IMG/VR virus record: IMGVR_UViG_3300031992_000005
Location: 32,001-96,000 of that record
From: a virus
Direction: 5' to 3' (one strand)
DNA length: 64,000 bases
Part shown: positions 1 through 64,000 of the stretch, one piece after another
How positions within the stretch are numbered: position 1 is the stretch's first letter
How the letters are laid out: every line of letters starts with the position of its first letter
Notes under the pieces: generated by a model
Databases searched by the model: none
Seen by the model: the letters and a program-made list of their open reading frames with translations, nothing else
Told to the model about the DNA's origin: nothing
Made by a program: the position numbers and the translations under genes

Positions 1-39
1 AAGATACACCAGTTTCTCTTAATAGCCCGTTCATATAAA

Positions 40-228
40 TTAATCAAGCTTTAATACATCCAAGTATCCGCTATTTTCATTAAGAGTGGCATCTGATGTC
101 TTACCCTCAATAGCTTTTTTATACATTTTTGCAGCAGAACCATCATCATAGATTTCTGTTCTTTGATATGGCTTAGATTTACGATTCTGCCTACTTGGAA
201 GTTTCATAGATTTAACTGATTTAACCAT
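40..228 (-). CDS. hypothetical small basic protein (62 aa)
   Basis: Intact ORF, co-oriented with the upstream ORF and overlapping it by 8 nt in a packed minus-strand operon. No motif recognised. Confidence 0.45.
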   Translation of the reverse strand: MVKSVKSMKLPSRQNRKSKPYQRTEIYDDGSAAKMYKKAIEGKTSDATLNENSGYLDVLKLD

Positions 229-505
229 TGCTCAGCTCAACAAATTCTAAATCTCTTAAAGTAAATGTCCTATTACAAATTTCTTCTAATTCAATAATAG
301 TATGACATTTGCCATCCACTGTTATCCTGAAGCCTATTTTTTTTATTGTAAAAAGCTCATTCTTTTTTCCATGCCAAAGATGATTATTCTGCATAGTCAA
401 GGATACTACTTTTACTTTGGCTCCAATGATATTTTCATAAGCAGCAACTCCGGATTGTTCATCCCTTGAAATAAGTCGCTGATCATCTATACAAAATCCT
501 TTCAT
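221..505 (-). CDS. hypothetical protein (94 aa, start refined)
   Basis: The ORF track starts at 547. The in-frame ATG at 505..503 forms an ATGA overlap with the RNase H stop (504..502), as at many junctions in this window. Confidence 0.5.
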   Translation of the reverse strand: MKGFCIDDQRLISRDEQSGVAAYENIIGAKVKVVSLTMQNNHLWHGKKNELFTIKKIGFRITVDGKCHTIIELEEICNRTFTLRDLEFVELSNG

Positions 506-981
506 TCTTTCTCTCCTTTTGCTAAAGAATCTACATAAGAATTCCAATAAGCATCTCTTTGGAGAACGCTTTTCTTTTGATGTCCCTTAACCCAAGCAAA
601 AGTAATATTTATTTTCTTAGTCTGAATTATTTTATCAATATCATCCTTTATAATCTTGATATAGCGCTCCTTTATTCTCCAAGAACCATTCATCCAATCT
701 CTAACACCCTGATAATCGGCATAAAGAGTAACATGTGCTCCCCCGGGTATATTGAATGATTGAAGAGCAACCAAGACTCCTAGCATTTCTGCTGTTGGAT
801 TACTTACTTCAGAAGTTCCTAGGTATCCTTTTAACCAATCCTGTGCTAATTCTTTGGAGAATTTATCCAAGATTGTACCAAATCCACTTCCAGAGGGATC
901 TACTAGGATACCGCCACAACCAAGTCTTTTACTTGTATGCTTTAAGTGAGATCCATCTGTATATATTTCAAGTTCTTTCAT
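502..981 (-). CDS. rnhA: ribonuclease HI (type 1 RNase H)
   Basis: Collinear RNase H1 catalytic pattern: IYTDGS (Asp), NPTAEMLGVLVAL (Glu), LYADYQ (Asp), WVKGH...NSYVDSLAK (His/Asp). Length of 159 aa is typical. Confidence 0.85.
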   Translation of the reverse strand: MKELEIYTDGSHLKHTSKRLGCGGILVDPSGSGFGTILDKFSKELAQDWLKGYLGTSEVSNPTAEMLGVLVALQSFNIPGGAHVTLYADYQGVRDWMNGSWRIKERYIKIIKDDIDKIIQTKKINITFAWVKGHQKKSVLQRDAYWNSYVDSLAKGEKE

Positions 982-1433
982 ATTGTTATTATTCCTTTCT
1001 CGGATTTAAATTCAAACGGCTCTAGGTTTAGGTTAAAATCTTTTTTACAAAAGTCCCTAAACTCGGTCGTGCCTATGTCACAGAGATCTCCTAAGTTAAG
1101 TAAAAATTCTTCTAGGTTCTTCTGCTTTAAGTTACTGTGAGTCTTTACAAAAAGATATGTAAATTTATCAAGATTATCAATTAAGGTATCGGGATCTTCT
1201 TCTAATATAAAGGCTCCACTATATACATATAATGAATCTATTAGGTCTATCCAGTCCCAAGATATAGAAAGAGAATTTCCTTTACTTAAGTAATATAAAA
1301 TACTTCTTGTTGGCTTTTCTCGTAGGATTATATATTCATTCCTAGATATAACAATATCTTTTAACCTGGTGGGACTTTTACCTTTACTGTAATCAAGAGA
1401 AAGAAAATTCTTTAAAATTTCTCTATTCGTCAT
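978..1433 (-). CDS. hypothetical protein (151 aa)
   Basis: Intact ORF whose stop forms an ATGA overlap with the RNase H start (978-981). No motif recognised. Confidence 0.6.
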   Translation of the reverse strand: MTNREILKNFLSLDYSKGKSPTRLKDIVISRNEYIILREKPTRSILYYLSKGNSLSISWDWIDLIDSLYVYSGAFILEEDPDTLIDNLDKFTYLFVKTHSNLKQKNLEEFLLNLGDLCDIGTTEFRDFCKKDFNLNLEPFEFKSEKGIITI

Positions 1434-1695
1434 CTTTCAAATTACTAATTAAAGTTTCCATTGGCCAACCACTTCTCACTAGAATGGTTTTTGTATCCCA
1501 AAATAATTGAAAACCTGCACTATCACATATATGTACAATACCTAGGCGGTCATATAGCTCTTGTAGGTCTTCTTCATTATAGAAAGTTATTCCAAGAACT
1601 CCTCCAAGCTGATACGTAAAAATCACACTCCTAGGAAATAATTCAGCTTCAACAAGAAGATCTTCAACTTGTTCTTGTATTTTTTCTTCTAACAT
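1423..1695 (-). CDS. hypothetical acidic protein (90 aa)
   Basis: Intact ORF overlapping the downstream gene by 11 nt. No motif recognised. Confidence 0.55.
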   Translation of the reverse strand: MLEEKIQEQVEDLLVEAELFPRSVIFTYQLGGVLGITFYNEEDLQELYDRLGIVHICDSAGFQLFWDTKTILVRSGWPMETLISNLKDDE

Positions 1696-1714
1696 AAATC
1701 ATATGTTTTTTATT

Positions 1715-2926
1715 TTATTCAATTGGATAAATATCCGATGCGTAAGTACTCCAACCTTCGGCTGCTTTATATACATCTAGACTTTCAGATGGGACGTAGA
1801 ATTTACGACCAGAGGCGTTACCTTCGAATACAGTAATACCCAATTCTGGTGGAGTTGTTGCTAGAATTGTTACGCTAGAAAGATTATTATTATTGTAAAA
1901 TGCATTTTTTTTAATGCTAGTAACTGAGCTTGGTATAGTAACTGCAGTCAAACTATTAGCTGCAAATGCACTTTCGTCAATAATTTTAATACTATCGGAA
2001 AAAGTGATATCTGTTAATGAACAAGCAGCAAAAGCCGAATTACCTATTGACTGTACCCCATATAAAAATTCAACATTTTTTAGATTACTGCAACTTACGA
2101 ATGCTTGTTCAGCTATATTAATGATTGAGCCCGGTATTGTAACCGAGGTTAAACTACTGCAAGTACCAAATGCCATATAGTCAATGCTGGTTACTGAGTC
2201 AGGTATCGTAATAGAAGTTAAGGCAGAACATCCTTGAAATGCCTGATTACCAATACTTGTAACTGAATCTGGAATTGTAATGGAAGTTAAAGAAGAGCAA
2301 CCACTAAATGCTCTACTACCTATACCAGTAACTCCGTCACCTAAAGTAATACATGTTACCTTTCTACAGCCTGAAACGAGGTCATTAGGAACATCAATCT
2401 TCGCATTAAATATTAATTTACTAAACACTTCACTATTATAAATTCCCTGAAGAATTGCAGTTCCTATATAAGTGACTGAACTAGGTATCGTTAGTTCAGT
2501 TAATTCAAAACATCCACCAAATGCGCTATCACCTATACTAGTAACTGAATCTGGAATATTTATGGTTACTATTCCACTACCACCAAAAGCACCCTGACCA
2601 ATACTAGTAACTGAATTTGGAATCATTACTTCGATATTTCCACAACCAACAAATGCACTGTTACCAATACTAGTAACGGAGTTCGGAATTATTACTTTTG
2701 TTAAATTATGGAGTCCACTAAACATGCTTGGAGGAACGATAGTACTGTCTACTAAACTATACTTCACTGTATGTTCCCCCAGTGAATCAAAGGTATATGT
2801 CTTAGTAATTTCAGTTAATTCGATCCCATCGACCTCAACGTTAATGAAATCACCTAGGGATACAGAATTGACACTACTAATTATCTGTGTTGCCTCTTCT
2901 GTACTAGTAACATTAAACTTAGCCAC
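1715..2926 (-). CDS. BspA-type leucine-rich-repeat protein (start codon doubtful; see G10 tract)
   Basis: About 12 tandem ~23-aa repeats of the form IP.SVTSIG..AF.GC..L (BspA-like LRR). The track 'M' is a GTG at 2926..2924 and the first in-frame ATG is 67 codons downstream. The frame stays open upstream to 2974. Confidence 0.8.
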   Translation of the reverse strand: MAKFNVTSTEEATQIISSVNSVSLGDFINVEVDGIELTEITKTYTFDSLGEHTVKYSLVDSTIVPPSMFSGLHNLTKVIIPNSVTSIGNSAFVGCGNIEVMIPNSVTSIGQGAFGGSGIVTINIPDSVTSIGDSAFGGCFELTELTIPSSVTYIGTAILQGIYNSEVFSKLIFNAKIDVPNDLVSGCRKVTCITLGDGVTGIGSRAFSGCSSLTSITIPDSVTSIGNQAFQGCSALTSITIPDSVTSIDYMAFGTCSSLTSVTIPGSIINIAEQAFVSCSNLKNVEFLYGVQSIGNSAFAACSLTDITFSDSIKIIDESAFAANSLTAVTIPSSVTSIKKNAFYNNNNLSSVTILATTPPELGITVFEGNASGRKFYVPSESLDVYKAAEGWSTYASDIYPIE

Positions 2927-2937
2927 GATTCGAGTTT

Positions 2938-3093
2938 CTACGGGTTCAGATTCTCCCCCCCCCCTATGAGGTCCTCACTATTGAGAGATGGAAAGTAATC
3001 GCTCTTAACCCTTTTCTTTACATTCGCATAAATATATTCGCTCAATGTATCTCCTCCTAATTCATGGGAGAAACAGTCATTTACGTTGCTCAT
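2938..3093 (-). CDS. 51-codon leader ORF, probably the displaced N-terminus of the LRR protein
   Basis: The ATG at 3093..3091 forms an ATGA overlap with the stop of the upstream gene. The ORF runs through the G10 tract and stops 5 codons later (TAG 2940..2938). One extra G would fuse it in frame to the LRR ORF, giving a 459-aa product. Confidence 0.4.
   Translation of the reverse strand: MSNVNDCFSHELGGDTLSEYIYANVKKRVKSDYFPSLNSEDLIGGGENLNP
2955..2964. repeat. homopolymer tract C10 (+) / G10 on the coding strand
   Basis: Counted directly: ttct-cccccccccc-tatg. It lies between the leader ORF frame and the LRR frame. Confidence 0.95.
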
Positions 3094-3515
3094 ATTATTA
3101 TCTCATTTATCCTATTAGTTAATAAGCCAGAATTATTTAGTATATCAGCTAGGACGTGTCTGTGACAATTTTCATAGCTGCTACCATATCCTAAGAGAAC
3201 AATTGCTTTTGCTCCACAGCATTCCACAAGTTGTTCAAAAGTCCTAATTACTTTTTCCAAATTGACCTGGCTTATTTCAATTGCGTATCTTTTCTCAAAT
3301 TCTTCCTGTGTAATTAGGTTATCTCTCTTTGCCCTGAATAATTCATTACTAGGGGCAAGATCTTTCATATGTATTGGAGTATCTGAATATCCTCCAATTA
3401 ACGTAGAATTCTTTATGTTTCTGATTATAAAAATTGGTAAGAATTCTTTTTCAATATAATCCTTTAGTGTTAATGGTGACACGAAGGATGTATAAATTTT
3501 CAAATCTGTTTTCAT
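3090..3515 (-). CDS. DUF488 (YeaO-like) family protein, tentative
   Basis: Motif string LAPSNELF..K...IT.EEFEKRY..E ... VLLGYG....CHRHVLADIL resembles the DUF488 pattern (LAPS.eL, eF..Y..E, C.E..CHR..la..l). Judged from memory of the family only. Confidence 0.5.
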   Translation of the reverse strand: MKTDLKIYTSFVSPLTLKDYIEKEFLPIFIIRNIKNSTLIGGYSDTPIHMKDLAPSNELFRAKRDNLITQEEFEKRYAIEISQVNLEKVIRTFEQLVECCGAKAIVLLGYGSSYENCHRHVLADILNNSGLLTNRINEIII

Positions 3516-3524
3516 TTACTCGTT

Positions 3525-3950
3525 CTAAAGTTTAGACCCACCAAACTTCCTATACGAGCTTCTAAATCCTGTTGCACTAGCAAATCCTCCTCCAGTTTTC
3601 TGTTTCCCTTTACTAGGGGTGGTGTTAGATTGCTGGTTACTATTGCTGTTATTATTCCCGCTTCCGAACTTTTGGCCGCTAAGCATAAAGCCTGAGGGAG
3701 CGGTATTTAATCTTTTTATTAGTTTCATATTTCCTTCAATAATAGCTCTCATCGTGGCAGAGTCTACGTGATAGGAAATGTCAGGACAATCTAGGAGATC
3801 TACCTTTGACATTCCCGATGTTTGAAGGAAATTATTTAACATAACTAATGCTTCCGTTAGATTAGAAGCTACCATAAGTGAGTCTGTAGTAGGTTCATAG
3901 ACTGCATAGTTGTTCTTTGTTTTATCAAATTTAATAACAACTTCAACCAT
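3525..3950 (-). CDS. hypothetical protein with G/N/S/Q-rich basic tail (141 aa)
   Basis: Intact ORF with a low-complexity C-terminus (GSGNNNSNSNQQSNTTPSKGKQKTGGG). Confidence 0.6.
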   Translation of the reverse strand: MVEVVIKFDKTKNNYAVYEPTTDSLMVASNLTEALVMLNNFLQTSGMSKVDLLDCPDISYHVDSATMRAIIEGNMKLIKRLNTAPSGFMLSGQKFGSGNNNSNSNQQSNTTPSKGKQKTGGGFASATGFRSSYRKFGGSKL

Positions 3951-3954
3951 TTAG

Positions 3955-4356
3955 TTAAATAATTATTGCTAATAAGATGCCCAATACAAATCCTCCTCCT
4001 GCACCTAAGACAGTTTTGAAGAAAGATTTTTTCTTAAGCTTTTCATTTTCTTGATATAATCTCTTAGACTGATCTAAGTAATATTCTTCTTTAATTCTCT
4101 CTCTTTCCTGGATCTCTACGATAATAGAGTCCTTTATTCCAAGCTGTTCATCTTTTATAGTTAAGAGGGAGTCCATTATAACACTTTCTCTCATTCTATA
4201 CTCCCAATCTGCAATAATACCATTAATTGTTTTTAATTCTTGTGGTGTTATTGTAATAAGAGTATCTATGCCGATGACAACTTTTTTCTGTGAATATAAA
4301 GAAGAAGGGATAAAAAGAAAAGCTAAGAGAATAGTAATCATCCTAATAGTTTTCAT
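3955..4356 (-). CDS. secreted/membrane coiled-coil protein (133 aa)
   Basis: N-terminal signal-like hydrophobic stretch (ITILLAFLFIPSSLYSQ), a charged heptad-like middle and a C-terminal TM segment (GAGGGFVLGILLAIII). Confidence 0.6.
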   Translation of the reverse strand: MKTIRMITILLAFLFIPSSLYSQKKVVIGIDTLITITPQELKTINGIIADWEYRMRESVIMDSLLTIKDEQLGIKDSIIVEIQERERIKEEYYLDQSKRLYQENEKLKKKSFFKTVLGAGGGFVLGILLAIII

Positions 4357-4666
4357 ACTCTCTTAGTTTTTTCCCGAGATATTTTACTGCATCATCGGTA
4401 GATAGGTTTTTCACTTGTTCTATTTCTACCCCTCTTTGGCTCTCGAGTATCCAAAGGGCTTCTTTCAATGCATTGTTCATTAATTCTAGGCTATCTCCTC
4501 TCCTACTGAGAGAATCAATTCTATCATTCTCCTTTTGTACCAGGGAGTCAGGTATAATTATATCCCCTGGCATTACTGGTTTAGGTTGGTAGATTCCTTT
4601 ACCAAGGAGGAATCCACCAATCATACCCAATATGAAGGAACTTATAATTTTAAGATACTTCTTCAT
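4343..4666 (-). CDS. N-terminally anchored membrane protein (107 aa)
   Basis: A single N-terminal TM segment (IISSFILGMIGGFLLG) followed by a charged helical region. Overlaps the downstream gene by 14 nt. Confidence 0.6.
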   Translation of the reverse strand: MKKYLKIISSFILGMIGGFLLGKGIYQPKPVMPGDIIIPDSLVQKENDRIDSLSRRGDSLELMNNALKEALWILESQRGVEIEQVKNLSTDDAVKYLGKKLREYENY

Positions 4667-5237
4667 TAGCTTCAGTCACATATATTCCTATTCTATATTC
4701 GATCCCATCTTTCTTGAGGTAATTTACATAGTTATGAAATATTCTATAGTCTTTTTCTCCATCTCTTTGGATCATATGTGAATCCCAGCCATTAGATTCT
4801 GTTAATCTGGTTGCCAGGTATTCCAACTTATGAACCTTAGGACCATACTCAGTGAGAAGTTCTAGGCTAGAATTAGGATTCATTTTATCCTTCATTTCTT
4901 CAAGTTCCTTATAAACTTCTTCCTTAGTCATAATATTAGATGGAAATTCCTCCAACTTATATTGTTTTGGATCCGTCTGATTAGTAACAGTATTAATAAA
5001 TTGATCTCCTACTTTCTTACTGCTAATCTCCGCCAGGACTGCATTATAGTTTTTATTACCATTAATGAAATCCTTTATGTCAGTTAGAGTTTTCAGACTA
5101 GTTGTCATTCCAAGGCTAACAAATACGCCTAGGGGTCTTGTTAAATCTTTTCCATCTTCACTATTAACGTAAAAAGTTTTATACGTGGGCTGGTAAAATA
5201 ACTTTACCAGCTCATGTACCTTATCTCTATTAATCAT
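4650..5237 (-). CDS. hypothetical protein (195 aa)
   Basis: Intact co-oriented ORF. No motif recognised. Confidence 0.6.
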   Translation of the reverse strand: MINRDKVHELVKLFYQPTYKTFYVNSEDGKDLTRPLGVFVSLGMTTSLKTLTDIKDFINGNKNYNAVLAEISSKKVGDQFINTVTNQTDPKQYKLEEFPSNIMTKEEVYKELEEMKDKMNPNSSLELLTEYGPKVHKLEYLATRLTESNGWDSHMIQRDGEKDYRIFHNYVNYLKKDGIEYRIGIYVTEANEEVS

Positions 5238-5249
5238 TTTTCTATAGTT

Positions 5250-7040
5250 TTAATCCGCATATGAGCGATTGAAATTCTTTACAATGAAATTCGGCGCCCA
5301 TGTAAAGTTGTTATTGTAGTTAGACCTTCCATAATTGAAGCCATACACTGTATACTTAGGCATGTTCTTCAATACGTCGTTCCATTCTTCCAGATAATCT
5401 TCAAAGTCACTAACTACGATCAGTATAGAATCGGGTCTGTAGTTTTCCTTGAAGTACTGAATACCACGAGCTAGTCTTGTTCCACCACCAGAATGAATCT
5501 TTTCTACTCTTTCACCAGCTTTGATATTTCTGATATGTTCACCCATCCTAGTATTCCAAGTGATGATATCATATAGAAGACCCCTATTGATTGATCGCAT
5601 CTTTCTTGAAATGGTAGCTAAGATTCTGTCAATCAGAACAGTATCCATAGAGCCTGAGATATCAATAAGATATACAATCTTTGGTTTCGTATTGATACTG
5701 AACTTTGGTGTAATGGATGGAACTATAGCCGATCGAATCTTTCCGAGGTTATAGTTTCTCATAACGCTTCTCTCGAAACTGATCTTAAGAACTCTTGATC
5801 GAGTCTTATTAATCACTTCCTCAATAGCATCGTCAACTGGATCTTGCTTAGTAGTTATTCTTACACCGTCAGATCCACCTGAGCTTCCACAACCTGCTCC
5901 TCCACCGGCAGTAATTTGACCTAGTTCACGTGATTTATCTGCAGCGTCACGTTCTGTAGTTCTATGATCCTTATGAGTTCCTCCAGAAAGTTCCATGAAG
6001 TTCGAATCTCTCTTTCCAATGTACTTACTTAGTGCGTCTTTTCCGTTTTCCTTAAAACCACCAGAATTGCTGGTATCATTACCACTAGCACCTCCATTAG
6101 AACCAGAGTTTTGATCTCCCTGTTGATCCTGACCAGATTGTCCTTGACCATCCTGACCATCTTCGATCATACCAAGCTGTCTCATCATATCAGTCAAGCT
6201 TGTCATGCCATTTCCAAGTGCTTGAGCCAATTCATCATCTGTAACGCTGCTAGTATCTCCATTACCGCCGGAGCTAATACTAACCAACATCTTCACAAAC
6301 TGACTTATGTTCTTGATAATCAGAATCAGGTATTCAGGATAAGTTAAGCCAATTGGGAATGGACTACCATCCGAAAGATGATAGAAACTAGGGTGCATAA
6401 ACTTGATCTTAGCTTCTTTGGCCATCTTATCCAGGAGTTCATCAATCTTTTTCTTAATATGATCTGGAACGTTTTCTTGATCTCTAATTCCCTTTAATAC
6501 CTCTTCCTCCACTTTTGGTAGGGTTGAAGTTACTCCATTCTGCATAGTTTCAATACAGTCTAAGTCAAGAATCACTGAGTTAACTTCAAAATCCATTGCA
6601 ATATTATGGAGGGAGTGATTGAGAACTGGATCATCTATGATTCGATTAATCAGATCTTCCGCAAAATCAATCTTACATTCATTATTAATTCGATCGATTA
6701 ATTCTCCTCTATAGATTTTCAGAACACTTGCTACTTTTCTATCAAGCTCTTCATAAATACCATCAAGATGTGCAAGATAGATGTGACCATACTCATGCAT
6801 CTTAATGAAGTATTCAGTAGTTTGAAGAAGCTTATCATTGCCATCTTTATCCAACTTGGCTACAACCACATTATACAATGTTTTTCCTCCACTTGCATCT
6901 GCAAATTTCCAGGAGTAACCAAGTTCTGGATTATAAGGATCAAACGGCTTATTTAAGTTTTCTATTAACCGATACTGACCCCTATTGTAAGCTCTTTTAA
7001 CCAGGTTTTCAATAGGTCTGAGCTCATTAACAGTTTTCAT
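5250..7040 (-). CDS. vWA-domain protein with N-terminal HExxH metallopeptidase-like domain (DUF2201-like)
   Basis: HEYGH (HExxH) near the N-terminus and a Gly/Gln/Ser-rich linker. The C-terminal vWA MIDAS motif is IVYLIDISGSMD, followed by SGGGT and VVSDFED. It sits next to an AAA+ ATPase, as in MoxR/vWA pairs. Confidence 0.8.
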   Translation of the reverse strand: MKTVNELRPIENLVKRAYNRGQYRLIENLNKPFDPYNPELGYSWKFADASGGKTLYNVVVAKLDKDGNDKLLQTTEYFIKMHEYGHIYLAHLDGIYEELDRKVASVLKIYRGELIDRINNECKIDFAEDLINRIIDDPVLNHSLHNIAMDFEVNSVILDLDCIETMQNGVTSTLPKVEEEVLKGIRDQENVPDHIKKKIDELLDKMAKEAKIKFMHPSFYHLSDGSPFPIGLTYPEYLILIIKNISQFVKMLVSISSGGNGDTSSVTDDELAQALGNGMTSLTDMMRQLGMIEDGQDGQGQSGQDQQGDQNSGSNGGASGNDTSNSGGFKENGKDALSKYIGKRDSNFMELSGGTHKDHRTTERDAADKSRELGQITAGGGAGCGSSGGSDGVRITTKQDPVDDAIEEVINKTRSRVLKISFERSVMRNYNLGKIRSAIVPSITPKFSINTKPKIVYLIDISGSMDTVLIDRILATISRKMRSINRGLLYDIITWNTRMGEHIRNIKAGERVEKIHSGGGTRLARGIQYFKENYRPDSILIVVSDFEDYLEEWNDVLKNMPKYTVYGFNYGRSNYNNNFTWAPNFIVKNFNRSYAD

Positions 7041-7102
7041 AATTTTTCTATGTATTTAAAGAATTAACCCCAAGAGTTAATACCCCTGGGGTTCAAATGT
7101 TT

Positions 7103-8881
7103 TTACATAATGTCAGGGAATGTTGCTACCAAGTCTGGGCAACTTCTCTGAAGGCCTTTTTTAGTCATCTTAAGATGAGTACTGCACTGTCTACAATCAG
7201 AACGAAGATCGTTCAATGTAGTCTTAACTGTTGCAGGATACTTCTTCGACGGATCTGTAATCAAAGCACCAATCTCAGTAACAAGAGCATTCAAGTTATT
7301 CCAAGCATGGATCTTGCCAATATAGTCCTCTGGATTTGCCTTGATTTCATCAATCAAGTTACCACCGTTAGAACTACTGATCTTATTGGAAATGGACTTC
7401 GTAATCGTGCTCTTGATACTGCTGCAGATCTTTGAAATGATATCTTCGTCGAGTGGACGATCAATCGTATCAATTTCCTTGTCTGCACGAAGCTCCTTAA
7501 TCTTATTGGTGAGAATATTCATATCACCAATCGAGAATACCGTTCTTGTCTCATTCCCGATGAATGAGCGGAAGAATTCCTGATATTCTGGAAGCTTATT
7601 GCTCGTCATCTTTTCGATATCGTTCGAAGTATCACAGATGTTCATAAAGAATCGATCTGTCAGGATATTTCTTACAACCTCCCTAGTCTTAGGATCTCTT
7701 GTCAATCCAAGACCAATAGTACCGTTGATAATATTCTTAAAATTATCAGACATCAAACCTTCCTTTCCGAAGCAAGCATAACATGCTACAGCTGCATCAA
7801 GGAGATAGTTGAGCGTACGATACGTTGTGAGATTGCTAAGTGGCTCATCCACCTCATTTGTATCGGAATAAATATCCTTCATACTTGTGACATTGAAGTC
7901 AAGCAAACCTTCCTTCTGGAGAGCTTTTGCTTCTGTATTCAGGTTATTCTCGATATATTCACCCGCCTTATGAAGGAAATCTTCATCCAATGGCTTTTCT
8001 TGTGCCATAAGAGCACTCATAGATTTCTTGATCTCTTCAAATAGATCAATTCTCTTACCTGCAAGTGATCCCTGATACTTGCACAGATAATGATCAAGAT
8101 CATTAGCCTTTGGCTGGATATTGAATATGATGAAGCGGTTCAACATTGGAGCCAGAACTGTCATTTCATCTGACAGGTTTTCCGCATAATTACCGGCAGC
8201 TACAATTAATGTATCATCTGGCAATAACTCATCATGACATTTTCTATCGAACACTAGGTTTAGGGCTGCACCTTGAGTCTGTGGATTTGCTGTAGTCAAC
8301 TCATCAAGGAAGAGGAGAGTTTTCTTACCCTGCTCTTTGTTCTTGAGAATCTTCTGAAACCAAGATGGTCTGATATGCTTAGCTGAAGCATGATCATCGT
8401 TGGTCAACGCCTGTACGTTCGCAGACCCCTTCTTCGTAAGATCTTCAACCATCTTGTGGAATTCAGCGGTTGCAAATTCATTGAACTTTGCCTTGAACTC
8501 CTCAGGAATATTGTAATCTGAGCAAGAATCATCGATAAACTTCAAAAAACTGCCTTTTAAGGATTTCAATGAATGGGCAAACTGTTCTGTTGTTTTACAA
8601 ACTGCCTTATTGATTTCCTCTCCGCTAGTTTCAGATTTTACAGTGTCATAACCCGTAATAGTGTCTGGAGTTTCATTACTGATTCGAAGCAATACTAGCT
8701 CGTAATCATTAATTTCGGCAAAGAGCTTGACAGCAGTACTTTTTCCTACACCAATATTGCTAATAAGCAGGATGTTAGGAATGTCTATTGATCGGTCCTT
8801 TGCTCTCATCTCCATACATTTACGTGTGATTTGTAACGCGTAAAAGATGTTCGTGTCGATTGAATTGTTAAAATTAACCAT
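7103..8881 (-). CDS. AAA+ ATPase, MoxR/CobS-like, with ~300-aa C-terminal extension
   Basis: Walker A SNIGVGKST, Walker B TLLFLDELT, sensor-1-like IVAAGNYA. Paired with the downstream vWA gene. Confidence 0.8.
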   Translation of the reverse strand: MVNFNNSIDTNIFYALQITRKCMEMRAKDRSIDIPNILLISNIGVGKSTAVKLFAEINDYELVLLRISNETPDTITGYDTVKSETSGEEINKAVCKTTEQFAHSLKSLKGSFLKFIDDSCSDYNIPEEFKAKFNEFATAEFHKMVEDLTKKGSANVQALTNDDHASAKHIRPSWFQKILKNKEQGKKTLLFLDELTTANPQTQGAALNLVFDRKCHDELLPDDTLIVAAGNYAENLSDEMTVLAPMLNRFIIFNIQPKANDLDHYLCKYQGSLAGKRIDLFEEIKKSMSALMAQEKPLDEDFLHKAGEYIENNLNTEAKALQKEGLLDFNVTSMKDIYSDTNEVDEPLSNLTTYRTLNYLLDAAVACYACFGKEGLMSDNFKNIINGTIGLGLTRDPKTREVVRNILTDRFFMNICDTSNDIEKMTSNKLPEYQEFFRSFIGNETRTVFSIGDMNILTNKIKELRADKEIDTIDRPLDEDIISKICSSIKSTITKSISNKISSSNGGNLIDEIKANPEDYIGKIHAWNNLNALVTEIGALITDPSKKYPATVKTTLNDLRSDCRQCSTHLKMTKKGLQRSCPDLVATFPDIM

Positions 8882-8923
8882 TTTTCTTACAACTTGAATT
8901 TTTTAATTTAAAATTAAACATGA

Positions 8924-8952
8924 GTTATCATATATAAGATTTTAACGGGGTT
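8924..8952 (-). promoter_or_regulatory. promoter-like motif (recurrent consensus)
   Basis: The minus strand reads AACCCCGTTAAAATCTTATATATGATAAC, about 45 nt upstream of the ATG at 8881. Near-identical boxes occur at 22511 and 35636. Confidence 0.45.
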
Positions 8953-8968
8953 ATATATGCAAAAATGC

Positions 8969-8993
8969 AAATAAAAAGGGGGAATATCCCCCT
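8969..8993 (-). terminator. intrinsic terminator
   Basis: GGGGG-ATATT-CCCCC hairpin immediately after the stop of the 8997..9890 gene, followed on the minus strand by TTTTTAT. Confidence 0.65.
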
Positions 8994-8996
8994 ATT

Positions 8997-9890
8997 TTAC
9001 TCTAATACGTACTTTCCGTCTCTGAGATTATATACATCGATATAATCCATTCCTGCTTCTCTGGCGGAACAGATATCTCGATTGCTTAATCCCCATCTAC
9101 CAGTACAGATACCTATGAAAATTGTATTTTGTTGTGGAATCTTTAAGTTATCCAATACTTTCATTAGGATATCTGCTCTTGGAGAAGTTTCATCTGTATA
9201 TCTTATGAAAAGTACATTTTCTTTCGGAATACGCAGATAAGAACTAAGACATAATGATACATAATTGAGTAGTACGGTAGAAGATGTACTATCTTCCACT
9301 AGTCTCTTTAAATCCTTGTCGCTGACTAATATACCAAGTGTCGTTAATCCAAAGCTTCCAATTCTACTCCAGATATCAAGCTTGGGAATTAGGTCATAGA
9401 TTCCTCTCGGGAATATTCTTGGTCTTCCTCTACTATCAGATGATTCATATAAGCAGTCCAAAAAATTTGTTACAACAAAGGATTTTATTGGTACTGTACC
9501 TTCTACTTTTACTGTAGTATTATCTGTAGTTGAACTAACATTACTACTACTACTGTAGTAGCCATTAGGAGAGGCGTTCTTCCAATTTTTATAGGAATTT
9601 GTAGATCCTTCCATCTCCCAAGGGCCAGGATCATTAGGATTATTCCCGCCGGGAGATCCTACTCCAAAATTAGGTCCTCTTCCTTTATTACCTTCTACAA
9701 AAATATTATTTGTCATTGACGAATCTTTTTTCGTTTCCTCATATTCCAGACGATCTAGTTCTCGTTCAATAGCGATTTCGTCTTCGTCCATCAACTCCTC
9801 TAGACCATCACTTCCATCTTCCGTTGGATGTAAGCTTTCTGCCATTATCCCTGTATAATCTGGAGGTAAATACTTTAGAGGCTCGCTCAT
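8997..9890 (-). CDS. hypothetical protein (297 aa), acidic N-terminus, G/N/S-rich middle
   Basis: Intact ORF. No confident motif. Confidence 0.6.
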   Translation of the reverse strand: MSEPLKYLPPDYTGIMAESLHPTEDGSDGLEELMDEDEIAIERELDRLEYEETKKDSSMTNNIFVEGNKGRGPNFGVGSPGGNNPNDPGPWEMEGSTNSYKNWKNASPNGYYSSSSNVSSTTDNTTVKVEGTVPIKSFVVTNFLDCLYESSDSRGRPRIFPRGIYDLIPKLDIWSRIGSFGLTTLGILVSDKDLKRLVEDSTSSTVLLNYVSLCLSSYLRIPKENVLFIRYTDETSPRADILMKVLDNLKIPQQNTIFIGICTGRWGLSNRDICSAREAGMDYIDVYNLRDGKYVLE

Positions 9891-9892
9891 TC

Positions 9893-10474
9893 TTAGTTAG
9901 AATTAGATTCGACTTTAAGCTGCTCTTCACTACTTGGTGAATCTGCCATTGGATTTTTATCCTTCTTGATCAGCTTATTAGCCAGTTCAATATCATAGTC
10001 TTCATTTTCAAAGACTTGAGCTAACCAGCAGAATTCATTAGTGGATTTACACTCCGATTTATCTTCCCTATAAGATGCGCATGTACCCGGACATAATTTA
10101 TCAATTATCTCAGGGATACTAACGAGCATTTTCTCTTTAATGGCCTTCTGATAAAGGTCTGGAATAATATCGGGGTAAGCCTTTTCAATGGACATTGGTG
10201 CAGGTACAAAGTGATTTAATTCCACATCCCTTTCCGATACGTTGTCCACATTTCCCAGATCGCTACATAAATCCATATAACTTCTTTCTGGGTCGCTTGG
10301 ATCTCTTGGATCTGGGTAAGTCCTGCACTTCTTTTCTCCGTAAGGGCAAACGGCTGTACAAGCTGCACATTTCATTTCGTTTAGCTTGTCAGTATCAACT
10401 CCAATAAATTCTTGATAACGATCTCCAAACGGAGTACTAACCTTAACCATTCTAGGTTTCATCAACTTCGACAT
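9893..10474 (-). CDS. Cys-rich hypothetical protein (193 aa)
   Basis: Intact ORF with clustered cysteines (CAACTAVCPYGEKKC ... CPGTC ... C..C). Confidence 0.6.
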   Translation of the reverse strand: MSKLMKPRMVKVSTPFGDRYQEFIGVDTDKLNEMKCAACTAVCPYGEKKCRTYPDPRDPSDPERSYMDLCSDLGNVDNVSERDVELNHFVPAPMSIEKAYPDIIPDLYQKAIKEKMLVSIPEIIDKLCPGTCASYREDKSECKSTNEFCWLAQVFENEDYDIELANKLIKKDKNPMADSPSSEEQLKVESNSN

Positions 10475-10514
10475 ATATTTTAAATTTTAAAAGTACATTT
10501 ATAAGGATTTCGGC

Positions 10515-12047
10515 TTATTGAATATTTACTTCTCTAAGCTTCCACTTAACTGTAGCCATGTAAGAGGAATCTCCGAGGATAGGGACTTTACATTCGATAT
10601 CTTCAATGTAAGGCGAATGGTGATCCTTCTTGAAATTCACTGTTTTGGAGATGATCATTCTGAGAGTTAGGTACTTCAGAGAATCACTGCATGCGCGAAG
10701 CTTCTTTGACCAAAATTCCAAATCCTTACCTTGTTCATTAACCTTATCAAGAATCCACTTGAGTTGACTTGACTTATTCTTTGACAAGAAATTGCCTACT
10801 TCCCCAGTCTTGATATAACTTACTATGGCCTCCTGGATTTTTGCTGTATCCGAAGGAACGTTGTTAATATAAGTTATCAATGCCGTGGAGAATTTCTTTG
10901 GTAATTCTGCATCAACTGAAACTGCGTTTGATGGATAGAACTTCTTGCCATAGATACCAAGGCTTTCTAGGAACTGTATCTGAGGATCAATCTTCTTTTC
11001 GCCTTTATTCATATCCTCAATAGTCTCGTAGTATTGTACAGCAATCTTAGAGACATATTCGCTTACCTTAGCCATAGCTAACTGATTAGCATAAAGCTTT
11101 CCAATCTTAGTCTTTTCTATGATAGGAAGCTTTGTCAGATCAACTGTATCTCCTACAAGAACCTTCATACTATGAAGTTTTTTCTTGAGAGAAGGATCAC
11201 TGAGTCTTACTTTCAGCTTATTGATGTTCAATACACCATCGCTGACAACGTTGATTGTTCTGATACAAGTCAAACCCTTTCCAGCTTCTTTACTGATGCC
11301 AAGGTTGTTGTCTGGAACATCAACGTCGACAAATGTTCTGTAGGAAAGCGAGAGATTAGCCCTTTGCTTATTGCCCATGACACTTATTACAGTTTTCCAA
11401 GGACAATTGTCAAACTTTACATTATCTGGAAGTTTAACTTTGCTATCCGTAACACGCACAAATCCTTCAATAGAAACTTCTGCATGATCCTTTGCCAGGT
11501 CTTGGAGAAGTGAGAATACACTATACTTACTATTACAACTTCCGTAAGTCACTGGGTACTTTACTTTCTCAGCCAAGATGTTCAGTTTAAGATTCTCTTG
11601 ATTATTTTGAATATAGAGAGCCAACCCTTCCTTTAGCAACTGGAATTGTTTTTCTCCATACGCTCTATTGAAAGATGTAATAAGGTCATCGTCTTTCGTA
11701 GACAAGAACAGTGATTCCATCAAGCTCAAGTACTTAATAGGTAATCCTATGATTGTTCGCAGAATAACCAATAATTCTGCATTGTTGTGGAGATTCTGTC
11801 TTTTAGGTTCTCCTGCTTTTATCTCTGTGATAAGATAAAAAACAGATACATTAGCTAAAGGCAGCATCTCCCCTTTCAGGGGAACAAATCGAATATTATT
11901 ACCCCCTTCGCCAACAGTAATGGCGAATTTGTACATAAGACTACCTCTATTTTCCACTCGATAGAGGCCATTCTCGTTAACTACATGGTAAACTGATAGC
12001 TTAATTTTACTATCTCTTACCTTAAATTCATTCGTTTTTGTTACCAT
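10515..12047 (-). CDS. hypothetical protein (510 aa)
   Basis: Long intact ORF. Its first 8 codons (MVTKTNEF) and its upstream leader are duplicated in front of gltX. Confidence 0.7.
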   Translation of the reverse strand: MVTKTNEFKVRDSKIKLSVYHVVNENGLYRVENRGSLMYKFAITVGEGGNNIRFVPLKGEMLPLANVSVFYLITEIKAGEPKRQNLHNNAELLVILRTIIGLPIKYLSLMESLFLSTKDDDLITSFNRAYGEKQFQLLKEGLALYIQNNQENLKLNILAEKVKYPVTYGSCNSKYSVFSLLQDLAKDHAEVSIEGFVRVTDSKVKLPDNVKFDNCPWKTVISVMGNKQRANLSLSYRTFVDVDVPDNNLGISKEAGKGLTCIRTINVVSDGVLNINKLKVRLSDPSLKKKLHSMKVLVGDTVDLTKLPIIEKTKIGKLYANQLAMAKVSEYVSKIAVQYYETIEDMNKGEKKIDPQIQFLESLGIYGKKFYPSNAVSVDAELPKKFSTALITYINNVPSDTAKIQEAIVSYIKTGEVGNFLSKNKSSQLKWILDKVNEQGKDLEFWSKKLRACSDSLKYLTLRMIISKTVNFKKDHHSPYIEDIECKVPILGDSSYMATVKWKLREVNIQ

Positions 12048-12108
12048 TTTTCTAGTAATTATTATGAATTAAACAATATAACATTCAAATATAAAGAGTT
12101 TAAGGCTT
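12014..12108 (-). repeat. promoter/leader/first-codons module, copy A
   Basis: About 90 nt matching 13691..13779 at roughly 90% identity by eye, with two short indels. It includes the ATG and codons for MVTKTNEF. Confidence 0.85.
12082..12108 (-). promoter_or_regulatory. promoter-like motif with exact TAnnTTTG box
   Basis: The minus strand reads AAGCCTTAAACTCTTTATATTTGAATG. TATATTTG fits the Bacteroidota -7 consensus TAnnTTTG. Confidence 0.5.
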
Positions 12109-12146
12109 AGATACTGCAGCTCTTTCTATCGTATTTTCATTGCAAC

Positions 12147-13727
12147 TTATCTCAGTTGCGCAATAGCATTTTTCATGCGCTTAATGGTTTCTTCCTTGCC
12201 AAGAAAAGCTGCCAACTCATACATATCAGGTCCCTGTCCTGTTCCCACCAAGCAAACACGCCAAGCGTTCCAAGGCTTGAATCCATGTGCCTCCGTCCAT
12301 GCTTCAATCATTTTCTTCAGACTTTCAACAGAGAAGTCATCAAGTGATTCGAGCACACCAATAAGCTCATCCATCTCCATAGCAGTTGTTTCTTTCCAGT
12401 TCTTGCGGACAAACTTATCTTCCTTGTTGTATATTTCAGGAGTTACAAAGAAGAACTTAGTCAGCGGCCAAAGGTCACTGATGAAGCTTACATTCCTCTT
12501 CTTCTTGTTGCCGTCGTTGTCAACATATTCAATCACTTTCTGTTTCATCATCTCCACGACTTGCGCTTCCTGCTGAGGCGTGGATTCAATGCCATTAGCA
12601 CGAAGAATCTTATTAAATTCAGGAACCCACTCCTCCGCTGGCTTTTTGAGTATATACTGGTGATTGAACCAAATGCTCTTCATGTAGTCAAAATGCGCAC
12701 CACACTTTGAGCACTTACTGAGATCGAACCTCTCAATAAGTTCATCCATCGACATTAATTCCTGGTCGTTACCTGGATTCCAACCAAAGAGAGCCAAGAA
12801 ATTGACTAATGCCTCTGGCAGGTAGCCTTTTTCACGATAGCCTGGACTAACCTCTCCCGACTTAGGGTCGTGCCATTCAAGAGGGAACACAGGAAATCCC
12901 AGTTTATCGCCATCGCGCTTTGAGAGTTTTCCATTACCCATACCCACTGGCTTGAGAATCAATGGTAAATGAGCAAAGCGTGGCATTGTGTTCTGCCAAC
13001 CAAATGCTTCATAGAGCAGCACGTGAAGTGGAGCCGAAGGCAACCATTCCTCACCACGAATAACGTGGGAAATCTTCATTAAGTGGTCATCCACAATGTT
13101 TGCCAAGTGATAAGTAGGCAATTCATCAGCACTCTTGTAGAGTACCTTGTCGTCGAGGATACTGCTGTTAATGCTTACATCGCCACGAATCAAGTCATCC
13201 ACATGCACATCACGTCCTGGCTCAATCTTAAAACGAACCACATACTGTTTGCCGTCAGCAATCAGTGCATCCACTTCTTCCTTACTGAGAGTGAGAGAAT
13301 TACGCATCATCATGCGGGTTTTGGCATCGTATTGGAAGTTCTCTATTTCCTGACGCTTAGCATCAAGTTCCTCGGGTGTGTCGAAAGCAAGATAAGCTTT
13401 GCCATCGTCAAGCAACTGCTGTACATATTTCTTATAGATGTCACGGCGTTCACTTTGGCGATATGGGCCATAGTTGCCACCAAAGGAAACACCTTCATCG
13501 AATTTGATTCCTAACCAATTGAACGACTCAATGATATACTCTTCAGCTCCTGGAACAAAACGATTGGAATCGGTGTCTTCGATACGGAAAATCAAGTCAC
13601 CACCATGTTGTTTTGCGAACAAGTAATTGTAGAGAGCTGTGCGAACCCCACCAATGTGCAGAGGTCCTGTTGGGCTGGGTGCAAAACGCACTCTTACCTT
13701 ATTAAATTCATTTGTTTTTGTTACCAT
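12147..13727 (-). CDS. gltX: glutamyl-tRNA synthetase (class I)
   Basis: [17 protein letters not shown] (HIGH motif), [21 protein letters not shown] and GKLSKRDG (KMSKS motif). Full length at 526 aa. Visibly higher GC than its neighbours. Confidence 0.95.
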
Positions 13728-13779
13728 TTTTATTATTAATTAAACAATATAACATTCAAGTATAAAGAGTTTAAAGCTT
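13691..13779 (-). repeat. promoter/leader/first-codons module, copy B
   Basis: Matches 12014..12108. It supplies the ATG and MVTKTNEF in front of the native GluRS N-terminus ([12 protein letters not shown]). Confidence 0.85.
13753..13779 (-). promoter_or_regulatory. promoter-like motif
   Basis: The minus strand reads AAGCTTTAAACTCTTTATACTTGAATG, the duplicate of the 12082 box. Confidence 0.45.
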
Positions 13780-13832
13780 CAGGACCTCAAGCCCTTACAG
13801 GTGTATATAATTAATATTAAAAAGATTAGACT

Positions 13833-14423
13833 ATGAAATGGGAATGGTATGAAGTAACAACTGAAGTCTTAAAAGAAGCTTTGGAGTTTTATAGCAAGCC
13901 TGAAGAAGACTGGATCAAAGATGTAGTTATTGAAGTCCAAAATCCAGCTAGCTTAATAAATTCAAGAGTATATCTTACTGCAGTGCCACCAGATAAGATG
14001 GATAAAAAATTGGCAGAAGTAGCAAAAATGATTTCAGTTATTGTTGTTAACCCAGGAGAAAAGTTTGCCAGAGTTACATTAACGCCAATGAATCAATTTT
14101 TTGGTAGTAGTTGCTTAGAGAAACTTTTCGGAAATGTGTATAAGCCACATGAACGTAGCTATCTAAATTTTCTCAAACAGAAAAAGATAGAAGGTGAATC
14201 TTTTGAGAAATATCTCAATAGGATGTGGTATATATTCTGTAACGATGAACGAGTACGGGTCGGAATCGGAGAAGAGGATATTTATAACCCTAATGAGAAA
14301 TTCGTTAGAATTAGGCCTATATACTACGACACTTGGTTAGACTTGATGAAATTATATACAGAAACAGGAAACATTAAATACCTTATACCTGAACAAGATA
14401 TTAAAATTTTTAAAGTTAAATGA
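13833..14423 (+). CDS. hypothetical protein (196 aa)
   Basis: Intact ORF, first gene of a short plus-strand block. No motif recognised. Confidence 0.6.
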   Translation: MKWEWYEVTTEVLKEALEFYSKPEEDWIKDVVIEVQNPASLINSRVYLTAVPPDKMDKKLAEVAKMISVIVVNPGEKFARVTLTPMNQFFGSSCLEKLFGNVYKPHERSYLNFLKQKKIEGESFEKYLNRMWYIFCNDERVRVGIGEEDIYNPNEKFVRIRPIYYDTWLDLMKLYTETGNIKYLIPEQDIKIFKVK

Positions 14424-14887
14424 GTAAACATTTCAGAGGTATATTTTTAAATGTATACTTACTAGAAGCAGATATAGTCCGATATTTAGAGGGTAAAGGC
14501 TATAAAATTATTACATTAAATACCGCGATAAAGACTTTTTGCAACTTAAAGGATACCATTGATGTAAGACCTTTCTTAAGTTCTTCTACTAGGTATATGA
14601 AACTCTGTTATAAAACAGAAGAGGATTATCTTCACTTAAGAGATATGGTAGAACTACTCTTTAGTGGAGTAATAGGAGAGGTTAAAACGTGGTTAGATAT
14701 TAAAGAACCTAAACCAAATTTAACTATTAATATCAACTATATCAGTACTGGATTTCTATTTACTGAAGAAAATGGCAGTTTCTATGACCACGTTGCCCTT
14801 AAGGTAGGTAAAAAGTTATTGAAAGAAAATTTAAAAAAGATATTAACATATGAAAAAGGCGAAAACGGCAATAATATTTTTTCATAG
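14420..14887 (+). CDS. hypothetical protein (155 aa)
   Basis: ATGA overlap with the upstream stop. No motif recognised. Confidence 0.55.
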   Translation: MSKHFRGIFLNVYLLEADIVRYLEGKGYKIITLNTAIKTFCNLKDTIDVRPFLSSSTRYMKLCYKTEEDYLHLRDMVELLFSGVIGEVKTWLDIKEPKPNLTININYISTGFLFTEENGSFYDHVALKVGKKLLKENLKKILTYEKGENGNNIFS

Positions 14888-15782
14888 ATCAGACTACGAT
14901 GGCCTATTTTCAGGCTTTATCGCAAAGTCTAAGTTACAAGAAGACGGATACCTAGTTACATCAATAGGCTGGACTTATGGAATGCCTATTCCAAAAGAAT
15001 TAAAACAACGGACATGGGATGTTGTAGTAGTAGTTGACTTGAGTTTTCCACCAGAAATAATGGATAGTATTGAAAACCTGGTTTGGATAGATCACCATGA
15101 TACTTCCATTAAAGATAGTAAACCTTTCAAATACTTCTTCTCTCCCGGAAAAAGAGTATTAGGTAAAGGTGCTTGTGAATTAGCTTGGGAATATTTCTAC
15201 CCAGAGATTGAAGTGCCATTATCTATACAATATCTGAGTGCATATGATGTACATGATATGAAAAGATTTGACTGGCAAGAAAAATCTCTACCACTACAGT
15301 ATGCATTGAAGGCGATGTACGGTAACTCTAAGGATCCGTTGTTTGAAGAATTTGTAAATCTAACCAACCCAGGTAATCTTAATAGGGTGGATGAGTTAAT
15401 AGAAACCGGAAAAATAGTTTTGCAATATGCAAGACGAATGGCTGAGATAGCTGTAAAGAATTACGGTTTCGTAGTAACTGTAAATGAAAAATATAGCGGA
15501 TTATGTATAATCACTACTGATTTCAAGGCGTCTTTGTATACTGAGCTAATGATTGATAAATATGATATCTTAGTTCTAGTTAACAGAAAAAGATCCTCAC
15601 CAGAAGATATATTTATAGTGGGCTTTTATTCTGAGGAAGGAAAACTTGACTTCTCTTTAGGTGATTATGCAAAAGAAATTGTTAAAGGAACTGGAAGAAA
15701 CGGAGGTGGTCATAAGTGTGCCTCTGGTTGTGAAATAGATAAGGAACAGTTCCTAAAACTAATTAGTAGTAAAAAAATATAA
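14850..15782 (+). CDS. DHH/DHHA1-family phosphoesterase (NrnA/RecJ-like core)
   Basis: Collinear DHH motifs: FFHRSDYDG (I), VVVVDLS (II), WIDHHDT (III), and DHHA1 GGGHKCASG near the C-terminus. Confidence 0.8.
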   Translation: MKKAKTAIIFFHRSDYDGLFSGFIAKSKLQEDGYLVTSIGWTYGMPIPKELKQRTWDVVVVVDLSFPPEIMDSIENLVWIDHHDTSIKDSKPFKYFFSPGKRVLGKGACELAWEYFYPEIEVPLSIQYLSAYDVHDMKRFDWQEKSLPLQYALKAMYGNSKDPLFEEFVNLTNPGNLNRVDELIETGKIVLQYARRMAEIAVKNYGFVVTVNEKYSGLCIITTDFKASLYTELMIDKYDILVLVNRKRSSPEDIFIVGFYSEEGKLDFSLGDYAKEIVKGTGRNGGGHKCASGCEIDKEQFLKLISSKKI

Positions 15783-15789
15783 AAAAATT

Positions 15790-15816
15790 CAGTGGGATTC
15801 GTCCCACTGTTTTTAT
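15790..15816. terminator. bidirectional intrinsic terminator between convergent genes
   Basis: CAGTGGGA-TTCG-TCCCACTG hairpin flanked by an A-run upstream and TTTTTATTTT downstream. Confidence 0.7.
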
Positions 15817-15817
15817 T

Positions 15818-16237
15818 TTAAAATAATTTTTCTAAAAATCTAACAAGTTCACTTAATAATTCTTCGTGTGGTTTAATACAAATCCACTCCCAAATCATAA
15901 AGTAATAGATAACACACGTTAATATGCAATCTATTACAATAAAAATATACTTATCAGGTCTTTTTATAATAGATAAAACTAGGATCAGTAAGAATCCAAA
16001 CTTAAAACTACTAAAAAATAATCCCCCAATAAGAAAAACCCAGTATATAATATCAATAAGAATAAAACAAATATACCTAGACTTTAATTTTTCTTCATCG
16101 TGGTCTAGGTTTTCTTCTTTCAATATTACATCTCTTCCTTTATCAAGCCCCTCCTTGAAAAAAGTAATGTTTGATAATTTCCATAATTCCCATACGAAAA
16201 ATATCAAAGCTCCAAAAATAATAATCGAATCAAACAT
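15818..16237 (-). CDS. multi-pass membrane protein (139 aa)
   Basis: At least three long hydrophobic segments. Confidence 0.6.
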   Translation of the reverse strand: MFDSIIIFGALIFFVWELWKLSNITFFKEGLDKGRDVILKEENLDHDEEKLKSRYICFILIDIIYWVFLIGGLFFSSFKFGFLLILVLSIIKRPDKYIFIVIDCILTCVIYYFMIWEWICIKPHEELLSELVRFLEKLF

Positions 16238-16250
16238 AGCATAAATAGTA

Positions 16251-16277
16251 TATTATATCTAATATAAGGCTTTTAAA
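16251..16277 (-). promoter_or_regulatory. promoter-like motif (divergent pair, minus)
   Basis: The minus strand reads TTTAAAAGCCTTATATTAGATATAATA, upstream of the ATG at 16237. Confidence 0.35.
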
Positions 16278-16294
16278 CTCTTACTTATGTAAAA
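16268..16294 (+). promoter_or_regulatory. promoter-like motif (divergent pair, plus)
   Basis: GGCTTTTAAACTCTTACTTATGTAAAA, about 40 nt upstream of the ATG at 16332. Confidence 0.4.
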
Positions 16295-16331
16295 ACTTTA
16301 TTTAGTATTAATTTTTAAATAAAAAAAAAGC

Positions 16332-17501
16332 ATGGAACAAGAAAAAGAAAAATTAGTTGGTTTATCAAAAACGAGTTGGCATTATAAGCTCGTTAGATTT
16401 TGCTGGAATATTGAGCCAGACAAAGTCTTTAAGAACCTATGTCCTTATTTCTGGCTATCTATTGCTTCAATCCTAGTAGTTATTCCGATAGGAATCTATC
16501 GAGGAATTATCAGCCTAGCCAAGGAGTGGGGTAAGTATATCTCAAAAACCCTTGACAAGGTTAACTTATCTAGGGTTGATTCAATTCTCGATTCGTTCGA
16601 TAAGATGGATTTGTTCTTCTTTTTGATGAACGAAGCACCTTCTAAGCTTGGAATAGAATTTGATGAGCCTGATTATGACGATTATCGTTTCTTAAGAGAT
16701 TCCGGATCAAGGGAATATAAAGCCCTAGATCGAAAAGTAGAAATAATCAGAGATGCTTCAGAAGATTACTATGTAACCTATAGCGACTTGCTTGAGAAGA
16801 TTAAGACTAGAAGAAATCTCAGCAATGAGGATATTTACTCTTATAAGAAGATCTTTCATAATAGAGTGGAAGAGATTAGGAAAAGAGTAGAGAAAGAAAG
16901 AGCTGAGCGGGCTGAGGAAATGATGAAAAAAGATATCCGAGAGAAAAAGATGAAGGAAAGACTGTATGTCATTGGAAACTATACAAAGAGCTTCTTGACC
17001 GGTGTTTTCATCGCCATTCTGATAGCTTTTGGATTCATAATACAACACCCATTTATTCAGTTGGTTCTGACAGCCGACGGAGAAGATGTGCTTGGATTCC
17101 TAAAATTCGTGCTCATTGTTTGTGCAGCCTTAGCTTTTCTTCTGTGTTGCGTATTTCTTGGAATTCAGTCAGCAGAACTCCTGAATTCTTATAAGGACGT
17201 AGGTAAAGACGCATTGAAAGGATTAAATAAGTTTGAAAAAGTATCTGTTATTATATTACTTGGTCTGGCAAAAACAGCCGTAGTAATTAAGGACGTACTT
17301 GTATTCTTGTACAAATATCTCATATACTATCCATTGTATAAATTCCTATACTGTACAATTCTAGGAGGAATTGGAAGAGGATTTGTAGAAGGAATTCAGG
17401 AGTTTGGAGGTATATTTTCAGACTACTTCAATGCCTCTTATTCAGATTATTGCCCAAGTATTGATTGGGACAACGAAGAAAAAGAAAAAGAAAATAATTA
17501 A
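16332..17501 (+). CDS. membrane protein with central charged coiled-coil (389 aa)
   Basis: Several TM segments flank an E/K/R-rich helix (RVEEIRKRVEKERAERAEEMMKKD). Confidence 0.65.
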   Translation: MEQEKEKLVGLSKTSWHYKLVRFCWNIEPDKVFKNLCPYFWLSIASILVVIPIGIYRGIISLAKEWGKYISKTLDKVNLSRVDSILDSFDKMDLFFFLMNEAPSKLGIEFDEPDYDDYRFLRDSGSREYKALDRKVEIIRDASEDYYVTYSDLLEKIKTRRNLSNEDIYSYKKIFHNRVEEIRKRVEKERAERAEEMMKKDIREKKMKERLYVIGNYTKSFLTGVFIAILIAFGFIIQHPFIQLVLTADGEDVLGFLKFVLIVCAALAFLLCCVFLGIQSAELLNSYKDVGKDALKGLNKFEKVSVIILLGLAKTAVVIKDVLVFLYKYLIYYPLYKFLYCTILGGIGRGFVEGIQEFGGIFSDYFNASYSDYCPSIDWDNEEKEKENN

Positions 17502-17516
17502 AATTAGAAAAATATT

Positions 17517-18053
17517 ATGTACTACTTTATTATATTAGCAATTATTGTATTAATTTCAATAACTTGCTTGAAAAACAGCGTAGCAAAAAAAGGTATCTTG
17601 GTTGTAGTATTTATTGCTGCAATTATAGGAGGCATACTTGGTGGTATTATCGAAGGTGCTATTATTCGAACCTCTGGAATTAAGGCAGAGAATATCACAA
17701 CTACCTCAAAATTTGAACCTTATGTAACAGACTCAGTTATGACAGAGGATTGTATCATTCGTGAGGGCAAGGGTGGAATATTTGAAGACAAGTATTCACT
17801 GAGTGATATTAGAGGTGGAGAAGGTCTAGAACATAAGATTATTATTGTGAATGATTCTCTTCAGCCCGGTATCTTGACAGTTAAGAAAACTCTAGCTCAT
17901 AGAGTACTTCCGGGGATACCAAGTTTCAAAATGACACTTGAGAGTAAAAATTATGTAGTATTACCAAAGAAGCAGTATGAAGTATTCAAGACTATTGAAA
18001 ATCATGCTAGAGAAAGAGAAGATTCATTGGCGAAGGCTAAAGAATCTGTTTAA
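17517..18053 (+). CDS. membrane-anchored protein (178 aa)
   Basis: Two N-terminal TM segments followed by a soluble domain. Confidence 0.6.
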   Translation: MYYFIILAIIVLISITCLKNSVAKKGILVVVFIAAIIGGILGGIIEGAIIRTSGIKAENITTTSKFEPYVTDSVMTEDCIIREGKGGIFEDKYSLSDIRGGEGLEHKIIIVNDSLQPGILTVKKTLAHRVLPGIPSFKMTLESKNYVVLPKKQYEVFKTIENHAREREDSLAKAKESV

Positions 18054-18228
18054 AGCAATTGACTCTATCTCTGGAAAATTGGTATCTTGGCCGATAATAG
18101 TAGTGCTAGTATCTATTGCGCACTATTGTTTTGCGGCAATGCATTTCCTATTTGAAACTTATCTTTATCTCTTCAATAGAGATCAGTTTGAATTAAATAT
18201 GGTATCCTTAAGCAAGAGGTTAGCATGA
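17977..18228 (+). CDS. small membrane protein (start uncertain)
   Basis: Hydrophobic core SWPIIVVLVSIAHYCFAAMHFLF and an ATGA overlap with the next ORF. It overlaps the upstream gene by 50-77 nt depending on the start chosen. Confidence 0.4.
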   Translation: MKYSRLLKIMLEKEKIHWRRLKNLFKAIDSISGKLVSWPIIVVLVSIAHYCFAAMHFLFETYLYLFNRDQFELNMVSLSKRLA

Positions 18229-18380
18229 AAAAGACTAGTTTCTGGCATAACCTTCTTAGGGGAATGATATACCTCCTGGTATGCAAAGGCATATTTTGGT
18301 TAATGCCTTTTCAAGATGCCATAGTACTTATCTCTGCGATAGTAATATGTAATTTGGATCTCATAAATGAGAAAAAATAA
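18225..18380 (+). CDS. small membrane protein (51 aa, below ORF-track cutoff)
   Basis: Translated by hand as MKKTSFWHNLLRGMIYLLVCKGIFWLMPFQDAIVLISAIVICNLDLINEKK. Starts in an ATGA overlap and is followed by a terminator. Confidence 0.5.
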   Translation: MKKTSFWHNLLRGMIYLLVCKGIFWLMPFQDAIVLISAIVICNLDLINEKK

Positions 18381-18390
18381 AAAAGAAAGA

Positions 18391-18421
18391 ATAGAGCCCG
18401 AAAGGACTCTATTTTTTTTTG
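18391..18421. terminator. intrinsic terminator (GAAA-looped hairpin plus T9)
   Basis: ATAGAGCCC-GAAA-GGACTCTAT followed by TTTTTTTTT. An A/T-rich run upstream allows action on the minus strand too. Confidence 0.7.
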
Positions 18422-18591
18422 TCTCCAAAGATTAAACGTTTATTTTAAAAGCTTTAGTTCTAATTCACCGTTTCCGCCTGAGGTTCTATACATACATATG
18501 TATAGATTACCTGGCATCTTCAGTACGAGCTTCACCCGTATACGATTTATCAGACCTAAAGTGTTAAAATTGTTTCTATAAAGGTTACAAA

Positions 18592-18640
18592 TAAGAAAAG
18601 AGAACCTTAACTGAAATTGTTGTGTGTGTTAAAGTTCTCT
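18592..18640 (-). terminator. candidate terminator for the 58-aa minus-strand ORF
   Basis: Imperfect ~11-bp hairpin (18600-18611 pairs with 18628-18639), followed on the minus strand by TTTTCTTATTT. Confidence 0.4.
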
Positions 18641-18648
18641 TCTCTCCA

Positions 18649-18825
18649 TTAGAGTTTGTCTGTCACCGTTTTCAGGTGAAACAAACAGTACGTTGTCATC
18701 AAGAACCAGATACCAATTGAAATCTGGTTCTCACAGAATGGCCGGTAATCGGCCAAAAGAAGTGCTAATCCAAAAAACATTCCTATGAAGGAAATAATTC
18801 GGATTATTTTAACTAATTTTTTCAT
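18649..18825 (-). CDS. small two-TM membrane protein (58 aa, below ORF-track cutoff)
   Basis: Translated codon by codon as MKKLVKIIRIISFIGMFFGLALLLADYRPFCENQISIGIWFLMTTYCLFHLKTVTDKL, with two clear hydrophobic helices. Confidence 0.5.
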   Translation of the reverse strand: MKKLVKIIRIISFIGMFFGLALLLADYRPFCENQISIGIWFLMTTYCLFHLKTVTDKL

Positions 18826-18829
18826 GTCG

Positions 18830-19480
18830 CTAATTTTTTTTTGTTATAATTTCTATAAATAGGTTACCTATATCTTCTCTATATAGGATTTATGATCTCC
18901 GATTATAGTTCACTGTGAGTATTTTTCTATTTATACTCTGACCTCTTCGGTCTTTAGATTCCTATAATAGTCAGGCTGTAACCTAACCACCGGATATCAC
19001 GCTCTATTACTTCAATGATTTGGATTTACAGATCCTCCTCATCTTTTCATAGTTCCTCAGGACGTCCTGAGTACTGCGCTTTGATCGAGACCCTGCCAAA
19101 GATTCTTCATCTTCAGGTTTCTCGTCCCGTAGATAATCTCTTCGATTATCCAAAATTTTGTATAAAAATTATTTTAAAATACCCCAAACGTACCTCAATA
19201 TTTGTGGGTACTGCGGGGTATGTGTCTATAAATAATAGTGTTATTGTCTTCTTTAACACTTTAACCTTTTATACGCTCTGAGCCAATACATCAATCGGGT
19301 ATAACAACTTCCCTTTTTCCCAATCTCCTGGTAAGATTGATGCGCTATGCTATTTTCTGTTCGCTCAGACGAACCCAAGTACTATCTATCTTGGCTGTCC
19401 TTATATAGGTCCCCCATAGCCACCTTCAGTATGCCTATATAAGTTAGTAGTATACGTTTCAACTACATAGTATCGGTATA
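18830..19480. ncRNA. ORF-free, hairpin-dense island; candidate large structured RNA or long leader (strand unresolved)
   Basis: About 650 nt with no convincing ORF and locally raised GC. Perfect hairpins include 18867-18887, 18940-18952, 19056-19071, 19132-19150 and a two-tier one at 19182-19218. Bounded by a palindromic promoter-like box at 19498. Confidence 0.3.
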
Positions 19481-19497
19481 TATTTATTCATATATAA

Positions 19498-19511
19498 CCT
19501 TATATATAAGG
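19498..19511. promoter_or_regulatory. perfect 14-nt palindrome CCTTATATATAAGG (promoter-core-like on both strands)
   Basis: Read directly. It contains the CCTTATATA core of the recurrent promoter motif in both orientations. Confidence 0.4.
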
Positions 19512-19686
19512 CTTTCACCAGATAACAAAAAGGAAAAAAATTTCGGTCTATTTCCTTAAGAATGTACTAAAATTATGAATATTATGAGAAAATTAGTGAA
19601 TTTTAACATGGGAACGCTATTATTAATAAATTTTTTAGTAATGGCAGTTATTACATTAGTGAGACTTGGTTATCGGATCGCTGAAA

Positions 19687-20271
19687 ATGGATATTAAAAT
19701 TTGGGATGGAGGCTATTTTTATAGTTTTGTGGGGAAATACTATCCCCAACTAGACTATAAAACTGAGTTTGAACAATCTACAGATCCTATTGGTACGGAT
19801 CCAAATCTCCCTATTCTTGATTTCAAAGAACGTATCCTATTAGTTGCGCCTGATGTTAAAACGGGTGACATAATGAAGTTTAGTTCTACTAGAATTCTAC
19901 TTAGTAAATGTAGGAAGAAGTATAATGTGGTCGAGCAGGTGCATATTGTACATGAGTATTTTTACCCTTTTAATAAGATAATAGCTAAACTTCCACTCTA
20001 CATGAGGTATTGCTATATCTTCGGAGATAAGAATCAAGTCCTGGAAGAATATAAAGATATTCTAAAAAGAAGCTACCAAAAAACCTTATCACAACAAGTA
20101 GTGAAAACTACGGTACTAGAAGCGATTAAAAGTACCATCGAAGAGTATTCTAAAGTGGGTACGAGAATTGTTATAATAAGTGCAGAAAGAGATCAAGAGC
20201 ATTCTTTTAAGAGTGTTCTAGTGAATTCTTTGAGAGAGAATGGAATAATTGTGGAAAAATTATGGGATTAG
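19687..20271 (+). CDS. hypothetical protein (194 aa; first ATG used)
   Basis: The ORF track starts at a non-ATG codon (19666). The first ATG is at 19687 (MDIKIWDGG...). Confidence 0.55.
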   Translation: MDIKIWDGGYFYSFVGKYYPQLDYKTEFEQSTDPIGTDPNLPILDFKERILLVAPDVKTGDIMKFSSTRILLSKCRKKYNVVEQVHIVHEYFYPFNKIIAKLPLYMRYCYIFGDKNQVLEEYKDILKRSYQKTLSQQVVKTTVLEAIKSTIEEYSKVGTRIVIISAERDQEHSFKSVLVNSLRENGIIVEKLWD

Positions 20272-20756
20272 TATTAGCATGTAGCAGGTTTAGCTTTCCT
20301 AAGTATGTTGAAGAATTTGGCGGACCTAATTCAAAGGATTCCGCTTACATATCTATATCAGCAACCAAGGAATGCGCAGAATATTATCTACAATATAATC
20401 TAAGTAGAGATTGGGAAAGTGAATGTTCTCATTATCTCTTAGATTCTGATAATGTTTGTAATGTAAATTTCGATGACCTAGAGAAAGATATTGTTTTTAC
20501 GGATAACATAGTATTCAGAACAATATCAGAAGAACAGGCGAAGAAAATTGTTCTTTTTATTGAGAAGAACTTAGGAAAAAATTTCCTAATTCATTGTAGA
20601 GCTGGCATGAGTAGAAGTCAAGGAGTAGTTAGGTTTATCTTAGATACCTACCCCGATTATAAGGAACACCCTGATAATCATTGCATTACTCCTAACATGG
20701 AAGTTGTAAGAAAGCTTAAGAATGAATATTGCAAAATAAAAAAAGAAAGGGATTAA
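20262..20756 (+). CDS. Cys-based protein tyrosine/dual-specificity phosphatase-like protein
   Basis: Signature HCRAGMSRS matches the HC(X5)R(S/T) P-loop of PTP/DSP enzymes, in the C-terminal half of a 164-aa protein. Confidence 0.7.
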   Translation: MGLVLACSRFSFPKYVEEFGGPNSKDSAYISISATKECAEYYLQYNLSRDWESECSHYLLDSDNVCNVNFDDLEKDIVFTDNIVFRTISEEQAKKIVLFIEKNLGKNFLIHCRAGMSRSQGVVRFILDTYPDYKEHPDNHCITPNMEVVRKLKNEYCKIKKERD

Positions 20757-20775
20757 TTTCCCTCTCTTTTTTTTT
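20748..20775 (+). terminator. intrinsic terminator
   Basis: AGGGA-TTAATT-TCCCT hairpin followed by CTCTTTTTTTTT, overlapping the stop of the phosphatase gene. Confidence 0.55.
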
Positions 20776-20781
20776 CATTCC

Positions 20782-20991
20782 TTACGTATCTCTTGTAAGT
20801 ATTGTCCAGAATATGGCTACTATTAATACGATCATTACTATAGGCCATAGCCATAGCATGAAAAACTTCAAGATACGCTCTAAGAGTTTATTCTTGAAAG
20901 TAATTCTCCTAGTAAGATTATATTCCTGTAGGGTCATAAATCCTACTATCAAGTAGCAAATTACTATAAATGTAATTTCAATGTAACCCAT
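20782..20991 (-). CDS. small two-TM membrane protein (69 aa)
   Basis: Two hydrophobic helices. Overlaps the upstream gene by 14 nt. Confidence 0.55.
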   Translation of the reverse strand: MGYIEITFIVICYLIVGFMTLQEYNLTRRITFKNKLLERILKFFMLWLWPIVMIVLIVAIFWTILTRDT

Positions 20992-22471
20992 AAAACGCCT
21001 TTCTAATTTTTATTAATATATCATCTACTACAGATTTGTCAATTTCATCAGGGAGAGATGAATTAGCCATAGCCTGTTTCATCTCCTCGTCTTTACTTTC
21101 TAAGAATTTCATAAGATCATCATATACGACATTACCTTCTCGAATATTCATCAAGAATTCTCTATCGATATTTCTTCGATCTAATTTCATGCCTTCTCCT
21201 TTGGCGATCTCAATTCCCATTGTTAAGAGTCTAGCACTATGACAAGCATTTTTCAGGTCATAATGTCCTTTCTTTGCGAGATTAAATCTCTCTTCATTAT
21301 GATGCTTATTCCAGTCATTGTATTCATGATACTGCTTACAATAGTTCGAGTAGCCATCTTTATTATAAGATACATCAATGAGAGGCAACTCACCTTTCGG
21401 AATGGAGCTTAGTCTTACTTGATTACTAGTATCAGCCAAGTTAACTAATCCCTTATAGCCAAAAGGCTTTTTATATCTCTCCCAAGTGAGATGAATGAAA
21501 TCTCCTTCATCATATGCCCCGAATAATGTAAAAGCATTTACGAATAGTAATTTCCAGAATGGATCAATATCTTGGAAATTCTCCGTGAACGTATTGGAGA
21601 ATTTTGGCAAATGTTCTGCAAATTCTTCTTCTGTTGTAATACCAATATCCTTAAGATGTGCTCCCCAGTCATAGTACATGCTATACATGCAGTTCATTCC
21701 GTCCAGGTTAACTAATCCACAGAATTCCTGCTTCAATTTATTGAAACCTAGGTAATCGACAACCTTCTTAACATCACCGTCAACTGCATATAAGATATAC
21801 TCTAGACAGCTCTTAAGTGGACCTGTCATAGGTTGAGTAATTTTCTTCTTTAGATCCCTAGCTCTTTCAATCTGAGTCTTAGCATATCCTAAGAATGAAT
21901 GGAAGCATTTCTTAGTGATAAACCTATCTCTTTCCTGTAAGATAATATCCATTAATGGATGTTTATAAAGAATTTTATCTTCAGGAACAAATAAAGACTC
22001 TAAGACATTTGGATTTGATTTAAGCAAGAGGAGAAGAAATTTTTTGAGACTAAACCAAGACTCATTATTATCCCGAGTATTAATATCCTCTGGAAAATCC
22101 AGTCCTGTTCCAAAACAGATTTCCATAGGTTCAATGAATACTCCGCCATGATCTTCATCGCTTTCTGGCCTATCTAAGCCATATAAACGACTACCACGTA
22201 TATATTCATATAACAAGAACCCATTTTTTCTAATGTAATCAAATTCAAAATGATCTAATGAATAGTCATCCTGAATAGCTACATTAGTAGTACAGAATTC
22301 ACTATTAATTTCTATTGTATAAACTTTACCAACTTCTACTATGAAAGTTTTTTCAAGTAAGTCGATAACAGTTCCTACCATTCTCCAACACCATCTATGC
22401 TGAAGAATTATTAAGGTTGACCCTTTTTCAATAGTCTTTCCATAAAAGTCTACAAATTTCATTTTTTCCAT
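20978..22471 (-). CDS. pol-beta-superfamily nucleotidyltransferase-like protein (497 aa)
   Basis: IRGSRLYGLDRPESDEDHGGVFI fits the GS-x(9-10)-[DE]xD minimal nucleotidyltransferase motif (the 'predicted nucleotidyltransferase' type seen in phages). Confidence 0.55.
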   Translation of the reverse strand: MEKMKFVDFYGKTIEKGSTLIILQHRWCWRMVGTVIDLLEKTFIVEVGKVYTIEINSEFCTTNVAIQDDYSLDHFEFDYIRKNGFLLYEYIRGSRLYGLDRPESDEDHGGVFIEPMEICFGTGLDFPEDINTRDNNESWFSLKKFLLLLLKSNPNVLESLFVPEDKILYKHPLMDIILQERDRFITKKCFHSFLGYAKTQIERARDLKKKITQPMTGPLKSCLEYILYAVDGDVKKVVDYLGFNKLKQEFCGLVNLDGMNCMYSMYYDWGAHLKDIGITTEEEFAEHLPKFSNTFTENFQDIDPFWKLLFVNAFTLFGAYDEGDFIHLTWERYKKPFGYKGLVNLADTSNQVRLSSIPKGELPLIDVSYNKDGYSNYCKQYHEYNDWNKHHNEERFNLAKKGHYDLKNACHSARLLTMGIEIAKGEGMKLDRRNIDREFLMNIREGNVVYDDLMKFLESKDEEMKQAMANSSLPDEIDKSVVDDILIKIRKAFYGLH

Positions 22472-22510
22472 AAAAATATATTTATTAAATACATATTTAA
22501 GGGAATAATG

Positions 22511-22541
22511 TCCCCTTAAATTCTTATTTATATATGATAAC
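22511..22541 (+). promoter_or_regulatory. promoter-like motif on the strand opposite to both flanking genes
   Basis: TCCCCTTAAATTCTTATTTATATATGATAAC closely matches the boxes at 8924(-) and 35636(+). Confidence 0.45.
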
Positions 22542-22617
22542 GAATTTAATTGTCAGTTTCAGTTTCGTTTGCTTAATTTTAGTGGTGGCTTATTATCTAT
22601 CCAAGAATGGAAGGTAA
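22534..22617 (+). CDS. possible 27-aa hydrophobic micropeptide (or non-coding sRNA body)
   Basis: Hand translation gives MITNLIVSFSFVCLILVVAYYLSKNGR. The ATG lies inside the promoter-like box, so coding status is doubtful. Confidence 0.2.
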   Translation: MITNLIVSFSFVCLILVVAYYLSKNGR

Positions 22618-22634
22618 TAAGCCTTTCTTTTTTG
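22587..22634 (+). terminator. intrinsic terminator of the orphan plus-strand unit
   Basis: Perfect 9-bp stem GGCTTATTA/TAATAAGCC (22587-22595 with 22615-22623) followed by TTTCTTTTTT. Confidence 0.6.
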
Positions 22635-22698
22635 TTCAAAAAAAAAATAAGAAGGGAACAACCTAATCTCTAGGTCCCTCCCCTCCTTACTATAAACT

Positions 22699-23964
22699 TT
22701 AGGAAAATATCTTATTTTCTAACTGGATGCTTGATCCGATATTGTCTCCATTCCTACTCTGAATGAAAGTCAATAGGCCGAGCTTCTTTAATCCAAGCAA
22801 AACTACTGCTGCAAAATCCTTTGGATATACACTTTGAATTACTGAAGCAAGTCCCCCAGACAGTTCTGCATCTAAAACTCTCAGAGACAAATTGGCTGTC
22901 TTTTCTGCAAATAACAGTATTGCATTCATTATACCTAACCAAGCCACAATCTTATTGAAGTTAAAGGTTGGACTCAAGAATCTAAATTCTACAGTCTTAT
23001 TAATCCTATAACACAATAAGTTGACTAAGTTCATCCAGTAATATCTGGTAGGTATTCTCCATTTTGCCTCACGAGTAATATCACGTGGATGTGGTTGTGT
23101 GAAACTACCCATGTAATTCTTACCCACCAGGTATGCATATAGTGCATTGAAATTTGGCAGAGAATCTATACTAGGCAATTTCTTACAGTAATCCTTGCCA
23201 GTAGCCTTATACTCTGAACTTCTAAATGCCAGAGGTGGAAGAATAGTCGATAATTCGCATTCTAGCTTCTTACAAACTCGATAGAGATTATAGACTACTT
23301 CTGGTACCATAGGGTAACCCCCCAGGTGAACATGCAGAGAACATTCCTTATTAAAGATGGTATATTCATTCAGGGTATCTACTTGTTGACGAAGGAGATT
23401 AATTCCCTCATTTCCAGAAAGAACCACGGTTGAATATTCCAATCCACCGATAGATCCATCTCTTAGTGGAATAAGACCGTCTCTGAAACAGAGGTGTTCT
23501 GGAATATATCCACCACTTGTCTCAAACTCAAGACCAAAGGTATACTTGAGATATTTAGACAGTTCATAGAAGTCTATCTTTAATAGCTTCTGCTTATCCT
23601 TGAAAATGTCAAAGCTTTCTACAGCCTCATATTTTCTGACGAATCTCTGATAAGGATATCTACCATTTCCATAAGTGAATCTCTCACGAAGATAACCTTC
23701 CTGCGAAAAATCTACAAATTTACTGAAATAAACACCTTGTAAGTTACTGTAGAAAATCTTATCCTTCACCAGCTCATAGCAAGCATTTACTGTTCTGAGA
23801 GAATGTGGGTCTTTGTCGTAATCAATCAACATTAATTGAATGATAGATGCTCTATCCGCTACATATCCGTATATTATGTGGCCATCTTTTAAGAGATCAA
23901 CCACCACTGACATACATCTTCCTTTATTCTCTAGATTTCCAGTATAACTATCTACTACTTTCAT
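22699..23964 (-). CDS. glutamine-synthetase-fold amidoligase (Amidoligase_2-like)
   Basis: GLEFETSGG ... LRDGSIGGLEYSTVVLSG ... CSLHVHLGG ... EFRF follows the E.E / DGS..E / HVH pattern of predicted COOH-NH2 amidoligases. Sits in an operon with two GATases. Confidence 0.6.
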   Translation of the reverse strand: MKVVDSYTGNLENKGRCMSVVVDLLKDGHIIYGYVADRASIIQLMLIDYDKDPHSLRTVNACYELVKDKIFYSNLQGVYFSKFVDFSQEGYLRERFTYGNGRYPYQRFVRKYEAVESFDIFKDKQKLLKIDFYELSKYLKYTFGLEFETSGGYIPEHLCFRDGLIPLRDGSIGGLEYSTVVLSGNEGINLLRQQVDTLNEYTIFNKECSLHVHLGGYPMVPEVVYNLYRVCKKLECELSTILPPLAFRSSEYKATGKDYCKKLPSIDSLPNFNALYAYLVGKNYMGSFTQPHPRDITREAKWRIPTRYYWMNLVNLLCYRINKTVEFRFLSPTFNFNKIVAWLGIMNAILLFAEKTANLSLRVLDAELSGGLASVIQSVYPKDFAAVVLLGLKKLGLLTFIQSRNGDNIGSSIQLENKIFS

Positions 23965-23970
23965 GTTACT

Positions 23971-25392
23971 TTAACCTTTAAATAAGCGAGCAACAAGCGT
24001 TGCTATCTCTGATTTCGTAAATTGTTGATTTGCTTCAACGGCTTTAAATGGTTTACTATACTGTTGACCATAACAAGTCGTTACCAAAGAGCCGTCCCTA
24101 TAGGACTTGGAAAATCCTTCACCCAATCTCTGAATGTGCCCTGTAAAAGGTACCGTCTTAGATCCTTCAACAACTTGGTGAACAATATTCTTGTCATCTA
24201 TGTAGAAAGGCTCTAAGCTGAGATATCTAATCAAGTAGCAATTCTTGATTAAGAAATCCTTGACAGAGGCACAGGTCTTTTTTCTTTGCACGGAAACTTC
24301 TTCCTCGTGTGTTATATATTTCCAGCACCTCTTATTTAAGAGTGGAATTCCGTTATAAAACCAAACTGAATGGGTTGTACAGTTTTTATCTTTTCCAAGA
24401 TCTGCCTCAGGAATTACTCTACCATAAATTGTGAGGTTATACTTACCATTCATAGGTACACCCCTCAATTGATAGGTGAAGTTCTCCATTGCTCTTATGT
24501 AATTAGACTGATGATATACACCATCACTATCATAATAGCCATTATAGACATGAGTATTTCCAAAGGCAGTGGTACCAACACCATTAAAACCAACGGTAGG
24601 TACTCCTCCCCCACTATAATATGTGGCTTTATATGGTTTCGTTTGGATAGCTTTATCTCTACTATAAACTCCAAGATCCACTAATCCATCCTCAGCTGTA
24701 TAAGACATTAAGTGATTTCCGTCAATGGTATATACCTTTTGTCCTCTTCTAAGGGCATCGAGATATTTACCTATTGATGAGAATACAATCTCATCTTCCG
24801 AATCATCAAAAGTCATATACAAAGGTCTTTCTTCCTCAGGCTTTACCGAATATTCTGTTCTCTTAGATATTCCCTTGAAGAACAGACACTTAGGGCTATC
24901 TACTCGATAGTCAATGATTACAAATACACTACCGCCATTATATTCTGACAGTACGTCATATCCCTTGTAATAGAAGATCCTGGCCATGACTTGTGAATCA
25001 GTCATGTCATCTATCTTAATGTTTGGGATATACTTTTGAGCAAGTTCTTTGTAATTATAGATTGTACCGTTATGAAGAACTACAAATCTGATTCTTCCAG
25101 ACTTATCCTTCAAAACAACAGGCTGAGCAGTTCTTTCATTGATGGCACCAACAGATGCTTTTCTACAATGTCCAACTGCTATCGTAGACTCTTTTTTATT
25201 TTTCAGAATCTTACTTTCAGTGAAGAAGTCTTGAAACAGCTTATTATCTCTAACGCCGTATTCATATTCTCCATCGATGAAGATTCCACACGAATCTCCG
25301 CCTCGGGAATCATTGTTGACCCCGAGTACAGAGAATGTAGAATAGTCGAATGCCCGTTTTTTCCTATTTATTATTCCGAAAAGTCCGCACAT
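23971..25392 (-). CDS. class II (Ntn) glutamine amidotransferase domain protein with large C-terminal extension
   Basis: The N-terminus MCGLFGI has the Cys2 nucleophile, followed by NNDSRGGDSCGI, GHCRKAS and LHNGTIYN, typical of PurF/GlmS/AsnB-type GATase domains. Confidence 0.8.
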   Translation of the reverse strand: MCGLFGIINRKKRAFDYSTFSVLGVNNDSRGGDSCGIFIDGEYEYGVRDNKLFQDFFTESKILKNKKESTIAVGHCRKASVGAINERTAQPVVLKDKSGRIRFVVLHNGTIYNYKELAQKYIPNIKIDDMTDSQVMARIFYYKGYDVLSEYNGGSVFVIIDYRVDSPKCLFFKGISKRTEYSVKPEEERPLYMTFDDSEDEIVFSSIGKYLDALRRGQKVYTIDGNHLMSYTAEDGLVDLGVYSRDKAIQTKPYKATYYSGGGVPTVGFNGVGTTAFGNTHVYNGYYDSDGVYHQSNYIRAMENFTYQLRGVPMNGKYNLTIYGRVIPEADLGKDKNCTTHSVWFYNGIPLLNKRCWKYITHEEEVSVQRKKTCASVKDFLIKNCYLIRYLSLEPFYIDDKNIVHQVVEGSKTVPFTGHIQRLGEGFSKSYRDGSLVTTCYGQQYSKPFKAVEANQQFTKSEIATLVARLFKG

Positions 25393-26198
25393 GTTATTTC
25401 TTCTTCTAAGATATAGAACTTTCTAATTAATTCTTTTGCTTTTTCTGCATCACTATTATTAATAGCGACGATAGTATCCTCATACAAAGGAATATTCGAG
25501 CAACTATTATAAGCATTGATTGCTCTCATAACCTGATGGAACACAAACTTAATTGTTTTACTGTTCTTCATCATAGCGCTGGATAATACTCGATACTCAA
25601 CGCCATAATCGGTTAATCTGAAAGCTCCTGCCTTACCATACAGCGATCTTCTCCGAGTATCGGTATCAATAATCACTGATGGTAGTCCTACGAATGCATC
25701 CAGGTACTTTACAAGACACACTGAATCCTCGATATTAGGATTTTCATATCCAATATGCACATGGAATCCTGCTGATCTTAAGCAGGTATTCGTTCCCTTT
25801 GGCTTTGGATTTTCATTCTCAGTGTATGCATTGTAGTCAGGAGAGCACCCAAATAGTTTTGCCAATGGGTGTCTCAGCTGCGTCTTTGGTACCATTTCAC
25901 TTGCAGAACATTTGATTTCCAAATTTGGATCAATGTTCTTGATGTAAGTTGTAATATACTTTTTCATGTAATTGATGTTGTTAAGGAAAGCCAGTTCGCT
26001 AGTAACTGGTGGGATATTGAATTCGGCTAAGATATTATCTATCTCCAATCCAAATCCTTTTGGCATGTCCTCACCAACCCAAGGATTTCCTTTTTCTCCT
26101 GGAATAATACCGATAGCTGATACTACTGGCTTATCGGTTTTTGCACCGTTTACCAGGAACAACTCGGGATCTGCCCCAATTGTAACTTGACTAATCAT
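25371..26198 (-). CDS. phiEco32-like COOH-NH2 ligase type 2 (second amidoligase)
   Basis: IGADPELFLV at the N-terminus, GLEIDNILAEFNIPP and GFHVHIGY resemble the phage COOH-NH2 ligase family. Adjacent to both GATases. Confidence 0.55.
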   Translation of the reverse strand: MISQVTIGADPELFLVNGAKTDKPVVSAIGIIPGEKGNPWVGEDMPKGFGLEIDNILAEFNIPPVTSELAFLNNINYMKKYITTYIKNIDPNLEIKCSASEMVPKTQLRHPLAKLFGCSPDYNAYTENENPKPKGTNTCLRSAGFHVHIGYENPNIEDSVCLVKYLDAFVGLPSVIIDTDTRRRSLYGKAGAFRLTDYGVEYRVLSSAMMKNSKTIKFVFHQVMRAINAYNSCSNIPLYEDTIVAINNSDAEKAKELIRKFYILEEEITCADFSE

Positions 26199-26850
26199 TG
26201 TTCTTTTCCTCCTTTAATTTGATTTGTACAAGCTGACTTTCGATCAATTCGTTCAACATCTTCACCACTGGCTCAGTATCTCTCATAATCTCTGGATGAC
26301 CTTGAATTGCAAGGCATCTTGGATTTCCAGGCTTGGTATAAAGCACTACTTCAGGCTCCACCTTGATTGAATGAACATCAATCTTATCGCCTGCATAATA
26401 ACTGCTAATAGCATTTGCCCAATAGAGGATCTTGTATTCGTTACCAGGTAGATCAAATGGATACTGCATCTGATGATGAGTCGATGTGATCTGATAAGCA
26501 ACACTGCCATTTGTGATCTCATGTGTTCCGTATCTTGCATGACGATCACAATCCTGAATCAACTTACCTCCGTTCATAACGCAGAGGAACTGAGATCCAC
26601 GGCAAATACCAACTGCCAACTGACTTGGTTTGATCGAATCGAACACCTTCTTTTCTGCAGAGTCTCTACCCGCACTGTAATGCGTAGTCGAATGTGCCTG
26701 ACAGCCATAGAGAGATGGATTTACGTCTTCTCCACCAGTGAAAAGCACTACATCTGCATTCTTGATGTCCTTCACCAATTCATGATTGTTAATGAAATTC
26801 GCATAATAGGTTGAACCACCTACTACAAAAACTTTAATCTTCTTTTCCAT
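26191..26850 (-). CDS. class I glutamine amidotransferase / gamma-glutamyl hydrolase-like (peptidase C26-like)
   Basis: Nucleophile elbow GICRGSQFL and catalytic IQGHPE, on a Rossmann-like N-terminus (KVFVVGGS). Confidence 0.75.
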   Translation of the reverse strand: MEKKIKVFVVGGSTYYANFINNHELVKDIKNADVVLFTGGEDVNPSLYGCQAHSTTHYSAGRDSAEKKVFDSIKPSQLAVGICRGSQFLCVMNGGKLIQDCDRHARYGTHEITNGSVAYQITSTHHQMQYPFDLPGNEYKILYWANAISSYYAGDKIDVHSIKVEPEVVLYTKPGNPRCLAIQGHPEIMRDTEPVVKMLNELIESQLVQIKLKEEKNND

Positions 26851-26855
26851 AAAGT

Positions 26856-27695
26856 TTACTTTGATTTAAGAAATTTTTTTGAAATTTTATCTAATATTTC
26901 TCTGTAAACAGAGAATCGTACTTCTCTTTCTTCGCGATTTTCCAGGAATTCTTGTAAATCTCCAGGAAACGCGACAGATGATTTTTTTATTTCACTCAAC
27001 ATTACAAAATCACTTTTTGATAAAGCATGATTTGATGTATATGTTGTAAAAACATTGTTTAATCTACAATTGTCGTATTCGTTTATAAGGTATTCAAGGC
27101 TTGTCTTAATACACCTATTGTTACGATAAATTGGACTATTCGATGAGGGATCAATAAGACTATGTAATTCAAATTCACAAGTACGTCTCGATCCAACATC
27201 AGACACTGTTCTATTCAACAGTGATATCATATTGATTAAACTGACAAACGAATACTTGGGATTATTCTTATGAGCTTTTATAAACTCATGAGCCTCAAAT
27301 AGTAAGAGGTTGTATGGGAATTCATACAGTAGCCTAGTCCAGGCTAGTATGAACTTGTGGTATAATTTTCTACCACCTACATGAAATGCAATTCTAACAT
27401 ATTTATGATTTTGCCATGTATAATCCCCTACCAGTACTTTTGACTCTTTACCTATCAGCTTGAGCCCAAGTTTTACATAGTTCCTAATGAAAGTCTTATC
27501 AAATGGGGCAAAATTGCTATAATGATTTTTCTTTATAGATTCATTTGTCGTATCGACAAGAATTCTATATGTAGAATCAAGCTCACTCTCCGGACTATTA
27601 AAGATGGTTCCGAAGCATGCATGACTATGAAAATTCTTATCTTCTTCTCCTATACAATAAATTGTACGATAACTAATGCATCTCCAATAACTCAT
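26856..27695 (-). CDS. hypothetical protein, paralogue of 27702..28610
   Basis: Shares YHKFILAWTRLLYEFPYNLLLFEAHEF..HKNNPKY with AHKYALFYLRRAYEFPFNMILMDVYRIRRNNPKL in its neighbour. Confidence 0.6.
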   Translation of the reverse strand: MSYWRCISYRTIYCIGEEDKNFHSHACFGTIFNSPESELDSTYRILVDTTNESIKKNHYSNFAPFDKTFIRNYVKLGLKLIGKESKVLVGDYTWQNHKYVRIAFHVGGRKLYHKFILAWTRLLYEFPYNLLLFEAHEFIKAHKNNPKYSFVSLINMISLLNRTVSDVGSRRTCEFELHSLIDPSSNSPIYRNNRCIKTSLEYLINEYDNCRLNNVFTTYTSNHALSKSDFVMLSEIKKSSVAFPGDLQEFLENREEREVRFSVYREILDKISKKFLKSK

Positions 27696-27701
27696 ATAGC
27701 A

Positions 27702-28610
27702 TTATTTTCTAAAATGTTGTCTAACTATATCGTAAATTTCTAGGTATCGATTATTTTTTGCCTCAATTATTTGAGGCTTTAACCAATTTTCTAGGTTACC
27801 TTCTATATCTGTCCCTAAAAGACTTTCTTTTACTAACCTTGTCGAATTATTTGAGAAATATTTCCTAGCAGTTTCCTCTGTAGAAATTGATTTCAAAAAG
27901 TCCTTTGATTTTTGATAACTAACCCAAGACTTTATTTCATCTGTTCCCGTCAGATAATCTAGCCTGTTAGATCTTCCTCCAAAATCAAAATTATCCAATA
28001 AGTTACGAATTTCTTTGTTACTGAACATAAAGCTTCTTGGACCAAAGTTTATATCATGTCCAGAAACAGGAGTAGCAAAAGCTAGTTGATATATTGAATA
28101 TAAGGTCTGCAAAGGTATTCTCCATAACTTAGGATTATTTCGTCTAATCCGATATACATCCATTAATATCATATTAAATGGAAATTCATAAGCTCTTCTT
28201 AAATAGAAGAGAGCATACTTGTGAGCTATAGGTCTACTGTTTATCGTAAAAGATACCTCAAACGCTGGATAACGCTGTATAAAAATATCTTCTATTCTAA
28301 TATCAGATATATCTACTATCTTCACTAACGTCTTGATATACTGTAATAACTGTCTCTTATTAAAGAAACACTTATTATTTATTGAAGAACTGAGTAATTC
28401 TTCTTTATGAGCATCAAGAAATACAAGACTATATCTCAATTCAACTCTCTGATAGCTAGTTATCTTATTTTCTGCTATCTTAGCATCGAAAGCTGAGAAT
28501 ATGGTATTGAAACAAGCACTGTTAGCTACATACCCAACTCCTGTGCTATGAAGGAGCTTTCCTTTATACTTATATAAAGTCTTGAAATTCAAAAACCTAA
28601 ATTCGTTCAT
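27702..28610 (-). CDS. hypothetical protein, paralogue of 26856..27695 (start refined)
   Basis: The 18-codon N-terminal extension in the track (to 28664) is the upstream terminator hairpin read as protein. ATG at 28610 (MNEFRFLNF...). Confidence 0.6.
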   Translation of the reverse strand: MNEFRFLNFKTLYKYKGKLLHSTGVGYVANSACFNTIFSAFDAKIAENKITSYQRVELRYSLVFLDAHKEELLSSSINNKCFFNKRQLLQYIKTLVKIVDISDIRIEDIFIQRYPAFEVSFTINSRPIAHKYALFYLRRAYEFPFNMILMDVYRIRRNNPKLWRIPLQTLYSIYQLAFATPVSGHDINFGPRSFMFSNKEIRNLLDNFDFGGRSNRLDYLTGTDEIKSWVSYQKSKDFLKSISTEETARKYFSNNSTRLVKESLLGTDIEGNLENWLKPQIIEAKNNRYLEIYDIVRQHFRK

Positions 28611-28620
28611 ATTGAATTTA

Positions 28621-28658
28621 AATAAAAAAGTAGAGTACCCCCACAGAAGGTACTCTAC
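28621..28658 (-). terminator. strong intrinsic terminator
   Basis: Perfect 10-bp stem GTAGAGTACC/GGTACTCTAC (28630-28639 with 28649-28658), followed on the minus strand by TTTTTTATT, about 20 nt after the stop at 28679. Confidence 0.75.
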
Positions 28659-28678
28659 ATACAAACGGTTACTTAATC

Positions 28679-29806
28679 TTAGTCTTCGTCGTCTTCAGCT
28701 TCCTTTTCCTTTTCTGGCTGCTTTGCCTCTTCTGGAGCTGGCTGTGGTTGAGGCTGAGCCTGACCACCGAACAGACCACCAAAGAGTCCGCCACCGTTAC
28801 CATTTCCACCGAAAGCGCCGAACGCCTGCATCATCAACAAATCCTTGAAGCTAGACTCGTCACCGTCCTTGTCACCCAAGAAGGCCAACATTGCCAAGTT
28901 ATTTGGAGCCACCTGACCATTGTTCTGGCTGAGGAGCATGAGTGGAAGGAGCTTTGAGAACTTTCCTTCACCTTCACCTTCATCGTCGTTGAGCGCCAAA
29001 AGCATCATAGGGTTGATACCACCACCGAAATTACCTGCGAGCGGAGAAACTACTACACGAACGTAGCTCTCGTTGAACAGGAAGTCCTTAATGGTGTGGA
29101 TAGTCTTGCCCGAACCGGTATAGCTGATCGCCTTGATCTTACCGAATTCGCCGATCTTAATGATCTTAGCAAAACTTCTGTCAAGAGCGATAACGTCACC
29201 CACCTGCAGCTGAGCCTTAGGCTTGCTGATTGTGTAAACTGGAACTGGAAGCGTAAACTCTTTTGGATAAGAGATAAGCTCGTTGTTCTGATTGATTGTG
29301 ACGTAACCTTCGTCGGTTTCTACACAGATGTTACCATCCTGTGCTACTCGTACACCCTTCACCTCTCTTGGCATCAATGTGTCCTTGAGGCGAGCCATGC
29401 AACCTGAAATAGAAGAATTTTTCTTCATGCTGTTTTCCTCCTTGCTTGAATTGTTTGTTTTATTGAATACTGGGATTGCTTCCTTACACCAGGTCTCGTA
29501 ACGAACTCTGTTAGCTACACTGGTGATATTTACTTTCTTAAGACCATAAGATCTCTGGAGTTCGTCAATGTACTCCTGATCTTCCGCAGAGAGCTCATCA
29601 ATAGACTTATCGAAAGTCTTAATGATGTAGAGCGAGTTACCTTTCTTCGTAATGATATTGTCGCCGGCATTTACACCTGTAAGGTGAGCATTGAGTTCTA
29701 CGTTTGCAATGTAAAACTTGCTGTTCTGCTGAGCGAACTTGATTACATCCTTGATGTTCTTAGGAACGAATCCTAGATTAGATGTATAGACAACAAATTT
29801 GTTCAT
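28679..29806 (-). CDS. hypothetical protein with G/L/M-rich C-terminal half and acidic tail (375 aa); GC-rich gene
   Basis: Intact ORF. The 3' two-thirds is conspicuously GC-rich with G/C-ending codons, unlike its neighbours. It has its own terminator. Confidence 0.7.
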   Translation of the reverse strand: MNKFVVYTSNLGFVPKNIKDVIKFAQQNSKFYIANVELNAHLTGVNAGDNIITKKGNSLYIIKTFDKSIDELSAEDQEYIDELQRSYGLKKVNITSVANRVRYETWCKEAIPVFNKTNNSSKEENSMKKNSSISGCMARLKDTLMPREVKGVRVAQDGNICVETDEGYVTINQNNELISYPKEFTLPVPVYTISKPKAQLQVGDVIALDRSFAKIIKIGEFGKIKAISYTGSGKTIHTIKDFLFNESYVRVVVSPLAGNFGGGINPMMLLALNDDEGEGEGKFSKLLPLMLLSQNNGQVAPNNLAMLAFLGDKDGDESSFKDLLMMQAFGAFGGNGNGGGLFGGLFGGQAQPQPQPAPEEAKQPEKEKEAEDDED

Positions 29807-29941
29807 TTTTTCTAAGATTTAAAATTTCGAAATTTATCTTGCTGTGGTCAAGAACCGTTTTAGCTATGCCTAATACATCTAATCTCAAAACTAATCGAAT
29901 AATATCTTTCATATTCAATTTTGTTTTAAAACTAATCTTAA

Positions 29942-29970
29942 TCATACATATGTAAGATTTTAACGGCTTC
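29942..29970 (-). promoter_or_regulatory. promoter-like motif
   Basis: The minus strand reads GAAGCCGTTAAAATCTTACATATGTATGA, about 135 nt upstream of the ATG at 29806, in a divergent intergenic region. Confidence 0.4.
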
Positions 29971-30010
29971 TCATTTTCCTCTTATTTTCACCTTACTTCT
30001 TTAATAATGT

Positions 30011-30832
30011 ATGATTGACTTTAAACTTAGAGAATGTGTATTTAAAAAAAGCACTAGAAAAAGAAAAAAGTTTTCAAAAAGAAGAAACTTTCTAGAGAAG
30101 TATGAAGGTTCACACATCGGTCATAAGAAGCTTCAAAAGCTTGCTGGATACTGGGGTAAAGGTAGAAAAATGATTCCGTACCTGACAACGATGGATGAAT
30201 TCTTTGCTTCTTATGAGGGGAAGGATTTCCAAGAGGCTTGTGAAGAATTTATTAGGAGATATAAGAAAAGTAGAACTAAGTATAAACTAAGATATCCATT
30301 ATCTGCTATATATACTCAATACCTATACGGTCATACATCTTACAGGTTTAAATTCTTTAAAGATAATTTTGGAATAATGCTCTTGAGTGCATCAGGTAGA
30401 ATAGGTATATTAAAGGACGGTACAATTAAGAGCTTTGATTTATACGATGCAAAAGAAACTTCAGACCAATATTACTCCTTTGTTAAGCTAAGAAGACAAA
30501 AAGAAGATTATGTATCTTATAATAAAAGATTCTTAAATACTTACTTGAATAGAATCAATCCAGACTCTAATTGGATTCAACCGCTCGGTAAATTATTTGT
30601 AGTAGATCTTGTGACAAAGAAAGTCATTCCTGAACCTAGGATGACCTATGTCATTAGAGTCCGTATGTATTCAGGGCGTTATATCGAATCCCTACCAAAA
30701 CTGAGTGTAGTTTTATCAACGTACACTAGGGTTGGTATAGCAGGAGAAAAAACAATCGGTATAATGGCAAGAGAAAGAAAAAATAATTATTATGTTTATT
30801 ATACATTAATAAAAAAGCCATATGTTAGGTAA
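30011..30832 (+). CDS. hypothetical basic protein (273 aa)
   Basis: Intact ORF with a K/R-rich N-terminus. Confidence 0.6.
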   Translation: MIDFKLRECVFKKSTRKRKKFSKRRNFLEKYEGSHIGHKKLQKLAGYWGKGRKMIPYLTTMDEFFASYEGKDFQEACEEFIRRYKKSRTKYKLRYPLSAIYTQYLYGHTSYRFKFFKDNFGIMLLSASGRIGILKDGTIKSFDLYDAKETSDQYYSFVKLRRQKEDYVSYNKRFLNTYLNRINPDSNWIQPLGKLFVVDLVTKKVIPEPRMTYVIRVRMYSGRYIESLPKLSVVLSTYTRVGIAGEKTIGIMARERKNNYYVYYTLIKKPYVR

Positions 30833-31361
30833 AATATATTTCTTAGTTAAGTCTAAGTTCGAAGAAATGGAAATATACCATAAAAAGATGACTGCACTTA
30901 GAGCAAAGATGGCTGTAGTTTATAAAAATTGTGGTAAATATAAACTACTGGTTATCTGGTCAGCAGTACCAATAAAAGAATTCTTCAGAAATTATGACGA
31001 TTATATAATAAAACCCATTGTAACTATTACATTTGCTTGTAGTATGTTACGTACTCCTGATAAAGTCTACGTAGAAGAATTCGATAGCGAGGAAGAATCG
31101 TTAGAAGCTTTGAATAAACTTTACACAAAAGAACAAGACGGCTGGAGAAGAATCGGATTTAAAGCGAGAAATGAGGAGGGTACACTCTACAGAGGACAAG
31201 ATATTCTTAGTCGTTCTGAATTTCTTACTAATATATTACTTGGTAGTGTGAGGGGAGATAGAATTAGGTTTGGGCGCTTTAACCTAATAGAAAAATGCCT
31301 GAATAGCTTAGCAGTTTTTTATAAGAAACAAGCCATTTTAAGAAAAAAGGAAGGGAATTAA
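30822..31361 (+). CDS. hypothetical protein (179 aa)
   Basis: Intact ORF overlapping the upstream gene by 11 nt. Confidence 0.55.
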   Translation: MLGKIYFLVKSKFEEMEIYHKKMTALRAKMAVVYKNCGKYKLLVIWSAVPIKEFFRNYDDYIIKPIVTITFACSMLRTPDKVYVEEFDSEEESLEALNKLYTKEQDGWRRIGFKARNEEGTLYRGQDILSRSEFLTNILLGSVRGDRIRFGRFNLIEKCLNSLAVFYKKQAILRKKEGN

Positions 31362-31376
31362 TCCCTTCTTTTTTTA
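31350..31376. terminator. bidirectional terminator embedded in convergent gene ends
   Basis: GAAGGGA-ATTAA-TCCCTTC hairpin with an A-run before it and a T-run after it. Confidence 0.6.
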
Positions 31377-32011
31377 TCGAAATCATTTTCTATTTCTTCA
31401 TATAATAAGTCTTCTTCAATTTCAACAGGATCTTCTACTGAAGGTTGAGGAAATTTTTTATTCTTTTTCTCTATGGCATTTTTTCCATTTCCCCACCTAA
31501 AGTTGAGCCAACCGTAGTATTCACCTTCATCCCACTTATAATTTTCAGGAACTTCTCCAGGTTTTCTGAATACACTGTCCATGAATAAAAGATTTCCTGT
31601 CTTATGAGGATAAGAGTAATTTTCTAAACCAACTCCTCCCACTTCAACCGGTTTATTTAGCTTAAAGTCTAGGACTAAATATCCCCACCAGTAATGATCC
31701 TTGTCATAAATATAGTTTTTATTGTATATATTATCACATATACAGTACAATCCAGTATTAGAAGACCTTGCCGTTTTCTCCCGATACCCATCTTTATTAA
31801 CTTTGTTAAGAACAGATATATTCTCATCAGGGCGTCTTACATCTTGATAAATTTCTTTTATCATTTCAATATCAGGCTTAAGCTCTTCTAGGGTATCTGC
31901 CTCAAACCTAGATTCCTTGATCCAACGAGAAGGCATCTTAAATATGTCTACTCCCCATTCTTGGGCTATTAAGACATATCTTTTAGTGTGTTCAAATGCT
32001 TTCCAATTCAT
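31358..32011 (-). CDS. hypothetical protein (217 aa)
   Basis: Intact ORF, W/Y-rich, with an acidic C-terminus. Confidence 0.6.
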   Translation of the reverse strand: MNWKAFEHTKRYVLIAQEWGVDIFKMPSRWIKESRFEADTLEELKPDIEMIKEIYQDVRRPDENISVLNKVNKDGYREKTARSSNTGLYCICDNIYNKNYIYDKDHYWWGYLVLDFKLNKPVEVGGVGLENYSYPHKTGNLLFMDSVFRKPGEVPENYKWDEGEYYGWLNFRWGNGKNAIEKKNKKFPQPSVEDPVEIEEDLLYEEIENDFDKKRRD

Positions 32012-32577
32012 TTTTCTTTTGGTTTTCTAAAACTTTCTTTAAGATCAAATCCATGAGCCTCTATTTTCTGATCATTAGACTGTATCATTACAGGACCTTT
32101 AGGATTTCCATACAAATCTTTAAGTAAACAAGCTTTACGTTCACTCAAGTTTTCGATCTTATAAGGGATAGCATCATCGAAAATTCTATTAACAACCTCG
32201 AATAAGTCGTTTATAAAATGGTCTTCAAAACCAATTTTATCAACTATCTCCCAAGGTCTCAGGTCAACTCCGATACTAACTCCATTACTGCTACTTATAT
32301 AAGTAATAGTGTACCTACAATTTCCTAGTAGGTTAATATACCAGTTAGTATAAACCCTAGATTGACCTGAAGCTGAACGATTCAGCTGATTCTCATAACC
32401 TATATAATAAAAGCCTAAGGGAGATTTTTTCTTAACCTTTTTATAATTGCTAGGATTGTAACGAATTTGATAATATCTATCTGAATGTTCAAACTCAATG
32501 CTGGATTTGTTACTAATACTTCCAACAAGTTTTTTTATCACTATGTGATTTTTATTGAATAATGTGATTTCTTTCAT
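32008..32577 (-). CDS. hypothetical protein (189 aa)
   Basis: Intact ORF with an ATGA overlap to the downstream gene. Confidence 0.6.
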   Translation of the reverse strand: MKEITLFNKNHIVIKKLVGSISNKSSIEFEHSDRYYQIRYNPSNYKKVKKKSPLGFYYIGYENQLNRSASGQSRVYTNWYINLLGNCRYTITYISSSNGVSIGVDLRPWEIVDKIGFEDHFINDLFEVVNRIFDDAIPYKIENLSERKACLLKDLYGNPKGPVMIQSNDQKIEAHGFDLKESFRKPKEK

Positions 32578-32603
32578 AACATTTATAAAGCTTTTAACGG
32601 AAC
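32578..32603 (-). promoter_or_regulatory. promoter-like motif abutting the start codon
   Basis: The minus strand reads GTTCCGTTAAAAGCTTTATAAATGTT and is followed directly by the ATG at 32577, so the mRNA may be leaderless or short-leader. Confidence 0.35.
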
Positions 32604-32651
32604 TGGACTCTGTATTACTTTAATTCCTTAATCTTGTTAAGGGTTAAAATT

Positions 32652-33017
32652 ATGTTTTCAACTTTATTAGAAATTCAATTTGATGAGGAATTAGAAAATA
32701 TCTACGTACGGAAATATTTTCCAAAAATTCCCTCTAAATACTCCTGGGATCTCACAAATCTATGGGCTAATAATGTATTCTCAGTGAGAGAAGGTCGAGT
32801 AACAGTTTGGTGGTTTAAAGATTGTTATAAAATAAAACCTAGGTTGAGTTTTTATCTTTGTCATAACGTCTTAGGTACACATGTTTGTCTTTCAAGAGAT
32901 ACACTAGATAAAGAATTTTATCATATAAGTACAATATACGAAGCAAATACTAGGTTCGTATTTTATGAATACACAAGAAACTGTTGCTTGTATACTGGCA
33001 AATTAATTGAATTATAA
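32652..33017 (+). CDS. hypothetical protein (121 aa; first ATG used)
   Basis: The track start at 32634 is TTG. The first ATG is at 32652 (MFSTLLEIQ...). Confidence 0.5.
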   Translation: MFSTLLEIQFDEELENIYVRKYFPKIPSKYSWDLTNLWANNVFSVREGRVTVWWFKDCYKIKPRLSFYLCHNVLGTHVCLSRDTLDKEFYHISTIYEANTRFVFYEYTRNCCLYTGKLIEL

Positions 33018-33042
33018 TCCCCATAAAACCTTATAAGTGTAC
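33018..33042 (+). promoter_or_regulatory. promoter-like motif
   Basis: TCCCCATAAAACCTTATAAGTGTAC, about 15 nt upstream of the ATG at 33058. Confidence 0.4.
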
Positions 33043-33057
33043 AAAAACTTAAACTTT

Positions 33058-33516
33058 ATGAAAACTAAAGAGAAATCAGGATTAGTGTTGGTAAGACCAC
33101 TTCCAAAAAAGAAAAAAACTTGCGAAGTTGTTAAGTTCAACGAAAAGGGACAGCAACCTACTACAACGAAAAAGAGTAAGATTGACGACCTGAAGCTAGA
33201 AGACTATAAGAGTTTTCCGGAATGTCTTAAGGCTCTTTATCCGGAGCATAAGTTTAGCTATCGTAACGGAGAAGACGGAAACTACTATACGATAATAGTT
33301 GATGGAGAAGAATCTGATATTACTCTATTTGGCTTCGAATTTATGCCTTCGGAACTAACCCCTGAGGTTGATCAGAGTAATTGGAGAGATTATCTCTTCC
33401 AGATCAACTGCTTCATTGTCGATCTTTACCTAATGGGAGAGAAAACCGATCTTAATGAGGAGGATGTTTACTTCGATGACCCTATGATCGATCCAATCGC
33501 CTTTTTTGATGTATAA
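33058..33516 (+). CDS. hypothetical protein (152 aa; first ATG used)
   Basis: The track start at 33037 is GTG. ATG at 33058 (MKTKEKSG...). Confidence 0.55.
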   Translation: MKTKEKSGLVLVRPLPKKKKTCEVVKFNEKGQQPTTTKKSKIDDLKLEDYKSFPECLKALYPEHKFSYRNGEDGNYYTIIVDGEESDITLFGFEFMPSELTPEVDQSNWRDYLFQINCFIVDLYLMGEKTDLNEEDVYFDDPMIDPIAFFDV

Positions 33517-33564
33517 AACTCTGTTACAGTCCTTAGAAGACCTTACTAAAAAGAAACCACAGTT

Positions 33565-34353
33565 ATGAATAAGGACGCAGTATATGTAATGAAATCACAG
33601 GATAAGACAGCAATCACTATTATCCTGATGAATACTAAATTACCAGTATCAGAAAAAGTACATAAGGCAATCGACAGTCTTAAGACAGTTTCAGATTTAA
33701 TATTCGTATTCTCTGATAGGTTTAGTGAATTTAATAAAGGGATCGATATTCCTAAATTTACTAACTTATATGAGGGATCATTTATTGTAGGTTCCGGACA
33801 AAATGTCATTTTCCCAGTCTTAGAGGCTATCAGTTATTCAGTGAATATCTTTAAGTGTAGAACAATAGTTATCACGGATATTGATAAGCTAGATAAGGGA
33901 AGTGATGTGACTAACCCAGAATGCTTACAAAAATTTACGAATCTGAATGCATCTTCCGTCATAAACCCGATCTTATCTATAGATAGACAGACTTCTAAAG
34001 ACCTATTTGAAATCTATCATACTATGGATACTATTTCGGGAAAAGAGAGGAAAAAGTTCTGGAAATTTTGGGAAGAAGAAAAGAAGCTGGATGAAGTTCC
34101 AACTTCACCTGATAGAAAAAATAGTTTATACCAATCAAGTAGTCAATTCATATTTCTACGAGGATATACTGCAAGGATATTATTCCCTGAAGTAGTATCT
34201 TCAAGAGAAGAAGGTAAAGAGGAGTTTGATGAATATGTTAAAACTTTCAGCGAACCAAATCTAAATTACTTCTTTGCGTCAATAATAAAGACTAGAGGTA
34301 TGGAGTACATTGATGGTGACTTCTTAAATATAAATTTCAATGGAAATTCATAA
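33565..34353 (+). CDS. hypothetical protein (262 aa)
   Basis: Intact ORF. No motif recognised. Confidence 0.6.
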   Translation: MNKDAVYVMKSQDKTAITIILMNTKLPVSEKVHKAIDSLKTVSDLIFVFSDRFSEFNKGIDIPKFTNLYEGSFIVGSGQNVIFPVLEAISYSVNIFKCRTIVITDIDKLDKGSDVTNPECLQKFTNLNASSVINPILSIDRQTSKDLFEIYHTMDTISGKERKKFWKFWEEEKKLDEVPTSPDRKNSLYQSSSQFIFLRGYTARILFPEVVSSREEGKEEFDEYVKTFSEPNLNYFFASIIKTRGMEYIDGDFLNINFNGNS

Positions 34354-34657
34354 ACAGAAGGGACACAATAGTGCATTCCCAGAAAAAATATTAACTTGGA
34401 AAAAGGGACAAAAAGTACCTGAATGGCTAAGCGATAAAGCGAAAGTTGTGGCTATCAACGGAATAGATGGGTCAGCCATACTTGGTACTAGAAATACTAG
34501 CTCTGGGGGAATCGAAATACTCGATTCCTCTGGGACTAGGGTCCTCGTAAGAACCTCAGGAGTGGATGATCTTGTTTGTATTAATGCAGATAACTTGATA
34601 TCAACTCCTTTTGTTCTTACTCCCATACAATTAAGTTTACTATATGAACGAAATTAA
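34340..34657 (+). CDS. hypothetical protein (105 aa)
   Basis: Intact ORF overlapping its neighbours by 14 nt each. Confidence 0.5.
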   Translation: MEIHKQKGHNSAFPEKILTWKKGQKVPEWLSDKAKVVAINGIDGSAILGTRNTSSGGIEILDSSGTRVLVRTSGVDDLVCINADNLISTPFVLTPIQLSLLYERN

Positions 34658-34946
34658 TGACATTTTCTCATTCTTAGATCATTCGATGGAGTGGTTAAAG
34701 AAAAGAGAAGTAACTAAAACTTCTGTTATAATAGAAGAATTGAAGAAGGCAAAAGAAATCCTACAAAAGGATTCTATAGATGACGATCTTAAGCTCTCCT
34801 ATTATAATAATATCAAAGAGAAATTCTTAGAGGTATCGAATAAGATGATTGAATTAAGTCAATTAGAAGACTCCCTATTAACAGCCTTTAGAATACTAGA
34901 AGAGAATGAGATCGATGATAGTGATAGTGAAGAGACTATCGAATAA
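34644..34946 (+). CDS. acidic coiled-coil protein (100 aa)
   Basis: Intact ORF with E/D/K/L-rich heptad-like sequence. Confidence 0.5.
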   Translation: MNEINDIFSFLDHSMEWLKKREVTKTSVIIEELKKAKEILQKDSIDDDLKLSYYNNIKEKFLEVSNKMIELSQLEDSLLTAFRILEENEIDDSDSEETIE

Positions 34947-35298
34947 TACATTTCGATTTTATTGTAAAAATGCAGATCGTGAGAGTTATAGAGAGTTATC
35001 AAATTACCGTTTTGACAAAGAGGAGGATAATAATATCATCACGATAATGGAGTCCGAAAATAATTTCCCAGATTATAAAATATCTCCAAATATATATTTT
35101 ATAATAATTCGGGAAAATGACTTTCTTTGGAAATTTGGAAAACTATCTGGTTACAATAACTATAACTTGGAAGAACAACTTCAGCTTCTCACAAGTAACA
35201 ATAAAGTCGCAAAAATAAAAAAAGCAAAATTAGTTGAAGTAAACAAAAACAATATAGTATATGAATTTAATTATAAAGTGTCCGATTTGTGGACATGA
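34906..35298 (+). CDS. hypothetical protein (130 aa)
   Basis: Intact ORF. The 41-nt overlap with the upstream gene makes the start uncertain. Confidence 0.45.
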   Translation: MRSMIVIVKRLSNNTFRFYCKNADRESYRELSNYRFDKEEDNNIITIMESENNFPDYKISPNIYFIIIRENDFLWKFGKLSGYNNYNLEEQLQLLTSNNKVAKIKKAKLVEVNKNNIVYEFNYKVSDLWT

Positions 35299-35626
35299 AA
35301 TGAAATTAGAAATAAAAGAATTACCAGAAGAGTCTATGTTCTTTGAGATTCTTCCAGCCGTTAGATACGCAGAAGCTAGTTGCCCAGAGTGTAATACTTG
35401 TTATAAGGGAAAACTACACGAAGAGGGTTCAAAGGAATATGAAGATCAAGAGTTCATGGCAAAAGAGGTACTAGAACGCATAGCTGAATTTGAAAAAGTT
35501 TCTAAAAAGATTAACCTACGAAAACTTGGTGCATTAATCCTTCAGCGTTATATGGCAGAAAAAACAGATGAATCCGAAATAACAGAAAAGGGTCTAATGG
35601 ACATTTTCGGATTTGAAAAATTCTAA
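35261..35626 (+). CDS. zinc-ribbon protein (121 aa)
   Basis: CPICGHEM ... CPECNTC forms a four-Cys ribbon. Confidence 0.55.
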   Translation: MNLIIKCPICGHEMKLEIKELPEESMFFEILPAVRYAEASCPECNTCYKGKLHEEGSKEYEDQEFMAKEVLERIAEFEKVSKKINLRKLGALILQRYMAEKTDESEITEKGLMDIFGFEKF

Positions 35627-35635
35627 GAATCTCAG

Positions 35636-35661
35636 AACCCCTTAAAATCTTATATATGTGG
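35636..35661 (+). promoter_or_regulatory. promoter-like motif preceding an ORF-free region
   Basis: AACCCCTTAAAATCTTATATATGTGG is almost identical to the 8924(-) box. Confidence 0.45.
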
Positions 35662-36190
35662 ATAAGGATAAGATATAGTTAAGGAAACTTAACAAGAGGA
35701 AAAATAATTAACCTGCATAGGATAATTATCTATTACTCATATCTTCTCCTTAGAAGCATAATCTAATTAAACATAAAACCTGAAATTTATATTATGACAC
35801 AAAACAACAGTATACTATAATCCGAAATCGGACGAACCGGGGTCTTACTACGGAGTGCTTCTTCAAGGGGAGTGTAGTAAGTGAAGAGTCCCAGGATAAA
35901 ACCGCTTGGGTGGAGTGATAAAAAATGGCTCTTATAGTATACGATGACACAATAACATCGCACAACAAAACTTAGTTCAAGTGGGCCAGAACAGCTTGAT
36001 ATTAACTATCAAGGAGAAACCTGTTGGAATCAGGTAGAGGAGTTGTGCTTTTAGTTGGTTGGATTATCACAAAATTAAAAAAAAAATAGGACGAAACAAT
36101 AATCTGTAAAATAGCTAGTGGTACTTTAGGTAACGCTACCTATAACCAACACCATGAAGATCAAGCTGCATAGTTTGATCATTTTTTTTA
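35662..36190 (+). ncRNA. candidate ~0.5 kb structured non-coding RNA (class unknown)
   Basis: No ORF longer than about 10 codons, with a promoter-like box upstream and a terminator at the 3' end. GC is raised in the core. Nested and long-range perfect helices: 35810-35820/35932-35942 (11 bp), 35844-35851/35874-35881 (8 bp), 35915-35921/36064-36070 (7 bp). Local hairpins at 35678-35693 (GAAA loop), 35995-36013 and 36127-36142. Confidence 0.45.
36159..36190 (+). terminator. intrinsic terminator
   Basis: GATCAAG ... TTTGATC hairpin followed by ATTTTTTTT. Confidence 0.6.
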
Positions 36191-36203
36191 TTCTCTTTTT
36201 TCA

Positions 36204-36230
36204 TCCACTTAAGTCCTTATTTTTGTATTA
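36204..36230 (+). promoter_or_regulatory. promoter-like motif with TAnnTTTG box
   Basis: TCCACTTAAGTCCTTATTTTTGTATTA, where TATTTTTG fits TAnnTTTG, about 20 nt upstream of the ATG at 36248. Confidence 0.45.
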
Positions 36231-36247
36231 TAAAATAAAAAAATATT

Positions 36248-36727
36248 ATGAACAATAGAAATTATTTAGGATTCTTAAAAGAAAAACAGCAATTGTTTAA
36301 TAGAATTGGAATCAAGTGTAAAAGTTTAGATGAACAAGTTTACAAGCTTGAACAAAATGAAAAAGATCTAAGTATTCTTGTAGAAGATCTCAGCGAAAGA
36401 GTTCCATTCAGGCCATTAGTGAAATGTGGAGTAGTAGGTTACCCATTCATCTTAGTGGGAATTGATGTAACTCATGAGAATGTTGCAGTACAGTTGATAA
36501 ATACTTTCAACCATATAAAATTTGAAACAACAATCGATAAGGTAAGACTGTACTTGAGATCTCTAGAGAATATGACAGAGGAAGAAAAACTGGAGGAAGA
36601 AAGACTCCATGATCCTCGAATCTGTATCTCTGAATTAATAACATTCTATAAGAAGAATAACCTCGATTATAGAGGCCTTATCCCAAGAGGTCTTGCAATC
36701 GAACAAATCCCAGAAAACCATGAATAA
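36248..36727 (+). CDS. family A small protein, diverged outlying copy
   Basis: Central LYLRSLENMTEEEK and C-terminal LDYRGLIPRGLAIE match the anchors of the 45-55 kb array. Confidence 0.7.
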   Translation: MNNRNYLGFLKEKQQLFNRIGIKCKSLDEQVYKLEQNEKDLSILVEDLSERVPFRPLVKCGVVGYPFILVGIDVTHENVAVQLINTFNHIKFETTIDKVRLYLRSLENMTEEEKLEEERLHDPRICISELITFYKKNNLDYRGLIPRGLAIEQIPENHE

Positions 36728-36845
36728 GTTATTACAACAACTTTGCGAGGAATTACCTAATTATTCTACAGGTAAAGACGGTAAGCCTTACTTAAGGCCA
36801 TTAACTAACATGACCGAAGAAGAATTAAGGACATTTCGAATTTAA
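36720..36845 (+). pseudogene. truncated family A copy (41 codons: N-terminal and central anchors only)
   Basis: Hand translation gives MNKLLQQLCEELPNYSTGKDGKPYLRPLTNMTEEELRTFRI-stop. It lacks the whole C-terminal anchor. Confidence 0.6.
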
Positions 36846-36848
36846 GTG

Positions 36849-37082
36849 ATGACTCTTGTAAAAAAATTAGGAGAAAAGTTATATAACTGGACAAATAAAA
36901 ACCTACACTTCCTAATTGGTATTGCAATAATAGGAATTGTCTGTTCTATTATTGGACACTATGGAACAATGGGATTTGATCTCAGGTGGTTTTTTGGATT
37001 TGAATTACCATTATACCTATTTCTCCTTTGGGCTATTTTTAAAATAATGAAAATTTTTAAAAATAATGGATCAAAAAGATAA
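36849..37082 (+). CDS. small two-TM membrane protein (77 aa)
   Basis: Hydrophobic helices FLIGIAIIGIVCSIIG and LPLYLFLLWAIFKIM. ATG at 36849. Confidence 0.55.
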   Translation: MTLVKKLGEKLYNWTNKNLHFLIGIAIIGIVCSIIGHYGTMGFDLRWFFGFELPLYLFLLWAIFKIMKIFKNNGSKR

Positions 37083-37527
37083 GGAAAAATTAATTCAGAT
37101 TATTTGTGCAATGTTTCCCTACGGTTTAAACTGCTACTACACAATAGATGAAAAGTGGCATAGTATTACCGGAGTAGAAAATGATGCGGTGAGGTTATTG
37201 GGATCTAACGGTCGTCATGAATTTGTTGAAAAGTGGGAAGGAGATCTAGATACAATCAAGATCGGACTTCGACCACTATCTACAATGACCGAAAAAGAGA
37301 AGGAAGAACTATATACAGATCCAGATACTGATTATCTTTGTCGTGCAACAGTAATTGTTCCAGAAAATGAAGAAATTTATTTTAGGTTTGTTGATACCAA
37401 AATCGAATTTCTTTATAAAAACGTTACATTCTTCTTTAAGAAGAAATTTGATATATTGGGTCTAATAGAACAAGGTTTAGCAAAAGAGTATAACTATGAT
37501 AATGATAAATCCTTGGGCAGGATATGA
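37066..37527 (+). CDS. family A small protein, diverged outlying copy
   Basis: KLIQIICAMFPYGLNC, IGLRPLSTMTEKEKEEL and FDILGLIEQGLAKE are collinear with the array anchors. Confidence 0.7.
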   Translation: MDQKDKEKLIQIICAMFPYGLNCYYTIDEKWHSITGVENDAVRLLGSNGRHEFVEKWEGDLDTIKIGLRPLSTMTEKEKEELYTDPDTDYLCRATVIVPENEEIYFRFVDTKIEFLYKNVTFFFKKKFDILGLIEQGLAKEYNYDNDKSLGRI

Positions 37528-37804
37528 TCCAGATGATATACCTGACCTAAATCCTCATAGTAAAGAGGAGGAATATGGATGTATTGCAGGAATTATAGCA
37601 TTCTGTTTATCTTCTGCTATATTCATTGCACTTCAGGCAGTGATATTGAAGCTTAAATTAAGCGACACCATAGATACAAACATGCATATGGCCCTCATCT
37701 TAGTAAATATAATCATTTTTGTGATTATAACAATATGTTTTATGAAGCTGTCTTTTAAGATAGCTGATTATCTCTATGATAGAAATAAAAAGAAAAAATT
37801 ATGA
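37496..37804 (+). CDS. small membrane protein (102 aa)
   Basis: Two TM helices and a basic C-terminus, with an ATGA overlap to the next gene. Confidence 0.5.
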   Translation: MIMINPWAGYDPDDIPDLNPHSKEEEYGCIAGIIAFCLSSAIFIALQAVILKLKLSDTIDTNMHMALILVNIIIFVIITICFMKLSFKIADYLYDRNKKKKL

Positions 37805-39840
37805 AAACAATAGAAGAAAAAGCAAAAGCTTATGATGAGTTCTTAAAAAGAGCAAAAGAACTATACAACAAAGACCACTATAAATCCGAAGACCTCAAAT
37901 ATATCTTTGGAGATGACCTGAAAGAAGAAAATGATGGGAAAAATTTAATAGAAACCCTCATTAACTTCTTCACTTCTTATAAGATCGAAAAAGTTGGAGA
38001 ATTTACAAGTGATCAGATAGTGGGCTGGCTGAAAAAGCAGCTTGAGAGACCAAAATATGAGTGGAGTGGGAAAATCACGTCCCGTAAAGCAAAAGGAAAG
38101 TTAAGTGCATTACTGAAAGATCTTGAGTCTCGGAAAAAGATCGACAATAGACCAATCTTTAGAATTGGCGATACACTCAAGAAAAAAGGAAAAGACTATA
38201 CTTTCACCGTTGATAGAATACAGGGCGGATATTATCACTGTGATCGCAATAATGGTGCCTTCTTTCCTATAGAGGAACAGTATGATTGGGAACTTATTGA
38301 TGATGGGAAAATATCCCCAAAATTTAAGGCCGGGGATTGGATCGTTTCACCAAATAATTTAGTTTTCAAAATTACTCATGCAAGTTCGCATAGCTACACA
38401 CTACATCTATATAACGATGATTATAGGATATTTGAAACTGAAAGTTGGCATATAGATAAAGAATATCACCTCTGGACTATTGCTGATGCAAAGCCCGGCG
38501 ATGTCCTTTACCATTCAGACAGTGCAAGCCACGGGATTTTCATCTTCAAGGGAATCCTCCAAATGGGGTTTAGTGAGAAGGTCACGTGCTATTGCGACTA
38601 TGATTCGGAAGATGGCTTCTGTATTGGTGAAAACCACACCTGTTGCTGGACAGACAGCAAGATTCTACATCCAGCAACCAAAGAACAGCAAAAAATTTTA
38701 TTCCAAAAAATGAAAGAAGCTGGGTGGACTTGGGATGATGAGAAGAAAGAGCTTGAACAGAAGTCTATAGATGAGGCTGAGTCGGAATTTAAGATTGGCG
38801 ACTGGATTACATTCTATGGATATAAGCCACTTAAAATACTTAAAATTGAACCAGAACAAAGTGGTATTTTGGATTATCTTTTATTAAACTTAAGTGGTCA
38901 TGACACTTATTATAATAAAAGACAAGTTGATAAAAAAGCAAGACTGTGGACAATAGAAGATGCCAAGGATGGTGATGTCCTTGCATCACACGAATGTTAC
39001 GTGAGATTCAAAGAAATTGATGGACCCAACATTAGGTGTTACTGCACGTATCATTATATGAATGATCCGAGTTTTAGTATAAATACCCTGCACAACAAGA
39101 GTGCCTTTCATCCAGCCACTAAAGAGGAATGTGAACTTTTATTCCAAAAAGCGAAAGAGGAAGGATATGAATGGGATAAAGAGCATAAGAATAGTGAAAC
39201 AGAAAATGAGACTGTTGAAAAGTTCATAGTTGGAAAATGGTATTTATGCATAAAGGATTTCTTTGGCAAGGGTGTTCGTTTCGATAAAGGGATTGCATAT
39301 TATTGCGCAAAAGAAGGATGTCTGCAATGTGAATATGGATGTCATATAGCGATCGTCAAAGATCTGTATGATTATTTCAAATTGTGGACAATCCAAGATG
39401 CCAAGGATGGAGATGTCCTTGTATCTACATGGAAAGGGAATCAATACATCTATATATTTAAAAATATAGAACATGATGCCATTATATCATACATCTATTA
39501 TTGTCCTAAATTTGACGAAGTGGATATAGATGCTGCTATCAATATGGATAACATCCCAACAGTTCCTGCAACAAAAGAACAACAGGAGTTGCTTTTCTCA
39601 AAAATAAAGGAAGAAGGTTACAAGTGGGATGATACTAAAAAATTAGAGGTAGATACGAACCAAAATAGTTCGTCCATTACTGAACAGAATCTTACTTGGA
39701 GTGAGGAAGATGAAGTTATGTGCCAGGAAACTATAGATTGGTTTGAACAGAAGTGTTTTCCTTATGCTTCAGAAGAAGAAAATCCTGCAAAGAAAAGTAT
39801 TCAGTGGCTCAAATCACTAAAACAAAAAATGGGAAAGTGA
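37801..39840 (+). CDS. family B large repeat protein (679 aa; three ~130-aa modules)
   Basis: The internal module occurs three times: F.IGDW... then [HRK]LWTI.DAK.GDVL... then [HV]PATKE[QE]...LF.K.KE.G[YW].WD. There is one WLKKQ element near the N-terminus. Confidence 0.75.
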   Translation: MKTIEEKAKAYDEFLKRAKELYNKDHYKSEDLKYIFGDDLKEENDGKNLIETLINFFTSYKIEKVGEFTSDQIVGWLKKQLERPKYEWSGKITSRKAKGKLSALLKDLESRKKIDNRPIFRIGDTLKKKGKDYTFTVDRIQGGYYHCDRNNGAFFPIEEQYDWELIDDGKISPKFKAGDWIVSPNNLVFKITHASSHSYTLHLYNDDYRIFETESWHIDKEYHLWTIADAKPGDVLYHSDSASHGIFIFKGILQMGFSEKVTCYCDYDSEDGFCIGENHTCCWTDSKILHPATKEQQKILFQKMKEAGWTWDDEKKELEQKSIDEAESEFKIGDWITFYGYKPLKILKIEPEQSGILDYLLLNLSGHDTYYNKRQVDKKARLWTIEDAKDGDVLASHECYVRFKEIDGPNIRCYCTYHYMNDPSFSINTLHNKSAFHPATKEECELLFQKAKEEGYEWDKEHKNSETENETVEKFIVGKWYLCIKDFFGKGVRFDKGIAYYCAKEGCLQCEYGCHIAIVKDLYDYFKLWTIQDAKDGDVLVSTWKGNQYIYIFKNIEHDAIISYIYYCPKFDEVDIDAAINMDNIPTVPATKEQQELLFSKIKEEGYKWDDTKKLEVDTNQNSSSITEQNLTWSEEDEVMCQETIDWFEQKCFPYASEEENPAKKSIQWLKSLKQKMGK

Positions 39841-39844
39841 AATT

Positions 39845-40072
39845 ATGGAAACACCAGAGAAGATCTATATTCGTGTCAAAAACGGTAAAGTACTTAACAC
39901 ATGGAATAGTATGTGGAAAGGCGTTAATGACGTTGAGTACTTACGCAAGGATGCTTTTATGGAAAAAGTTTATAAATGTATTAAAGAGAACTTTCCGGAA
40001 ACAGACTCCCGTTTTGATGAAGATTTTACCGAAAAGTTAATCAGTTCTTTCCGTAAAGTAGTAGAAGAATAA
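39845..40072 (+). CDS. hypothetical protein (75 aa)
   Basis: Intact ORF packed between its neighbours. Confidence 0.5.
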   Translation: METPEKIYIRVKNGKVLNTWNSMWKGVNDVEYLRKDAFMEKVYKCIKENFPETDSRFDEDFTEKLISSFRKVVEE

Positions 40073-40074
40073 TT

Positions 40075-40242
40075 ATGAAAGTAATTAAACAAAGGAATGA
40101 AAAAGAAGTTTCCTGTCCAAAATGTAAAACTACTTTTCTTTATGCACCACAAGACATATACCATACATCAGATTTAGACAATGAATGGTTTTATGCAGTG
40201 AAATGCCCGGAGTGTGGAAAGGAAATACAAATCAGAATATAA
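40075..40242 (+). CDS. zinc-ribbon miniprotein (55 aa, below ORF-track cutoff)
   Basis: Hand translation gives MKVIKQRNEKEVSCPKCKTTFLYAPQDIYHTSDLDNEWFYAVKCPECGKEIQIRI, with CPKC...CPEC. Confidence 0.5.
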   Translation: MKVIKQRNEKEVSCPKCKTTFLYAPQDIYHTSDLDNEWFYAVKCPECGKEIQIRI

Positions 40243-40250
40243 ATTATAAA

Positions 40251-40418
40251 ATGGATATAGAGAATTTTAAATTAGTTATATGCGCTATTGCTCTTATAGC
40301 ATACGCCGCTTTAGTAGAATGTGGTGTCAAAAAAGCTAAAAGCAAAAAACTCAGAATATACCATATTGTTGAGTTAATTGGTATTTTGATAATATACTAT
40401 TTTCGTAGTAAAAATTAA
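40251..40418 (+). CDS. small membrane protein (55 aa; start refined)
   Basis: The track ORF from 40185 overlaps the zinc-ribbon ORF. The in-frame ATG at 40251 gives MDIENFKLVICAIALIAYAALVE..., with two hydrophobic helices. Confidence 0.45.
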   Translation: MDIENFKLVICAIALIAYAALVECGVKKAKSKKLRIYHIVELIGILIIYYFRSKN

Positions 40419-40431
40419 ATAATTAATAGTT

Positions 40432-40557
40432 ATGGAACCAAAAGAAAAAATCACATTGCCTCAATGGTTCTACGAAAAGTCAACCGAATTGAGGATAGAG
40501 TTTGACAGAAAGATGGACTATCTTATGGCAAAATTATATAACCTTGATAACAATTAA
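40432..40557 (+). CDS. hypothetical miniprotein (41 aa)
   Basis: Hand-translated intact ORF that fills an otherwise empty gap. Weak evidence. Confidence 0.3.
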   Translation: MEPKEKITLPQWFYEKSTELRIEFDRKMDYLMAKLYNLDNN

Positions 40558-40561
40558 AAAT

Positions 40562-40735
40562 ATGATGCCTATGTTTCCACACCAACGACAACTAGTTAGA
40601 GCTCTTAGAACACTTATACCTCCTAATTGTGGGGATGGTAAGAAAATCGAAATAGTCAGTGTTTATGACCAAAGACCAGATGACTGGAATAGACCTGATT
40701 ATTTAAATTATGAGCACCTAAAACAATCAAAATAA
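40562..40735 (+). CDS. hypothetical miniprotein (57 aa; start refined)
   Basis: The in-frame ATG at 40562 (MMPMFPHQRQ...) avoids overlap with the 40432 ORF. Confidence 0.4.
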   Translation: MMPMFPHQRQLVRALRTLIPPNCGDGKKIEIVSVYDQRPDDWNRPDYLNYEHLKQSK

Positions 40736-40746
40736 AAAGTATAGTT

Positions 40747-41085
40747 ATGGAAAAGAACTGTGAAATTAAAATTGAGAATGATGGTTTTGTGTATAACAAC
40801 GTACAATATAAATGTGCGCGTGCAATTAAAAGGGATAAAAAGATAATCCTTCAGCAAGCGGTATCGCACAAGAAAGAATTTGACGAGCTATATGATAGAA
40901 ATACACTGCGAGCAGATTCTGTACGTCTCACCTTCAATGAGAAGAACGAACCTATATTCGGGATGGTATTATATATCATCAACTATAAAGAAGGGCGACA
41001 TGGGCGATATGCTTGTGGAGAGTATTATCCAATCTCCTCGAAAACATTGGAACCTCACATTTATCAGGGAAGTATTTGTTGGTAA
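40747..41085 (+). CDS. hypothetical protein (112 aa)
   Basis: Intact ORF. No motif recognised. Confidence 0.55.
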   Translation: MEKNCEIKIENDGFVYNNVQYKCARAIKRDKKIILQQAVSHKKEFDELYDRNTLRADSVRLTFNEKNEPIFGMVLYIINYKEGRHGRYACGEYYPISSKTLEPHIYQGSICW

Positions 41086-41105
41086 TAATAAATAAAAAGA
41101 CAGTT

Positions 41106-41993
41106 ATGAAGAAGAAAACAGATTTTTCTCTTGGAACACTCAACAGTGAGCTCCAAGAACAAGAGATCCAGGTACCGGACGGATATGAAGCGAGTATTGA
41201 AGGTGGAAAAATCATCTTTCGCAAGTCGGAAAGTGAAGACGAGAAGATAAGGAAGATATTAGTTGGATTTTTCAAAGGTTATAAAGAGGAAGGCACTATA
41301 GGGGCTGAAACATTTAACGGAATACCAACTGATAATATTCTTGCTTGGCTTGAGAAGCAAAGTAAGTGCAATCCTTGTAGTGGAACATCATTTGAATATA
41401 ATGGTCATACCTGGGGAATGTGCGCAAGAGATAATGGAGTTGAAATTATCCTTGATGGTGAACTTAAGGCATTTCTTTCACCAAAGAGATCCTTTATTTA
41501 TCCTATTCACCTTCAGCCATCTATCGAATCTATACCTACACAAAAACCCACCAATGAAACAAAGATTAAATCAAGGTTTCATGAAGGCGATTGGATTGTT
41601 TTCAATGGATTTACTCTACTTATTGAAGAGGTTGTCCAAGGATATTATAGAACAGTCTCTATTAATGGTATTCATAATAGTTACGATTGGGATATAGATA
41701 ATTTAGCAAGATTATGGACCATCCAAGATGCTAAGGATGGTGACATACTTACGTGTTATAGTACCAAAAAAGGTGAACCAATCATGCAAACCGGTATATT
41801 TAAGCAATATATGGCAAATAACTGCTTTTTGGCATATATAGGCATTGATTGGGATGGTAATCTCAAAACAGACTTTTATATGGGCAATACTTTGATGGGT
41901 AGTACTATAGGCAATACTGATATATTTCCTTCCACTAAAGAACAACGCGACTATTTTCTCGCTGAGACAAGTAAGGCAGGGTTTAAAGTGTGA
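41106..41993 (+). CDS. family B repeat protein (295 aa; one module)
   Basis: EDEKIRKILVGFF plus ILAWLEKQ, then FHEGDWIVF ... RLWTIQDAKDGDIL ... PSTKEQRDYF. ATG at 41106 (MKKKTDF). Confidence 0.7.
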   Translation: MKKKTDFSLGTLNSELQEQEIQVPDGYEASIEGGKIIFRKSESEDEKIRKILVGFFKGYKEEGTIGAETFNGIPTDNILAWLEKQSKCNPCSGTSFEYNGHTWGMCARDNGVEIILDGELKAFLSPKRSFIYPIHLQPSIESIPTQKPTNETKIKSRFHEGDWIVFNGFTLLIEEVVQGYYRTVSINGIHNSYDWDIDNLARLWTIQDAKDGDILTCYSTKKGEPIMQTGIFKQYMANNCFLAYIGIDWDGNLKTDFYMGNTLMGSTIGNTDIFPSTKEQRDYFLAETSKAGFKV

Positions 41994-42030
41994 GATAAAA
42001 TTTTTGTTATAATTCTTAAATAAAAAAGTT

Positions 42031-44142
42031 ATGATCAACTCTGAAATTATACTAGAGAACATAGTAAAAATCGTAAAAGATGAGAAAAACAGTGATATTG
42101 GTTTTTCTAAAATCTATTCTTACTTATGTGAAAATTTCCCCGAACTCAAAGAGAACGAGGATAAGAAAATAAGAAAGGAATTGATTGATTTCTTGCAAGA
42201 AACCATTGACAATGTTGGTGAATATTCTCCCAATAATTGGGAAAACAAAGCTAAAAAATGGATTGCTTGGCTAGAAAAGCAGAGCAGACAGAAGGCTGTT
42301 GATTGTGAAAATACCCAACAGAAGGATATTGTTCAAGAACCAGAACCAGAGGATGAGAGAATAAGAAATTGGTGTATTTCACATTTTAAGGAATGTATTA
42401 GAGTCTCGAAAATTAACGTGGAATACCAAAAATATCTTAGTAACAAAGTAATCCCTTGGCTTGAGAAGCAAGGTGAACAAAAGAATCTTGCACAAAAACC
42501 AATAACAGGGGATGAGAGAATAAGAAAAGGTCTCATCCATGCGGTATCTGGAACATTGAAAGGTAACACTTTGTTCGGCACTGACGTAACAAGAGAAGAG
42601 GCGTTATCTTGGCTTGAAAAGCAAGGTAAAAATTCACAATGCAGATCAATCATAGAAGCGTGGAAAGATATGCGTTTAGAAGTGTATCAACAAGCGAGTG
42701 GTAATAGGCATGAGCCTAATTATTCTGATGACAGTACTAAGATGTTTTCGCTCAATGACATTGACGAAATAATTGAAAAGATAAACGAGCAAACAGAAAA
42801 GCAAGACTACGAATCTCAGGACATCACAGAATCAAAACCAGCAGTAGGAACTTTGGCTGATGAAATTAAGTTTCCCTTTAAAGCCAAGGTGAAAAAGAGC
42901 AATAAAATTATCGTAATTACAGGTGGACAATTAGACGATGCTCAACCAATAGAATCTCGCTCATACCTAGCATATACATCTGACATAACTGATGGATATA
43001 AGGTATATAAGCCAGAGGAATTAGAATTTATAAAACAACCTGGGTTCAAAGTAGGGGACTGGGTGGTAAATAAATTAGGTGATGCCTGGCATATAGATAG
43101 TTTCTATGGGGAAAACTATCAAGTTTCTAATGGAAAAGGAAACTTTAGTTACTTCCCAATATCCAAGCAAGATGAAATGCACCTCTGGACGATTCGAGAT
43201 GCAAAAGAAGGTGATGTGCTTGTAGATGCGTATGGAAACATAGGTATATATGAGAAATGTGATTATTCTGATTGGAGGTCTTATTGTTCTTTAGGGCATA
43301 ACGGAGGTTTTCAACATTTTAAAACAGAACACGAAAATGAAAAAACGTATCCAGCCACCAAAGAACAGCGTGATGCTCTTGAAAAGGCTATAACTAATGC
43401 AGGTTATTCATGGGATGGAGAGTTAAAGAAAAATACGAAGTTTAGTAAAGGGGATTGGATTTACCGAGGAACAGGAGATCCTTATTTTGTAGAATCAGTC
43501 TTTAACGAGCAATATGAATTGTGCTCGGGATTTGGGTATCATTTCAACAAGGGAACTGATGAAGTTGATAGCGATTACAGGCTCTGGAATATAAATGACG
43601 CCAAGCTTGGTGATATTCTTGCGGATGATGATAAAACAATCGCCCTTTATGAAGAACAATCCACAAAGACATTCTTTCACGTCCTTTGCTATTACTGTAA
43701 TAAGACATTTGTACCGAAAAAGGGTACACTTGCTGTCCTAGGTTTTCACCCAGCAACCAAAGAGCAAAGAGAATTTTTCAGTAATGAACTAAAAAAGTCA
43801 GGATATAACTTGGATTTAGAGAAAAAACAACTGGCTGATCAGCCTAAACTCACTAAGTTTGAGCAGTCCTTAAAGCACATTATTGAAGAAGCCTTAGATG
43901 ATGGAGATACACATAATCTTAAGGCTGATGCAGAACTACTTCTATCGGTAGCAAATCAGGATAGAGCTAAGATTGAGTTAACCATAGAAGAAGAAGATGC
44001 CCTCGACCAGGCTATTATATCACTTAATGATATGTTTGATGATAGTCAACCTGAAACTTGTTATGCAGGTCATCACGTACCCTTTGATGTAGCAGCTAAA
44101 TGTCTTAGTAGCTTAAAAGATAAGATTCTAAACAGTAAGTAA
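42031..44142 (+). CDS. family B large repeat protein (703 aa; three [DE]E[KR]IR-WLEKQ units plus two ~130-aa modules)
   Basis: ENEDKKIRKEL..WIAWLEKQ, EDERIRNW..VIPWLEKQ and GDERIRKGL..LSWLEKQ are followed by two modules carrying LWTIRDAKEGDVL/YPATKEQRDAL and LWNINDAKLGDIL/HPATKEQREFF. Confidence 0.75.
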   Translation: MINSEIILENIVKIVKDEKNSDIGFSKIYSYLCENFPELKENEDKKIRKELIDFLQETIDNVGEYSPNNWENKAKKWIAWLEKQSRQKAVDCENTQQKDIVQEPEPEDERIRNWCISHFKECIRVSKINVEYQKYLSNKVIPWLEKQGEQKNLAQKPITGDERIRKGLIHAVSGTLKGNTLFGTDVTREEALSWLEKQGKNSQCRSIIEAWKDMRLEVYQQASGNRHEPNYSDDSTKMFSLNDIDEIIEKINEQTEKQDYESQDITESKPAVGTLADEIKFPFKAKVKKSNKIIVITGGQLDDAQPIESRSYLAYTSDITDGYKVYKPEELEFIKQPGFKVGDWVVNKLGDAWHIDSFYGENYQVSNGKGNFSYFPISKQDEMHLWTIRDAKEGDVLVDAYGNIGIYEKCDYSDWRSYCSLGHNGGFQHFKTEHENEKTYPATKEQRDALEKAITNAGYSWDGELKKNTKFSKGDWIYRGTGDPYFVESVFNEQYELCSGFGYHFNKGTDEVDSDYRLWNINDAKLGDILADDDKTIALYEEQSTKTFFHVLCYYCNKTFVPKKGTLAVLGFHPATKEQREFFSNELKKSGYNLDLEKKQLADQPKLTKFEQSLKHIIEEALDDGDTHNLKADAELLLSVANQDRAKIELTIEEEDALDQAIISLNDMFDDSQPETCYAGHHVPFDVAAKCLSSLKDKILNSK

Positions 44143-44148
44143 ATTTAC

Positions 44149-44178
44149 TCCTCCCTTAACGGGGAGGGATTCTTTTTT
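44149..44178 (+). terminator. intrinsic terminator
   Basis: TCCTCCC-TTAACG-GGGAGGG hairpin followed by ATTCTTTTTT, just after the stop at 44142. Confidence 0.65.
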
Positions 44179-44187
44179 ATTACTCCA

Positions 44188-44215
44188 GGGCTTTCATTTC
44201 TTTATCTATGTAATG
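44188..44215 (+). promoter_or_regulatory. promoter-like motif heading the array operon
   Basis: GGGCTTTCATTTCTTTATCTATGTAATG, about 35 nt upstream of the ATG at 44251. Confidence 0.4.
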
Positions 44216-44250
44216 AAATTTATAGATACAAATTCTAAAAATATTATAAT

Positions 44251-44631
44251 ATGGATAAGATCGTTCAAGAAAGGTATTGCTCGCCTAAAGTAGCAAGATT
44301 ATTAGCAAGTAAAGGATTTGATGAACCTATTTGGACTCGTTATGAAGATAACAATGAGGTTATATTTGGTGATAAATATAATTGGAATAGTAGTCCAGTG
44401 GGACAAACATCTGCGCCAACTCAACAAATGGCTATAGACTGGTTAATAGTAAATCACGATATATACATAGAAGTATTTCCTTATTCCAAGGATGAGTATG
44501 CTTTTAGTATTAGTAAACTATTACCTAAAGACGTCGAAGGCTATCCATTACCTAATGAGGAAGAAAGTTATAAAGATATAAGAGTAGCTACAGATACTGC
44601 TCTTGAATATGTACTTGAAAACTTAATCTAA
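44251..44631 (+). CDS. hypothetical protein (126 aa)
   Basis: Intact ORF, first gene after the terminator/promoter pair. Confidence 0.55.
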   Translation: MDKIVQERYCSPKVARLLASKGFDEPIWTRYEDNNEVIFGDKYNWNSSPVGQTSAPTQQMAIDWLIVNHDIYIEVFPYSKDEYAFSISKLLPKDVEGYPLPNEEESYKDIRVATDTALEYVLENLI

Positions 44632-44846
44632 TGGATATGAATCAGATAACTGAGATTCCAATTGAAGGATATGCTAATTTGTACAAATATAGTTACAGAG
44701 ATATAAACAGTAATGAACACGTTGAATACTGTTTAGGTAAGATTTGTACTGAAAAAAGCCAATTACCTCAACACTATGAGTATGATTGTGAAGCACATAA
44801 ACACCTGGGTGTAGTAAAAGTTACTATTTCAGATATAATCAAATGA
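44631..44846 (+). CDS. hypothetical protein (71 aa)
   Basis: Intact ORF whose start abuts the upstream stop. Confidence 0.5.
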   Translation: MDMNQITEIPIEGYANLYKYSYRDINSNEHVEYCLGKICTEKSQLPQHYEYDCEAHKHLGVVKVTISDIIK

Positions 44847-45082
44847 TCAGTAGAGAAGAAGCTAAGAGACAATGCCTTGAATGGGTAGATAAAGAAATTT
44901 CAGAAAAAGGCGAGGATTCTATATATTGCTTATCTCCTTGTATTGGAAAAAATAGCTGGACTCTAAAAGAATATAGAGATGCAGTTATTAACGATGTACC
45001 AATGGAAGGTTGCATAGACAATCCAATAGACGATTATCTTAACTATATAAAATGGAAGGATGAACATGGACGAGGAAAATAA
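44843..45082 (+). CDS. hypothetical protein (79 aa)
   Basis: ATGA overlap with the upstream gene. Confidence 0.5.
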   Translation: MISREEAKRQCLEWVDKEISEKGEDSIYCLSPCIGKNSWTLKEYRDAVINDVPMEGCIDNPIDDYLNYIKWKDEHGRGK

Positions 45083-45476
45083 GTTATTGAGATTTCTCAG
45101 TATGGCTTTACCTTATGGAGTTTTTTGTATAAACTCCGAAGATGAGAATAGTAAAGCCTATAAGCTAAAATCAATTAATAAGCATAAAGGATTATGGTAT
45201 TATGGGTTTGATGGATTTAGCTGTCTTAAACCATTACCGTATCTCCGCCCATTATCTTCTATGACCGAAGAAGAGCATAGTAACTTATTCAATGCTTATC
45301 ATTACTTAGAGGTGAAAGTAGCAAAGTCAACAGGAGATTACTTAAAAGCGGCTTATATAGGTGATGATGCTAAGTATAAGTGGCTTCTTGAAAATAAGTT
45401 TGACTTTCTAGACTTAATTTCAGATGGATTAGCTATTGAAATTACTGAGGAAAACAATCCGTATAAGAAGTTATGA
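45060..45476 (+). CDS. family A small protein, array copy 1
   Basis: KLLRFLSMALPYGVFC; LPYLRPLSSMTEEE; KWLLENKFDFLDLISDGLAIEITEENNPYKKL. Confidence 0.8.
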   Translation: MNMDEENKLLRFLSMALPYGVFCINSEDENSKAYKLKSINKHKGLWYYGFDGFSCLKPLPYLRPLSSMTEEEHSNLFNAYHYLEVKVAKSTGDYLKAAYIGDDAKYKWLLENKFDFLDLISDGLAIEITEENNPYKKL

Positions 45477-45685
45477 AAACATTTCACTTATTTGGAAAAT
45501 GGCAAGTAACCTTTCTTCATAATATTTACATTAATGAAGATACAAAGAGACTGTCAGAGCTAATAGTTACCCTTATTCCAACTATTCAAATCCTAATAGG
45601 CGGAAAAGGGATAGATGATGAGATATTGATTTCTTGGTTAATATTTACAATACAAGTAGATAATGGCTATTCAAACAGTAAATAA
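45473..45685 (+). CDS. hypothetical protein (70 aa)
   Basis: ATGA overlap with copy 1. No family A motif. Confidence 0.45.
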   Translation: MKTFHLFGKWQVTFLHNIYINEDTKRLSELIVTLIPTIQILIGGKGIDDEILISWLIFTIQVDNGYSNSK

Positions 45686-46064
45686 ATTATGCACCTCAAT
45701 TGGACAATCTAACAACCTGAGATCATTAGGACTTGATATCCATACCGCCGACACTTATTGGTGGTTTTCAGGCGATAAGTTCTATATGGGGACGATGGAT
45801 GATGGTGATTTCGACGAAAAAGCTGATCAACCTTCTTGGAGCTTAGCTGCACTGGAAAAGTTAATTCCGCCAACTATAACTGATGATGAAGGTGAAACTT
45901 ATAAAATTTCTATAACAAAAAATGAACAAAGTAAAAAGTGGACTGCTTGCTATGTAAACAAAGAGCACGATCAGGTCTGCTGTATCTTCTGTGAAGAATC
46001 TCCGGACCTAATAGATGTTTTTTATAACACGGTATGTATGTTACTACTTGCGAAAAAAATATGA
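45663..46064 (+). CDS. family E protein (paralogue of 54153..54575)
   Basis: Shares S.GQSNNLRSLGLDIHTADTY and QPSWSLAALEKLIP with SAEQSKRLVELGIDVNTADM and EPAWSLSALLDLLP. Confidence 0.6.
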   Translation: MAIQTVNKLCTSIGQSNNLRSLGLDIHTADTYWWFSGDKFYMGTMDDGDFDEKADQPSWSLAALEKLIPPTITDDEGETYKISITKNEQSKKWTACYVNKEHDQVCCIFCEESPDLIDVFYNTVCMLLLAKKI

Positions 46065-46432
46065 ATACTGCAGAAGAATTTATAAAAAAGTATCCTGTAG
46101 GTACATTAATTTCATACATAGAAGGAGTACAGTATGTACGATCTGGTGCAAGAACTATCTTCAAAATAGGTAGATATGAACGGCGCACGAATGATCCTTG
46201 GGGATATTATATGTATGGGACCTACTGCGGATTTAACTTTCAAACAACAAGTTATAAGAAAGAATATTCTACATCAGACTTACCAAAGTGGCGATGTATC
46301 ATTTGCGAGACTGACCCCTTCGGTACTTCTTTAGGAATACTATCACATAAATTTAACGACGTTAGACTTGCAAACGACCTTGAAACTAGTATATTCAATG
46401 ACTGCATAACTAACGGAAGAGTAATCTCATGA
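46061..46432 (+). CDS. hypothetical protein (123 aa; start refined)
   Basis: The ATG at 46061 forms an ATGA overlap with the upstream stop (MNTAEEFIKKYPVG...). Confidence 0.55.
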   Translation: MNTAEEFIKKYPVGTLISYIEGVQYVRSGARTIFKIGRYERRTNDPWGYYMYGTYCGFNFQTTSYKKEYSTSDLPKWRCIICETDPFGTSLGILSHKFNDVRLANDLETSIFNDCITNGRVIS

Positions 46433-46863
46433 CTAAACTAGAAAAGCAGTTAATACTTCAGGATCTCTGTTCGAGATTATTATGCGGTGTAGTTTGTAGA
46501 ATCACTTTTACTTACAGTAATGAAACTACATTTGGCGAAGAAGTTGAGAATGAGGTTGATGATACAATTAGTATGATCAACATTAAACGAGAAACAGTTT
46601 TCGCGGACTACTTAGGCCGTGAATTTGATATTGAAAATGTTAAGCCTTATCTTCGTTCAATGGATGATATGACAGAGGAAGAATATAAAGAATATTGGAA
46701 TATTGATAATCGGTCATATTCTTGTCCAATGGTCTGTGCACATATCCCCGCTTCAGAAAGAATAGATTGGCTTAATAAACGTCACTTTGATTACCGTGGA
46801 CTTATTGGAAAATGCCTGGCCATTAAAGTTGATGAAATTAATAATCCTTATGATAAACTATAG
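46429..46863 (+). CDS. family A small protein, array copy 2
   Basis: KQLILQDLCSRLLCGVVC; VKPYLRSMDDMTEEE; IDWLNKRHFDYRGLIGKCLAIKVDEINNPYDKL. Confidence 0.8.
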   Translation: MTKLEKQLILQDLCSRLLCGVVCRITFTYSNETTFGEEVENEVDDTISMINIKRETVFADYLGREFDIENVKPYLRSMDDMTEEEYKEYWNIDNRSYSCPMVCAHIPASERIDWLNKRHFDYRGLIGKCLAIKVDEINNPYDKL

Positions 46864-46879
46864 ACATTCCAAACCTAAG

Positions 46880-47392
46880 ATGACTGAACAGTGTAAGCAG
46901 CTATTACTTCAAGATCTCTGCTCTAGACTACCATATGGTGTAAAAGTGTATAACACAAGCTTCGCAGAGCCGTATCAGGTACAAACATTATTCGGTAGAA
47001 AGTCAGAGGACGAGTTTATTATGAAAGAAACTTATAAATCTTTTGACTTAAATAACCGTCCAACTCGTATAAAAAATTATACTGGATACTTAGATCGTTT
47101 AAAGCCATATCTTCGACCTATGTCAAGTATGACTAAGGAGGAGAAATTGGAATATATATCCATTATAGATGGAACGCGATGGACTACCACCGTAGGTTTA
47201 GAGGAGAAAATAATTCTATCCATTGACTTAGTAGAGTGTAAAGCCGAAGATGGGACACCTGATAATATATACGATATCATTCAAATGACTCCCATTGATT
47301 GGCTACTAGAGAGACATTTTGATATTAGGGGTCTTATCTATAAAGACCTTGCTATTAAAGTGACAGAAGAAAATAATCCTTATAAAATATGA
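46880..47392 (+). CDS. family A small protein, array copy 3 (start refined)
   Basis: ATG at 46880 (MTEQCKQLLLQDLCSRLPYGVKV); LKPYLRPMSSMTKEE; IDWLLERHFDIRGLIYKDLAIKVTEENNPYKI. The track's upstream extension is an out-of-frame read of copy 2. Confidence 0.8.
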   Translation: MTEQCKQLLLQDLCSRLPYGVKVYNTSFAEPYQVQTLFGRKSEDEFIMKETYKSFDLNNRPTRIKNYTGYLDRLKPYLRPMSSMTKEEKLEYISIIDGTRWTTTVGLEEKIILSIDLVECKAEDGTPDNIYDIIQMTPIDWLLERHFDIRGLIYKDLAIKVTEENNPYKI

Positions 47393-47796
47393 CACAGGAA
47401 GAAAAATTGCTTTTATTAAAAAGTCTTTGTGAAATGTTGCCTTATAAGGTGAAAGTAGAAATCATTTCATATGGACAAGAGACTTTGAAACCTTGGTTTG
47501 GGGAGTTATCTTGTAAAGACTTAGATTGTTTTATAGTTGATGTAGCATACAAAAGTGTTAAGCCATACCTCCGTCCGATGTCAAGCATGACTGAGGAAGA
47601 AGAAAAAGAGTATAGGAAGACTCAAATTACAAAATGGATTAAAAGTGTTGATTGTGCAGGTGGAGGATACTATGACCATAGAGACACCTTAAAAACATTT
47701 GATTGGCTAAAAGCTAATCATTTTGATTATAGAGGTTTAATCAAGAGAGGTTTAGCCATTAAGGTAACTGATGAAAATAATCCTTATAAATCATGA
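47389..47796 (+). CDS. family A small protein, array copy 4
   Basis: MTQEEKLLLLKSLCEMLPYKVKV; VKPYLRPMSSMTEEE; FDWLKANHFDYRGLIKRGLAIKVTDENNPYKS. ATGA junction. Confidence 0.85.
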   Translation: MTQEEKLLLLKSLCEMLPYKVKVEIISYGQETLKPWFGELSCKDLDCFIVDVAYKSVKPYLRPMSSMTEEEEKEYRKTQITKWIKSVDCAGGGYYDHRDTLKTFDWLKANHFDYRGLIKRGLAIKVTDENNPYKS

Positions 47797-48134
47797 CTCA
47801 GGAGGAGAAAAAAATTTTGCTCAAAGATCTTTGTGGTAGATTACCTTATGGAACAATTTATGATATTACAATTGGTGGGGTAACCTATGTAAAAGTATCA
47901 TTAAATTCATTTTATTATGGTTTAATTGAAAAAAATTTTAATAATGGGCAATTACAATCAATAGTTCCATATCTTAAAAAAAATGATATGTCATTTGAAC
48001 ATAAAGGTTTTTATTTAGAAAATCTTGATTATGTAATTGATTATTATAACTCTAATCATATTGATTATAGAGGATTTATTGAGAAAGGACTAGCTATTGA
48101 AGTGACTAATGAAAATAATCCATATAAGTTATGA
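47793..48134 (+). CDS. family A small protein, array copy 5 (central anchor degenerate)
   Basis: MTQEEKKILLKDLCGRLPYGTI. The central anchor has decayed to VPYLKKNDMSFEHKG. C-terminal NHIDYRGFIEKGLAIEVTNENNPYKL. ATGA junction. Confidence 0.8.
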   Translation: MTQEEKKILLKDLCGRLPYGTIYDITIGGVTYVKVSLNSFYYGLIEKNFNNGQLQSIVPYLKKNDMSFEHKGFYLENLDYVIDYYNSNHIDYRGFIEKGLAIEVTNENNPYKL

Positions 48135-48532
48135 CACAAGAAAGTAAAGAACTGATTTTAAAGGATATATGCGGGAGACTCCCTTATGGAACAATTGTTC
48201 AAATATCTCTTTATAGAAATGATGAAAAAAGAAGTGATATTGAATTAGATCCTCATGTAACGGAGAATATTTGGGAAATAATTGATAAATATCATGCGCT
48301 TCCCTATCTACGTCCAATGTCAAGCATGACGGAGGAAGAAAAGATAATACAAAAAACATATATTTATCATTTTTCAGGAAATAATCTTCCTAATTATGAA
48401 GGTGATTTTGTATTTGAAGATGAAGTACATGAATACATTGATTGGCTAAACGCTAATCACTTCGACTATAGAGGCCTTATCGGAAAAGGACTTGCAATCG
48501 AAGTAACGGAAAGTAATAATCCTTATGAATAA
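48131..48532 (+). CDS. family A small protein, array copy 6
   Basis: MTQESKELILKDICGRLPYGTIV; LPYLRPMSSMTEEE; IDWLNANHFDYRGLIGKGLAIEVTESNNPYE. ATGA junction. Confidence 0.85.
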   Translation: MTQESKELILKDICGRLPYGTIVQISLYRNDEKRSDIELDPHVTENIWEIIDKYHALPYLRPMSSMTEEEKIIQKTYIYHFSGNNLPNYEGDFVFEDEVHEYIDWLNANHFDYRGLIGKGLAIEVTESNNPYE

Positions 48533-48953
48533 TATAATGCAGGAAGATAAAAAAATACTTCTCCAGGATCTTTGTGCAAGATTACCGTATGGAGTAAAAA
48601 TAACAGATGGTTTGAATGTAATCAAAGCAGACCCATTTATCAGTATTGGTGTATTTGTTTATGATGGTAAGTGGAAACCCTATCTCCGTCCAATGTCAAG
48701 TATGACGGAGGAAGAGTATGAAACACTGAAGTCTTTAAGTACTATCTATATTCCCACTGATAGTAGAAATATAGGATTTGAAGATTACGGTATACTAGTA
48801 TTTACGCACCATCTCACCAATAATACTTATAGTTTCAAATTAAACATAAAAGTAATTGATTGGCTTCTTGAAAATCATTTTGATTACAGAGGTCTTATTG
48901 AGAAAGGCCTTGCTATAAAAGTGACAGAAGAAAATAATCCATATAAGTTATGA
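48525..48953 (+). CDS. family A small protein, array copy 7
   Basis: KKILLQDLCARLPYGVKI; WKPYLRPMSSMTEEE; IDWLLENHFDYRGLIEKGLAIKVTEENNPYKL. Confidence 0.85.
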   Translation: MNNIMQEDKKILLQDLCARLPYGVKITDGLNVIKADPFISIGVFVYDGKWKPYLRPMSSMTEEEYETLKSLSTIYIPTDSRNIGFEDYGILVFTHHLTNNTYSFKLNIKVIDWLLENHFDYRGLIEKGLAIKVTEENNPYKL

Positions 48954-49417
48954 CAGAACAGGATAAAAAATTACTCTTAATAGATCTCAGTGCAAGGTTT
49001 CCATATGGAGTCATTGTTAGGCATGCAGATCATTTAGTTGACTCCGATGGTAATTATACTGGACAATTTTGGTATAAACGAGGTTATCTATATGATATTT
49101 GTAGGATAGATAATATAACAACTACAATTATCGAAAGTGAAGGTAGCGATGAAGAAGGTAATGAGCATATTTGTGACCTAGAAAGATCTCTGCCTTATCT
49201 CCGCCCAATGTCAAGTATGACGGAGGAAGAGATAAAAGAATTTTATAAAATTGAAAATATAATACCAAAGATGGGATATATTTGCCCGTCAAAAGATTGG
49301 CATTTTACTACCAATGGTTTTGATTGGCTTAATGCTAATCACTTCGACTACAGGGGTCTTATTGAGAAAGGACTTGCTATTGAGGTAACTGATAAAGATA
49401 ATCCATACATATTATGA
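48950..49417 (+). CDS. family A small protein, array copy 8
   Basis: MTEQDKKLLLIDLSARFPYGVIV; LPYLRPMSSMTEEE; FDWLNANHFDYRGLIEKGLAIEVTDKDNPYIL. ATGA junction. Confidence 0.85.
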   Translation: MTEQDKKLLLIDLSARFPYGVIVRHADHLVDSDGNYTGQFWYKRGYLYDICRIDNITTTIIESEGSDEEGNEHICDLERSLPYLRPMSSMTEEEIKEFYKIENIIPKMGYICPSKDWHFTTNGFDWLNANHFDYRGLIEKGLAIEVTDKDNPYIL

Positions 49418-49557
49418 CAAAATATTTAATTATTTTAAATCCAGTAGATGGAATATATCAAGTTGATATTGATTTATATGATTCAGAAGAAGCTGCTCGA
49501 CTTAATTCCTTAATTGATGAAGAAGATATTTATAAAATAATTCCAATAGAATTTTAA
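49414..49557 (+). CDS. hypothetical acidic miniprotein (47 aa)
   Basis: Hand translation gives MTKYLIILNPVDGIYQVDIDLYDSEEAARLNSLIDEEDIYKIIPIEF. ATGA overlap with copy 8. Confidence 0.4.
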   Translation: MTKYLIILNPVDGIYQVDIDLYDSEEAARLNSLIDEEDIYKIIPIEF

Positions 49558-49560
49558 AAC

Positions 49561-50040
49561 ATGACAAAAGTCAGGATAGAACAAGATAAAAATTTACTAT
49601 ATCAAGACATTTGTGCAAGATTGCCTTACGGTGTGATAGGGCAAATTAGCATAGAAGTACTTGACGGAACCTATGATATAAATAGCGGACACCTTGAATA
49701 TAAAGATGTTGATGTAGATGTTGAATTACTTGGTATACAAGAGGAAGAGATAATCTTTTCGACGATTAATGAAACATATGACGTAAATACATGTACATAT
49801 TTAGACTTTACTCCATATCTCCGTTCGATGTCTAGTATGACTGAGAAAGAGAAGGAAGAGTATTGTAATCTACAATGTATGTTTCTTTATAGCAGCCAGT
49901 ATCCAGTAACAGAAGCTCATAAACTGTTTGATTGGCTTCTTGAGAATCATTTTGATTATCGTGGCCTTATTGAAAAAGGTCTTGCCATTGAAGTTAATGA
50001 AAGTAATAATCCGTATAAAGAGTATGATACAAGAAAGTAA
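49561..50040 (+). CDS. family A small protein, array copy 9
   Basis: KNLLYQDICARLPYGVIG; FTPYLRSMSSMTEKE; FDWLLENHFDYRGLIEKGLAIEVNESNNPYKEYDTRK. Confidence 0.85.
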   Translation: MTKVRIEQDKNLLYQDICARLPYGVIGQISIEVLDGTYDINSGHLEYKDVDVDVELLGIQEEEIIFSTINETYDVNTCTYLDFTPYLRSMSSMTEKEKEEYCNLQCMFLYSSQYPVTEAHKLFDWLLENHFDYRGLIEKGLAIEVNESNNPYKEYDTRK

Positions 50041-50413
50041 AAAATTACTAATTCAAAACCTTTGTGCAATGTTACCTTATGGAGTAATGTGCCAAGTAGA
50101 CGTTGGATGCGCGGGTTTAGATGATGGAAAATTAGAAGAGATTGATATTCCAGAGGAGCGTGTGAGATTTGCTGATGATGGTTATTGGGATGCAGATATA
50201 GAAGATGTTAAACCTTATCTTCGTCCAATGTCTAGTATGACAGAGGAAGAGAAGAAAGAGTACCATAAGTTATGCGATAATTACTATGACGTATACTTTG
50301 ATAGTGTTGCTAGCCTGGACTGGCTCAATGCTCATCATTTTGACTACAGGGGCCTTATTGAAAAAGGTCTCGCTATTGAAGTTAATGAAAGTAACAATCC
50401 TTATAAATTATGA
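50024..50413 (+). CDS. family A small protein, array copy 10 (start refined)
   Basis: ATG at 50024 (MIQESKKLLIQNLCAMLPYGVMC); VKPYLRPMSSMTEEE; LDWLNAHHFDYRGLIEKGLAIEVNESNNPYKL. Confidence 0.85.
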   Translation: MIQESKKLLIQNLCAMLPYGVMCQVDVGCAGLDDGKLEEIDIPEERVRFADDGYWDADIEDVKPYLRPMSSMTEEEKKEYHKLCDNYYDVYFDSVASLDWLNAHHFDYRGLIEKGLAIEVNESNNPYKL

Positions 50414-50505
50414 AAGACAAAGAAAAAAAATGTTATTGTTATCCCTTCATCTTATATGAGAGATTATGATAATAACAGAGAGGAAATCTTCAAATTAGGG
50501 AAGAA

Positions 50506-50856
50506 ATGGCTACAAAACAAGCCATTGCCGAAGATTATGACCTAGACAATATCATCACTAATGACATGGGTGAGATATGGCATGAGGTTGGTGGTCAGGA
50601 TGGCATGTACGATAATTTCCCAATCAAGAGGGTGTATCGTGACAATGGAACTGTCAGAGTATATGCTATTGATAGTGGAGGTGGAGTTGCCATTATTGCA
50701 GGGAAAAATCAGTTTCAGATTCTTACACTTGGAGAAGATGACGGCTGGCACTTTCTTAATTCACGTAGAATATATGAAACATTCTATGGTAGTAAAACGG
50801 ACTTTGTTTATCTGATTTCAGAAGCATTGTCTTTATTTAATAATATCGAATTATAA
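50506..50856 (+). CDS. hypothetical protein (116 aa), not family A
   Basis: Intact ORF with no family A anchors. Confidence 0.55.
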   Translation: MATKQAIAEDYDLDNIITNDMGEIWHEVGGQDGMYDNFPIKRVYRDNGTVRVYAIDSGGGVAIIAGKNQFQILTLGEDDGWHFLNSRRIYETFYGSKTDFVYLISEALSLFNNIEL

Positions 50857-50879
50857 AAAATACGAATTAGAAAATCAAT

Positions 50880-51038
50880 ATGAAAAAAGTATTAATCAGT
50901 ATTTATCATTTTTTCTTCAAGAGGAAAAGATGCAAACATTGTGGGTGTGAATTACATAAATATAACACTTACAAGAATGGTTGGAAAGACTATTGCTGTG
51001 ATTGTGAAGACTTTTGTAGATATACTGGTAATTTATAA
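50880..51038 (+). CDS. Cys-rich miniprotein (52 aa)
   Basis: Hand translation gives MKKVLISIYHFFFKRKRCKHCGCELHKYNTYKNGWKDYCCDCEDFCRYTGNL, with 7 Cys and CxxC-type spacing. Confidence 0.4.
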   Translation: MKKVLISIYHFFFKRKRCKHCGCELHKYNTYKNGWKDYCCDCEDFCRYTGNL

Positions 51039-51043
51039 TAACA

Positions 51044-51337
51044 ATGAAAACAATTAAAACTCCTAAATACAAGCATTCTAATAATGGAACACCTTATGAA
51101 CATTTAGGGAATAAGGATGAAAGAAAAGAAGCAAGAAAATTTGTTAAATCATTGAGGCACAAATTATTGCTTAATATTCCATTGTCTGACGCTGAAAAAA
51201 GTATTGTAGAAGAGTTTGAAATCACAAAAGATTATAAACTCGATACAAATCACGACGTAATTATCTACAGAGAATTTAAAAATTACGATAATGAAAGGTG
51301 GGTTAATGAAGATGAAATTTATAATTCTAAGAATTAA
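51044..51337 (+). CDS. hypothetical protein (97 aa)
   Basis: Intact ORF. No motif recognised. Confidence 0.5.
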   Translation: MKTIKTPKYKHSNNGTPYEHLGNKDERKEARKFVKSLRHKLLLNIPLSDAEKSIVEEFEITKDYKLDTNHDVIIYREFKNYDNERWVNEDEIYNSKN

Positions 51338-51345
51338 TAAAGGTT

Positions 51346-51786
51346 ATGTACGACGAAAAATTTATAGATGTTTTTAACGAACATTATCCATTTGAAAGAT
51401 ATATCGTTAAGACTCCAAAAGCAGTGGGATTGCTATTTGACGACGCATTATTAACTGAAATATTTATTCCAGATGCTGAGGAAAAAGCTAATCGTCCTTA
51501 CCTAAATAAAGACAAAATTAGCATAAAAATACAAGGTCCTGCTGGGGAAATGAGATTCTGGTTCTATGACTTCGAAGAACATATTCGCCTAAATATTATT
51601 AGAATTATAATAGAGGATATTGGAGATTATCAATATGAGTGTTTATATATTGATAACGAAGATATGGAACCGTTAATAGATGAACTCAAAACTCAAAAGT
51701 CATTAATAGAAAAGAAATATAATATTTGTAAAATAAAACAAAACCTAGTAGACAAAAGTTTTGCAGACGAATCAATCTATAAATAA
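51346..51786 (+). CDS. hypothetical protein (146 aa)
   Basis: Intact ORF. No motif recognised. Confidence 0.55.
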   Translation: MYDEKFIDVFNEHYPFERYIVKTPKAVGLLFDDALLTEIFIPDAEEKANRPYLNKDKISIKIQGPAGEMRFWFYDFEEHIRLNIIRIIIEDIGDYQYECLYIDNEDMEPLIDELKTQKSLIEKKYNICKIKQNLVDKSFADESIYK

Positions 51787-51788
51787 CT

Positions 51789-52250
51789 ATGACTCAAACC
51801 AAATTAACCGAACAAGGTAAGCAGTTACTCTTAATGGATCTCTGTGCGAGGTTGCCTTATGGAGTAATGTGCGATATGGGATTAAAACATCCATTGCAAT
51901 TACAAAGAATTCTTGTGGATAAACTTGATGGTAATTTACTGGATTTTTATGAAGATGGTAATGATTATCAAGTATATTTAAGTGAAGTTAAGCCATATCT
52001 CCGTTCAATGTCAAGTATGACAAAGGAAGAAAGTATAGAATTACAAACGATTCTAAATGATTGGTGGAATAAAGAGCTTTTTACATTAACAGAAGAACCA
52101 ATGATAGAATATGCATTGTCTTCTATTAATTATACTCTTAATCCTACATTGTTTGATTGGCTTAATAAGAAACATTTTGATTATCGTGGGCTTATTAAAA
52201 AAGGCCTTGCTATAAAAGTAACGGAAGAGAATAATCCTTATAAACTATGA
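51789..52250 (+). CDS. family A small protein, array copy 11
   Basis: GKQLLLMDLCARLPYGVMC; VKPYLRSMSSMTKEE; FDWLNKKHFDYRGLIKKGLAIKVTEENNPYKL. Confidence 0.85.
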   Translation: MTQTKLTEQGKQLLLMDLCARLPYGVMCDMGLKHPLQLQRILVDKLDGNLLDFYEDGNDYQVYLSEVKPYLRSMSSMTKEESIELQTILNDWWNKELFTLTEEPMIEYALSSINYTLNPTLFDWLNKKHFDYRGLIKKGLAIKVTEENNPYKL

Positions 52251-52675
52251 CAGAACAAGGTAAGCAGTTACTCTTGATAGATCTTTGTGCAAGATTACCT
52301 TATGGAGTAAAAGTATGGTATAAATATGGTGCATGGTTTTCTGAAAAGTTTGCAACATCAATAAGATTGGCTGATGAAAAAATTGCCCTTTCCTCTAAAT
52401 TCAATAAAGAAGGCGATTGGTTTCCCATCGAAGAAGCAGGGAAAATTCTAATTAAACCTTATCTCCGTCCGATGTCAAGTATGACTGAGGAAGAAAAAGT
52501 TCAATTATCTCAATATGCTTGCATTGGAGAAGATTTAAATGGAGAATTTATAGACGAAGTACAAAGAAAGGATTGTGCGCCATATATTGATTGGCTCAAT
52601 AAACACCACTTTGACTATCATGGGTTGATTGAGAAGGGTTTAGCGTTAGAAGCACCAAAAGGAATGTATAACTAA
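52247..52675 (+). CDS. family A small protein, array copy 12
   Basis: MTEQGKQLLLIDLCARLPYGVKV; IKPYLRPMSSMTEEE; IDWLNKHHFDYHGLIEKGLALEAPKGMYN. ATGA junction. Confidence 0.85.
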   Translation: MTEQGKQLLLIDLCARLPYGVKVWYKYGAWFSEKFATSIRLADEKIALSSKFNKEGDWFPIEEAGKILIKPYLRPMSSMTEEEKVQLSQYACIGEDLNGEFIDEVQRKDCAPYIDWLNKHHFDYHGLIEKGLALEAPKGMYN

Positions 52676-52688
52676 AACTTACAAAAAG

Positions 52689-52805
52689 ATGCCTTATATA
52701 TATTTTCCTATTGAATTTTCTTCTTATGTAGATTATGTTAAATACCTAAAAGAAAAAAGTTTCGCTATTGACGTAACAGATGTAATTAACTCATATAAGT
52801 TATGA
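52689..52805 (+). pseudogene. relic of a family A C-terminus (38 codons)
   Basis: Hand translation ends ...KSFAIDVTDVINSYKL-stop, a decayed GLAIEVTEENNPYKL anchor that still keeps the ATGA junction to copy 13. Confidence 0.5.
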
Positions 52806-53248
52806 CAGAAGAAGAAAAAGAAATATTGTTAAAAGACCTTTGTGGTAGATTACATTATAGAGTCCTTGTTAGTTACAAAGGCTTAATATACCCACTATTC
52901 AGTGTTGTCCCTACACAACATTTTCAAATCACGCTTGATAGTAGTAAATATTGTGGATTAGTGCATATCAGTCTTGATGATGATGGTGAAAAGCCAAAAC
53001 CTTATCTTCGTCCGATGTCAAGTATGACTGAGGAAGAGAAGAGGGAATATTTCTCATTTATTGGTGGTGTGAGACCATTTGACTGTGATTTTTCTGCATA
53101 TCCGATAGAGTACAAATTCGTTTATGAACATGATATAAATAGTTATATTGATTGGCTCAACAAACACCACTTTGACTATCGTGGATTAATTGAAAAAGGC
53201 CTCGCCATTGAAGCACTAGAAGGAATGTATAATTTAAAAATGGAATAA
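52802..53248 (+). CDS. family A small protein, array copy 13
   Basis: MTEEEKEILLKDLCGRLHYRVLV; PKPYLRPMSSMTEEE; IDWLNKHHFDYRGLIEKGLAIEALEGMYN. Confidence 0.85.
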   Translation: MTEEEKEILLKDLCGRLHYRVLVSYKGLIYPLFSVVPTQHFQITLDSSKYCGLVHISLDDDGEKPKPYLRPMSSMTEEEKREYFSFIGGVRPFDCDFSAYPIEYKFVYEHDINSYIDWLNKHHFDYRGLIEKGLAIEALEGMYNLKME

Positions 53249-53252
53249 AATT

Positions 53253-53405
53253 ATGACTGTTCAAATAAATAAACCAAGATGGAAAAATAAAGAGTGGACG
53301 TTTAATTTAATTCCATATTTGTCAATAACAAAAATCTCTAACTTAGTTATTGCAATTAACATTGGATGGCTATTTTGGGGAATAACAATTAGTAATAATT
53401 TCTAA
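53253..53405 (+). CDS. small membrane miniprotein (50 aa)
   Basis: Hand translation gives MTVQINKPRWKNKEWTFNLIPYLSITKISNLVIAINIGWLFWGITISNNF. Confidence 0.35.
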   Translation: MTVQINKPRWKNKEWTFNLIPYLSITKISNLVIAINIGWLFWGITISNNF

Positions 53406-53411
53406 ATAATC

Positions 53412-53567
53412 ATGGAACAGAAAAGCAAAGAATTACTATTAAACCTTCTTTCAGAATTAAATGAGAAAGGTTTATTATATATCTATGACAAGGATGAATC
53501 AAATTACTCAATGGATTGGGTATTTTTCGACGGAGAAAAATTATGCATAAAAATTGAGAAAATCTAG
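53412..53567 (+). CDS. hypothetical miniprotein (51 aa)
   Basis: Hand translation gives MEQKSKELLLNLLSELNEKGLLYIYDKDESNYSMDWVFFDGEKLCIKIEKI. Confidence 0.35.
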   Translation: MEQKSKELLLNLLSELNEKGLLYIYDKDESNYSMDWVFFDGEKLCIKIEKI

Positions 53568-53569
53568 TC

Positions 53570-53785
53570 ATGGAAGAATTATTATTCGATAACGTAATGG
53601 ACGGTGAATCATTGGTTAAAGATATATTAAATACTGATGGCGTAAGCTCTATCACGGACGATAATGGAAAATCGTATTGGTGGAATACCATTGATAAGAC
53701 AAGAAATTATCAAGTTAGGAAATATAAATATGATAGAGCACTCCAAGACTATTCAGTTATTTCATATAAAATAAAGGAATTGTAA
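53570..53785 (+). CDS. hypothetical protein (71 aa)
   Basis: Intact ORF. Confidence 0.45.
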   Translation: MEELLFDNVMDGESLVKDILNTDGVSSITDDNGKSYWWNTIDKTRNYQVRKYKYDRALQDYSVISYKIKEL

Positions 53786-53795
53786 TAATTATATT

Positions 53796-54140
53796 ATGAT
53801 ACCGGAAAGTAAAAGGCTATTAATCACAGACCTCTGTGCAAGACTACCTTATGATACTATAGTTAGTGTTGCAGAAGGAGGGATTGATGGGGTTCAATGG
53901 AATAAGTCAACATTAAATTTCTATCTACTTCATCAGATCGAAGAGGAAGATGGTTGGGAATTCATTAAACCCTATCTACGTCCAATGGATGATATGACAG
54001 AGGAAGAATCTGAAGAATTTTCCAATATGGAAATCGTAGGTTACTCTAACTATGATTGGCTAAATGCCCATCACTTTGACTATAGAGGCCTTATCGAAAA
54101 AGGACTTGCAATAGATTGTACTGGTTTAAATATTTACTAA
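53796..54140 (+). CDS. family A small protein, array copy 14
   Basis: SKRLLITDLCARLPYDTIV; IKPYLRPMDDMTEEE; YDWLNAHHFDYRGLIEKGLAIDCTGLNIY. Confidence 0.85.
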   Translation: MIPESKRLLITDLCARLPYDTIVSVAEGGIDGVQWNKSTLNFYLLHQIEEEDGWEFIKPYLRPMDDMTEEESEEFSNMEIVGYSNYDWLNAHHFDYRGLIEKGLAIDCTGLNIY

Positions 54141-54152
54141 AATTAAAAAACT

Positions 54153-54575
54153 ATGTCTAAAATTGGTACTTCAGCAGAACAATCTAAGAGACTCGTAGAA
54201 TTAGGAATTGATGTAAATACTGCTGATATGGCATTATGTGGTACACAATTATTAACAACAAGTTACGTATTAGCAAAAAAGAAATTTAGTAATGCTGGTG
54301 AAATCCCTATTGAACCTGCATGGAGTCTTTCTGCTTTGTTGGATTTGTTACCATGTAGCTTGTCTTTATATCCAGAAGCCACGGAAGAAGGAGTAAAAGA
54401 AGGTAAATATAGAAGCTCTGATTTAATTGCTTCAAAAGAAGGTTTTCTTAGAAAAAGATATGATGGCGATTATCAATACAGATACGATGGAATTAAAGTG
54501 GTAGGAGATTTTCAAAATCCTACTGATGCAGTATTTGAAATTATTTGTTGGTTAAAAGAAAATAATAAAATATGA
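54153..54575 (+). CDS. family E protein (paralogue of 45663..46064)
   Basis: See 45663..46064. Forms an ATGA junction to copy 15. Confidence 0.6.
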   Translation: MSKIGTSAEQSKRLVELGIDVNTADMALCGTQLLTTSYVLAKKKFSNAGEIPIEPAWSLSALLDLLPCSLSLYPEATEEGVKEGKYRSSDLIASKEGFLRKRYDGDYQYRYDGIKVVGDFQNPTDAVFEIICWLKENNKI

Positions 54576-54976
54576 CACAAGAAGGAAAATTTCTTTTATT
54601 GAAAGACCTAAATGCAAGGTTGCCTTATGGAGTTTATGTAGAGCATACAACCACAAAAATAAGAGGCAAATTAAAGGGTATGATGTTTGAACATATCTAC
54701 AATGACACAGATTCTATTCAAGATATAAATGCTTGGGCAATGTTTTTCGGGGATGAATATGTGGATGCTACATATTTTAGGCCAATCTTACGTCCAATGT
54801 CAAGTATGACAGAGGAAGAAAGAAAGGAGTATAAGCATCTTGTAGCATTTAGTGGTAGTCCTGATGGAGCAACAAATTTTACAGACTGGCTAAATGCTAA
54901 TCACTTCGACTATAGAGGTCTTATTGAAAAGGGTTTAGCTATTGAAGTAACAGAAAAGAATAATCCATATAAATAG
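54572..54976 (+). CDS. family A small protein, array copy 15
   Basis: MTQEGKFLLLKDLNARLPYGVYV; FRPILRPMSSMTEEE; TDWLNANHFDYRGLIEKGLAIEVTEKNNPYK. Confidence 0.85.
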   Translation: MTQEGKFLLLKDLNARLPYGVYVEHTTTKIRGKLKGMMFEHIYNDTDSIQDINAWAMFFGDEYVDATYFRPILRPMSSMTEEERKEYKHLVAFSGSPDGATNFTDWLNANHFDYRGLIEKGLAIEVTEKNNPYK

Positions 54977-55021
54977 AAGGTTGTAAATTCCTTTTAGAAG
55001 CTATAAAACACTAATTTATAT

Positions 55022-55219
55022 ATGAAAAGAATATTACATTTTATTAGTTTTCCGTTTAGGATAATAGCGGAATATATAATAGCTTTTATACTATTTATGG
55101 TATACTTGTTACTTATCCTATCAAGTATTATTTACGAAATGGTTTATAATTGTTATGACGACATTAAAAGATATTATTCAATACTTAAAGAAAAAATCTG
55201 CAGTAAAATGCCAACCTAG
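55022..55219 (+). CDS. small membrane protein (65 aa)
   Basis: Long hydrophobic helix (IIAEYIIAFILFMVYLLLILSSIIY). Confidence 0.45.
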   Translation: MKRILHFISFPFRIIAEYIIAFILFMVYLLLILSSIIYEMVYNCYDDIKRYYSILKEKICSKMPT

Positions 55220-55321
55220 TATGGATGGCAGTAGAGAACAGTACTACGAAGGTAAAAAAGATGCTTACCTAGACTGTGCGGAAATTCTTGAAAAGTATTT
55301 ATCTCAATCATCAGATAAACT

Positions 55322-55669
55322 ATGAATACTATAAAAATATTCGTCAAGAATTTATTTGGGTTACCGGTCACTAGAGTTGATGTCTTGAAACGGGCTAGAG
55401 ACTATAAATGGACTAGTGGTCTATGTATTGCCATCAAATGTGCTTTATGGGACTTTAATATTCCTACCGAACCTAAAAATGTTGTCTCGAAGTTGTATTT
55501 CCCAGAGTTCAATCGAAAAAGTGCACTAGTATTTGGCGCAGATCCTTACAGTGTATTTTGGTGGGAAGTACACAATTGGTCTACAGGTAGGGAAAGATAT
55601 TTAAATTACCTGATAAACTGTTATAAAGATGATAAAATTAATTTAAGAAAATTAGCATATGATGAATGA
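55322..55669 (+). CDS. family C protein, copy 1
   Basis: LPVTRVDVLKRA ... GLCIAI ... FPEF ... FGAD ... FWWE..NWSTGRERYLNYLINCYKDDKINLRKL. Confidence 0.7.
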   Translation: MNTIKIFVKNLFGLPVTRVDVLKRARDYKWTSGLCIAIKCALWDFNIPTEPKNVVSKLYFPEFNRKSALVFGADPYSVFWWEVHNWSTGRERYLNYLINCYKDDKINLRKLAYDE

Positions 55670-56063
55670 TTGGAAATTAAAAATAAAGGGAGCTATAAAG
55701 AAGTTTATTTTGAAGATTATTCAAGTATATTTCTTTTATATACCCAAACCCGTAACGAGAGTTGAAGTTTTAAGGCGTGTAAAATCACTTAAAACTGGCA
55801 AAGGACTATGTGGAGGTTTACTCTATGTAATGGGGCAGGAATTTGATTTAGATATTTCTATATCTACTGCATTTCCACTATTCACTAATGAAAATGCACG
55901 AAAATTTGGAGCAAAACCAGTAGAAGAATTCATGTCGCGCTATGAATACTGGTGGAAAATGGGAAAATGGAATACTGGTAGAGAAGATTTTCTAGATTGG
56001 CTGATAGAACAGTATAAAGATGATACGACAAATCTAAGAAAATTAAAATACCATGAAGATTAA
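55659..56063 (+). CDS. family C protein, copy 2
   Basis: PVTRVEVLRRV ... GLCGGL ... FGAKP ... YWWK.GKWNTGREDFLDWLIEQYKDDTTNLRKL. Confidence 0.7.
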   Translation: MMNDWKLKIKGAIKKFILKIIQVYFFYIPKPVTRVEVLRRVKSLKTGKGLCGGLLYVMGQEFDLDISISTAFPLFTNENARKFGAKPVEEFMSRYEYWWKMGKWNTGREDFLDWLIEQYKDDTTNLRKLKYHED

Positions 56064-56433
56064 AGATTACCTAATAGTAGCACTAATACTGGCACTTTCT
56101 ACTCTAGCACTATTAATTATAGGATTTTTTATAGGAATTCCCGTATATCTTTTTCTAACTTGGAATATTTTTATAGGATGTGTCTTATCCTCTATTTACC
56201 TAATAGTCTTTTTTGAATTATTCTTTGGTTCTAAGGAAGAATATGTTGAATTTGAAGTAGGAGATGTATTGAAATACTTGGAAGAAGATGCTAGAACATG
56301 GCAAGGAAAAAACTATGTAATAGTAAAAAATATTGGTGAATTAGATGGGAAAAAGATCCTAGAATTTGAAGATGGTACTTGGGAATATGCACATAAAGCT
56401 AATCACAATTATTATAAAATAGGAAGAAAATGA
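56053..56433 (+). CDS. membrane-anchored protein (126 aa)
   Basis: Two N-terminal TM helices followed by a soluble domain. Confidence 0.55.
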   Translation: MKIKDYLIVALILALSTLALLIIGFFIGIPVYLFLTWNIFIGCVLSSIYLIVFFELFFGSKEEYVEFEVGDVLKYLEEDARTWQGKNYVIVKNIGELDGKKILEFEDGTWEYAHKANHNYYKIGRK

Positions 56434-56936
56434 ATAAGAAAAAAGTACTATTTGCCGACTTAGATGGAACATTAATCGAGACGGCAACAGGAAAAACATT
56501 TCCTCTTGGTATCTGGGATATGAAATTTAAGTTTGATGTCCTAGATGCTATAAAAAAGTATAACTTCGAAGGTTTAATAATCGTCACTAATCAAGGTGGC
56601 ATTGAAAAAGGATTAGTTAATGAGAAACACTTTGTAAAAGCAAAGATGGCTTATGTAACTAAATCTTTGGAAGAATATTTACATATTCCAGTCAAATTTG
56701 TTTACTGTGCGTCCAATGACAAGGATTGTGGGCATAGAAAACCTAATACCGGTATGTTAGAAAACGCTTATTGGAAGTTCATTATTAATCAATGGAAAAT
56801 GAATATCAATAAAAGTGATATGCTTATGATAGGTGATGCTAGTGGTAAACCTGGCCAATTCTCTGATTCAGATAAAAAGACCGCAGAGAATTATGGCATT
56901 GACTATATGGATATCGAAGATTTTAAGGCTCTCTAG
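56430..56936 (+). CDS. HAD-IIIA phosphatase, polynucleotide 3'-phosphatase (PNKP/GmhB)-like
   Basis: Motif I FADLDGTLIET, then ATGKTFP..IWD (as in PNKP-type 3'-phosphatases), motif II IIVTNQGGI, K in HRKPNTGM, motif IV MIGDASG...SDSD. Confidence 0.7.
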   Translation: MNKKKVLFADLDGTLIETATGKTFPLGIWDMKFKFDVLDAIKKYNFEGLIIVTNQGGIEKGLVNEKHFVKAKMAYVTKSLEEYLHIPVKFVYCASNDKDCGHRKPNTGMLENAYWKFIINQWKMNINKSDMLMIGDASGKPGQFSDSDKKTAENYGIDYMDIEDFKAL

Positions 56937-56960
56937 AAATAGAGAGCTTTTTATTTTTTC
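56928..56960 (+). terminator. intrinsic terminator
   Basis: Perfect GCTCTCTA-GAAA-TAGAGAGC hairpin followed by TTTTTATTTTTT. It overlaps the stop codon. Confidence 0.75.
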
Positions 56961-57018
56961 AAAGGCCTAATTCTTTAATTATATAAAGATTTATTAATTA
57001 ATTTAAAACAGAAAATTT

Positions 57019-57402
57019 ATGTTAGAAATGTATTTACTTAGCAGAATTGGAGCAATTCATACTGCATTATGTTGGTTAACAATTGGATTATTCCTTGCCT
57101 GGATAATCTGTTGGTTCATGATCGCTCTTCGGGAAGACTTCTCCGATGAACATGTCTTTGATGAAGATCAGAGAGCTAGATTAAAGAAAAACGCAAAAAA
57201 GTTACTGTACTCACTTGTGGTTTCTTTTTTGATACTAGTGGTAACACCAACAGAGAAAGATGCATACTTGATTTATGGTCTTGGTGGTACCATAGATTAC
57301 ATACAATCAAACGATAAGGCAAAACAGATTCCAGACAAATGTATAGAAGCATTAAATACTTGGCTAGATAAAATACAACCAGAAGAAACGTCAGATAAAT
57401 AA
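57019..57402 (+). CDS. membrane protein (127 aa)
   Basis: Two TM helices. Confidence 0.55.
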   Translation: MLEMYLLSRIGAIHTALCWLTIGLFLAWIICWFMIALREDFSDEHVFDEDQRARLKKNAKKLLYSLVVSFLILVVTPTEKDAYLIYGLGGTIDYIQSNDKAKQIPDKCIEALNTWLDKIQPEETSDK

Positions 57403-57406
57403 AGCT

Positions 57407-57670
57407 ATGGACAGGAAGAAAAGATTTGAAGAAAAATACGGAAGCAGTGAAGTGAAATTACATCACAGCGTTCTAACTATTCATGACTGCCGCTCAGACC
57501 CATTTAGTTCCGGAGAAAATGGATACCTAGAGAAAGTCCGGGTTAGAAACGGTAAGTTTGAATTCTACCACGATTGGTGGAGTTATGGCTGGATCACTGA
57601 AGATGAGGTCCTGGATAAATATCCGAACGCTTATTGCCAAGTGAATCTAGAAGTCAATAGCTTATTATGA
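57407..57670 (+). CDS. hypothetical protein (87 aa)
   Basis: Intact ORF. Confidence 0.5.
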   Translation: MDRKKRFEEKYGSSEVKLHHSVLTIHDCRSDPFSSGENGYLEKVRVRNGKFEFYHDWWSYGWITEDEVLDKYPNAYCQVNLEVNSLL

Positions 57671-57939
57671 GACGAATAATGCTTATAACACTCTTAATTA
57701 TACTCTTCCTAATACTGTTTCACTATGCAGTTAGAAAAGAGTATAATAATATTGAAGATTATAGAGGTTATACAGTATTAGATAAGTTAGCTACAGACGA
57801 CGCCTATATGTTAGCTATAAAAGTAGACACACCAATCCACCGTGAGTTTATCGGATACGAATATGAAATTATTATGCCTTGTGCAATAGTTTCAAAAACG
57901 GATTTCGATAAGTACAATATAGGAGATACTATCAGATGA
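57667..57939 (+). CDS. N-terminally anchored small protein (90 aa)
   Basis: ATGA junction and an N-terminal TM helix (MLITLLIILFLILF). Confidence 0.5.
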   Translation: MRRIMLITLLIILFLILFHYAVRKEYNNIEDYRGYTVLDKLATDDAYMLAIKVDTPIHREFIGYEYEIIMPCAIVSKTDFDKYNIGDTIR

Positions 57940-58331
57940 AAATAAAAATAGAAACAGAAGGAGTAGTGATAGGTTCAAGGACTTTGCCAGAATTTAAGTT
58001 TCAAGTTCTGAACTTTATGAGTATGTTATGGGACAATATTACTAACCCTGATTGGGGAAAATCTAGTGATCCCGATCCCCATTATATTCGTAGCTATACT
58101 TATGCAAATTTTCACGTCGCAATTAATAATCTAAAATTTGAATTAGGGCGATTGGAAAAAGAAACCGGTATCCCTGCCTGTGAAGAACAGGAAATGATAA
58201 CTAGGATGAAATGTTTAGGTGGCGGTAACGGTAGAACTGAAGAGATTTGGACTAAACTCCTAAAAGATCTTACAAAAAAGTACAACTTAAAATACAAATT
58301 AAATGGTAACCGAAGTACAAATAGTAGATAA
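57936..58331 (+). CDS. hypothetical protein (131 aa)
   Basis: ATGA junction. No motif recognised. Confidence 0.5.
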   Translation: MKIKIETEGVVIGSRTLPEFKFQVLNFMSMLWDNITNPDWGKSSDPDPHYIRSYTYANFHVAINNLKFELGRLEKETGIPACEEQEMITRMKCLGGGNGRTEEIWTKLLKDLTKKYNLKYKLNGNRSTNSR

Positions 58332-59064
58332 CACTAAATCGCCAATTGGTTATTTATCCACCTTGGAGAACTTCAAAAATGGTACGGTATATAAGTTCAA
58401 TAAAGGGGTAAACATTATAGTTGGTGAAAATGGAAGTGGTAAATCTACACTACTAAATCTTATTAGATACTACCTCTTAGTAGGAGAAAAAGAGTGTGAT
58501 AAAGGATTATATAACTCCAATATCAATCGATTGTACGGTTTAGATAGTTTATTCTCTGATGGAGTTAGTGTATTCGCTGACTATAAGAAAAATGTATTCA
58601 GACTTTGTCATGAAGATGAGACATCAATAGATAACACTCCCGATTTTGATTCTTTCGGAACTTATTTCGCACAGAAACAATCATCTACTGGTGAAAGCGT
58701 TAATATAGCACTGAGATCTCTTATTCGGAGAATGTACAGTAAAGATGCTAAGCTGTATTATGATTTTTCATTAAAAGAGATGTATCCTAAGTACACCGAA
58801 TATATTGAGAAACATAGGATTGACGATGACGAGGAGTGGACAATCTTAATGGATGAACCTGACAGAAACCTTGATATCAATAATATCAAAGAAGTTCAGG
58901 GGATTCTTTCCTTTCACAAGGAACAGACTCAGGTCATCGCTGTTATACACAATCCATTAATGATCTATTCGTTATCCAAGTGCAAGGACATTAACTTCAT
59001 AGAGTTAACGGATGGATATATTAATAATGTATGTAGAATCATTAACGAGATTGTAAGGGAATGA
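58303..59064 (+). CDS. minimal ABC-type (AAA_21-like) ATPase
   Basis: Walker A GENGSGKSTLLN, signature-like QSSTGES, Walker B TILMDEPDRNLD, H-loop-like AVIHNP. At 253 aa it has no fused effector domain. Confidence 0.65.
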   Translation: MVTEVQIVDNTKSPIGYLSTLENFKNGTVYKFNKGVNIIVGENGSGKSTLLNLIRYYLLVGEKECDKGLYNSNINRLYGLDSLFSDGVSVFADYKKNVFRLCHEDETSIDNTPDFDSFGTYFAQKQSSTGESVNIALRSLIRRMYSKDAKLYYDFSLKEMYPKYTEYIEKHRIDDDEEWTILMDEPDRNLDINNIKEVQGILSFHKEQTQVIAVIHNPLMIYSLSKCKDINFIELTDGYINNVCRIINEIVRE

Positions 59065-59435
59065 ATACAGATACAGAGGCTTATCATCAATCTGAGCAAT
59101 ATGATGGTATTGAAGGAAGTTATTATGCACATACCACTCTCTACTCTAGAGTAAGAAGGAGAAAATTTATTGCCGAGAAAGAAAAGCGTTTTTCAAAAAA
59201 AGATAAGGAGAAATTTGTTATTACGCAAACTCCTAGAAAAAATACTGCGGTGGTAAAAACTCTCTACTTAGTTGATAGGAGTAAGACAAGAAGATTTTGG
59301 TGGTCACACGATGCCTATTTTGCAAAGAAATTTGATAGTGAAAGTGAGGCAATGAATAAAGCATTGAAATATAAATATAATAATTGTAGGGTAATTAAAA
59401 TAGAAAATATCATCAATGGGAAAAATAGCAGATAG
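59061..59435 (+). CDS. hypothetical basic protein (124 aa)
   Basis: ATGA junction. No motif recognised. Confidence 0.5.
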   Translation: MNTDTEAYHQSEQYDGIEGSYYAHTTLYSRVRRRKFIAEKEKRFSKKDKEKFVITQTPRKNTAVVKTLYLVDRSKTRRFWWSHDAYFAKKFDSESEAMNKALKYKYNNCRVIKIENIINGKNSR

Positions 59436-59601
59436 CCTAGAAAAATATTTCAAAGAAACTCCCCCGGAACAGCTTGACAAGGACTGGGAAGAGATAAAGG
59501 ATCTTAATAATATTGGTCCAGACGCAATAGAATATATAAACAAATATAAGAATCATGTGGGTAAAAGTAGACTATTCGGAAGAGGCCAAGAAAAATCCTA
59601 A
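59416..59601 (+). CDS. hypothetical protein (61 aa)
   Basis: Intact ORF overlapping both neighbours. Confidence 0.4.
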   Translation: MGKIADSLEKYFKETPPEQLDKDWEEIKDLNNIGPDAIEYINKYKNHVGKSRLFGRGQEKS

Positions 59602-59755
59602 GCCAAATATGGCAGGAGAATGGGCTATTTACACTAAAAGGCATTGGTGGAATCATTGGGTAGAACGCCAGACCTATGCTAGCTTAGATCTGTGTGAAAA
59701 AGAAGCTGAAAAGATAGTCAAATTTCCAAAATACTATTTCAAATGGGGCAAATAG
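59555..59755 (+). CDS. hypothetical W-rich protein (66 aa)
   Basis: Intact ORF. Confidence 0.4.
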   Translation: MWVKVDYSEEAKKNPKPNMAGEWAIYTKRHWWNHWVERQTYASLDLCEKEAEKIVKFPKYYFKWGK

Positions 59756-60093
59756 ATTATACTACAGTAGAACATATTATGATAGGTCCATTAATTAGCG
59801 ATCTTCTTAAACTTCCAGTAACAAGGGTGGACTTATTAAGGAGAGCAAGAAAGAAAGTCAAAGCTCGCCTTGGATTATATACAATAATACAAGGCACAAT
59901 AAACGAGTATGGCTTACAGGTATCCGCGAAAAAATGTTTTCCAAAGCTTACTATTGAAAATGCCAAGGAATTCGGTGCAGATAAAACATTTACCTGGTGG
60001 ACTGAAGAAGATTGGAATACTGGTAGAAAAGAATTCCTAGACTGGCTGATAGAACAATATAAGAACGATAAAGAAAACTTAAGAGATGGATAA
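59743..60093 (+). CDS. family C protein, copy 3
   Basis: LPVTRVDLLRRA ... FPKL ... FGADK.FTWWTEEDWNTGRKEFLDWLIEQYKNDKENLR. Confidence 0.7.
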   Translation: MGQIDYTTVEHIMIGPLISDLLKLPVTRVDLLRRARKKVKARLGLYTIIQGTINEYGLQVSAKKCFPKLTIENAKEFGADKTFTWWTEEDWNTGRKEFLDWLIEQYKNDKENLRDG

Positions 60094-60235
60094 TATTACG
60101 CATACTGAAGATTATTTTTGGGAATATACATGTACCAGACCCTCCGATTATTATAATGAGAGGTGCTCAACCTGTTCTGCAAGAAATCCCAATCATAATT
60201 GTGAATATCTAAGAATAAAATATACAATAAAATGA
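60086..60235 (+). CDS. Cys-containing miniprotein (49 aa)
   Basis: Hand translation gives MDNITHTEDYFWEYTCTRPSDYYNERCSTCSARNPNHNCEYLRIKYTIK. Overlapping start and stop (ATGA) with both neighbours. Confidence 0.4.
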   Translation: MDNITHTEDYFWEYTCTRPSDYYNERCSTCSARNPNHNCEYLRIKYTIK

Positions 60236-60570
60236 ATATAGTAAAACTACTTTTTATCAGGTTATTCAGGTTACCTGTAAGAAGAGAAAGTGTATTGACA
60301 CTTACAAAGAAGATTCGAACAGAACAATCCAATATAGGGTTATGTTCTGCAATAAGTTCAGCACTAGCTAGTTATGGTATATGGAGAGATCGTACACTTG
60401 AAGAATATTTTCCAGAATTCACTTTTGAAAATGCAAGAGAAAAATTCAAAGCTGATGGAACTAAAGAATTCTTTTGGTGGATAAATTACGACGATCCTAA
60501 TAGGATGGAATTCTTAGATTGGCTTATCAAACAGTACAAAAACGATAATACGAACTTAAGAAAACTTTAA
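60232..60570 (+). CDS. family C protein, copy 4
   Basis: LPVRRESVLTLT ... GLCSAI ... FPEF ... FFWWINYDDPNRMEFLDWLIKQYKNDNTNLRKL. Confidence 0.7.
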   Translation: MNIVKLLFIRLFRLPVRRESVLTLTKKIRTEQSNIGLCSAISSALASYGIWRDRTLEEYFPEFTFENAREKFKADGTKEFFWWINYDDPNRMEFLDWLIKQYKNDNTNLRKL

Positions 60571-60575
60571 AACGA

Positions 60576-60611
60576 AAAGGGTATCTTTTATAGATACCCT
60601 TTCCTTTTTTG
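60576..60611 (+). terminator. intrinsic terminator
   Basis: AAGGGTATCT ... AGATACCCTT hairpin (at least 9 bp) followed by TCCTTTTTT. Confidence 0.7.
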
Positions 60612-60668
60612 GTGTAATAAACTCCTATTAATTAACTTAAATCCCTTATAACTAAATATATAAATCAC

Positions 60669-60869
60669 ATGGATTATAAAAAAGAATACTTAGCTGCTCG
60701 TAAAAGAGCAAAAGAAATTTTTACATATTATTGTGATGATAGAGAGCAGTTGGGAAAAATATTATATATATTTCCTGACATAGAAGGTGAAACGGAAGAA
60801 GAGGAGAAAGATGCAGAATCTTATCCATCCTTTGATGATTCACAAGGAACACCAATTATAAAAACATGA
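60669..60869 (+). CDS. hypothetical acidic protein (66 aa)
   Basis: Intact ORF after a terminator. Confidence 0.45.
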   Translation: MDYKKEYLAARKRAKEIFTYYCDDREQLGKILYIFPDIEGETEEEEKDAESYPSFDDSQGTPIIKT

Positions 60870-60873
60870 TATT

Positions 60874-61194
60874 ATGAAACTAAAGACTACAGAAATCATT
60901 ATTTATTATGATGGACCGCAGGTAGTAGTAGCAGAGGATGAAAACAAACAGCTTTACATAAACACATTGTATGAAATTAATAGCCTGGGAGATTTTCTCT
61001 ACTTAACTGCGAAAACAACAGAAGAAAACCTAGAAGAATTTAAAACAGGAAAAATTGATCTTAGATCACTTTACAAGGCTCCTTATTATGTAAGCACTGA
61101 TGAATTCGGCGACGTATTTAATGCAAGAGAAATTAAGGAATCTGAAGTGAAAAGCTCAATGCTTCCAGACAAAAACTTTTATTTAGACAGATGA
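60874..61194 (+). CDS. hypothetical protein (106 aa)
   Basis: Intact ORF. Confidence 0.5.
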   Translation: MKLKTTEIIIYYDGPQVVVAEDENKQLYINTLYEINSLGDFLYLTAKTTEENLEEFKTGKIDLRSLYKAPYYVSTDEFGDVFNAREIKESEVKSSMLPDKNFYLDR

Positions 61195-62111
61195 AAAGAT
61201 TCTTTTATAGACTTTGGACAAAGTTTATCTTAACACTCAAAACACTCTTTGTTGATGGAGGTTTTGTAGAAGTTTATCATCCAACACAAGACACCCCAAA
61301 AATGAAATTAAGACAATTACCTCATGAAGAAATTATGAAGTATGACAAAAATGGGGATGGAATAGTTGATGAAAAAGACGTAACTGCACTAGTAAACGAT
61401 ATTCTTCTGGGGAATTATGACCCTGGATTAGATCTTAACGGAGATGGAGAAACCGACATATCCGATGTAGTGGAATTTGTAAATATAATCCTAGAAACGG
61501 AAAAAGAAAGAGCATTCTCTTTTGAGTTACTTGGTTATGATTTTACACATCAGCCTGAGAATTGTATTTACTATACAACCTACAATAAAAAGCCGTGTGA
61601 TATTTTTATCATAGAAAACTTCGGCGCAATAGATCTAGTAGAAAATCGTTATTATGAAGGACATGATTTTGGAAAATTGATCTTTAGCGGACCTATTACC
61701 AGAATCCCTGATTATGCATTCTATTTTTGTACAGAGCTCACTAGTATTTCCATACCTAGAAAGGTGATCGATATAGGAGCTCATGCATTTGCAAACTGTA
61801 CAAGACTAGACGCAATCGTTCTCGGAGAAGATGTTAAAAGAATTAATATCGCCGTAAATACTTCAGAAGGAGGAAGCTTTGCTTTTGATGACTGTATTAA
61901 TCTAAATCACATAATTTCATTAGCACAAGAAGCTCCTGCAATAGACTGGAGTACCTTCAGGGATATGGGAAAACCTGGAGAAAGAACATTATATGTAAGA
62001 AAAAAGAGTACAGGATATCAGGAAAACTGGCTTAAAGTAGGAACTGGTATGGCTGTATACCTAGGTAATTATAAATTTAATCTAGCATATCTAGGGGACT
62101 ACGAATACTAA
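61191..62111 (+). CDS. dockerin-repeat plus BspA-type LRR protein
   Basis: Two EF-hand-like dockerin segments (DKNGDGIVDEKDVTALVNDILLG and DLNGDGETDISDVVEFVNIILE), then LRR units (FYFCTELTSISIPRKVIDIGAHAFANCTRLDAIVLG). Confidence 0.7.
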   Translation: MKRFFYRLWTKFILTLKTLFVDGGFVEVYHPTQDTPKMKLRQLPHEEIMKYDKNGDGIVDEKDVTALVNDILLGNYDPGLDLNGDGETDISDVVEFVNIILETEKERAFSFELLGYDFTHQPENCIYYTTYNKKPCDIFIIENFGAIDLVENRYYEGHDFGKLIFSGPITRIPDYAFYFCTELTSISIPRKVIDIGAHAFANCTRLDAIVLGEDVKRINIAVNTSEGGSFAFDDCINLNHIISLAQEAPAIDWSTFRDMGKPGERTLYVRKKSTGYQENWLKVGTGMAVYLGNYKFNLAYLGDYEY

Positions 62112-62115
62112 CTCT

Positions 62116-62152
62116 GGGATGCCTATCTTAATGGTAGGCACCCTTCTTTTTT
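62116..62152 (+). terminator. intrinsic terminator
   Basis: GGGATGCCTA ... TAGGCACCC hairpin (one bulge) followed by TTCTTTTTT. Confidence 0.6.
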
Positions 62153-62178
62153 CCCAAATATGGTTTTTTCTTTTTTCT

Positions 62179-62205
62179 TCCACCTATTACCTTATACTTG
62201 TAATA
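62179..62205 (+). promoter_or_regulatory. promoter-like motif
   Basis: TCCACCTATTACCTTATACTTGTAATA, about 15 nt upstream of the ATG at 62221. Confidence 0.4.
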
Positions 62206-62220
62206 TAAATTTTTATTTTT

Positions 62221-63828
62221 ATGGCTAAAAAGATAAAAGAAGAAGTTATTGAATTTCTAAAACCAAGAGATGCTGTAAGAAAAAGATACGGCATGTATAT
62301 TTCAACAAACGAAAATGCCAATGTGATCTTTCGAGAGATCATTGACAATTCATGCGATGAAATATCAGCTGGATATGGAGATACAGTATTAATTAGCAAT
62401 AACTTAAATGGTTTTTGTTTTGTAGCTGATAATGGTAGAGGTATACCTATCAGCATGTCTAAAGATAAACCAGGAGTAACTCAAGCTTATCTTAGTATAA
62501 GTGAATTACACAGTGGATCTAAATTTGATTCAACTGATGTAAGTAGAGTTGGTATGAATGGCGTAGGCTCAGCATGTTGTAATTTCTTATCTGATCAATA
62601 TTGGCTACTGTCTAGGATCACTGAGGATAATTATTATAAATCTATTCCCGCAGTTAAAGAACTATGGGAAAACAGTGGACCTAGAAGTAAAAGAGATTTG
62701 TTCTATGTGGCATTCTGTCACAAAGGTGAATTAGTTACAGAAGGAGCTGGTAGATTAAAGGACATAGAAAAAGCTATCTTCAAGGATATTAGAGGCTATA
62801 CTTCTATACCTGAGGGACAAAGTACTATTGTTCTTTTTAAACCGGACCCAGAGATCTTTGAATCTACTAATGCAGAAGTTCCTATCAGAAACTTACAGTA
62901 TTTTCTTATGATACAAGAGAAGTTTTATAAGAGAAAAATTAATATTGTAGTTGATGGACAGCTAGTGAATAATACGTTCAAGCCATTTAAATTTGAATTA
63001 ATTAGAATGGTTGAGCCAAAGGATACTAGTTTCAATAAACAAGTTGGTATCTATATGACATTTGAAGCTGACCCTGGATTAGGACAGAAAACTGAAATAG
63101 GTAGTGTTAATGGCCTTGATGTAAATCAGGGACAACATATACAAATTGCAGAATCTGTATATAAAGCTGCATTGAAGGATTATTATAAAATAAAGCATGA
63201 CTGCCTCTTAAATGGTCTTCAACTTTGTGTTATAATATTAGCTGGTGAGGTTGTATTCGATAGCCAAACTAAAACTAGATTAAAAAGTATTAGTAAGGTA
63301 AAATCATCGGACTTCGTTGACGTTGTTAAGGATATCGAAAAAATATTCAGACAAAACCCTGAATATTGGGATCTTCATGTGGAGAAACTGGATAAACTTG
63401 CTGAATCAATGAAGAGCATTGGTGCAGCAGATAAGGCACAGAAATTTATTGATGCTAATAGCGGAATAAATCAATATAGAAGTAGAGCTGATCTACCAAA
63501 AGGATTTGCTGATGCTACTAGCAGAGATAGAAGTGAATGTGAAATTCTAATTTGTGAAGGCTTATCAGCTGGTGGGTCCTTGATTGCAGGAAGAAAAGAT
63601 ACAAGGTATCAGGCGATACTCTCGCTTCGCGGAAAAATATTAAATGTAACTGATAAGGGTGTTGATCGGGCCCTTGAATCTAAAGTTATTAATGATATCT
63701 TCAAGGTTATCGGACTTGGACTCGATGTGAATTGGGTAGGAGCTGGATTAAACTACGAAGAGGCACACGAGGTTATCAAACGTAAGTCTAGGTACAACAA
63801 AATTATTATAGCAAGTGATGCGGATTAG
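62221..63828 (+). CDS. type II DNA topoisomerase ATPase/Toprim subunit (GyrB/T4 gp39-like), 5' exon or N-terminal fragment
   Basis: GHKL motifs EIIDNSCDE, DNGRGIP and GMNGVGSACCN. Toprim motifs ICEGLSAGGS and LSLRGKILNV. The ORF stops at IIIASDAD-TAG, inside the conserved DxDxDG acidic motif. Confidence 0.85.
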   Translation: MAKKIKEEVIEFLKPRDAVRKRYGMYISTNENANVIFREIIDNSCDEISAGYGDTVLISNNLNGFCFVADNGRGIPISMSKDKPGVTQAYLSISELHSGSKFDSTDVSRVGMNGVGSACCNFLSDQYWLLSRITEDNYYKSIPAVKELWENSGPRSKRDLFYVAFCHKGELVTEGAGRLKDIEKAIFKDIRGYTSIPEGQSTIVLFKPDPEIFESTNAEVPIRNLQYFLMIQEKFYKRKINIVVDGQLVNNTFKPFKFELIRMVEPKDTSFNKQVGIYMTFEADPGLGQKTEIGSVNGLDVNQGQHIQIAESVYKAALKDYYKIKHDCLLNGLQLCVIILAGEVVFDSQTKTRLKSISKVKSSDFVDVVKDIEKIFRQNPEYWDLHVEKLDKLAESMKSIGAADKAQKFIDANSGINQYRSRADLPKGFADATSRDRSECEILICEGLSAGGSLIAGRKDTRYQAILSLRGKILNVTDKGVDRALESKVINDIFKVIGLGLDVNWVGAGLNYEEAHEVIKRKSRYNKIIIASDAD

Positions 63829-64000
63829 AATTTATCTGAGTCCGTGAGATTTAGAAATAATTCTCAAAAGAATCGTATTGCTGCGGGGAACTCCTGTTAG
63901 GCTAATAGTACTAGGGATAGTAACAATCTATTAGATAGGGACAATCCGCTCGTTATAAAGATTAGTTAAAAAACAATAAAAAATATGAATAATATAAAAC
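63826..64000 (+). mobile_element. probable group I intron (5' part) with internal ORF starting at 63985; runs off the window
   Basis: There is an in-frame stop right at the break. Exon end GCGGAU (63820-63825) can pair with GUCCGU (63840-63845), giving a P1-like helix with a U:G pair at the putative splice site. A GC-richer structured stretch follows, then ATGAATAAT at 63985. Confidence 0.5.

Follow-up and report, generated by a model that had tools for sequence, protein, structure and literature searches.

Phages of several lineages carry an 'amidoligase' module to which a role in peptidoglycan modification has been ascribed. In its phiEco32/LUZ24/PaP3-type form, the phage-encoded module comprises a COOH–NH2 ligase (PF14395), an Amidoligase_2 protein (PF12224) and a class II glutamine amidotransferase (GATase) with an N-terminal cysteine, all on one strand, along with ATP-grasp and gamma-glutamyl cyclotransferase (GGCT) genes. 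The gene set has been annotated in phiEco32-like, LUZ24-like, 7-11, Zobellviridae and crAss-like phages. Later papers trace it to a comparative-genomics prediction (Iyer et al., 2009, as paraphrased in PMC11945000, PMC10580990 and PMC11318856) and call it a putative module for cell-wall or secondary-metabolite chemistry. The papers found in a full-text literature search to discuss the module report no experimentally determined product or target and cite only the 2009 prediction, which is represented here by those citing papers.

Here we describe a seven-gene variant of this module, with three uncharacterised proteins attached, in a 64,000-nt stretch of viral DNA (the window; IMG/VR record IMGVR_UViG_3300031992_000005, positions 32,001 to 96,000). 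Unlike the phiEco32/LUZ24/PaP3-type carriers, the source is a gut phage of jumbo size, with a genome of about 350 kb. Co-conservation across related loci delimits a minus-strand block at positions 22699–29806 that reads, 5' to 3', protein X, two members of a family designated A4, a peptidase C26-like enzyme (C26), the COOH–NH2 ligase, the class II GATase (GATase-II) and Amidoligase_2. The initial annotation had recognised four consecutive minus-strand open reading frames; all four lie exactly where it placed them, but the block continues upstream to 29806 with three further genes. It had also called the four genes overlapping, which holds for two of their junctions (−8 and −22 nt), the third being a 6-nt gap. 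Apart from the one that follows X, all junctions in the cassette measure −22 to +6 nt. Downstream of Amidoligase_2, a 227-nt gap is followed by an RlaP gene; RlaP is missing in one related locus (L007) and is therefore placed outside the unit. No transmembrane-like or signal-like segment was found in any of the seven proteins, and the most likely site of action of the cassette is the cytoplasm during infection.

The closest annotated relative of the cassette is found in the crAss-like phage cr108_1 (Steigviridae; MT774385 gp_22626–22632), where A4, A4, C26, ligase, GATase-II and amidoligase genes follow in the same order. Identities between the two phages are 48% for the ligase, 41% for the amidoligase (E = 2e-69) and 35% for GATase-II, and both cassette genes annotated as 'hypothetical' in cr108_1 belong to A4. 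The cr108_1 cassette begins with an ATP-grasp gene, whereas that of the window begins with X. It lies between primase and uracil-DNA glycosylase genes, the position seen in crAss-like phages, whereas the flanks in the window are unrelated. Relative to the phiEco32/LUZ24/PaP3-type module, the window lacks both ATP-grasp and GGCT and has X in the ATP-grasp slot; it carries C26 and two A4 genes, as opposed to the gp17-like protein of ~190 aa and the 'CFG' proteins of ~300 aa of proteobacterial versions.

Profile searches bore out the four family assignments of the initial annotation, with all Pfam matches above curated cut-offs and PHROGs in agreement. The motifs it had quoted (GICRGSQ, QGHPE, IGADPELF, GFHVHIGY, MCGLFGI, LEFETSGG, DGSIGGLEY and LHVHLGG) are all present in the translations, and their residues fall in columns that are invariant or at least 90% conserved in alignments of 45–55 de-replicated homologues; the residues for catalysis and metal binding are likewise conserved. 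The phiEco32-type COOH–NH2 ligase type 2 (25371–26198, minus strand, 275 aa) matches PF14395 (COOH-NH2_lig; E = 5.4e-12) and, over its full length, phrog_3815 'COOH.NH2 ligase' (E = 1.9e-65). Its homologues occur in 314 GenBank phage records, the best match being that of cr108_1, and D10, E12, K36, D54, E59, H148, R183, E201 and R203 are invariant among 48 de-replicated sequences. Amidoligase_2, the last gene of the block (22699–23964, minus strand, 421 aa), matches PF12224 (E = 2.8e-06; score 27.8 bits, curated cut-off 22) and phrog_2443 (E = 5.3e-14), and retains G144, E146, E148, D169, S171, E176, H211 and H213 in all 55 sequences aligned. Family membership predicts a glutamine-synthetase/glutamate–cysteine-ligase (GS/GCS) fold, that of ATP-dependent carboxylate–amine ligases, for the former and assigns the latter to the GS-fold carboxylate–amine ligases.

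GATase-II (23971–25392, minus strand, 473 aa) is a class II (Ntn) GATase with a lineage-specific folded C-terminal domain (GATase_6, E = 1.3e-13; GATase_7, E = 6.3e-10). On a PurF alignment, Cys2 corresponds to Cys1, GHCRKA to GHTRYA, HNG to HNG and TDSQ to SDSE, and the columns aligned to the PurF glutamine-binding residues are invariant in 38 homologues. The AlphaFold model (pLDDT 84.6) comprises an Ntn domain (1–250), a disordered linker (255–284) and a folded domain (285–473). Foldseek retrieves GlmS, PurF and AsnB at E of about 1e-10 with query-normalised TM-scores of about 0.4, values consistent with a match to the Ntn half only. The C-terminal extension reported in the initial annotation thus exists, and residues 285–473 have no sequence match in Pfam or PDB. 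A profile of this domain matches 27 of 55 de-replicated loci and nothing in the LUZ24, phiEco32 or PA11 versions, so that the GATase-II C-terminal domains of the window and of the phiEco32/LUZ24-type module are unrelated at profile level.

The resemblance of the N-terminal 140–215 residues of GATase-II to PurF/AsnB/GlmS-type enzymes would suit a set of ordinary auxiliary metabolic genes, in which a phage PurF, AsnB, GlmS, GuaA or glutamine synthetase boosts nucleotide or amino-acid supply, and so would the GenBank label 'L-glutamine-D-fructose-6-phosphate aminotransferase' that annotators often give to GATase-II. Orthology to glmS, purF, asnB or GMP synthase was rejected: NCBIfam scores were 16–51 bits against curated cut-offs of 198–570, with the match confined to the glutaminase domain. 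The PRTase, SIS and PP-loop synthase domains are absent, with an unrelated domain in their place; neither ligase matches any NCBIfam model, and the ligase family is nearly absent from cellular genomes. Such a metabolic role can be given almost no credence and is effectively refuted.

The class I GATase/peptidase C26-like thiol amidohydrolase (26191–26850, minus strand, 219 aa) fits Peptidase_C26 (E = 3.9e-15, above cut-off) and matches phrog_7218 (E = 9.6e-33); its fit to the generic GATase model is much poorer and falls short of the cut-off (E = 0.0037). In a de-replicated homologue alignment, Cys83, His185 and Glu187 are conserved and an HHQ motif at 125–127 is invariant. Among NCBIfam models it scores best against gamma-glutamyl-CDP-amidate hydrolase, but the 24 bits obtained are far under the cut-off of 250. 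Upstream lie the two A4 genes, paralogous to each other (BLASTP E = 2e-13). Paralogue 1 (27702–28610, minus strand; A4 profile E = 3e-53) is taken as 302 aa from an ATG (MNEF...), as gene callers give on public contigs, the longest open reading frame reaching 28664 from a TTG start. Paralogue 2 (26856–27695, minus strand, 279 aa) carries the motifs 'ACF' and 'HKYxLTWxRYLYEFPYN'; this 279-aa protein belongs to no Pfam family and matches no PDB sequence. A4 is a new family, with 119 representatives among 1.84 billion proteins searched. Its confident AlphaFold model (pLDDT 88, pTM 0.89) gave no fold match in a Foldseek search of PDB (top hit E = 0.28), and its only viral fold matches were two proteins each in crAss-like cr108_1 and ctelJ1 (E = 3e-8 to 4e-7). 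Cys27 is the sole invariant residue, with Phe28, Arg121 and Glu125 at least 90% conserved. Across 55 de-replicated loci, 43 of the 45 A4 genes adjoin a C26 gene or another A4 gene, and in one contig (L056) C26 and A4 are fused in a single open reading frame. This genomic context suggests that A4 proteins are probably C26 partners, whether carriers or subunits of an acceptor or 'synthase' kind.

At the head of the block, protein X (28679–29806, minus strand, 375 aa) is conserved directly upstream of the cassette in L014–L017, where homologues (E = 1e-66 to 1e-113) keep this position despite differing flanking genes. Residues 1–340 are conserved, and a Met/Leu/Gly-rich C-terminal region ends in a variable, low-complexity charged tail, of which neither the sequence nor the terminal residue is conserved among homologues. 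None of 258 homologues is named or has a Pfam domain, and searches with X gave no match among PDB sequences and none of significance among PHROGs. Of the 55 de-replicated loci, 15 carry X only and 40 an ATP-grasp gene only, with none having both or neither. X thus occupies the ATP-grasp slot of sister cassettes and, from this context, presumably has the ATP-grasp role, although no homology to ATP-grasp was detectable (hhalign against 44 ATP-grasp proteins, probability 0.2%); the X-type loci all belong to one phage lineage, so common ancestry may account for part of the complementarity. The 68 nt that separate X from the first A4 gene contain a terminator-like hairpin (28630–28658, minus strand), located by a consensus scan, with a 13-bp stem followed by TTTTTTATTT. 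A GC-rich hairpin and T-run directly 3' of the X stop codon occur in 12 of 13 de-replicated X-type loci, with stem sequences that differ between loci and folding z-scores of −1.0 to −4.8. The hairpin could also mark X as a separate transcription unit that adjoins the cassette without belonging to it.

A conserved hairpin followed by tightly packed enzyme genes recalls operons that place a structural gene ahead of the enzymes modifying its product, and X might on this basis be a substrate that its own terminated unit supplies in excess. The ligases would then tag a protein of phage or host, here X, with amino acids or peptides, as RimK does with ribosomal protein S6. The low-complexity, charged tail of X and the RimK-like ATP-grasp enzymes of sister cassettes agree with such tagging. 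The tail is nevertheless unconserved, a substrate swapped for an enzyme in one slot would be odd, and the absence of X from the 40 ATP-grasp-type loci means that X cannot be a general target. Protein tagging is accordingly regarded as distinctly improbable.

Across the 55 de-replicated loci, the ligase is found in 55, the amidoligase in 52 (the other three being interrupted by contig ends), the GATase-II N-terminal domain in 49, C26 in 50, ATP-grasp or X in 55 and GGCT in 14. The ligase/GATase gene order varies across lineages, which leaves specific enzyme pairings uncertain. The ligase occurs in at least 514 IMG/VR stretches; among the genomes of 185,579 cellular species it was found at 38 loci, almost all of them on MAG contigs that are the size of phage genomes and inconsistent in taxonomy. 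A tblastn search of 72,556 plasmids gave no match for the ligase and one weak match for the amidoligase. The cassette is thus phage-restricted, and of the 'phage and plasmid system' initially proposed only the phage part is supported.

Ligase and GATase also cooperate in known peptidoglycan amidation, in which MurT/GatD and the AsnB-type LtsA combine an ATP-dependent ligase with a GATase. In a cell-wall reading, the ligases would work inside the cell on the stem peptide of peptidoglycan, as UDP-MurNAc-peptide or lipid II, attaching residues to it or amidating them, and would thereby block superinfection or prepare the wall for the endolysin. Such modification of cell-wall precursors was the original prediction of Iyer et al. 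(2009), and the literature, as far as later papers paraphrase it (PMC11945000, PMC10580990, PMC11318856), proposes no other function; seven cytoplasmic-looking proteins are compatible with action on precursors. The cassette, however, has no link to lysis genes and adjoins replication genes in several lineages, no envelope-specific feature was found in the window, and the hosts (of Bacteroidota-type, Pseudomonadota and other phages) differ in their walls. The argument that three ligases serve three unusual linkages is also weaker here because the ATP-grasp enzyme is missing. Modification of the wall is therefore considered unlikely.

The genomic position of the cassette, between primase and uracil-DNA glycosylase genes in crAss-like phages and directly upstream of primase/helicase genes in Zobellviridae, LUZ24-like and Rhizobium phages, would fit hypermodification of DNA or another nucleic acid, with an amino-acid-derived base side chain built or amidated after replication and shielding the DNA from host nucleases. 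GATases are listed among the components of thymidine-hypermodification machinery, and Lee et al. (2021; PMC8989533) report that some such clusters in viral contigs also encode domains of the amidoligase and glutamine amidotransferase types, with no role assigned to them. Against this, Pfam annotation of 73 other window open reading frames and of the neighbourhoods of five related contigs yielded no 5-hmdU kinase, aGPT-Pplase/AADT, dUMP hydroxymethylase or TET/JBP gene, and the cassette proteins have no recognisable DNA-binding or base-flipping domain. The window covers 64 kb of a roughly 350-kb genome, so distant partner genes are possible; even so, a hypermodification role seems rather improbable.

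The reading favoured here, with moderate confidence and by analogy, is that the cassette encodes a pathway, active in the cytoplasm, for making or editing an amide-linked compound or tag derived from glutamate or glutamine. If the activities of these families elsewhere, among distant relatives, apply, the COOH–NH2 ligase and Amidoligase_2 would convert carboxyls to acyl-phosphates with ATP and couple them to amines. Their partners would be the C26/PuuD-like enzyme and the Ntn-type GATase-II, each binding glutamine or a gamma-glutamyl amide; the two amidohydrolases may either supply activated carboxylates with amide nitrogen, as ammonia or a substituted amine, or serve to trim gamma-glutamyl groups, roles that sequence cannot tell apart. 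A4 would assist C26 in one of the capacities named above, and X, in a transcription unit of its own that the hairpin terminates or attenuates, would stand in for the ATP-grasp ligase. The net product would be a small amide-linked molecule or a peptide-like tag.

Characterised systems offer parallels for such a pathway. In the lipid II amidotransferase MurT/GatD, a stand-alone GATase is the source of ammonia for an ATP-dependent ligase, by which a peptide carboxylate is activated. MurT has a Mur-ligase fold and GatD is CobQ-type, whereas the window has putative GS/GCS-fold ligases and a C26-like class I enzyme, so the resemblance is functional only. PuuA/PuuD (putrescine) and EgtA/EgtC (ergothioneine), like MurT/GatD, pair a ligase with a glutamine-type amidohydrolase, and BtrJ/BtrG (butirosin) pairs ATP-grasp with GGCT; all act on gamma-glutamyl amides. 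In such 'add and remove' pairs, a GS/GCS-fold or ATP-grasp ligase has as its counterpart either a GATase-like enzyme, of class I (C26) or class II (Ntn), or a GGCT. The window cassette is not orthologous to PuuA/PuuD, EgtA/EgtC or BtrJ/BtrG, no NCBIfam model being matched above cut-off. Points of likeness to the gamma-glutamyl systems are the Peptidase_C26 match and the HHQ motif of its C26 protein. Where each of those systems consists of a single pair, the window combines two such ligase/hydrolase pairs with three further proteins.

Four minus-strand genes form the enzymatic core of the cassette, and each can be placed in a family by profile search. The C26-like class I glutamine amidotransferase (26191–26850, 219 aa) matches Pfam Peptidase_C26 (E 3.9e-15; 56.6 bits against a cut-off of 20.5), and the COOH-NH2 ligase (25371–26198, 275 aa) matches PF14395 (COOH-NH2_lig, E 5.4e-12; 45.9 bits against 25) as well as phrog_3815 over its full length (E 1.9e-65). 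The class II Ntn amidotransferase (GATase-II; 23971–25392, 473 aa) matches GATase_6 (E 1.3e-13) and GATase_7 (E 6.3e-10) in its N-terminal half only, and the second ligase of the same operon (22699–23964, 421 aa) matches PF12224 (Amidoligase_2, E 2.8e-06; 27.8 bits against 22). All of these Pfam matches lie above the gathering cut-offs and PHROGs agrees with the Pfam picture, bearing out the four families proposed by the initial annotation; its four minus-strand reading frames are present, and every motif that it quoted is found in the translations. The residues of these motifs fall on columns that are invariant or at least 90% conserved among 45–55 de-replicated homologues. Each member of the Cys-His-Glu triad of the class I enzyme (C83, H185 and E187) is at least 90% conserved, the catalytic columns of Amidoligase_2 are invariant, and the acidic, His and Arg columns of the GS/GCS-fold ligases are conserved. 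The four genes had been described as overlapping; this holds for two of the three junctions (−8 and −22 nt), whereas the third is a gap (+6 nt). The cassette consists of genetically linked genes of these families with intact active sites.

In GATase-II, C2, R77, N108-G109 and D132 are invariant across 38 homologues and align to the corresponding PurF motifs, with Cys2 falling on Cys1 of PurF; we take these residues to be the nucleophile and the glutamine-binding set, following their roles in PurF and GlmS. In the AlphaFold model of the protein (pLDDT 84.6), an Ntn domain (residues 1–250) is followed by a disordered linker (255–284) and a separate folded domain (285–473), the last being the C-terminal extension of unassigned fold already seen in the initial annotation; by sequence it matches nothing in Pfam or the PDB. 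Foldseek searches with the whole model retrieved GlmS, PurF and AsnB; their query-normalised TM-scores, about 0.4, fit matches that cover the Ntn half only. A profile of the C-terminal domain matches 27 of 55 de-replicated related loci and leaves the LUZ24, phiEco32 and PA11 versions of GATase-II unmatched; judged by this profile, the domain is lineage-specific. An identical GATase-II protein is present on public contigs.

Orthology to ordinary biosynthetic enzymes such as PurF, AsnB or GuaA, the reading that the initial annotation had set against its own, finds little in NCBIfam to sustain it. Neither ligase is matched by any NCBIfam model, and the two amidotransferases score 16–51 bits against PurF/GlmS/AsnB/GuaA-type models with curated cut-offs of 198–570. 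GATase-II reaches 35–51 bits on the glmS, purF and asnB models (cut-offs 267–570) and does so over its first 140–215 residues only, and for the class I enzyme no NCBIfam model scores better than gamma-glutamyl-CDP-amidate hydrolase, which reaches 24 bits where 250 are required. With scores below threshold throughout, orthology to PurF, GlmS, AsnB or GuaA was rejected, and it is extremely improbable that these are ordinary biosynthesis genes.

The four-gene cassette of the initial annotation is real and was correctly read, but it is incomplete: the unit comprises seven genes (22699–29806, minus strand), in which a pair of paralogues of a new family (A4) and a 375-aa protein (X) are joined to the four enzymes. 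A crude hydropathy scan found no TM-like or signal-like segments in any of the seven proteins. To define the module in relatives, IMG/VR was scanned with an alignment of the ligase, which returned at least 514 relatives; 80 of these loci, together with loci from GenBank and metagenomes, were annotated with local profiles, and counts were made on 55 de-replicated loci. The COOH-NH2 ligase is present in all 55 by construction, Amidoligase_2 in 52 (the remaining three are truncated by contig ends), the N-terminal domain of GATase-II in 49 (GenBank annotates a glutamine amidotransferase in three of the other six) and C26 in 50. A4 occurs in 35 loci, an ATP-grasp gene in 40 and X in 15. Gamma-glutamyl cyclotransferase (AIG2/GGCT) was found in 14 loci and not in the window, and is an optional component of the module. 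A family of about 190 aa with no Pfam match, resembling LUZ24 gp17, lies between the ligase and amidoligase genes of proteobacterial and Zobellviridae cassettes (for instance, LUZ24 gp17 itself at L003 6773–7342, L010 3990–4538 and L008 8823–9428); it occurs in 8 of the 55 loci and never together with A4.

Directly downstream of the cassette lies a gene for an RlaP-family nucleotidyltransferase (20978–22471, minus strand; PF10127 E 4.8e-21, phrog_388 E 7.6e-50). It was rejected as a member because 227 nt lie between it and the cassette and one otherwise identical contig (L007) lacks it; it is also absent from all related loci. Nearby, a small protein (20262–20756, plus strand) carries a weak dual-specificity-phosphatase signature.

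The two A4 genes, encoding proteins of 279 and 302 aa, lie on the minus strand directly upstream of the C26 gene (26856–27695) and next upstream of that (27702–28610), and are mutually paralogous (E 2e-13). The family numbers 119 representatives among 1.84 billion proteins and is unrepresented in Pfam and, by sequence, in the PDB. Its structure model is confident (pLDDT 88, pTM 0.89) and finds no fold match in the PDB (best E 0.28); in a viral structure library the fold was matched only in crAss-like phages, by two proteins of cr108_1 and two of ctelJ1. Both cr108_1 genes, annotated as 'hypothetical', are also recognised by the A4 profile (E 4e-17 and 3e-16). Cys27, His113, Arg121 and Glu125 are invariant in the closer family; in the wider set Cys27 alone is invariant, with Phe28, Arg121 and Glu125 at least 90% conserved. 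A4 tracks C26: among the 55 loci, 43 of 45 A4 genes adjoin C26 or another A4 gene, and in one contig (L056 6794–8329) a single 511-aa ORF contains C26 at residues 7–211 and A4 at 225–510. Duplicated A4–C26 pairs occur in other contigs, including L022, L047 and L049. A4 is an uncharacterised family tightly linked to C26, with a fold that, going by the model, would be new.

Proteobacterial cassettes (those of LUZ24, Bas89, 7-11 and Aeromonas phage 4_4572) carry proteins of about 300 aa with a C[FYW]G motif, represented by LUZ24 gp14/gp15, and by eye these have in common with A4 the N-terminal motif and an Arg-containing helix. The A4 HMM gave E > 0.4 for them and hhalign a probability of 0.2%, an iterated A4 profile failed to reach them, and with Aeromonas phage gp137 as the query just one homologue was retrieved. 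Because all statistical tests failed, homology between A4 and these 'CFG' proteins is not claimed.

Protein X (28679–29806, minus strand), encoded upstream of the A4 pair, has no assignment to a Pfam domain, PHROG or PDB sequence, and its 258 homologues are all unnamed. It is conserved in relatives at E 1e-66 to 1e-113, where it always heads the block, the flanking genes being otherwise different. X and ATP-grasp occupy the same head position and are mutually exclusive across the 55 loci: 15 have X only, 40 ATP-grasp only, and none has both or neither. Some of the ATP-grasp loci (L038, L039 and L084) encode ligases 57–60% identical to that of the window, among whose ORFs no Pfam match to the ATP-grasp family was obtained, X holding the slot. 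Within the sensitivity of the comparison, the idea that X is a diverged ATP-grasp protein was rejected (hhalign gave a probability of 0.2% and E 0.29; no Pfam match). In the 68-nt gap that follows X, a 13-bp stem followed by a T-run can form a hairpin (minus strand, 28658–28630), and of 13 de-replicated X-type loci, 12 have an equivalent hairpin after X with a different stem sequence. At the matching junction of ATP-grasp-type loci there are only a few nucleotides; X thus appears to form a unit of its own, terminated or attenuated before the enzyme genes. A sigma-70 promoter scan was uninformative (34 sites, 36 expected).

The ligase is encoded in 314 GenBank phage records, chiefly of Pseudomonas, Escherichia, Vibrio and Aeromonas phages, and had no match on plasmids. 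One genome from each of 185,579 species yielded only 38 ligase loci, nearly all on phage-sized contigs of MAGs whose taxonomic assignments disagree with one another, a sign of phage DNA binned in error. On this distribution the module is all but confined to phages, and its carriers are apparently virulent. In several unrelated lineages the cassette adjoins primase/helicase genes. Beside the cassettes of Aeromonas phage 4_4572 (L008 15027–16795) and Salmonella phage 7-11 (L009 5–2568) lie NAD-salvage genes, for ribose-phosphate pyrophosphokinase and nicotinamide phosphoribosyltransferase, probably by coincidence. Several carriers have the ligase gene in pieces, namely phage Bas89 (L002 5475–6786, Bas89_0083/0084) and contigs L015, L016, L087 and L093; some C26 and amidoligase genes are likewise split in L016, L018 and L042. 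The Bas89 ligase is annotated as a join of two pieces that enclose an HNH endonuclease gene, and in L016 a LAGLIDADG-type ORF separates two ligase fragments; these splits and insertions suggest homing-endonuclease or intron invasion of conserved cassette genes.

The DNA of the window comes from an uncultured jumbo gut phage, and megablast against GenBank phages gave no close match. About 9 kb from the cassette, which would handle glutamate and glutamine, is a gene for a GltX-type glutamyl-tRNA synthetase (12147–13727, minus strand; HIGH motif 'LHIGG', 'KLSKR'; Pfam tRNA-synt_1c E 1e-92), 39–49% identical to genes of 630–735 kb 'huge phages' and 62–68% identical to genes of human faecal phage contigs. 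Between 36248 and 54976 (plus strand) one family of small proteins is expanded in tandem, with at least 17 ORFs of about 110–200 aa related at E 1e-5 to 1e-30, and there are two smaller sets of paralogues (at 55322, 55659, 59743 and 60232, and at 37801, 41013 and 42031). Two BspA-type leucine-rich-repeat proteins, of a kind typical of gut-associated phages and bacteria, are encoded at 1715–2926 (minus strand; LRR_5 E 3.5e-74) and 61191–62111 (plus strand; E 2.6e-14), the latter with a weak dockerin-like segment. Over about 1.6 kb (18054–19665) every ORF is shorter than 100 aa; searches there for tRNAs, Rfam families and conspicuous tandem repeats came back empty, and no gene is called in this stretch in public contigs.

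Ligases of the GS/GCS fold form acyl-phosphates and then couple amines. Where Ntn and C26 enzymes have a site for free glutamine, they hydrolyse this amino acid or gamma-glutamyl amides and thereby donate nitrogen, as GatD does with MurT, or strip gamma-glutamyl groups, as do PuuD and EgtC; GGCT, which sister cassettes carry, likewise acts on gamma-glutamyl amines. By analogy with these enzymes, our favoured reading of the cassette, held with modest confidence, is a cytoplasmic pathway that builds or edits an amide-linked compound or tag derived from glutamate or glutamine. The two ligases would activate carboxylates as acyl-phosphates and join them to amines, and the Ntn and C26 enzymes would hydrolyse glutamine or gamma-glutamyl amides, either to supply nitrogen or to remove gamma-glutamyl groups. 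C26 would have A4 as its partner, and X would take over from the ATP-grasp protein whose position it occupies. Protein tagging, possibly with X as a substrate, seems rather improbable.

Full-text searches of the literature covered here found no experimental work on this gene set, in keeping with the earlier statement that no product or target had been established. According to papers that cite it (PMC11945000, PMC10580990 and PMC11318856), Iyer et al. (2009) predicted either peptidoglycan modification or secondary-metabolite synthesis, the wall modification serving superinfection exclusion or preparation of the wall for lysis; a peptidoglycan precursor as the target is, in our estimate, unlikely. 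Amidoligase and glutamine amidotransferase domains also occur, with no role assigned, in thymidine-hypermodification clusters (Lee et al., PMC8989533). However, no 5-hmdU kinase, aGPT-Pplase/AADT, dUMP hydroxymethylase or TET/JBP was found among the Pfam families of ORFs in the 64-kb window of the ~350-kb genome, nor were thymidine-hypermodification genes found in related contigs, and we give nucleic-acid modification a low probability, on a par with protein tagging. Taking the pathway for a glutamate-derived amide further, a tentative and less probable proposal is that A4 proteins supply the acceptor or 'synthase' side of a new kind of amidotransferase, with C26 as its glutaminase, that X is a non-homologous replacement of ATP-grasp, and that the module yields a novel glutamate-derived product, either a metabolite or a modification of a macromolecule, on which virulent phages of many lineages depend when infecting, for instance against host defence.

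The module is carried by hundreds of virulent phages, including therapy candidates (LUZ24-like Pseudomonas phages and Kuravirus coliphages) and crAss-like and jumbo gut phages, and its product has been a guess since 2009. For the gut-phage version, the window extends the inventory of parts by A4, the exchange of X and ATP-grasp and a conserved attenuator-like hairpin. A4, X and the hairpin define concrete units for co-expression and pull-down, and testing the four annotated enzymes by themselves may fail. If the product is a new metabolite, or a modification of the wall or of nucleic acid, the module would reveal a strategy shared by many phages and new enzymology of amide formation.

Among known systems, the phiEco32/LUZ24-type module has in common with the window a PF14395 ligase, a PF12224 amidoligase and an Ntn glutamine amidotransferase, all phage-encoded; it differs in its RimK-like ATP-grasp and GGCT, which the window lacks. 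The cassette is a new variant of this predicted, uncharacterised phage module, and the annotated cassette closest to it is that of the crAss-like phage cr108_1.

Follow-up and report, generated by a model that had tools for sequence, protein, structure and literature searches.

Between a promoter motif and an intrinsic terminator in the genome of a rumen phage lies a unit of ~0.5 kb that most likely makes a non-coding RNA. The original prediction had described a promoter-to-terminator unit of this size with no gene in it, and the repeated motif, the terminator and six interrupted reading frames all agree with this description. It had also proposed a novel ncRNA built from nested helices. The RNA proposed is non-coding, bounded by promoter and terminator and outside any described family, as had been claimed, but the argument from nested helices did not stand, these helices being at chance level. 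We regard it as evenly balanced whether the unit functions as a non-coding RNA whose structure is under selection: support for a functional RNA is moderate, and the evidence so far does not justify claiming a selected multi-helix architecture. That the unit encodes an orphan structured RNA, a member of no described family, is plausible.

A gene-free unit with a repeated promoter motif and a shared terminator

The unit is located in a window of 64,000 nucleotides, the whole stretch of DNA that was analysed. Proteins encoded on its flanks were found in rumen metagenomes (ENA, JGI and Logan) on contigs of up to 353,905 bp, and the genome (~354 kb) encodes a Glu/Gln-tRNA synthetase, topoisomerase II and a putative base-modification operon. 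The source is an uncultivated rumen jumbo phage. The loci compared here stem from runs SRR7633495, SRR7634034, SRR7634052, SRR10838750, SRR9006729 and SRR9006805 and from JGI datasets 3300024337, 3300024342, 3300024345, 3300035054 and 3300037675. Searching 5.8 billion proteins with the 121-aa and 159-aa flanking proteins detected no homologue below 92% identity, and none in IMG/VR, hence every comparison presented here is within one species. Searches of INPHARED with DNA and protein yielded no relatives, a 16-mer scan of IMG/VR with the unit gave chance matches only while two more patterns gave no match, and a 20-mer scan of GTDB genomes gave chance matches only, in Duganella. From outside the phage species, no homologue was thus obtained in INPHARED, IMG/VR, JGI contigs or GTDB genomes. 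A Shine-Dalgarno-like motif was found in only 4 of 73 genes versus 11% in the background; such scarcity fits a Bacteroidota-type host, and the host is probably Prevotella or a different member of the Bacteroidota.

Upstream of the unit is a gene for a 121-aa zinc-ribbon protein (35261-35626, + strand, TAA stop at 35624-35626). Downstream, a gene of 159 aa (36248-36727, + strand) heads a long same-strand array of paralogous genes. The 621 nt between the two ORFs hold no credible reading frame; with ORFs of at least 70 aa masked, the unit is the second largest ORF-free gap in the window, where only ten such gaps reach at least 180 nt. TAA, TAG and TGA are all present in each of the six frames across the unit. 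This mix of all three stop codons rejects recoding as an explanation, and a protein-coding gene with a reassigned stop codon was therefore ruled out. The longest internal ATG ORF on the + strand, previously put at about 8 codons, was found to have 16 (35925-35975). An ATG ORF of 34 codons (36154-36258) spans the terminator and the next promoter box and is put out of frame by the T8/T9 length variant, and the minus strand of the unit carries two 58-codon ORFs with GTG/TTG starts. Comparison of all window ORFs with the region by tblastn, as for a pseudogene or decayed gene copy, gave no similarity, even weak, and no paralogues of the unit were found in the window or in the retrieved loci. The G+C content is 0.43 at 35800-35999 versus 0.26-0.32 on both flanks, in line with the GC-richer core noted at the outset.

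The promoter-like box had been reported as repeated, and CCNNTAAAAYCTTAYANNTG indeed occurs in four copies in the window versus 0.37 expected. The copy heading the unit, CCCTTAAAATCTTATATATG at 35639-35658 (+ strand), would place a transcription start near 35665. The remaining copies are at 33020-33039 (+ strand), 8929-8948 (- strand) and 29947-29966 (- strand), located 19, 48 and 141 nt upstream of an ORF start, respectively; the two on the minus strand are the most similar to the box of the unit, and a gene follows each of them. The Bacteroidota -7 promoter element is TAnnTTTG, and the last eight bases of every one of the four boxes, TATATATG in the box at 35639-35658, resemble it. In two Logan contigs from different runs, an Illumina adapter is fused to position 33054, 15 nt past the copy at 33020-33039, indicating a defined molecule end there. 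A sigma-70-like ATGACA-16-TATAAT is also present at 35794-35821 (+ strand), within an AT-rich linker of the unit, and ACAGTnnACTATAATC at 35807-35822 has an exact second copy at 18901-18916 on the minus strand.

The terminator is where it had been predicted. At 36159-36190 (+ strand), a 9-bp stem with a GCAU loop spans 36159-36180 and is followed by T8 (T9 in variants), and no other terminator-like site was found on the + strand from the stop codon at 35626 to the ORF at 36248. The terminator is thus common to any transcript arriving from the upstream operon and, because none lies between 35626 and 36159, the unit is at least an untranslated tail of ~560 nt of that operon. As had been noted, the next gene has a box of its own (36204-36234, + strand), which contains TATTTTTG and matches 62179-62209, upstream of the topoisomerase gene. 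It begins 14 nt after the T-run of the terminator, differs from the motif at 35639-35658 and lies outside the RNA, as the right-hand limit of the unit.

We propose that RNA polymerase coming from the upstream operon, with starts near 32647 and 33054, would run on to 36159-36190, as no terminator follows the gene at 35261-35626, and that the motif copy at 35639-35658, if it fires, would add a shorter RNA of ~525 nt with the same 3' end. The product would be a structured RNA of four domains, and cleavage in the AT-rich linker, at a putative site near 35780, may mature it to a core of ~410 nt.

Predicted fold and its variation among haplotypes

The folding energy of the 531-nt RNA corresponds to z = -4.07 on the + strand and -3.58 on the - strand. 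As a background we used 107 windows of 300 nt from the same genome, with a mean z of -1.25 (sd 1.16). Within the unit, the two 300-nt sub-windows that begin at 35660 and at 35810 gave z of -3.2 to -3.3, and 3 of the 107 background windows were lower. The folding stability of the unit is ~1.7 SD beyond the background of its own genome, and the overall fold is not exceptional.

Every complementarity described for the nested helices is present in the sequence, but taken singly the helices do not exceed chance: 8.5% of dinucleotide shuffles of the region contain an inverted repeat of 11 bp or more, and all of them contain one of 7 bp or more. The 7-bp helix 35915-35921/36064-36070 that had been suggested appears in none of the predicted folds, and the closing pair of the 8-bp helix 35844-35851/35874-35881 becomes A·A in other haplotypes. 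An invertible segment between the 11-bp inverted repeats was considered as well and rejected, since contigs break at 35780/35809 and not at the expected 35821 and the repeat is at chance level.

The predicted fold has four domains, all on the + strand. Domain 1 (35660-35752) is an extended hairpin of 93 nt with a three-way junction and includes the GAAA-tetraloop hairpin at 35678-35693. It has the best z among the domains, -4.90 on the + and -4.83 on the - strand, and the near equality of these values indicates a strand-symmetric imperfect palindrome. The AT-rich linker (35753-35809) leads to domain 2 (35810-35942; z = -2.89), which is GC-richer, multi-branched and closed by the 11-bp helix 35810-35820/35932-35942. 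Domain 3 (35943-36050; z = -2.20) consists of a small hairpin at 35943-35959 and the helix 35960-35966/36042-36048, which encloses hairpins at 35995-36013 and 36019-36035. Domain 4 (36051-36152) is built from the helix 36054-36060/36144-36150, an A-rich internal loop with a variable run of A7-A10 and a hairpin at 36111-36143, the variant form of which has z = -3.83. Reading the sequence by eye, we noticed that AGCUUGAU at 35994-36001 is perfectly complementary over 8 bp to the 5' arm of the terminator at 36160-36167, a pairing that is at chance level because every shuffle has an inverted repeat of at least 7 bp.

Three haplotypes ~2-3% apart were recovered, all from one phage species, and they are mosaic around the unit. 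Seven of the eight single-base differences are in domain 2 and the eighth, at 35951, is in domain 3. Substitutions cluster at 35834-35913 (domain 2) and in the hairpin 36111-36143, whereas 35593-35833 and 35952-36075 are free of substitutions in all haplotypes, leaving domain 1 invariant. Length variation in the unit is limited to homopolymer runs. Relative to the L014/L015 haplotype, the substitution density amounts to ~3% across the unit, compared with 1.5-1.9% for the flanking genes; a density that is not below that of the neighbouring genes indicates that there is no blanket constraint. Of the seven changes of domain 2, five fall at positions left unpaired by the consensus fold, one replaces a G·U pair by A-U and one disrupts a terminal pair, a pattern that is weak evidence since the consensus fold was fitted to those same haplotype sequences.

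The one element that proved informative is the hairpin at 36111-36143, which differs between haplotypes. Three positions of each arm change, with AGC/CCU replaced by GUU/AGC, so that an A-U pair becomes G-C, a G-C pair becomes U·G and a C·C mismatch becomes U-A. The hairpin thus stays or becomes paired through coupled changes of its arms. On the minus strand, or in DNA, its U·G pairs would read A·C, an asymmetry that points to RNA of the + strand. Across the whole fold, 103 of 116 predicted pairs never vary and two changed on both sides, a result matched in 53 of 500 shuffles and, resting on three sequences, not statistically strong.

In a fourth lineage, L028, the last 160 nt of the unit carry 0-1 substitutions, against a divergence of 5.3% for the 57-nt spacer and 6.9% for the next gene, and the divergence starts right where the terminator ends. 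The boundary may reflect selection acting on what is transcribed, or else a recombination joint, in which case the low divergence would not be a sign of selection. Comparative support for a selected structure is thin, and would consist only of the hairpin at 36111-36143 and the low 3' divergence of L028.

Transcript-like contigs, known systems and competing explanations

Three JGI contigs from three samples (L025, L029 and L040) share an end at 36068 and have their starts at 32647, 32649 and 32676; a fourth JGI sample gave a contig (L039) that extends from 32652 to 35782. The starts at ~32650 lie just past a TAATCTTG element that heads the + strand operon. A sister contig extends from 36209 to ~44190 and ends just beyond an intrinsic terminator at 44149-44178. 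The limits of these contigs coincide with the ends of transcription units, which suggests that RNA was the source of several samples. In that case the unit would be transcribed, and its assembly in one piece with the upstream operon agrees with the absence of a terminator between 35626 and 36159. The transcript-like contigs show no break at the predicted start near 35665, and the JGI contigs do not bridge 36069-36208. Inside the region, contigs from several samples begin or end at 35780, 35782, 35809, 35975, 36068 and 36155. Those in the linker were seen at 35780/35809 in three Logan runs and at 35782 in one JGI sample, which hints that assemblies branch, or an RNA ends, within the AT-rich linker, at 35780-35809.

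The original prediction could assign no known RNA class, and our search of the whole window with Rfam 15 (4227 covariance models) gave no match at the gathering thresholds of the families. A permissive scan (E <= 10) of 35400-36400 and 35770-36195 returned only snoRNA, miRNA and CrcZ matches of 9.9-19 bits, and ARAGORN detected no tRNA or tmRNA gene in the whole window. In our reading the unit resembles neither a riboswitch nor an RNA that regulates by base pairing. No riboswitch, T-box or attenuator model, that is no aptamer or leader model, matched it, and antisense targeting of 138 translation-start regions, evaluated by a crude method, gave a best duplex of -36.7 kcal/mol, within the shuffled range of -33 to -44.

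Among known systems, bacterial sRNAs derived from 3'UTRs share the terminator of an mRNA; those of type I have an internal promoter (DapZ, MicL) and those of type II are products of RNase E cleavage (CpxQ). The unit has the layout of such RNAs: it follows the last ORF of the operon without an intervening terminator, has its 3' end at the intrinsic terminator of that operon, and carries an internal promoter motif and a possible cleavage site in the AU-rich linker. It differs from them in size, at ~410-525 nt being five to ten times longer than their 50-100 nt, in having several domains, and in that no seed-like complementarity to start regions was found for it. To our knowledge, Hfq-type machinery is not established in Bacteroidota. 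ROOL (RF03087) and GOLLD (RF01998) are large structured RNAs of prophages and phages, usually found beside tRNA genes. Like them, the unit is ~0.5 kb, phage-borne, non-coding and multi-domain, with a function that is not evident from its context; unlike them, it has no tRNA genes nearby, is confined to one phage species and not spread over a broad family, and fails their covariance models even at E <= 10. By analogy, terminator-sharing 3'UTR-derived RNAs would be the closest by layout, and ROOL and GOLLD by size and carrier.

Among possible roles we favour that of a stable, trans-acting RNA that binds protein as a scaffold or decoy, a guess to which, taken as this specific role, we give only a low probability. 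Large structured RNAs borne by phages are, as far as we know, rare and almost none has a known function. The very few examples would be joined by a further one if the RNA of this rumen jumbo phage is real. With promoter, terminator and domains delimited, the unit is experimentally tractable. The evidence covers one orphan locus in one uncultivated phage and speaks modestly for selection, and the unit is of value mainly as a locus to which public rumen RNA-seq reads can be mapped.

Several other explanations have to be weighed against a functional RNA. The unit could be only the untranslated tail of the operon and a regulatory spacer, with a weak or relic promoter copy and with hairpins that are incidental or slow 3' exonucleases; we consider this possible, though on the doubtful side. 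It would account for the lack of a terminator at 35626-36159, for contigs continuous over ~32650-36068 and unbroken at the box, and for a fold z unexceptional for the genome, single helices at chance level and a substitution density that is not reduced. Yet such a tail would occupy 560 nt in a window with few long ORF-free gaps, and its box would be one of four strong motif matches, the two most similar of which each precede a gene. The coupled arm changes of the hairpin 36111-36143, length variation only in homopolymer runs, and the 0-1 substitutions of L028 in 160 nt against 6.9% in the next gene are also at odds with it. A different possibility is that the unit acts in cis, as a leader that controls read-through of the terminator into the downstream paralogous array by attenuation or by processive antitermination. 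The put RNAs of phage HK022 are processive antitermination leaders of ~70 nt with two hairpins, and the unit shares with them a structured RNA just after a phage promoter and before a terminator and a long gene array. The order of promoter, structured RNA, strong terminator and same-strand array is in keeping with such control, as are the position of domain 1, with the best z (-4.9), right behind the promoter and the perfect complementarity of 35994-36001 to the terminator 5' arm at 36160-36167. Nevertheless a leader of this kind appears improbable: there is no sign of read-through at the unit; the JGI contigs lack a bridge over 36069-36208; the array has its own promoter, the box of the next gene being 14 nt past the T-run; no aptamer or leader model matches; and the 8-bp complementarity is expected by chance.

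The same region could work as DNA, with palindromes acting at that level in a replication origin, a packaging or terminal-repeat boundary or a recombination hotspot. We judge this quite improbable. The strand symmetry of domain 1 (z of -4.90 and -4.83), the contig ends of many samples inside the region and the mosaic haplotypes around it speak for a DNA element, but the cumulative GC skew runs straight through the region without a turn, no iterons or direct repeats were found, co-occurring haplotypes also account for the contig breaks, and the U·G pairs of the covarying hairpin would be mismatches in DNA and on the other strand. Least credible is a small protein encoded on the minus strand (35787-35963, 58 codons, GTG start), which we think hardly likely at all. 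Five of the eight haplotype substitutions are synonymous in this frame (binomial estimate ~p = 0.05 before correction for the number of frames), while the three non-synonymous changes are radical (R>C, R>L, C>S). The frame also lacks an ATG and a promoter motif, is antisense to all neighbouring genes and leaves the other 400 nt unexplained.

A join between the unit and a group I intron

Scanning the JGI contigs with a 20-mer, we obtained one true match, contig L033. It consists of the unit from 35952 to 36161, in the L015-type haplotype, followed by a group I intron with an HNH endonuclease ORF. The contig leaves the unit after ...CCAUGAGGAU, and U36161 is joined to nucleotide 1 of the intron, which matches Intron_gpI (RF00028) at E = 0.009. 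The normal site of the same intron is in the topoisomerase II gene of this phage genome, after ...UUAGGAU. A Logan contig (L038) is a circular unitig whose exact 30-nt end overlap yields the full-length group I intron of 1508 nt. A circle is expected for excised intron RNA and not for DNA, and it is therefore counted among the signs of RNA-derived samples. The circle also fixes the first nucleotide of the intron, so that the L033 join falls precisely on the 5' splice site. The AGGAU before the join pairs, as read from the sequence, with the intron guide GUCCU, a U·G wobble included.

Past the intron, L033 continues into the topoisomerase 3' exon and not into the remainder of the unit, indicating that this is not a simple intron insertion. 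For the same reason, a reading of the unit as the 5' leader of an intron-containing gene in L033 was rejected, the 3' exon belonging to the topoisomerase gene. The unit was also considered as a group I intron itself, on account of an S-element-like GAUAUAGUCC at the L033 junction, and this too was dropped, as the motif is the P1 hairpin of the topoisomerase intron. The unit resembles RF00028 introns in being structured, ORF-free and GC-richer than its surroundings, but it shows no RF00028 match at E <= 10 and no intron core with P/Q/R/S elements, and no GACUAU/AUAGUC pair was found on reading its sequence. Nor is it placed between joinable exons of one reading frame: the upstream ORF ends before the box, and the downstream ORF is extensible by only 3 codons.

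The L033 join possibly arose by a ribozyme-catalysed joining of RNAs, by a template switch of reverse transcriptase at an 8-nt microhomology or by a DNA rearrangement. If it arose at the RNA level, it would be independent evidence of the + strand of the unit as RNA. We think it very improbable that the unit represents a new class, namely a multi-domain phage RNA of ~0.4-0.5 kb that is an operon tail with its own promoter and reacts in trans with the phage's own group I intron. If true, a self-splicing intron and a separate non-coding RNA would be reacting with each other in trans under natural conditions, and a join at the exact splice site, if made at the RNA level, would matter more than the RNA of the unit. 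In a trans reaction of this kind, the 3' segment of the unit, ...AUGAGGAU, would mimic the 5' exon of the intron, and L033 would be a join made by the ribozyme.

A group I intron and its junction with the unit

A group I intron interrupts the gene for the topoisomerase II large subunit (62221-63828). It occupies positions 63829-64000 and runs beyond the end of the window; in the metagenome loci L034/L035 it lies at 5854-7360. An ORF for an HNH endonuclease begins inside it, at 63986. In the P1 helix of this intron the exon sequence GCGGAU is paired with the guide GUCCGU, and the core carries GCGGGGAAC as its P element and AAUCCGC as its Q element. Compared with the window, the intron of the L015-type genome, another haplotype of the same phage species, is located about 80 codons further on in the topoisomerase gene, after ...UUAGGAU, and its HNH endonuclease differs from that of the window type (63% identity).

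We noticed that in the metagenome contigs L033/L037 (JGI 3300024337, positions 1-260) the + strand of the unit, window 36153-36161, breaks off at U36161 and continues directly with the first nucleotide of the topoisomerase intron, a join that may have been made in RNA or in DNA. The AGGAU immediately preceding the join pairs with the intron guide GUCCU. This match to the guide is found only in the haplotype with G at 36158, the window sequence being GAAGAU.

The complete intron of 1508 nt, identical to L033 209-1716, was also recovered as a circular unitig (L038, Logan SRR7633495), the ends of which overlap exactly over 30 nt. L038 has the appearance of an intron RNA that was excised at full length and circularized, a resemblance implying that SRR7633495 includes RNA-derived reads.

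Contig ends and pattern scans

The 5' ends of two contigs from unrelated runs, L026 and L030, consist of Illumina adapter sequence joined to window position 33054, which is 15 nt past the promoter box copy at 33020-33039 (+) and precedes the ATG at 33058 by 4 nt. The 3' limits of both contigs coincide as well, at base 35975. A scan of metagenome contigs with the N-run pattern GGAGAAANNNNNTTGGAATNNNNNTAGAGGAG returned 0 matches, yet L033, from the same collection, carries the exact pattern; because of this missed match, negatives obtained from patterns with N runs may be unreliable.

Other ORF-poor stretches of the window

The largest ORF-poor gap contains a second promoter-to-terminator unit, on the minus strand at 18385-18920 (folding z = -7.53). 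It includes an ORF for a hydrophobic protein of 58 aa (18649-18825); after this come hairpins of very high strength and a terminator common to both strands. Upstream in this unit is the motif ACAGTGAACTATAATC, which agrees with 35807-35822 of the unit under study, at the border of its AT-rich linker and domain 2, at 14/14 specified positions. A further ~600 nt (18940-19560) are without a convincing ORF except for an 88-aa ATG frame at 19015-19281, and comparison of this stretch with Rfam yielded weak noise only, e.g. Pistol at 19.1 bits (E = 0.98).

Neighboring genes and repeated blocks

A string of minus-strand genes spans 20978-29806, its first gene lying downstream of the promoter box copy at 29947-29966. 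At its far end (20978-25392) are three genes that together may constitute a DNA base-modification module; their products are a nucleotidyltransferase (phrog_388), an amidoligase (phrog_2443) and a protein resembling glutamine amidotransferases. The phage also encodes, on the minus strand, a BspA-type leucine-rich repeat protein (1715-2926) and a class I Glu/Gln-tRNA synthetase (12147-13727; PF00749, E = 1e-92); despite the latter, the 64-kb window contains no tRNA genes.

At least 14 paralogous genes of ~135 aa each are arranged in a tandem array at 45060-55000 and also at 36248-37527. They have in common DNA blocks encoding ...PYLRPMSSMTEEE... and ...DWLxxNHFDYRGLIEKGLAIE...; their C-terminal part matches phrog_10841 weakly, and no match was found in INPHARED. 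A separate 54-nt block, encoding ...LWTIQDAKDGDVL..., is present in 6 copies between 38455 and 43620, hosted by a 679-aa ORF (37801-39840), ORFs between 41013 and 42062, and a 703-aa ORF (42031-44142).

Follow-up and report, generated by a model that had tools for sequence, protein, structure and literature searches.

Fixed frame and independently exchanged barrel cassettes in a protein module of large uncultured phages

Introduction

SH3-like barrels strung together serve binding in the SH3b and GW repeats (lysostaphin SH3b, Listeria GW modules), which are common in phage-related proteins. In known SH3-like domains, the ligand site is formed by strands 2-4 and their loops, and a first strand of the F.VGDW type is typical of the Tudor/Agenet class. 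Multi-domain arrays are also found in the polyvalent proteins of elements engaged in host conflict, and T4 internal proteins combine a conserved N-terminal targeting sequence with variable cargo. The T-even adhesin gp38 has a polyglycine sandwich fold. Its hypervariable segments are delimited by conserved glycine-rich motifs (PMC3157838).

The proteins of three neighboring phage genes, A, B and C, were compared with these systems. Their module resembles the tandem KOW domains of Spt5 (KOW2-KOW3, 4ytl; KOWx-KOW4, 5oho) and the tandem Tudor domains of BAHCC1 (8ye8), SETDB1, 53BP1 and FXR1 in having two consecutive five-stranded SH3-like barrels. However, its C-terminal helix and hairpin and its conserved LWTIQDAKDGDVL junction have no counterpart in KOW/Tudor proteins, and A, B and C differ from the latter in being phage-encoded and acidic. 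Neither an aromatic cage nor a KOW motif could be demonstrated in the module. With SH3b/GW proteins, A, B and C share the repetition of SH3-like barrels along one polypeptide, but they lack a catalytic lysin domain, a signal peptide and a lysis-cassette location, and the SH3_3, SH3_5, SH3_8 and GW Pfam models gave no module match at E<=1. As in gp38, short conserved motifs act as both frame and recombination joints, and segments are exchanged among phages with combinatorial diversity. In contrast to gp38, the fold is unrelated (SH3-like barrels), whole barrels rather than loops are exchanged, and the surrounding genes have replication and accessory functions, whereas gp38 is a tail-fibre tip protein encoded beside fibre genes. 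A conserved N-terminal handle followed by variable modular cargo is shared with polyvalent and T4 internal proteins, but no known anti-restriction, nuclease, methylase or protease domain was found.

Organization of the three genes

The analyzed DNA, referred to as the window, was a stretch of 64,000 nucleotides, and genes A, B and C are carried by a very large (jumbo) phage of the gut or rumen. In a preliminary description, six copies of a module had been placed in three neighboring ORFs; the ORFs were as claimed, with three, one and two copies of approximately 135 aa in A, B and C, respectively (HMM i-E 1e-29 to 1e-55; Table 1). The module HMM was built mostly from homologues outside the window. 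When applied to the 64-kb window translated in six frames, it gave no score better than E 0.016 beyond the six modules. The F..G[DK]W, LW[TN]I.DAK.GD[VI]L and P[AS]TKE[QE] motifs were each found six times by regex and alignment; in departure from the patterns given earlier, the third motif of A2 reads PATKEE and A3 starts with FIVGKW.

Table 1. Positions of genes, modules, units and other features in the window
Feature	Position	Strand	Residues (aa)	Three-motif positions (aa)	Basis or remark
Gene A	37801..39840	+	679		ORF
Degenerate unit of A, ending WLKKQ	37930..38058	+	44-86		unit HMM i-E 0.07; motif
Solitary extra barrel of A (RIGDTL…), tentative	38161..38310	+	121-170		sequence pattern
Module A1	38323..38745	+	175-315	175/224/291	i-E 1.1e-46
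Module A2	38788..39186	+	330-462	330/382/438	i-E 2.8e-38
Module A3	39223..39639	+	475-613	475/528/589	i-E 3.8e-29; alignment
Variant unit WSEEDE…WLKSLK of A	39697..39822	+	633-674		C-terminal; unit HMM i-E 0.18
Gene B	41106..41993	+	295		ORF; public gene calls also 295 aa
Unit of B	41229..41369	+	42-88		unit HMM i-E 2.5e-13
Small four-stranded barrel of B	41382..41480	+	93-125		AF2 model
Module B1	41577..41990	+	158-295	158/203/275	i-E 6.2e-40
Gene C	42031..44142	+	703		ORF
Unit C-1	42157..42282	+	43-84		unit HMM i-E 1e-12
Unit C-2	42352..42471	+	108-147		unit HMM i-E 1e-8
Unit C-3	42511..42624	+	161-198		unit HMM i-E 4.5e-8
Module C1	43045..43425	+	339-465	339/385/441	i-E 1.5e-55
Module C2	43441..43824	+	471-598	471/518/574	i-E 8.2e-33
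Intrinsic-terminator-like hairpin and T-run	44148..44177	+			directly 3' of gene C

Protein A, which matched the module HMM with a full-sequence E of 3.7e-109 and three significant domains, consists of an N-terminal helix, a degenerate unit, a solitary barrel, three modules and a C-terminal variant unit. Because the solitary barrel was assigned by sequence pattern, this assignment is tentative; its match to the module HMM was weak and covered the first half only (positions 2-48, i-E 4.3). Protein B contains a beta hairpin, a unit, a small barrel and one module, which lacks the final hairpin; an upstream TTG at 41013 is a possible alternative start. In the AF2 model of B, the overall pLDDT was 80 and that of the module exceeded 90, and the strands of the small barrel (95-98, 101-108, 111-116 and 119-124) were modeled with pLDDT 61-75. 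Protein C consists of three units, a middle region, two modules and an acidic helical tail, and an identical copy of it was found on four public contigs, two of which are 0.2-1 Mb long. The hairpin after gene C has an 8-bp stem with five GC pairs, followed by the T run. All three proteins are acidic (pI 5.1-5.4; 5.36 for A and 5.06 for C), as are the modules (median pI 5.13), and no signal peptide or hydrophobic segment was found in them.

Fold and family of the module

C1, the most canonical copy, was chosen for AF2 modeling. The model (pLDDT 92.7, pTM 0.84) showed two five-stranded SH3-like barrels (residues 10-51 and 62-101), a helix (110-122) and a hairpin (125-136), in agreement with the SH3/Tudor-like fold guessed previously. 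The best Foldseek matches in the PDB were Spt5 KOW2-KOW3 (E 3.5e-4) and the tandem Tudor domains of BAHCC1, SETDB1, 53BP1 and FXR1; the UvrD C-terminal Tudor domain, RapA and ribosomal eS4 were also among the top matches. The KOW/Tudor matches had E-values of 2.5e-4 to 1e-2 and probabilities of up to 1.0, but TM-scores of only 0.28-0.38, with sequence identity of 9-16% and no Pfam KOW/Tudor match. Because the TM-scores were low, specific functional homology could not be deduced, and the matches to the model are considered to be at the fold level only.

These matches bear on the possibility that A, B and C are nucleic-acid-binding or RNA-polymerase/ribosome-binding regulators whose tandem barrels dock to redirect host gene expression. 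The KOW domains of Spt5/NusG, the Tudor-like domains of UvrD, Mfd and CarD and the RapA N-terminus provide docking parallels, the UvrD C-terminal Tudor domain among the top matches is bound to the RNAP beta lobe, and sigma factors and DNA-metabolism genes are found among the neighbors. Nevertheless, proteins and modules with a pI of about 5.1 suit direct nucleic-acid binding poorly, KOW and Tudor models gave no Pfam match, and the replacement of barrels by hundreds of unrelated types would not be expected for docking on conserved RNAP or ribosomes. This role seems very improbable.

The module had previously gone unrecognized, and searches of Pfam, NCBIfam, PHROGs, PADLOC and PDB sequences again gave no match, so that no known repeat of tail fibres or of cell-wall-binding proteins was recognized in it. 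There were also no matches among 50,697 GenBank phage records. The previously unnamed module belongs to a huge, phage-restricted family of 15,733 clusters at 50% identity (4,936 of them at E<=1e-30), found almost exclusively on large contigs of uncultured viruses. The expansion reported for the window extends to thousands of metagenomic proteins, and module numbers from one to six per protein are frequently encountered in the family. This size, the frequency of multi-module proteins and the exchange described below were not part of the preliminary description.

Exchange of barrel cassettes

The conservation profile of 580 unique modules had peaks only at three frame motifs. One is the strand that opens barrel 1 (FKVGDW), another runs from the closing strand of that barrel through the linker into the opening strand of barrel 2 (LWTIQDAKDGDVL), and the third comprises the helix cap and the helix (HPATKEQRxLFxKMKEAGYEWD). 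The barrel bodies between these elements include strands 2-4 with their loops. Judging from SH3 topology, the conserved frame would pack together and the variable parts would face outward.

The identities of barrel 1 and barrel 2 were uncorrelated (r=0.06). Among 4,643 pairs with at least 60% identity in barrel 1, barrel 2 identity did not exceed 25% in 3,981; the opposite pattern, a similar barrel 2 with a divergent barrel 1, was observed 965 times. The 165 barrel-1 and 180 barrel-2 types, many of them singletons, occurred in 480 combinations (AMI 0.098); a given barrel-2 type had as many as 19 different barrel-1 partners, and a given barrel-1 type as many as 33 barrel-2 partners. Exchange has also been recent: codon-identical nucleotide tracts ended at GDVL and TKEQRD, for example in L012 versus L057, in L063 versus L069 and between two modules inside one ORF of L033. 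The ends of near-identical segments clustered at columns 59-62, corresponding to DGDVL, and nucleotide-identical cassettes ended at the conserved junctions GDW, LWTIQDAKDGDVL and PATKEQ. The module is therefore a fixed frame holding two barrel cassettes that are exchanged independently, which is a new finding and suggests a kit of interchangeable binding domains.

The modules of the window followed this pattern. In A1, barrel 2, a Cys/His-rich cassette type with a weak PHD_5 match at aa 258-286 in the Pfam scan, was 81% identical to L007 and P0216, whereas barrel 1 was 12-23% identical to those. Barrel 2 of A2 shared 75% identity with P0160 and an L033 module (barrel 1, 13%), and barrel 1 of B1 shared 82% with P0169 (barrel 2, 19%). 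In C1, barrel 1 was 85% identical to P0086 and P0001 (barrel 2, 12-21%) and barrel 2 was 83% identical to P0100 (barrel 1, 22%). Both barrels of C2 were singleton types. Outside the frame motifs, the six modules were only 2-26% identical pairwise and are therefore not recent duplicates.

It is conceivable that the cassettes have no specific function and that A, B and C are recombination-prone, fast-evolving paralogues with the conserved frame being the sole functional part, for instance as a structural spacer or as a small conserved site that binds a ligand or a metal. Barrel diversity would then reflect neutral drift and illegitimate exchange in the abundant paralogues of recombination-proficient phages. 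Conservation is indeed strongest in polar frame residues (DAKDGD, PATKEQ), which could form a functional site (D-A-K-D-G-D, T-K-E-Q) with barrels that merely tolerate replacement; RecE/RecT genes and transposases are frequent nearby, and singleton barrel types are numerous. However, cassette types retained 75-98% identity across different phages and partners, a sign that each cassette is under purifying selection and not simply drifting, and thousands of clusters maintain long, uninterrupted ORFs that encode as many as six modules. A frame-only function appears quite unlikely.

Genomic context and possible function

Genes A, B and C sit among replication, recombination and accessory genes, not structural ones. 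Topoisomerase II, amidoligase, nucleotidyltransferase, ATPase and HNH genes are present among the larger ORFs of the window, 20 of which were scanned without any match to capsid, tail or baseplate families. Few of 150 immediate neighbors of homologues in other loci had Pfam matches (SAM synthetase, SAM lyase, Tpt1, sigma-70, ClpP, GmrSD_N, HTH and GNAT), and capsid, tail and baseplate families were absent from these matches. The 126 larger genes within 10 kb of homologues included helicases, RecE/RecT, polymerase, clamp, sigma factor, methyltransferase and transposases, their recurrent PHROGs being those of replication and recombination; three encoded terminase, and the 25 most frequent families contained no capsid or tail family. 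As described before, the block is flanked by another expanded family, family A, with 17 full-length ORFs and a short fragment (36.2-37.5 kb and 45-55 kb).

This setting argues against A, B and C being virion-associated binding proteins, whether as decoration of the capsid or tail, as fibre-like adhesins or as internal proteins that are packaged and ejected. In such a role, the swappable barrels would recognize variable glycans of the host surface or the gut, with the N-terminal unit serving to anchor the protein to the particle or to target it for packaging. Moreover, ten long homologues had no signal peptide, coiled-coil or collagen-like fibre segment, or Ig, BACON or CBM Pfam domain, and the SH3_3, SH3_5 and GW models were not matched. 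Nevertheless, structural genes are scattered in jumbo phages, so the lack of structural neighbors does not imply absence from the virion. Lysins use SH3-like barrels in cell-wall binding, and a conserved N-terminal handle preceding variable cargo is reminiscent of the capsid-targeting sequences of T4 internal proteins. Cassette exchange bounded by junctions resembles that of T-even gp38 adhesins (PMC3157838), the FWY content of the modules was somewhat above the window average (13.0% vs 11.7%), and one homologue has a GH16 gene overlapping its start. Virion-associated roles are considered unlikely.

We tentatively favor, at somewhat less than an even chance, a predicted function of A, B and C within infected cells, as binding proteins with a constant frame and swappable barrels; the fold class and the evolutionary pattern point to it. 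These soluble, acidic, non-structural accessory proteins would serve as polyvalent binding scaffolds. The module is a compact pair of SH3/Tudor/KOW-like barrels closed by the C-terminal helix and hairpin, with barrel bodies as discrete interchangeable cassettes that recombine at the frame motifs and presumably determine binding specificity; the phage could thus build single- and multi-module proteins with varied combinations of specificities. The targets may be intracellular and related to conflict, and the most likely use during infection would be the binding of variable host or competitor proteins, which would be sequestered or retargeted. However, cassette mosaicism is at least equally typical of virion receptor-binding proteins, which speaks against this intracellular reading, and the polar frame residues could themselves be the functional site.

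The two-helix EDERIR…WLEKQ unit, connected via a K/Q/E/P-rich linker, may be a common N-terminal docking or oligomerization handle. The three units noted earlier in C were recovered, unit C-1 reading EDKKIR, and B contained one, whereas A contained only a degenerate copy (WLKKQ) besides its C-terminal variant. In the AF2 model of B, the unit formed helices 44-61 and 75-86; its block-mean pLDDT was about 86-94 for aa 41-80 and about 75 for aa 81-90. The WSEEDE…WLKSLK regex matched 50 of 385 module-bearing proteins and 12 of 10,046 other ORFs. The EDERIR…WLEKQ unit occurred alone or with other C-termini in 30 ORFs of the homologue loci, and it also exists as stand-alone proteins of approximately 90 aa.

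Module and unit copies in genes A, B and C

Three neighbouring genes, A, B and C (see the table), had been described beforehand as carrying six copies of a single module. This was confirmed by pattern searches and MAFFT alignment, which gave segments of ~135-150 aa, three in A (A1-A3), one in B (B1) and two in C (C1 and C2). The motifs F..G[DK]W, LW[TN]I.DAK.GD[VI]L and P[AS]TKE[QE]…G[YWF] were common to all six segments; the alignment contained 19 invariant columns, and identity to the first copy was 28-38%. The motif wording of the preliminary description held overall, with A2 to be corrected to PATKEE, the start of A3 to FIVGKW and the first unit of C to EDKKIR. When a module profile built from protein B and 99 outside homologues was run on the six-frame translation of the window, the six modules scored i-E 1e-29 to 1e-55, and no further match was better than E 0.016. 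A marginal match with this value was found between the second half of the module HMM and a 130-aa ORF; the match may have arisen by chance, or the ORF may represent a single barrel that has diverged strongly. The conserved junction motifs FKVGDW, LWTIQDAKDGDVL and HPATKEQ…GYEWD, referred to below as the frame, were present in all six modules according to profiles from outside members.

Of the N-terminal [DE]E[KR]IR…WLEKQ units, C contained three significant copies and B one, all of which matched a profile built from outside members; the copy in A, which had also been claimed, was degenerate (WLKKQ, i-E 0.07). The C-terminal end of A, WSEEDE…WLKSLK, is a variant related to the unit. This variant occurred in 50 of 385 module proteins versus 12 of 10,046 other ORFs.

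Two starts are possible for gene B, whose ORF opens at a TTG 31 codons 5' of the ATG; the ATG start (295 aa) is used in public gene calls. The hairpin found directly downstream of gene C is predicted to mark the end of a transcription unit. Barrel 2 of A1 contained the Cys/His-rich insert CYCDYDSEDGFCIGENHTCCW, which gave a weak PHD_5 match (E 0.025) and was shared by the 20 members of one barrel-2 cassette type (e.g., P0002, P0216 and L007). It may form a zinc-binding knuckle inside the barrel.

Features of the window treated in the text (window positions)
Feature	Position	Strand	Description
Gene A	37801-39840	+	ORF, 679 aa
Gene B	41106-41993	+	ORF, 295 aa; alternative TTG start at 41013 (ambiguous stretch 41013-41105)
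Gene C	42031-44142	+	ORF, 703 aa
Barrel 2 of module A1	38530-38700		A aa ~245-300; Cys/His-rich insert
ORF with marginal module match	34906-35298	+	130 aa
Intrinsic-terminator-like hairpin	44148-44177	+	strong, with T-run; directly 3' of gene C
Family A	36239-37524 and 45051-54973	+	paralogues of ~135-160 aa (RPLSSMTEEE…DYRGLI..GLAIE)
Gene cluster	20978-29806	-	nucleotidyltransferase, amidoligase, glutamine-amidotransferase-like protein, phiEco32-type COOH-NH2 ligase and unknowns
Gene with huge-phage relative	12147-13727		49% identity to gene of LR756501
First BspA-type LRR protein	1715-2926	-	LRR_5, E 3.5e-74
Second BspA-type LRR protein	61191-62111	+	LRR_5, E 2.6e-14; weak dockerin-like stretch

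Predicted fold of the module

An AlphaFold2 model of module C1 was obtained from a 126-sequence alignment with pLDDT 92.7 and pTM 0.84. In this model, barrel 1 was composed of strands 10-13, 18-25, 28-32 and 38-42, a short helix and strand 49-51, and barrel 2 (62-101) was composed of strands 62-64, 70-77, 80-87 and 98-101. They were followed by a helix at 110-122, which started at PATKEQ, and a hairpin at 125-136. The whole of protein B was modelled with pLDDT 80. Its unit was predicted to consist of two helices, 44-61 and 75-86 (block-mean pLDDT ~86-94 over aa 41-80 and ~75 over 81-90), and a small extra barrel was seen at 95-124.

The best Foldseek matches in the PDB were the tandem KOW domains of Spt5 (E 2.5e-4 and 3.5e-4), with an rmsd of 7-8 A and a TM of only 0.28-0.38. 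Tandem Tudor domains (BAHCC1, SETDB1, 53BP1 and FXR1) were matched with probability 0.69-0.99 and TM ~0.3, and other matches included the SH3-like domains of TraI and the C-terminal Tudor domain of UvrD; over all PDB matches, TM was 0.28-0.38 and identity 9-17%. A fold search of BFVD gave uncharacterised or weak matches only. The modelled module has the five-stranded SH3-like barrel that defines the Tudor or "Royal family" fold. The SH3/Tudor-like fold, which had originally been a guess, was thus supported by both the model and Foldseek, and on the basis of the model the fold class can be taken as established as tandem SH3/Tudor/KOW-like, an assignment that gives no specific family membership. 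The profiles of the two barrels also matched each other weakly and in register (FKvGDWIv versus AKdGDVL, probability 34%), which could point to their origin by an ancient duplication inside the module.

These structural matches speak for the module proteins being regulators that bind RNA polymerase, the ribosome or nucleic acids. However, the three proteins have an acidic pI (5.1-5.4; median for the modules 5.13), and whole barrels are replaced in this family, as described below; regulation of this kind is therefore considered very unlikely.

Comparison with known families

The module had not been recognised in the preliminary description, and database searches led to the same outcome. Scans of A, B and C against Pfam, PHROGs, NCBIfam and PADLOC returned sub-threshold noise alone (PHD_5, Phi6_P8, DUF5461 and PglZ). 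No consistent family was obtained for 100 members in Pfam or for 126 in PHROGs, and ten long homologues contained no fused Pfam domain of known function. Sequence-profile searches of the PDB with the module and with the unit gave no match below E 0.05. Among 50,697 GenBank phage records, the region was not matched by megablast, nor were B and the canonical homologue P0098 by tblastn. No source supplied a family name, including a cluster look-up of six homologues; the motif strings were not found in a full-text literature search, and one survey of jumbo phages mentioned neither paralogues nor SH3.

Profiles of the families closest in fold were negative as well. Tudor, Agenet and related Pfam entries were not matched by A, B and C at E<=1 or by 100 members at E<=0.01, and the KOW motif (PF00467) was not found in Pfam scans of either set. 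An aromatic cage for methylated lysine or arginine is a further mark of Tudor domains; the barrels of the present family are exchanged for many unrelated types. At the level of the fold, the module resembles a tandem Tudor pair and may resemble a KOW pair; neither likeness extends to family membership. SH3b and GW modules differ in being fused to or located near lytic enzymes and in having a secretion signal. SH3_3, SH3_5 and GW profiles did not match A, B and C (Pfam, E<=1) or 100 homologues, A, B, C and the ten long homologues carried no catalytic Pfam domain, and no recurrent lysis-type family was found among the sampled neighbours of homologues, where the sole glycoside hydrolase was a GH16 gene adjoining one homologue. 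The possibility that the module is a described tail-fibre or cell-wall-binding repeat was also checked, and it matched none. Because profile membership was tested and was not found, the module is assigned, as far as sequence profiles reach, to neither the Tudor/KOW nor the gp38/tail-fibre families.

Size and distribution of the family

In a word-indexed search, the profile of the six modules retrieved 750 proteins, and the best-scoring ones were 150-260 aa long, with one unit and one module. An exhaustive search of 1.84 billion cluster representatives (50% identity clusters) yielded 15,733 matches at E<=1e-3, 7,218 at E<=1e-10 and 4,936 at E<=1e-30. The best 150 of these were 330-950 aa long and carried 2-6 matched stretches; therefore, multi-module proteins similar to A and C are common. 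At least 177 relatives were present in IMG/VR, many of them on contigs of 80-670 kb. Close full-length orthologues of A, B and C were not found, the best matches showing 39-50% identity over parts; for C, the closest match in IMG/VR reached 50% identity, and this over only part of its length.

Outside members typically combine a single unit with a single module. Among the 79 loci that gave matches in an HMM scan, the (units, modules) architectures (1,1), (0,1), (1,0) and (1,2) were counted 68, 19, 24 and 17 times, respectively. The largest single ORF (1,6) contained six modules in 1,262 codons (L058, 8948-12733), and on the 673-kb contig IMGVR_UViG_3300021431_000075 (L033, 1062-17160), 17 modules were distributed over seven ORFs within 16 kb. 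The unit also occurred without modules, in 30 ORFs of the fetched loci and in stand-alone proteins of ~90 aa, and it may therefore be regarded as an independent domain. A search with the unit profile retrieved only short stand-alone proteins without Pfam domains. In P0110 and related homologues, the N-terminal ~85 aa differed from the unit and ended in LFPSK[DE]QRDW, which echoes PATKEQR; this domain may represent a third barrel type with its own frame.

When one genome from each of 185,579 prokaryotic species was scanned with a single peptide pattern, a less sensitive method, only eight loci were detected. All were on MAG contigs with inconsistent taxonomic labels, and several were from ruminants. 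The family nevertheless appears to be essentially restricted to phages and almost confined to large uncultured phages of the animal gut. It can be described as a very large and unannotated group of phage-restricted proteins whose SH3-like barrels form arrays in an unusual frame with two cassettes, a cassette being the barrel body between frame motifs. With 15,733 clusters and 4,936 strong matches, it is one of the larger protein families still lacking annotation, and even if its function proves mundane, it deserves a Pfam/PHROG entry, which would clear a sizeable block of "hypothetical proteins" in rumen and gut viromes.

Independent exchange of the two barrels

Full modules were collected from the window, the fetched loci and the retrieved proteins, and the 580 unique ones were aligned to the module HMM; conservation was concentrated in the three frame elements EPKFKVGDW, HLWTIQDAKDGDVL and HPATKEQRDLLFQKMKEAGYEWDAEKKELKK. 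Between the frames, the identities of barrel 1 and barrel 2 were uncorrelated (r=0.06, 167,910 pairs). Of 4,643 pairs that were >=60% identical in barrel 1, 3,981 were <=25% identical in barrel 2; the converse pattern was observed in 965 pairs, and both halves were similar in only 213. Single-linkage clustering at 50% identity divided barrel 1 into 165 types and barrel 2 into 180, which occurred in 480 combinations (adjusted mutual information 0.098). One barrel-1 type was joined to 33 barrel-2 types, and one barrel-2 type to 19 barrel-1 types. Judging from these comparisons, unequal evolutionary rates cannot account for such two-way reassortment.

Individual pairs showed the same pattern. Between L012 and L057, barrel 1 was 24% and barrel 2 98% identical, the DNA being codon-identical from GDVL to TKEQRDIL; L063 and L069 showed the opposite, and two modules in one ORF of L033 were 93% identical in barrel 1 and 15% in barrel 2. 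The ends of near-identical segments piled up at columns 59-62, corresponding to DGDVL. Exchange thus appears to be recent and to end at the frames.

The six window modules represented six different combinations. A3 was left out of their comparison because its HMM match begins at profile position 37. In four of the five modules analysed (A1, A2, B1 and C1), at least one barrel had its best relatives, with 75-85% identity, in other phages; both barrels of C2 were singleton types, and the window modules were only 2-26% identical to each other outside the frame. Considering the different combinations and the relatives in other phages, it may be concluded that A, B and C were assembled from cassettes and not by recent tandem duplication. 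Synonymous positions of the junction codons varied among the six window copies, which argues that the frame is constrained as protein and not as DNA.

A diversity-generating retroelement (DGR) or a shufflon was considered as the mechanism and rejected, since neither a template-like repeat nor strong inverted repeats were present. DGR targets are distinguished by a nearby reverse transcriptase and a near-identical template repeat; no reverse transcriptase was found among the 20 larger window ORFs scanned, and 37000-44500 contained no long near-identical direct repeat, its repeats being only frame motifs of 20-60 nt with 60-95% identity.

Cassette types were highly conserved across phages, which argues that each type is under its own purifying selection. 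This conservation counts against the quite unlikely alternative that only the frame is functional and the barrels turn over neutrally.

Genomic neighbourhood and possible function

Few of 150 sampled immediate neighbours of homologues had Pfam matches; these were SAM synthetase, SAM lyase, Tpt1, sigma-70, ClpP, resolvase, GmrSD_N, YopX, HTH/MerR, GNAT and GH16. Among 126 larger genes located <10 kb from module genes, the recurrent PHROGs were transposases, helicases, RecE/RecT, a sigma factor, a sliding clamp, polymerases and a methyltransferase. Capsid and tail families were absent from the 25 most frequent PHROGs of this set, in which terminase occurred three times, and no tail family was present among the recurrent PHROGs of the neighbours at ~80 loci. 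Within the window, 20 larger ORFs were scanned without a match to a structural (capsid or tail) family.

This context is unfavourable to the view that the module proteins are adhesins carried on the virion or otherwise packaged in it, although their evolutionary pattern is similar to that of gp38 (PMC3157838). Mosaic exchange at conserved motifs is indeed shared with gp38 and tail-fibre mosaics, a likeness in evolution that does not establish membership; unlike tail fibres and receptor-binding proteins, neither A, B and C nor the homologues sampled are located in a tail or fibre module, as judged from the window ORFs and neighbours scanned. A virion role is thus regarded as unlikely.

No hydrophobic segment fit for a signal peptide or a membrane helix was found in A, B or C (Kyte-Doolittle, 19-residue window, maximum <=0.88). 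That the proteins are acidic, carry no export signals and are encoded among replication and accessory genes speaks for an intracellular role during infection.

SH3, Tudor and KOW domains bind their ligands at sites made up of strands 2-4 together with the loops of these strands. The same elements would be the exchanged parts here; the constant ones would be the linker between the barrels, the helix that closes the module and the first strands. By analogy, this arrangement fits a binding scaffold with a constant frame and swappable cassettes. We tentatively infer that the module proteins could act as polyvalent binders whose targets are variable proteins of the host or of competitors; the unit would serve as a shared handle for docking or oligomerisation. 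A bolder form of this reading, which is held to be improbable, is a combinatorial recognition repertoire: hundreds of cassettes on the two-barrel frame, shuffled by recombination at the frame motifs, would provide large phages of the gut and rumen with a library of polyvalent binders able to neutralise a wide range of host-defence or competitor-phage proteins. Framework/CDR and variable-lymphocyte-receptor designs would be functional analogues of such a repertoire, which uses SH3/Tudor-like barrels instead.

The family combines a confidently predicted fold with a clear evolutionary rule of fixed junctions and freely reassorting barrels. Three of its traits are notable, namely its size, the confidence of the fold prediction and the clarity of the cassette rule, and they facilitate the design of experiments. 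If specificity is determined by the barrels, the family is a naturally occurring collection of small, stable binding domains that share one scaffold, and it offers a tractable handle on the host targets of jumbo phages in Bacteroidota-rich ecosystems.

Transposases (9 of 126 large neighbours) and RecE/RecT-like genes recurred <10 kb from module genes in the fetched loci (L001-L087). They could supply the recombination by which cassettes are shuffled.

Source phage and other features of the window

The G+C content of the window was 32-41%, a long plus-strand block extended from ~30 kb to its end, and no tRNAs were found in it. Its larger genes encode topoisomerase II, a nucleotidyltransferase, an amidoligase, a glutamine-amidotransferase-like protein, an ATPase, an HNH endonuclease, a phiEco32-type COOH-NH2 ligase, an SMC-like ATPase and two BspA-type LRR proteins. 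An identical protein C was present on four public contigs, two of which were 0.2-1 Mb long, and one gene was related to a gene of the 735-kb huge phage LR756501; therefore, the window originates from a jumbo or huge phage.

The block of module genes was said to be flanked by a separate paralogue family, family A (distinct from gene A), and this proved correct: 17 full-length ORFs and a short fragment were found at 36.2-37.5 kb and 45-55 kb. Family A had no significant Pfam match, the sole sub-threshold one being ROS_MUCR (E 0.0068), and it lay <10 kb from module genes in 46 of 87 fetched loci. Its homology to the module or the unit was rejected (hhalign probability <3%).

The clustered minus-strand genes for the nucleotidyltransferase, the amidoligase and their neighbours look like a pathway for peptide, metabolite or DNA modification. 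The two BspA-type LRR proteins are unusual cargo for a phage and may be linked to interaction with the host or its surface.
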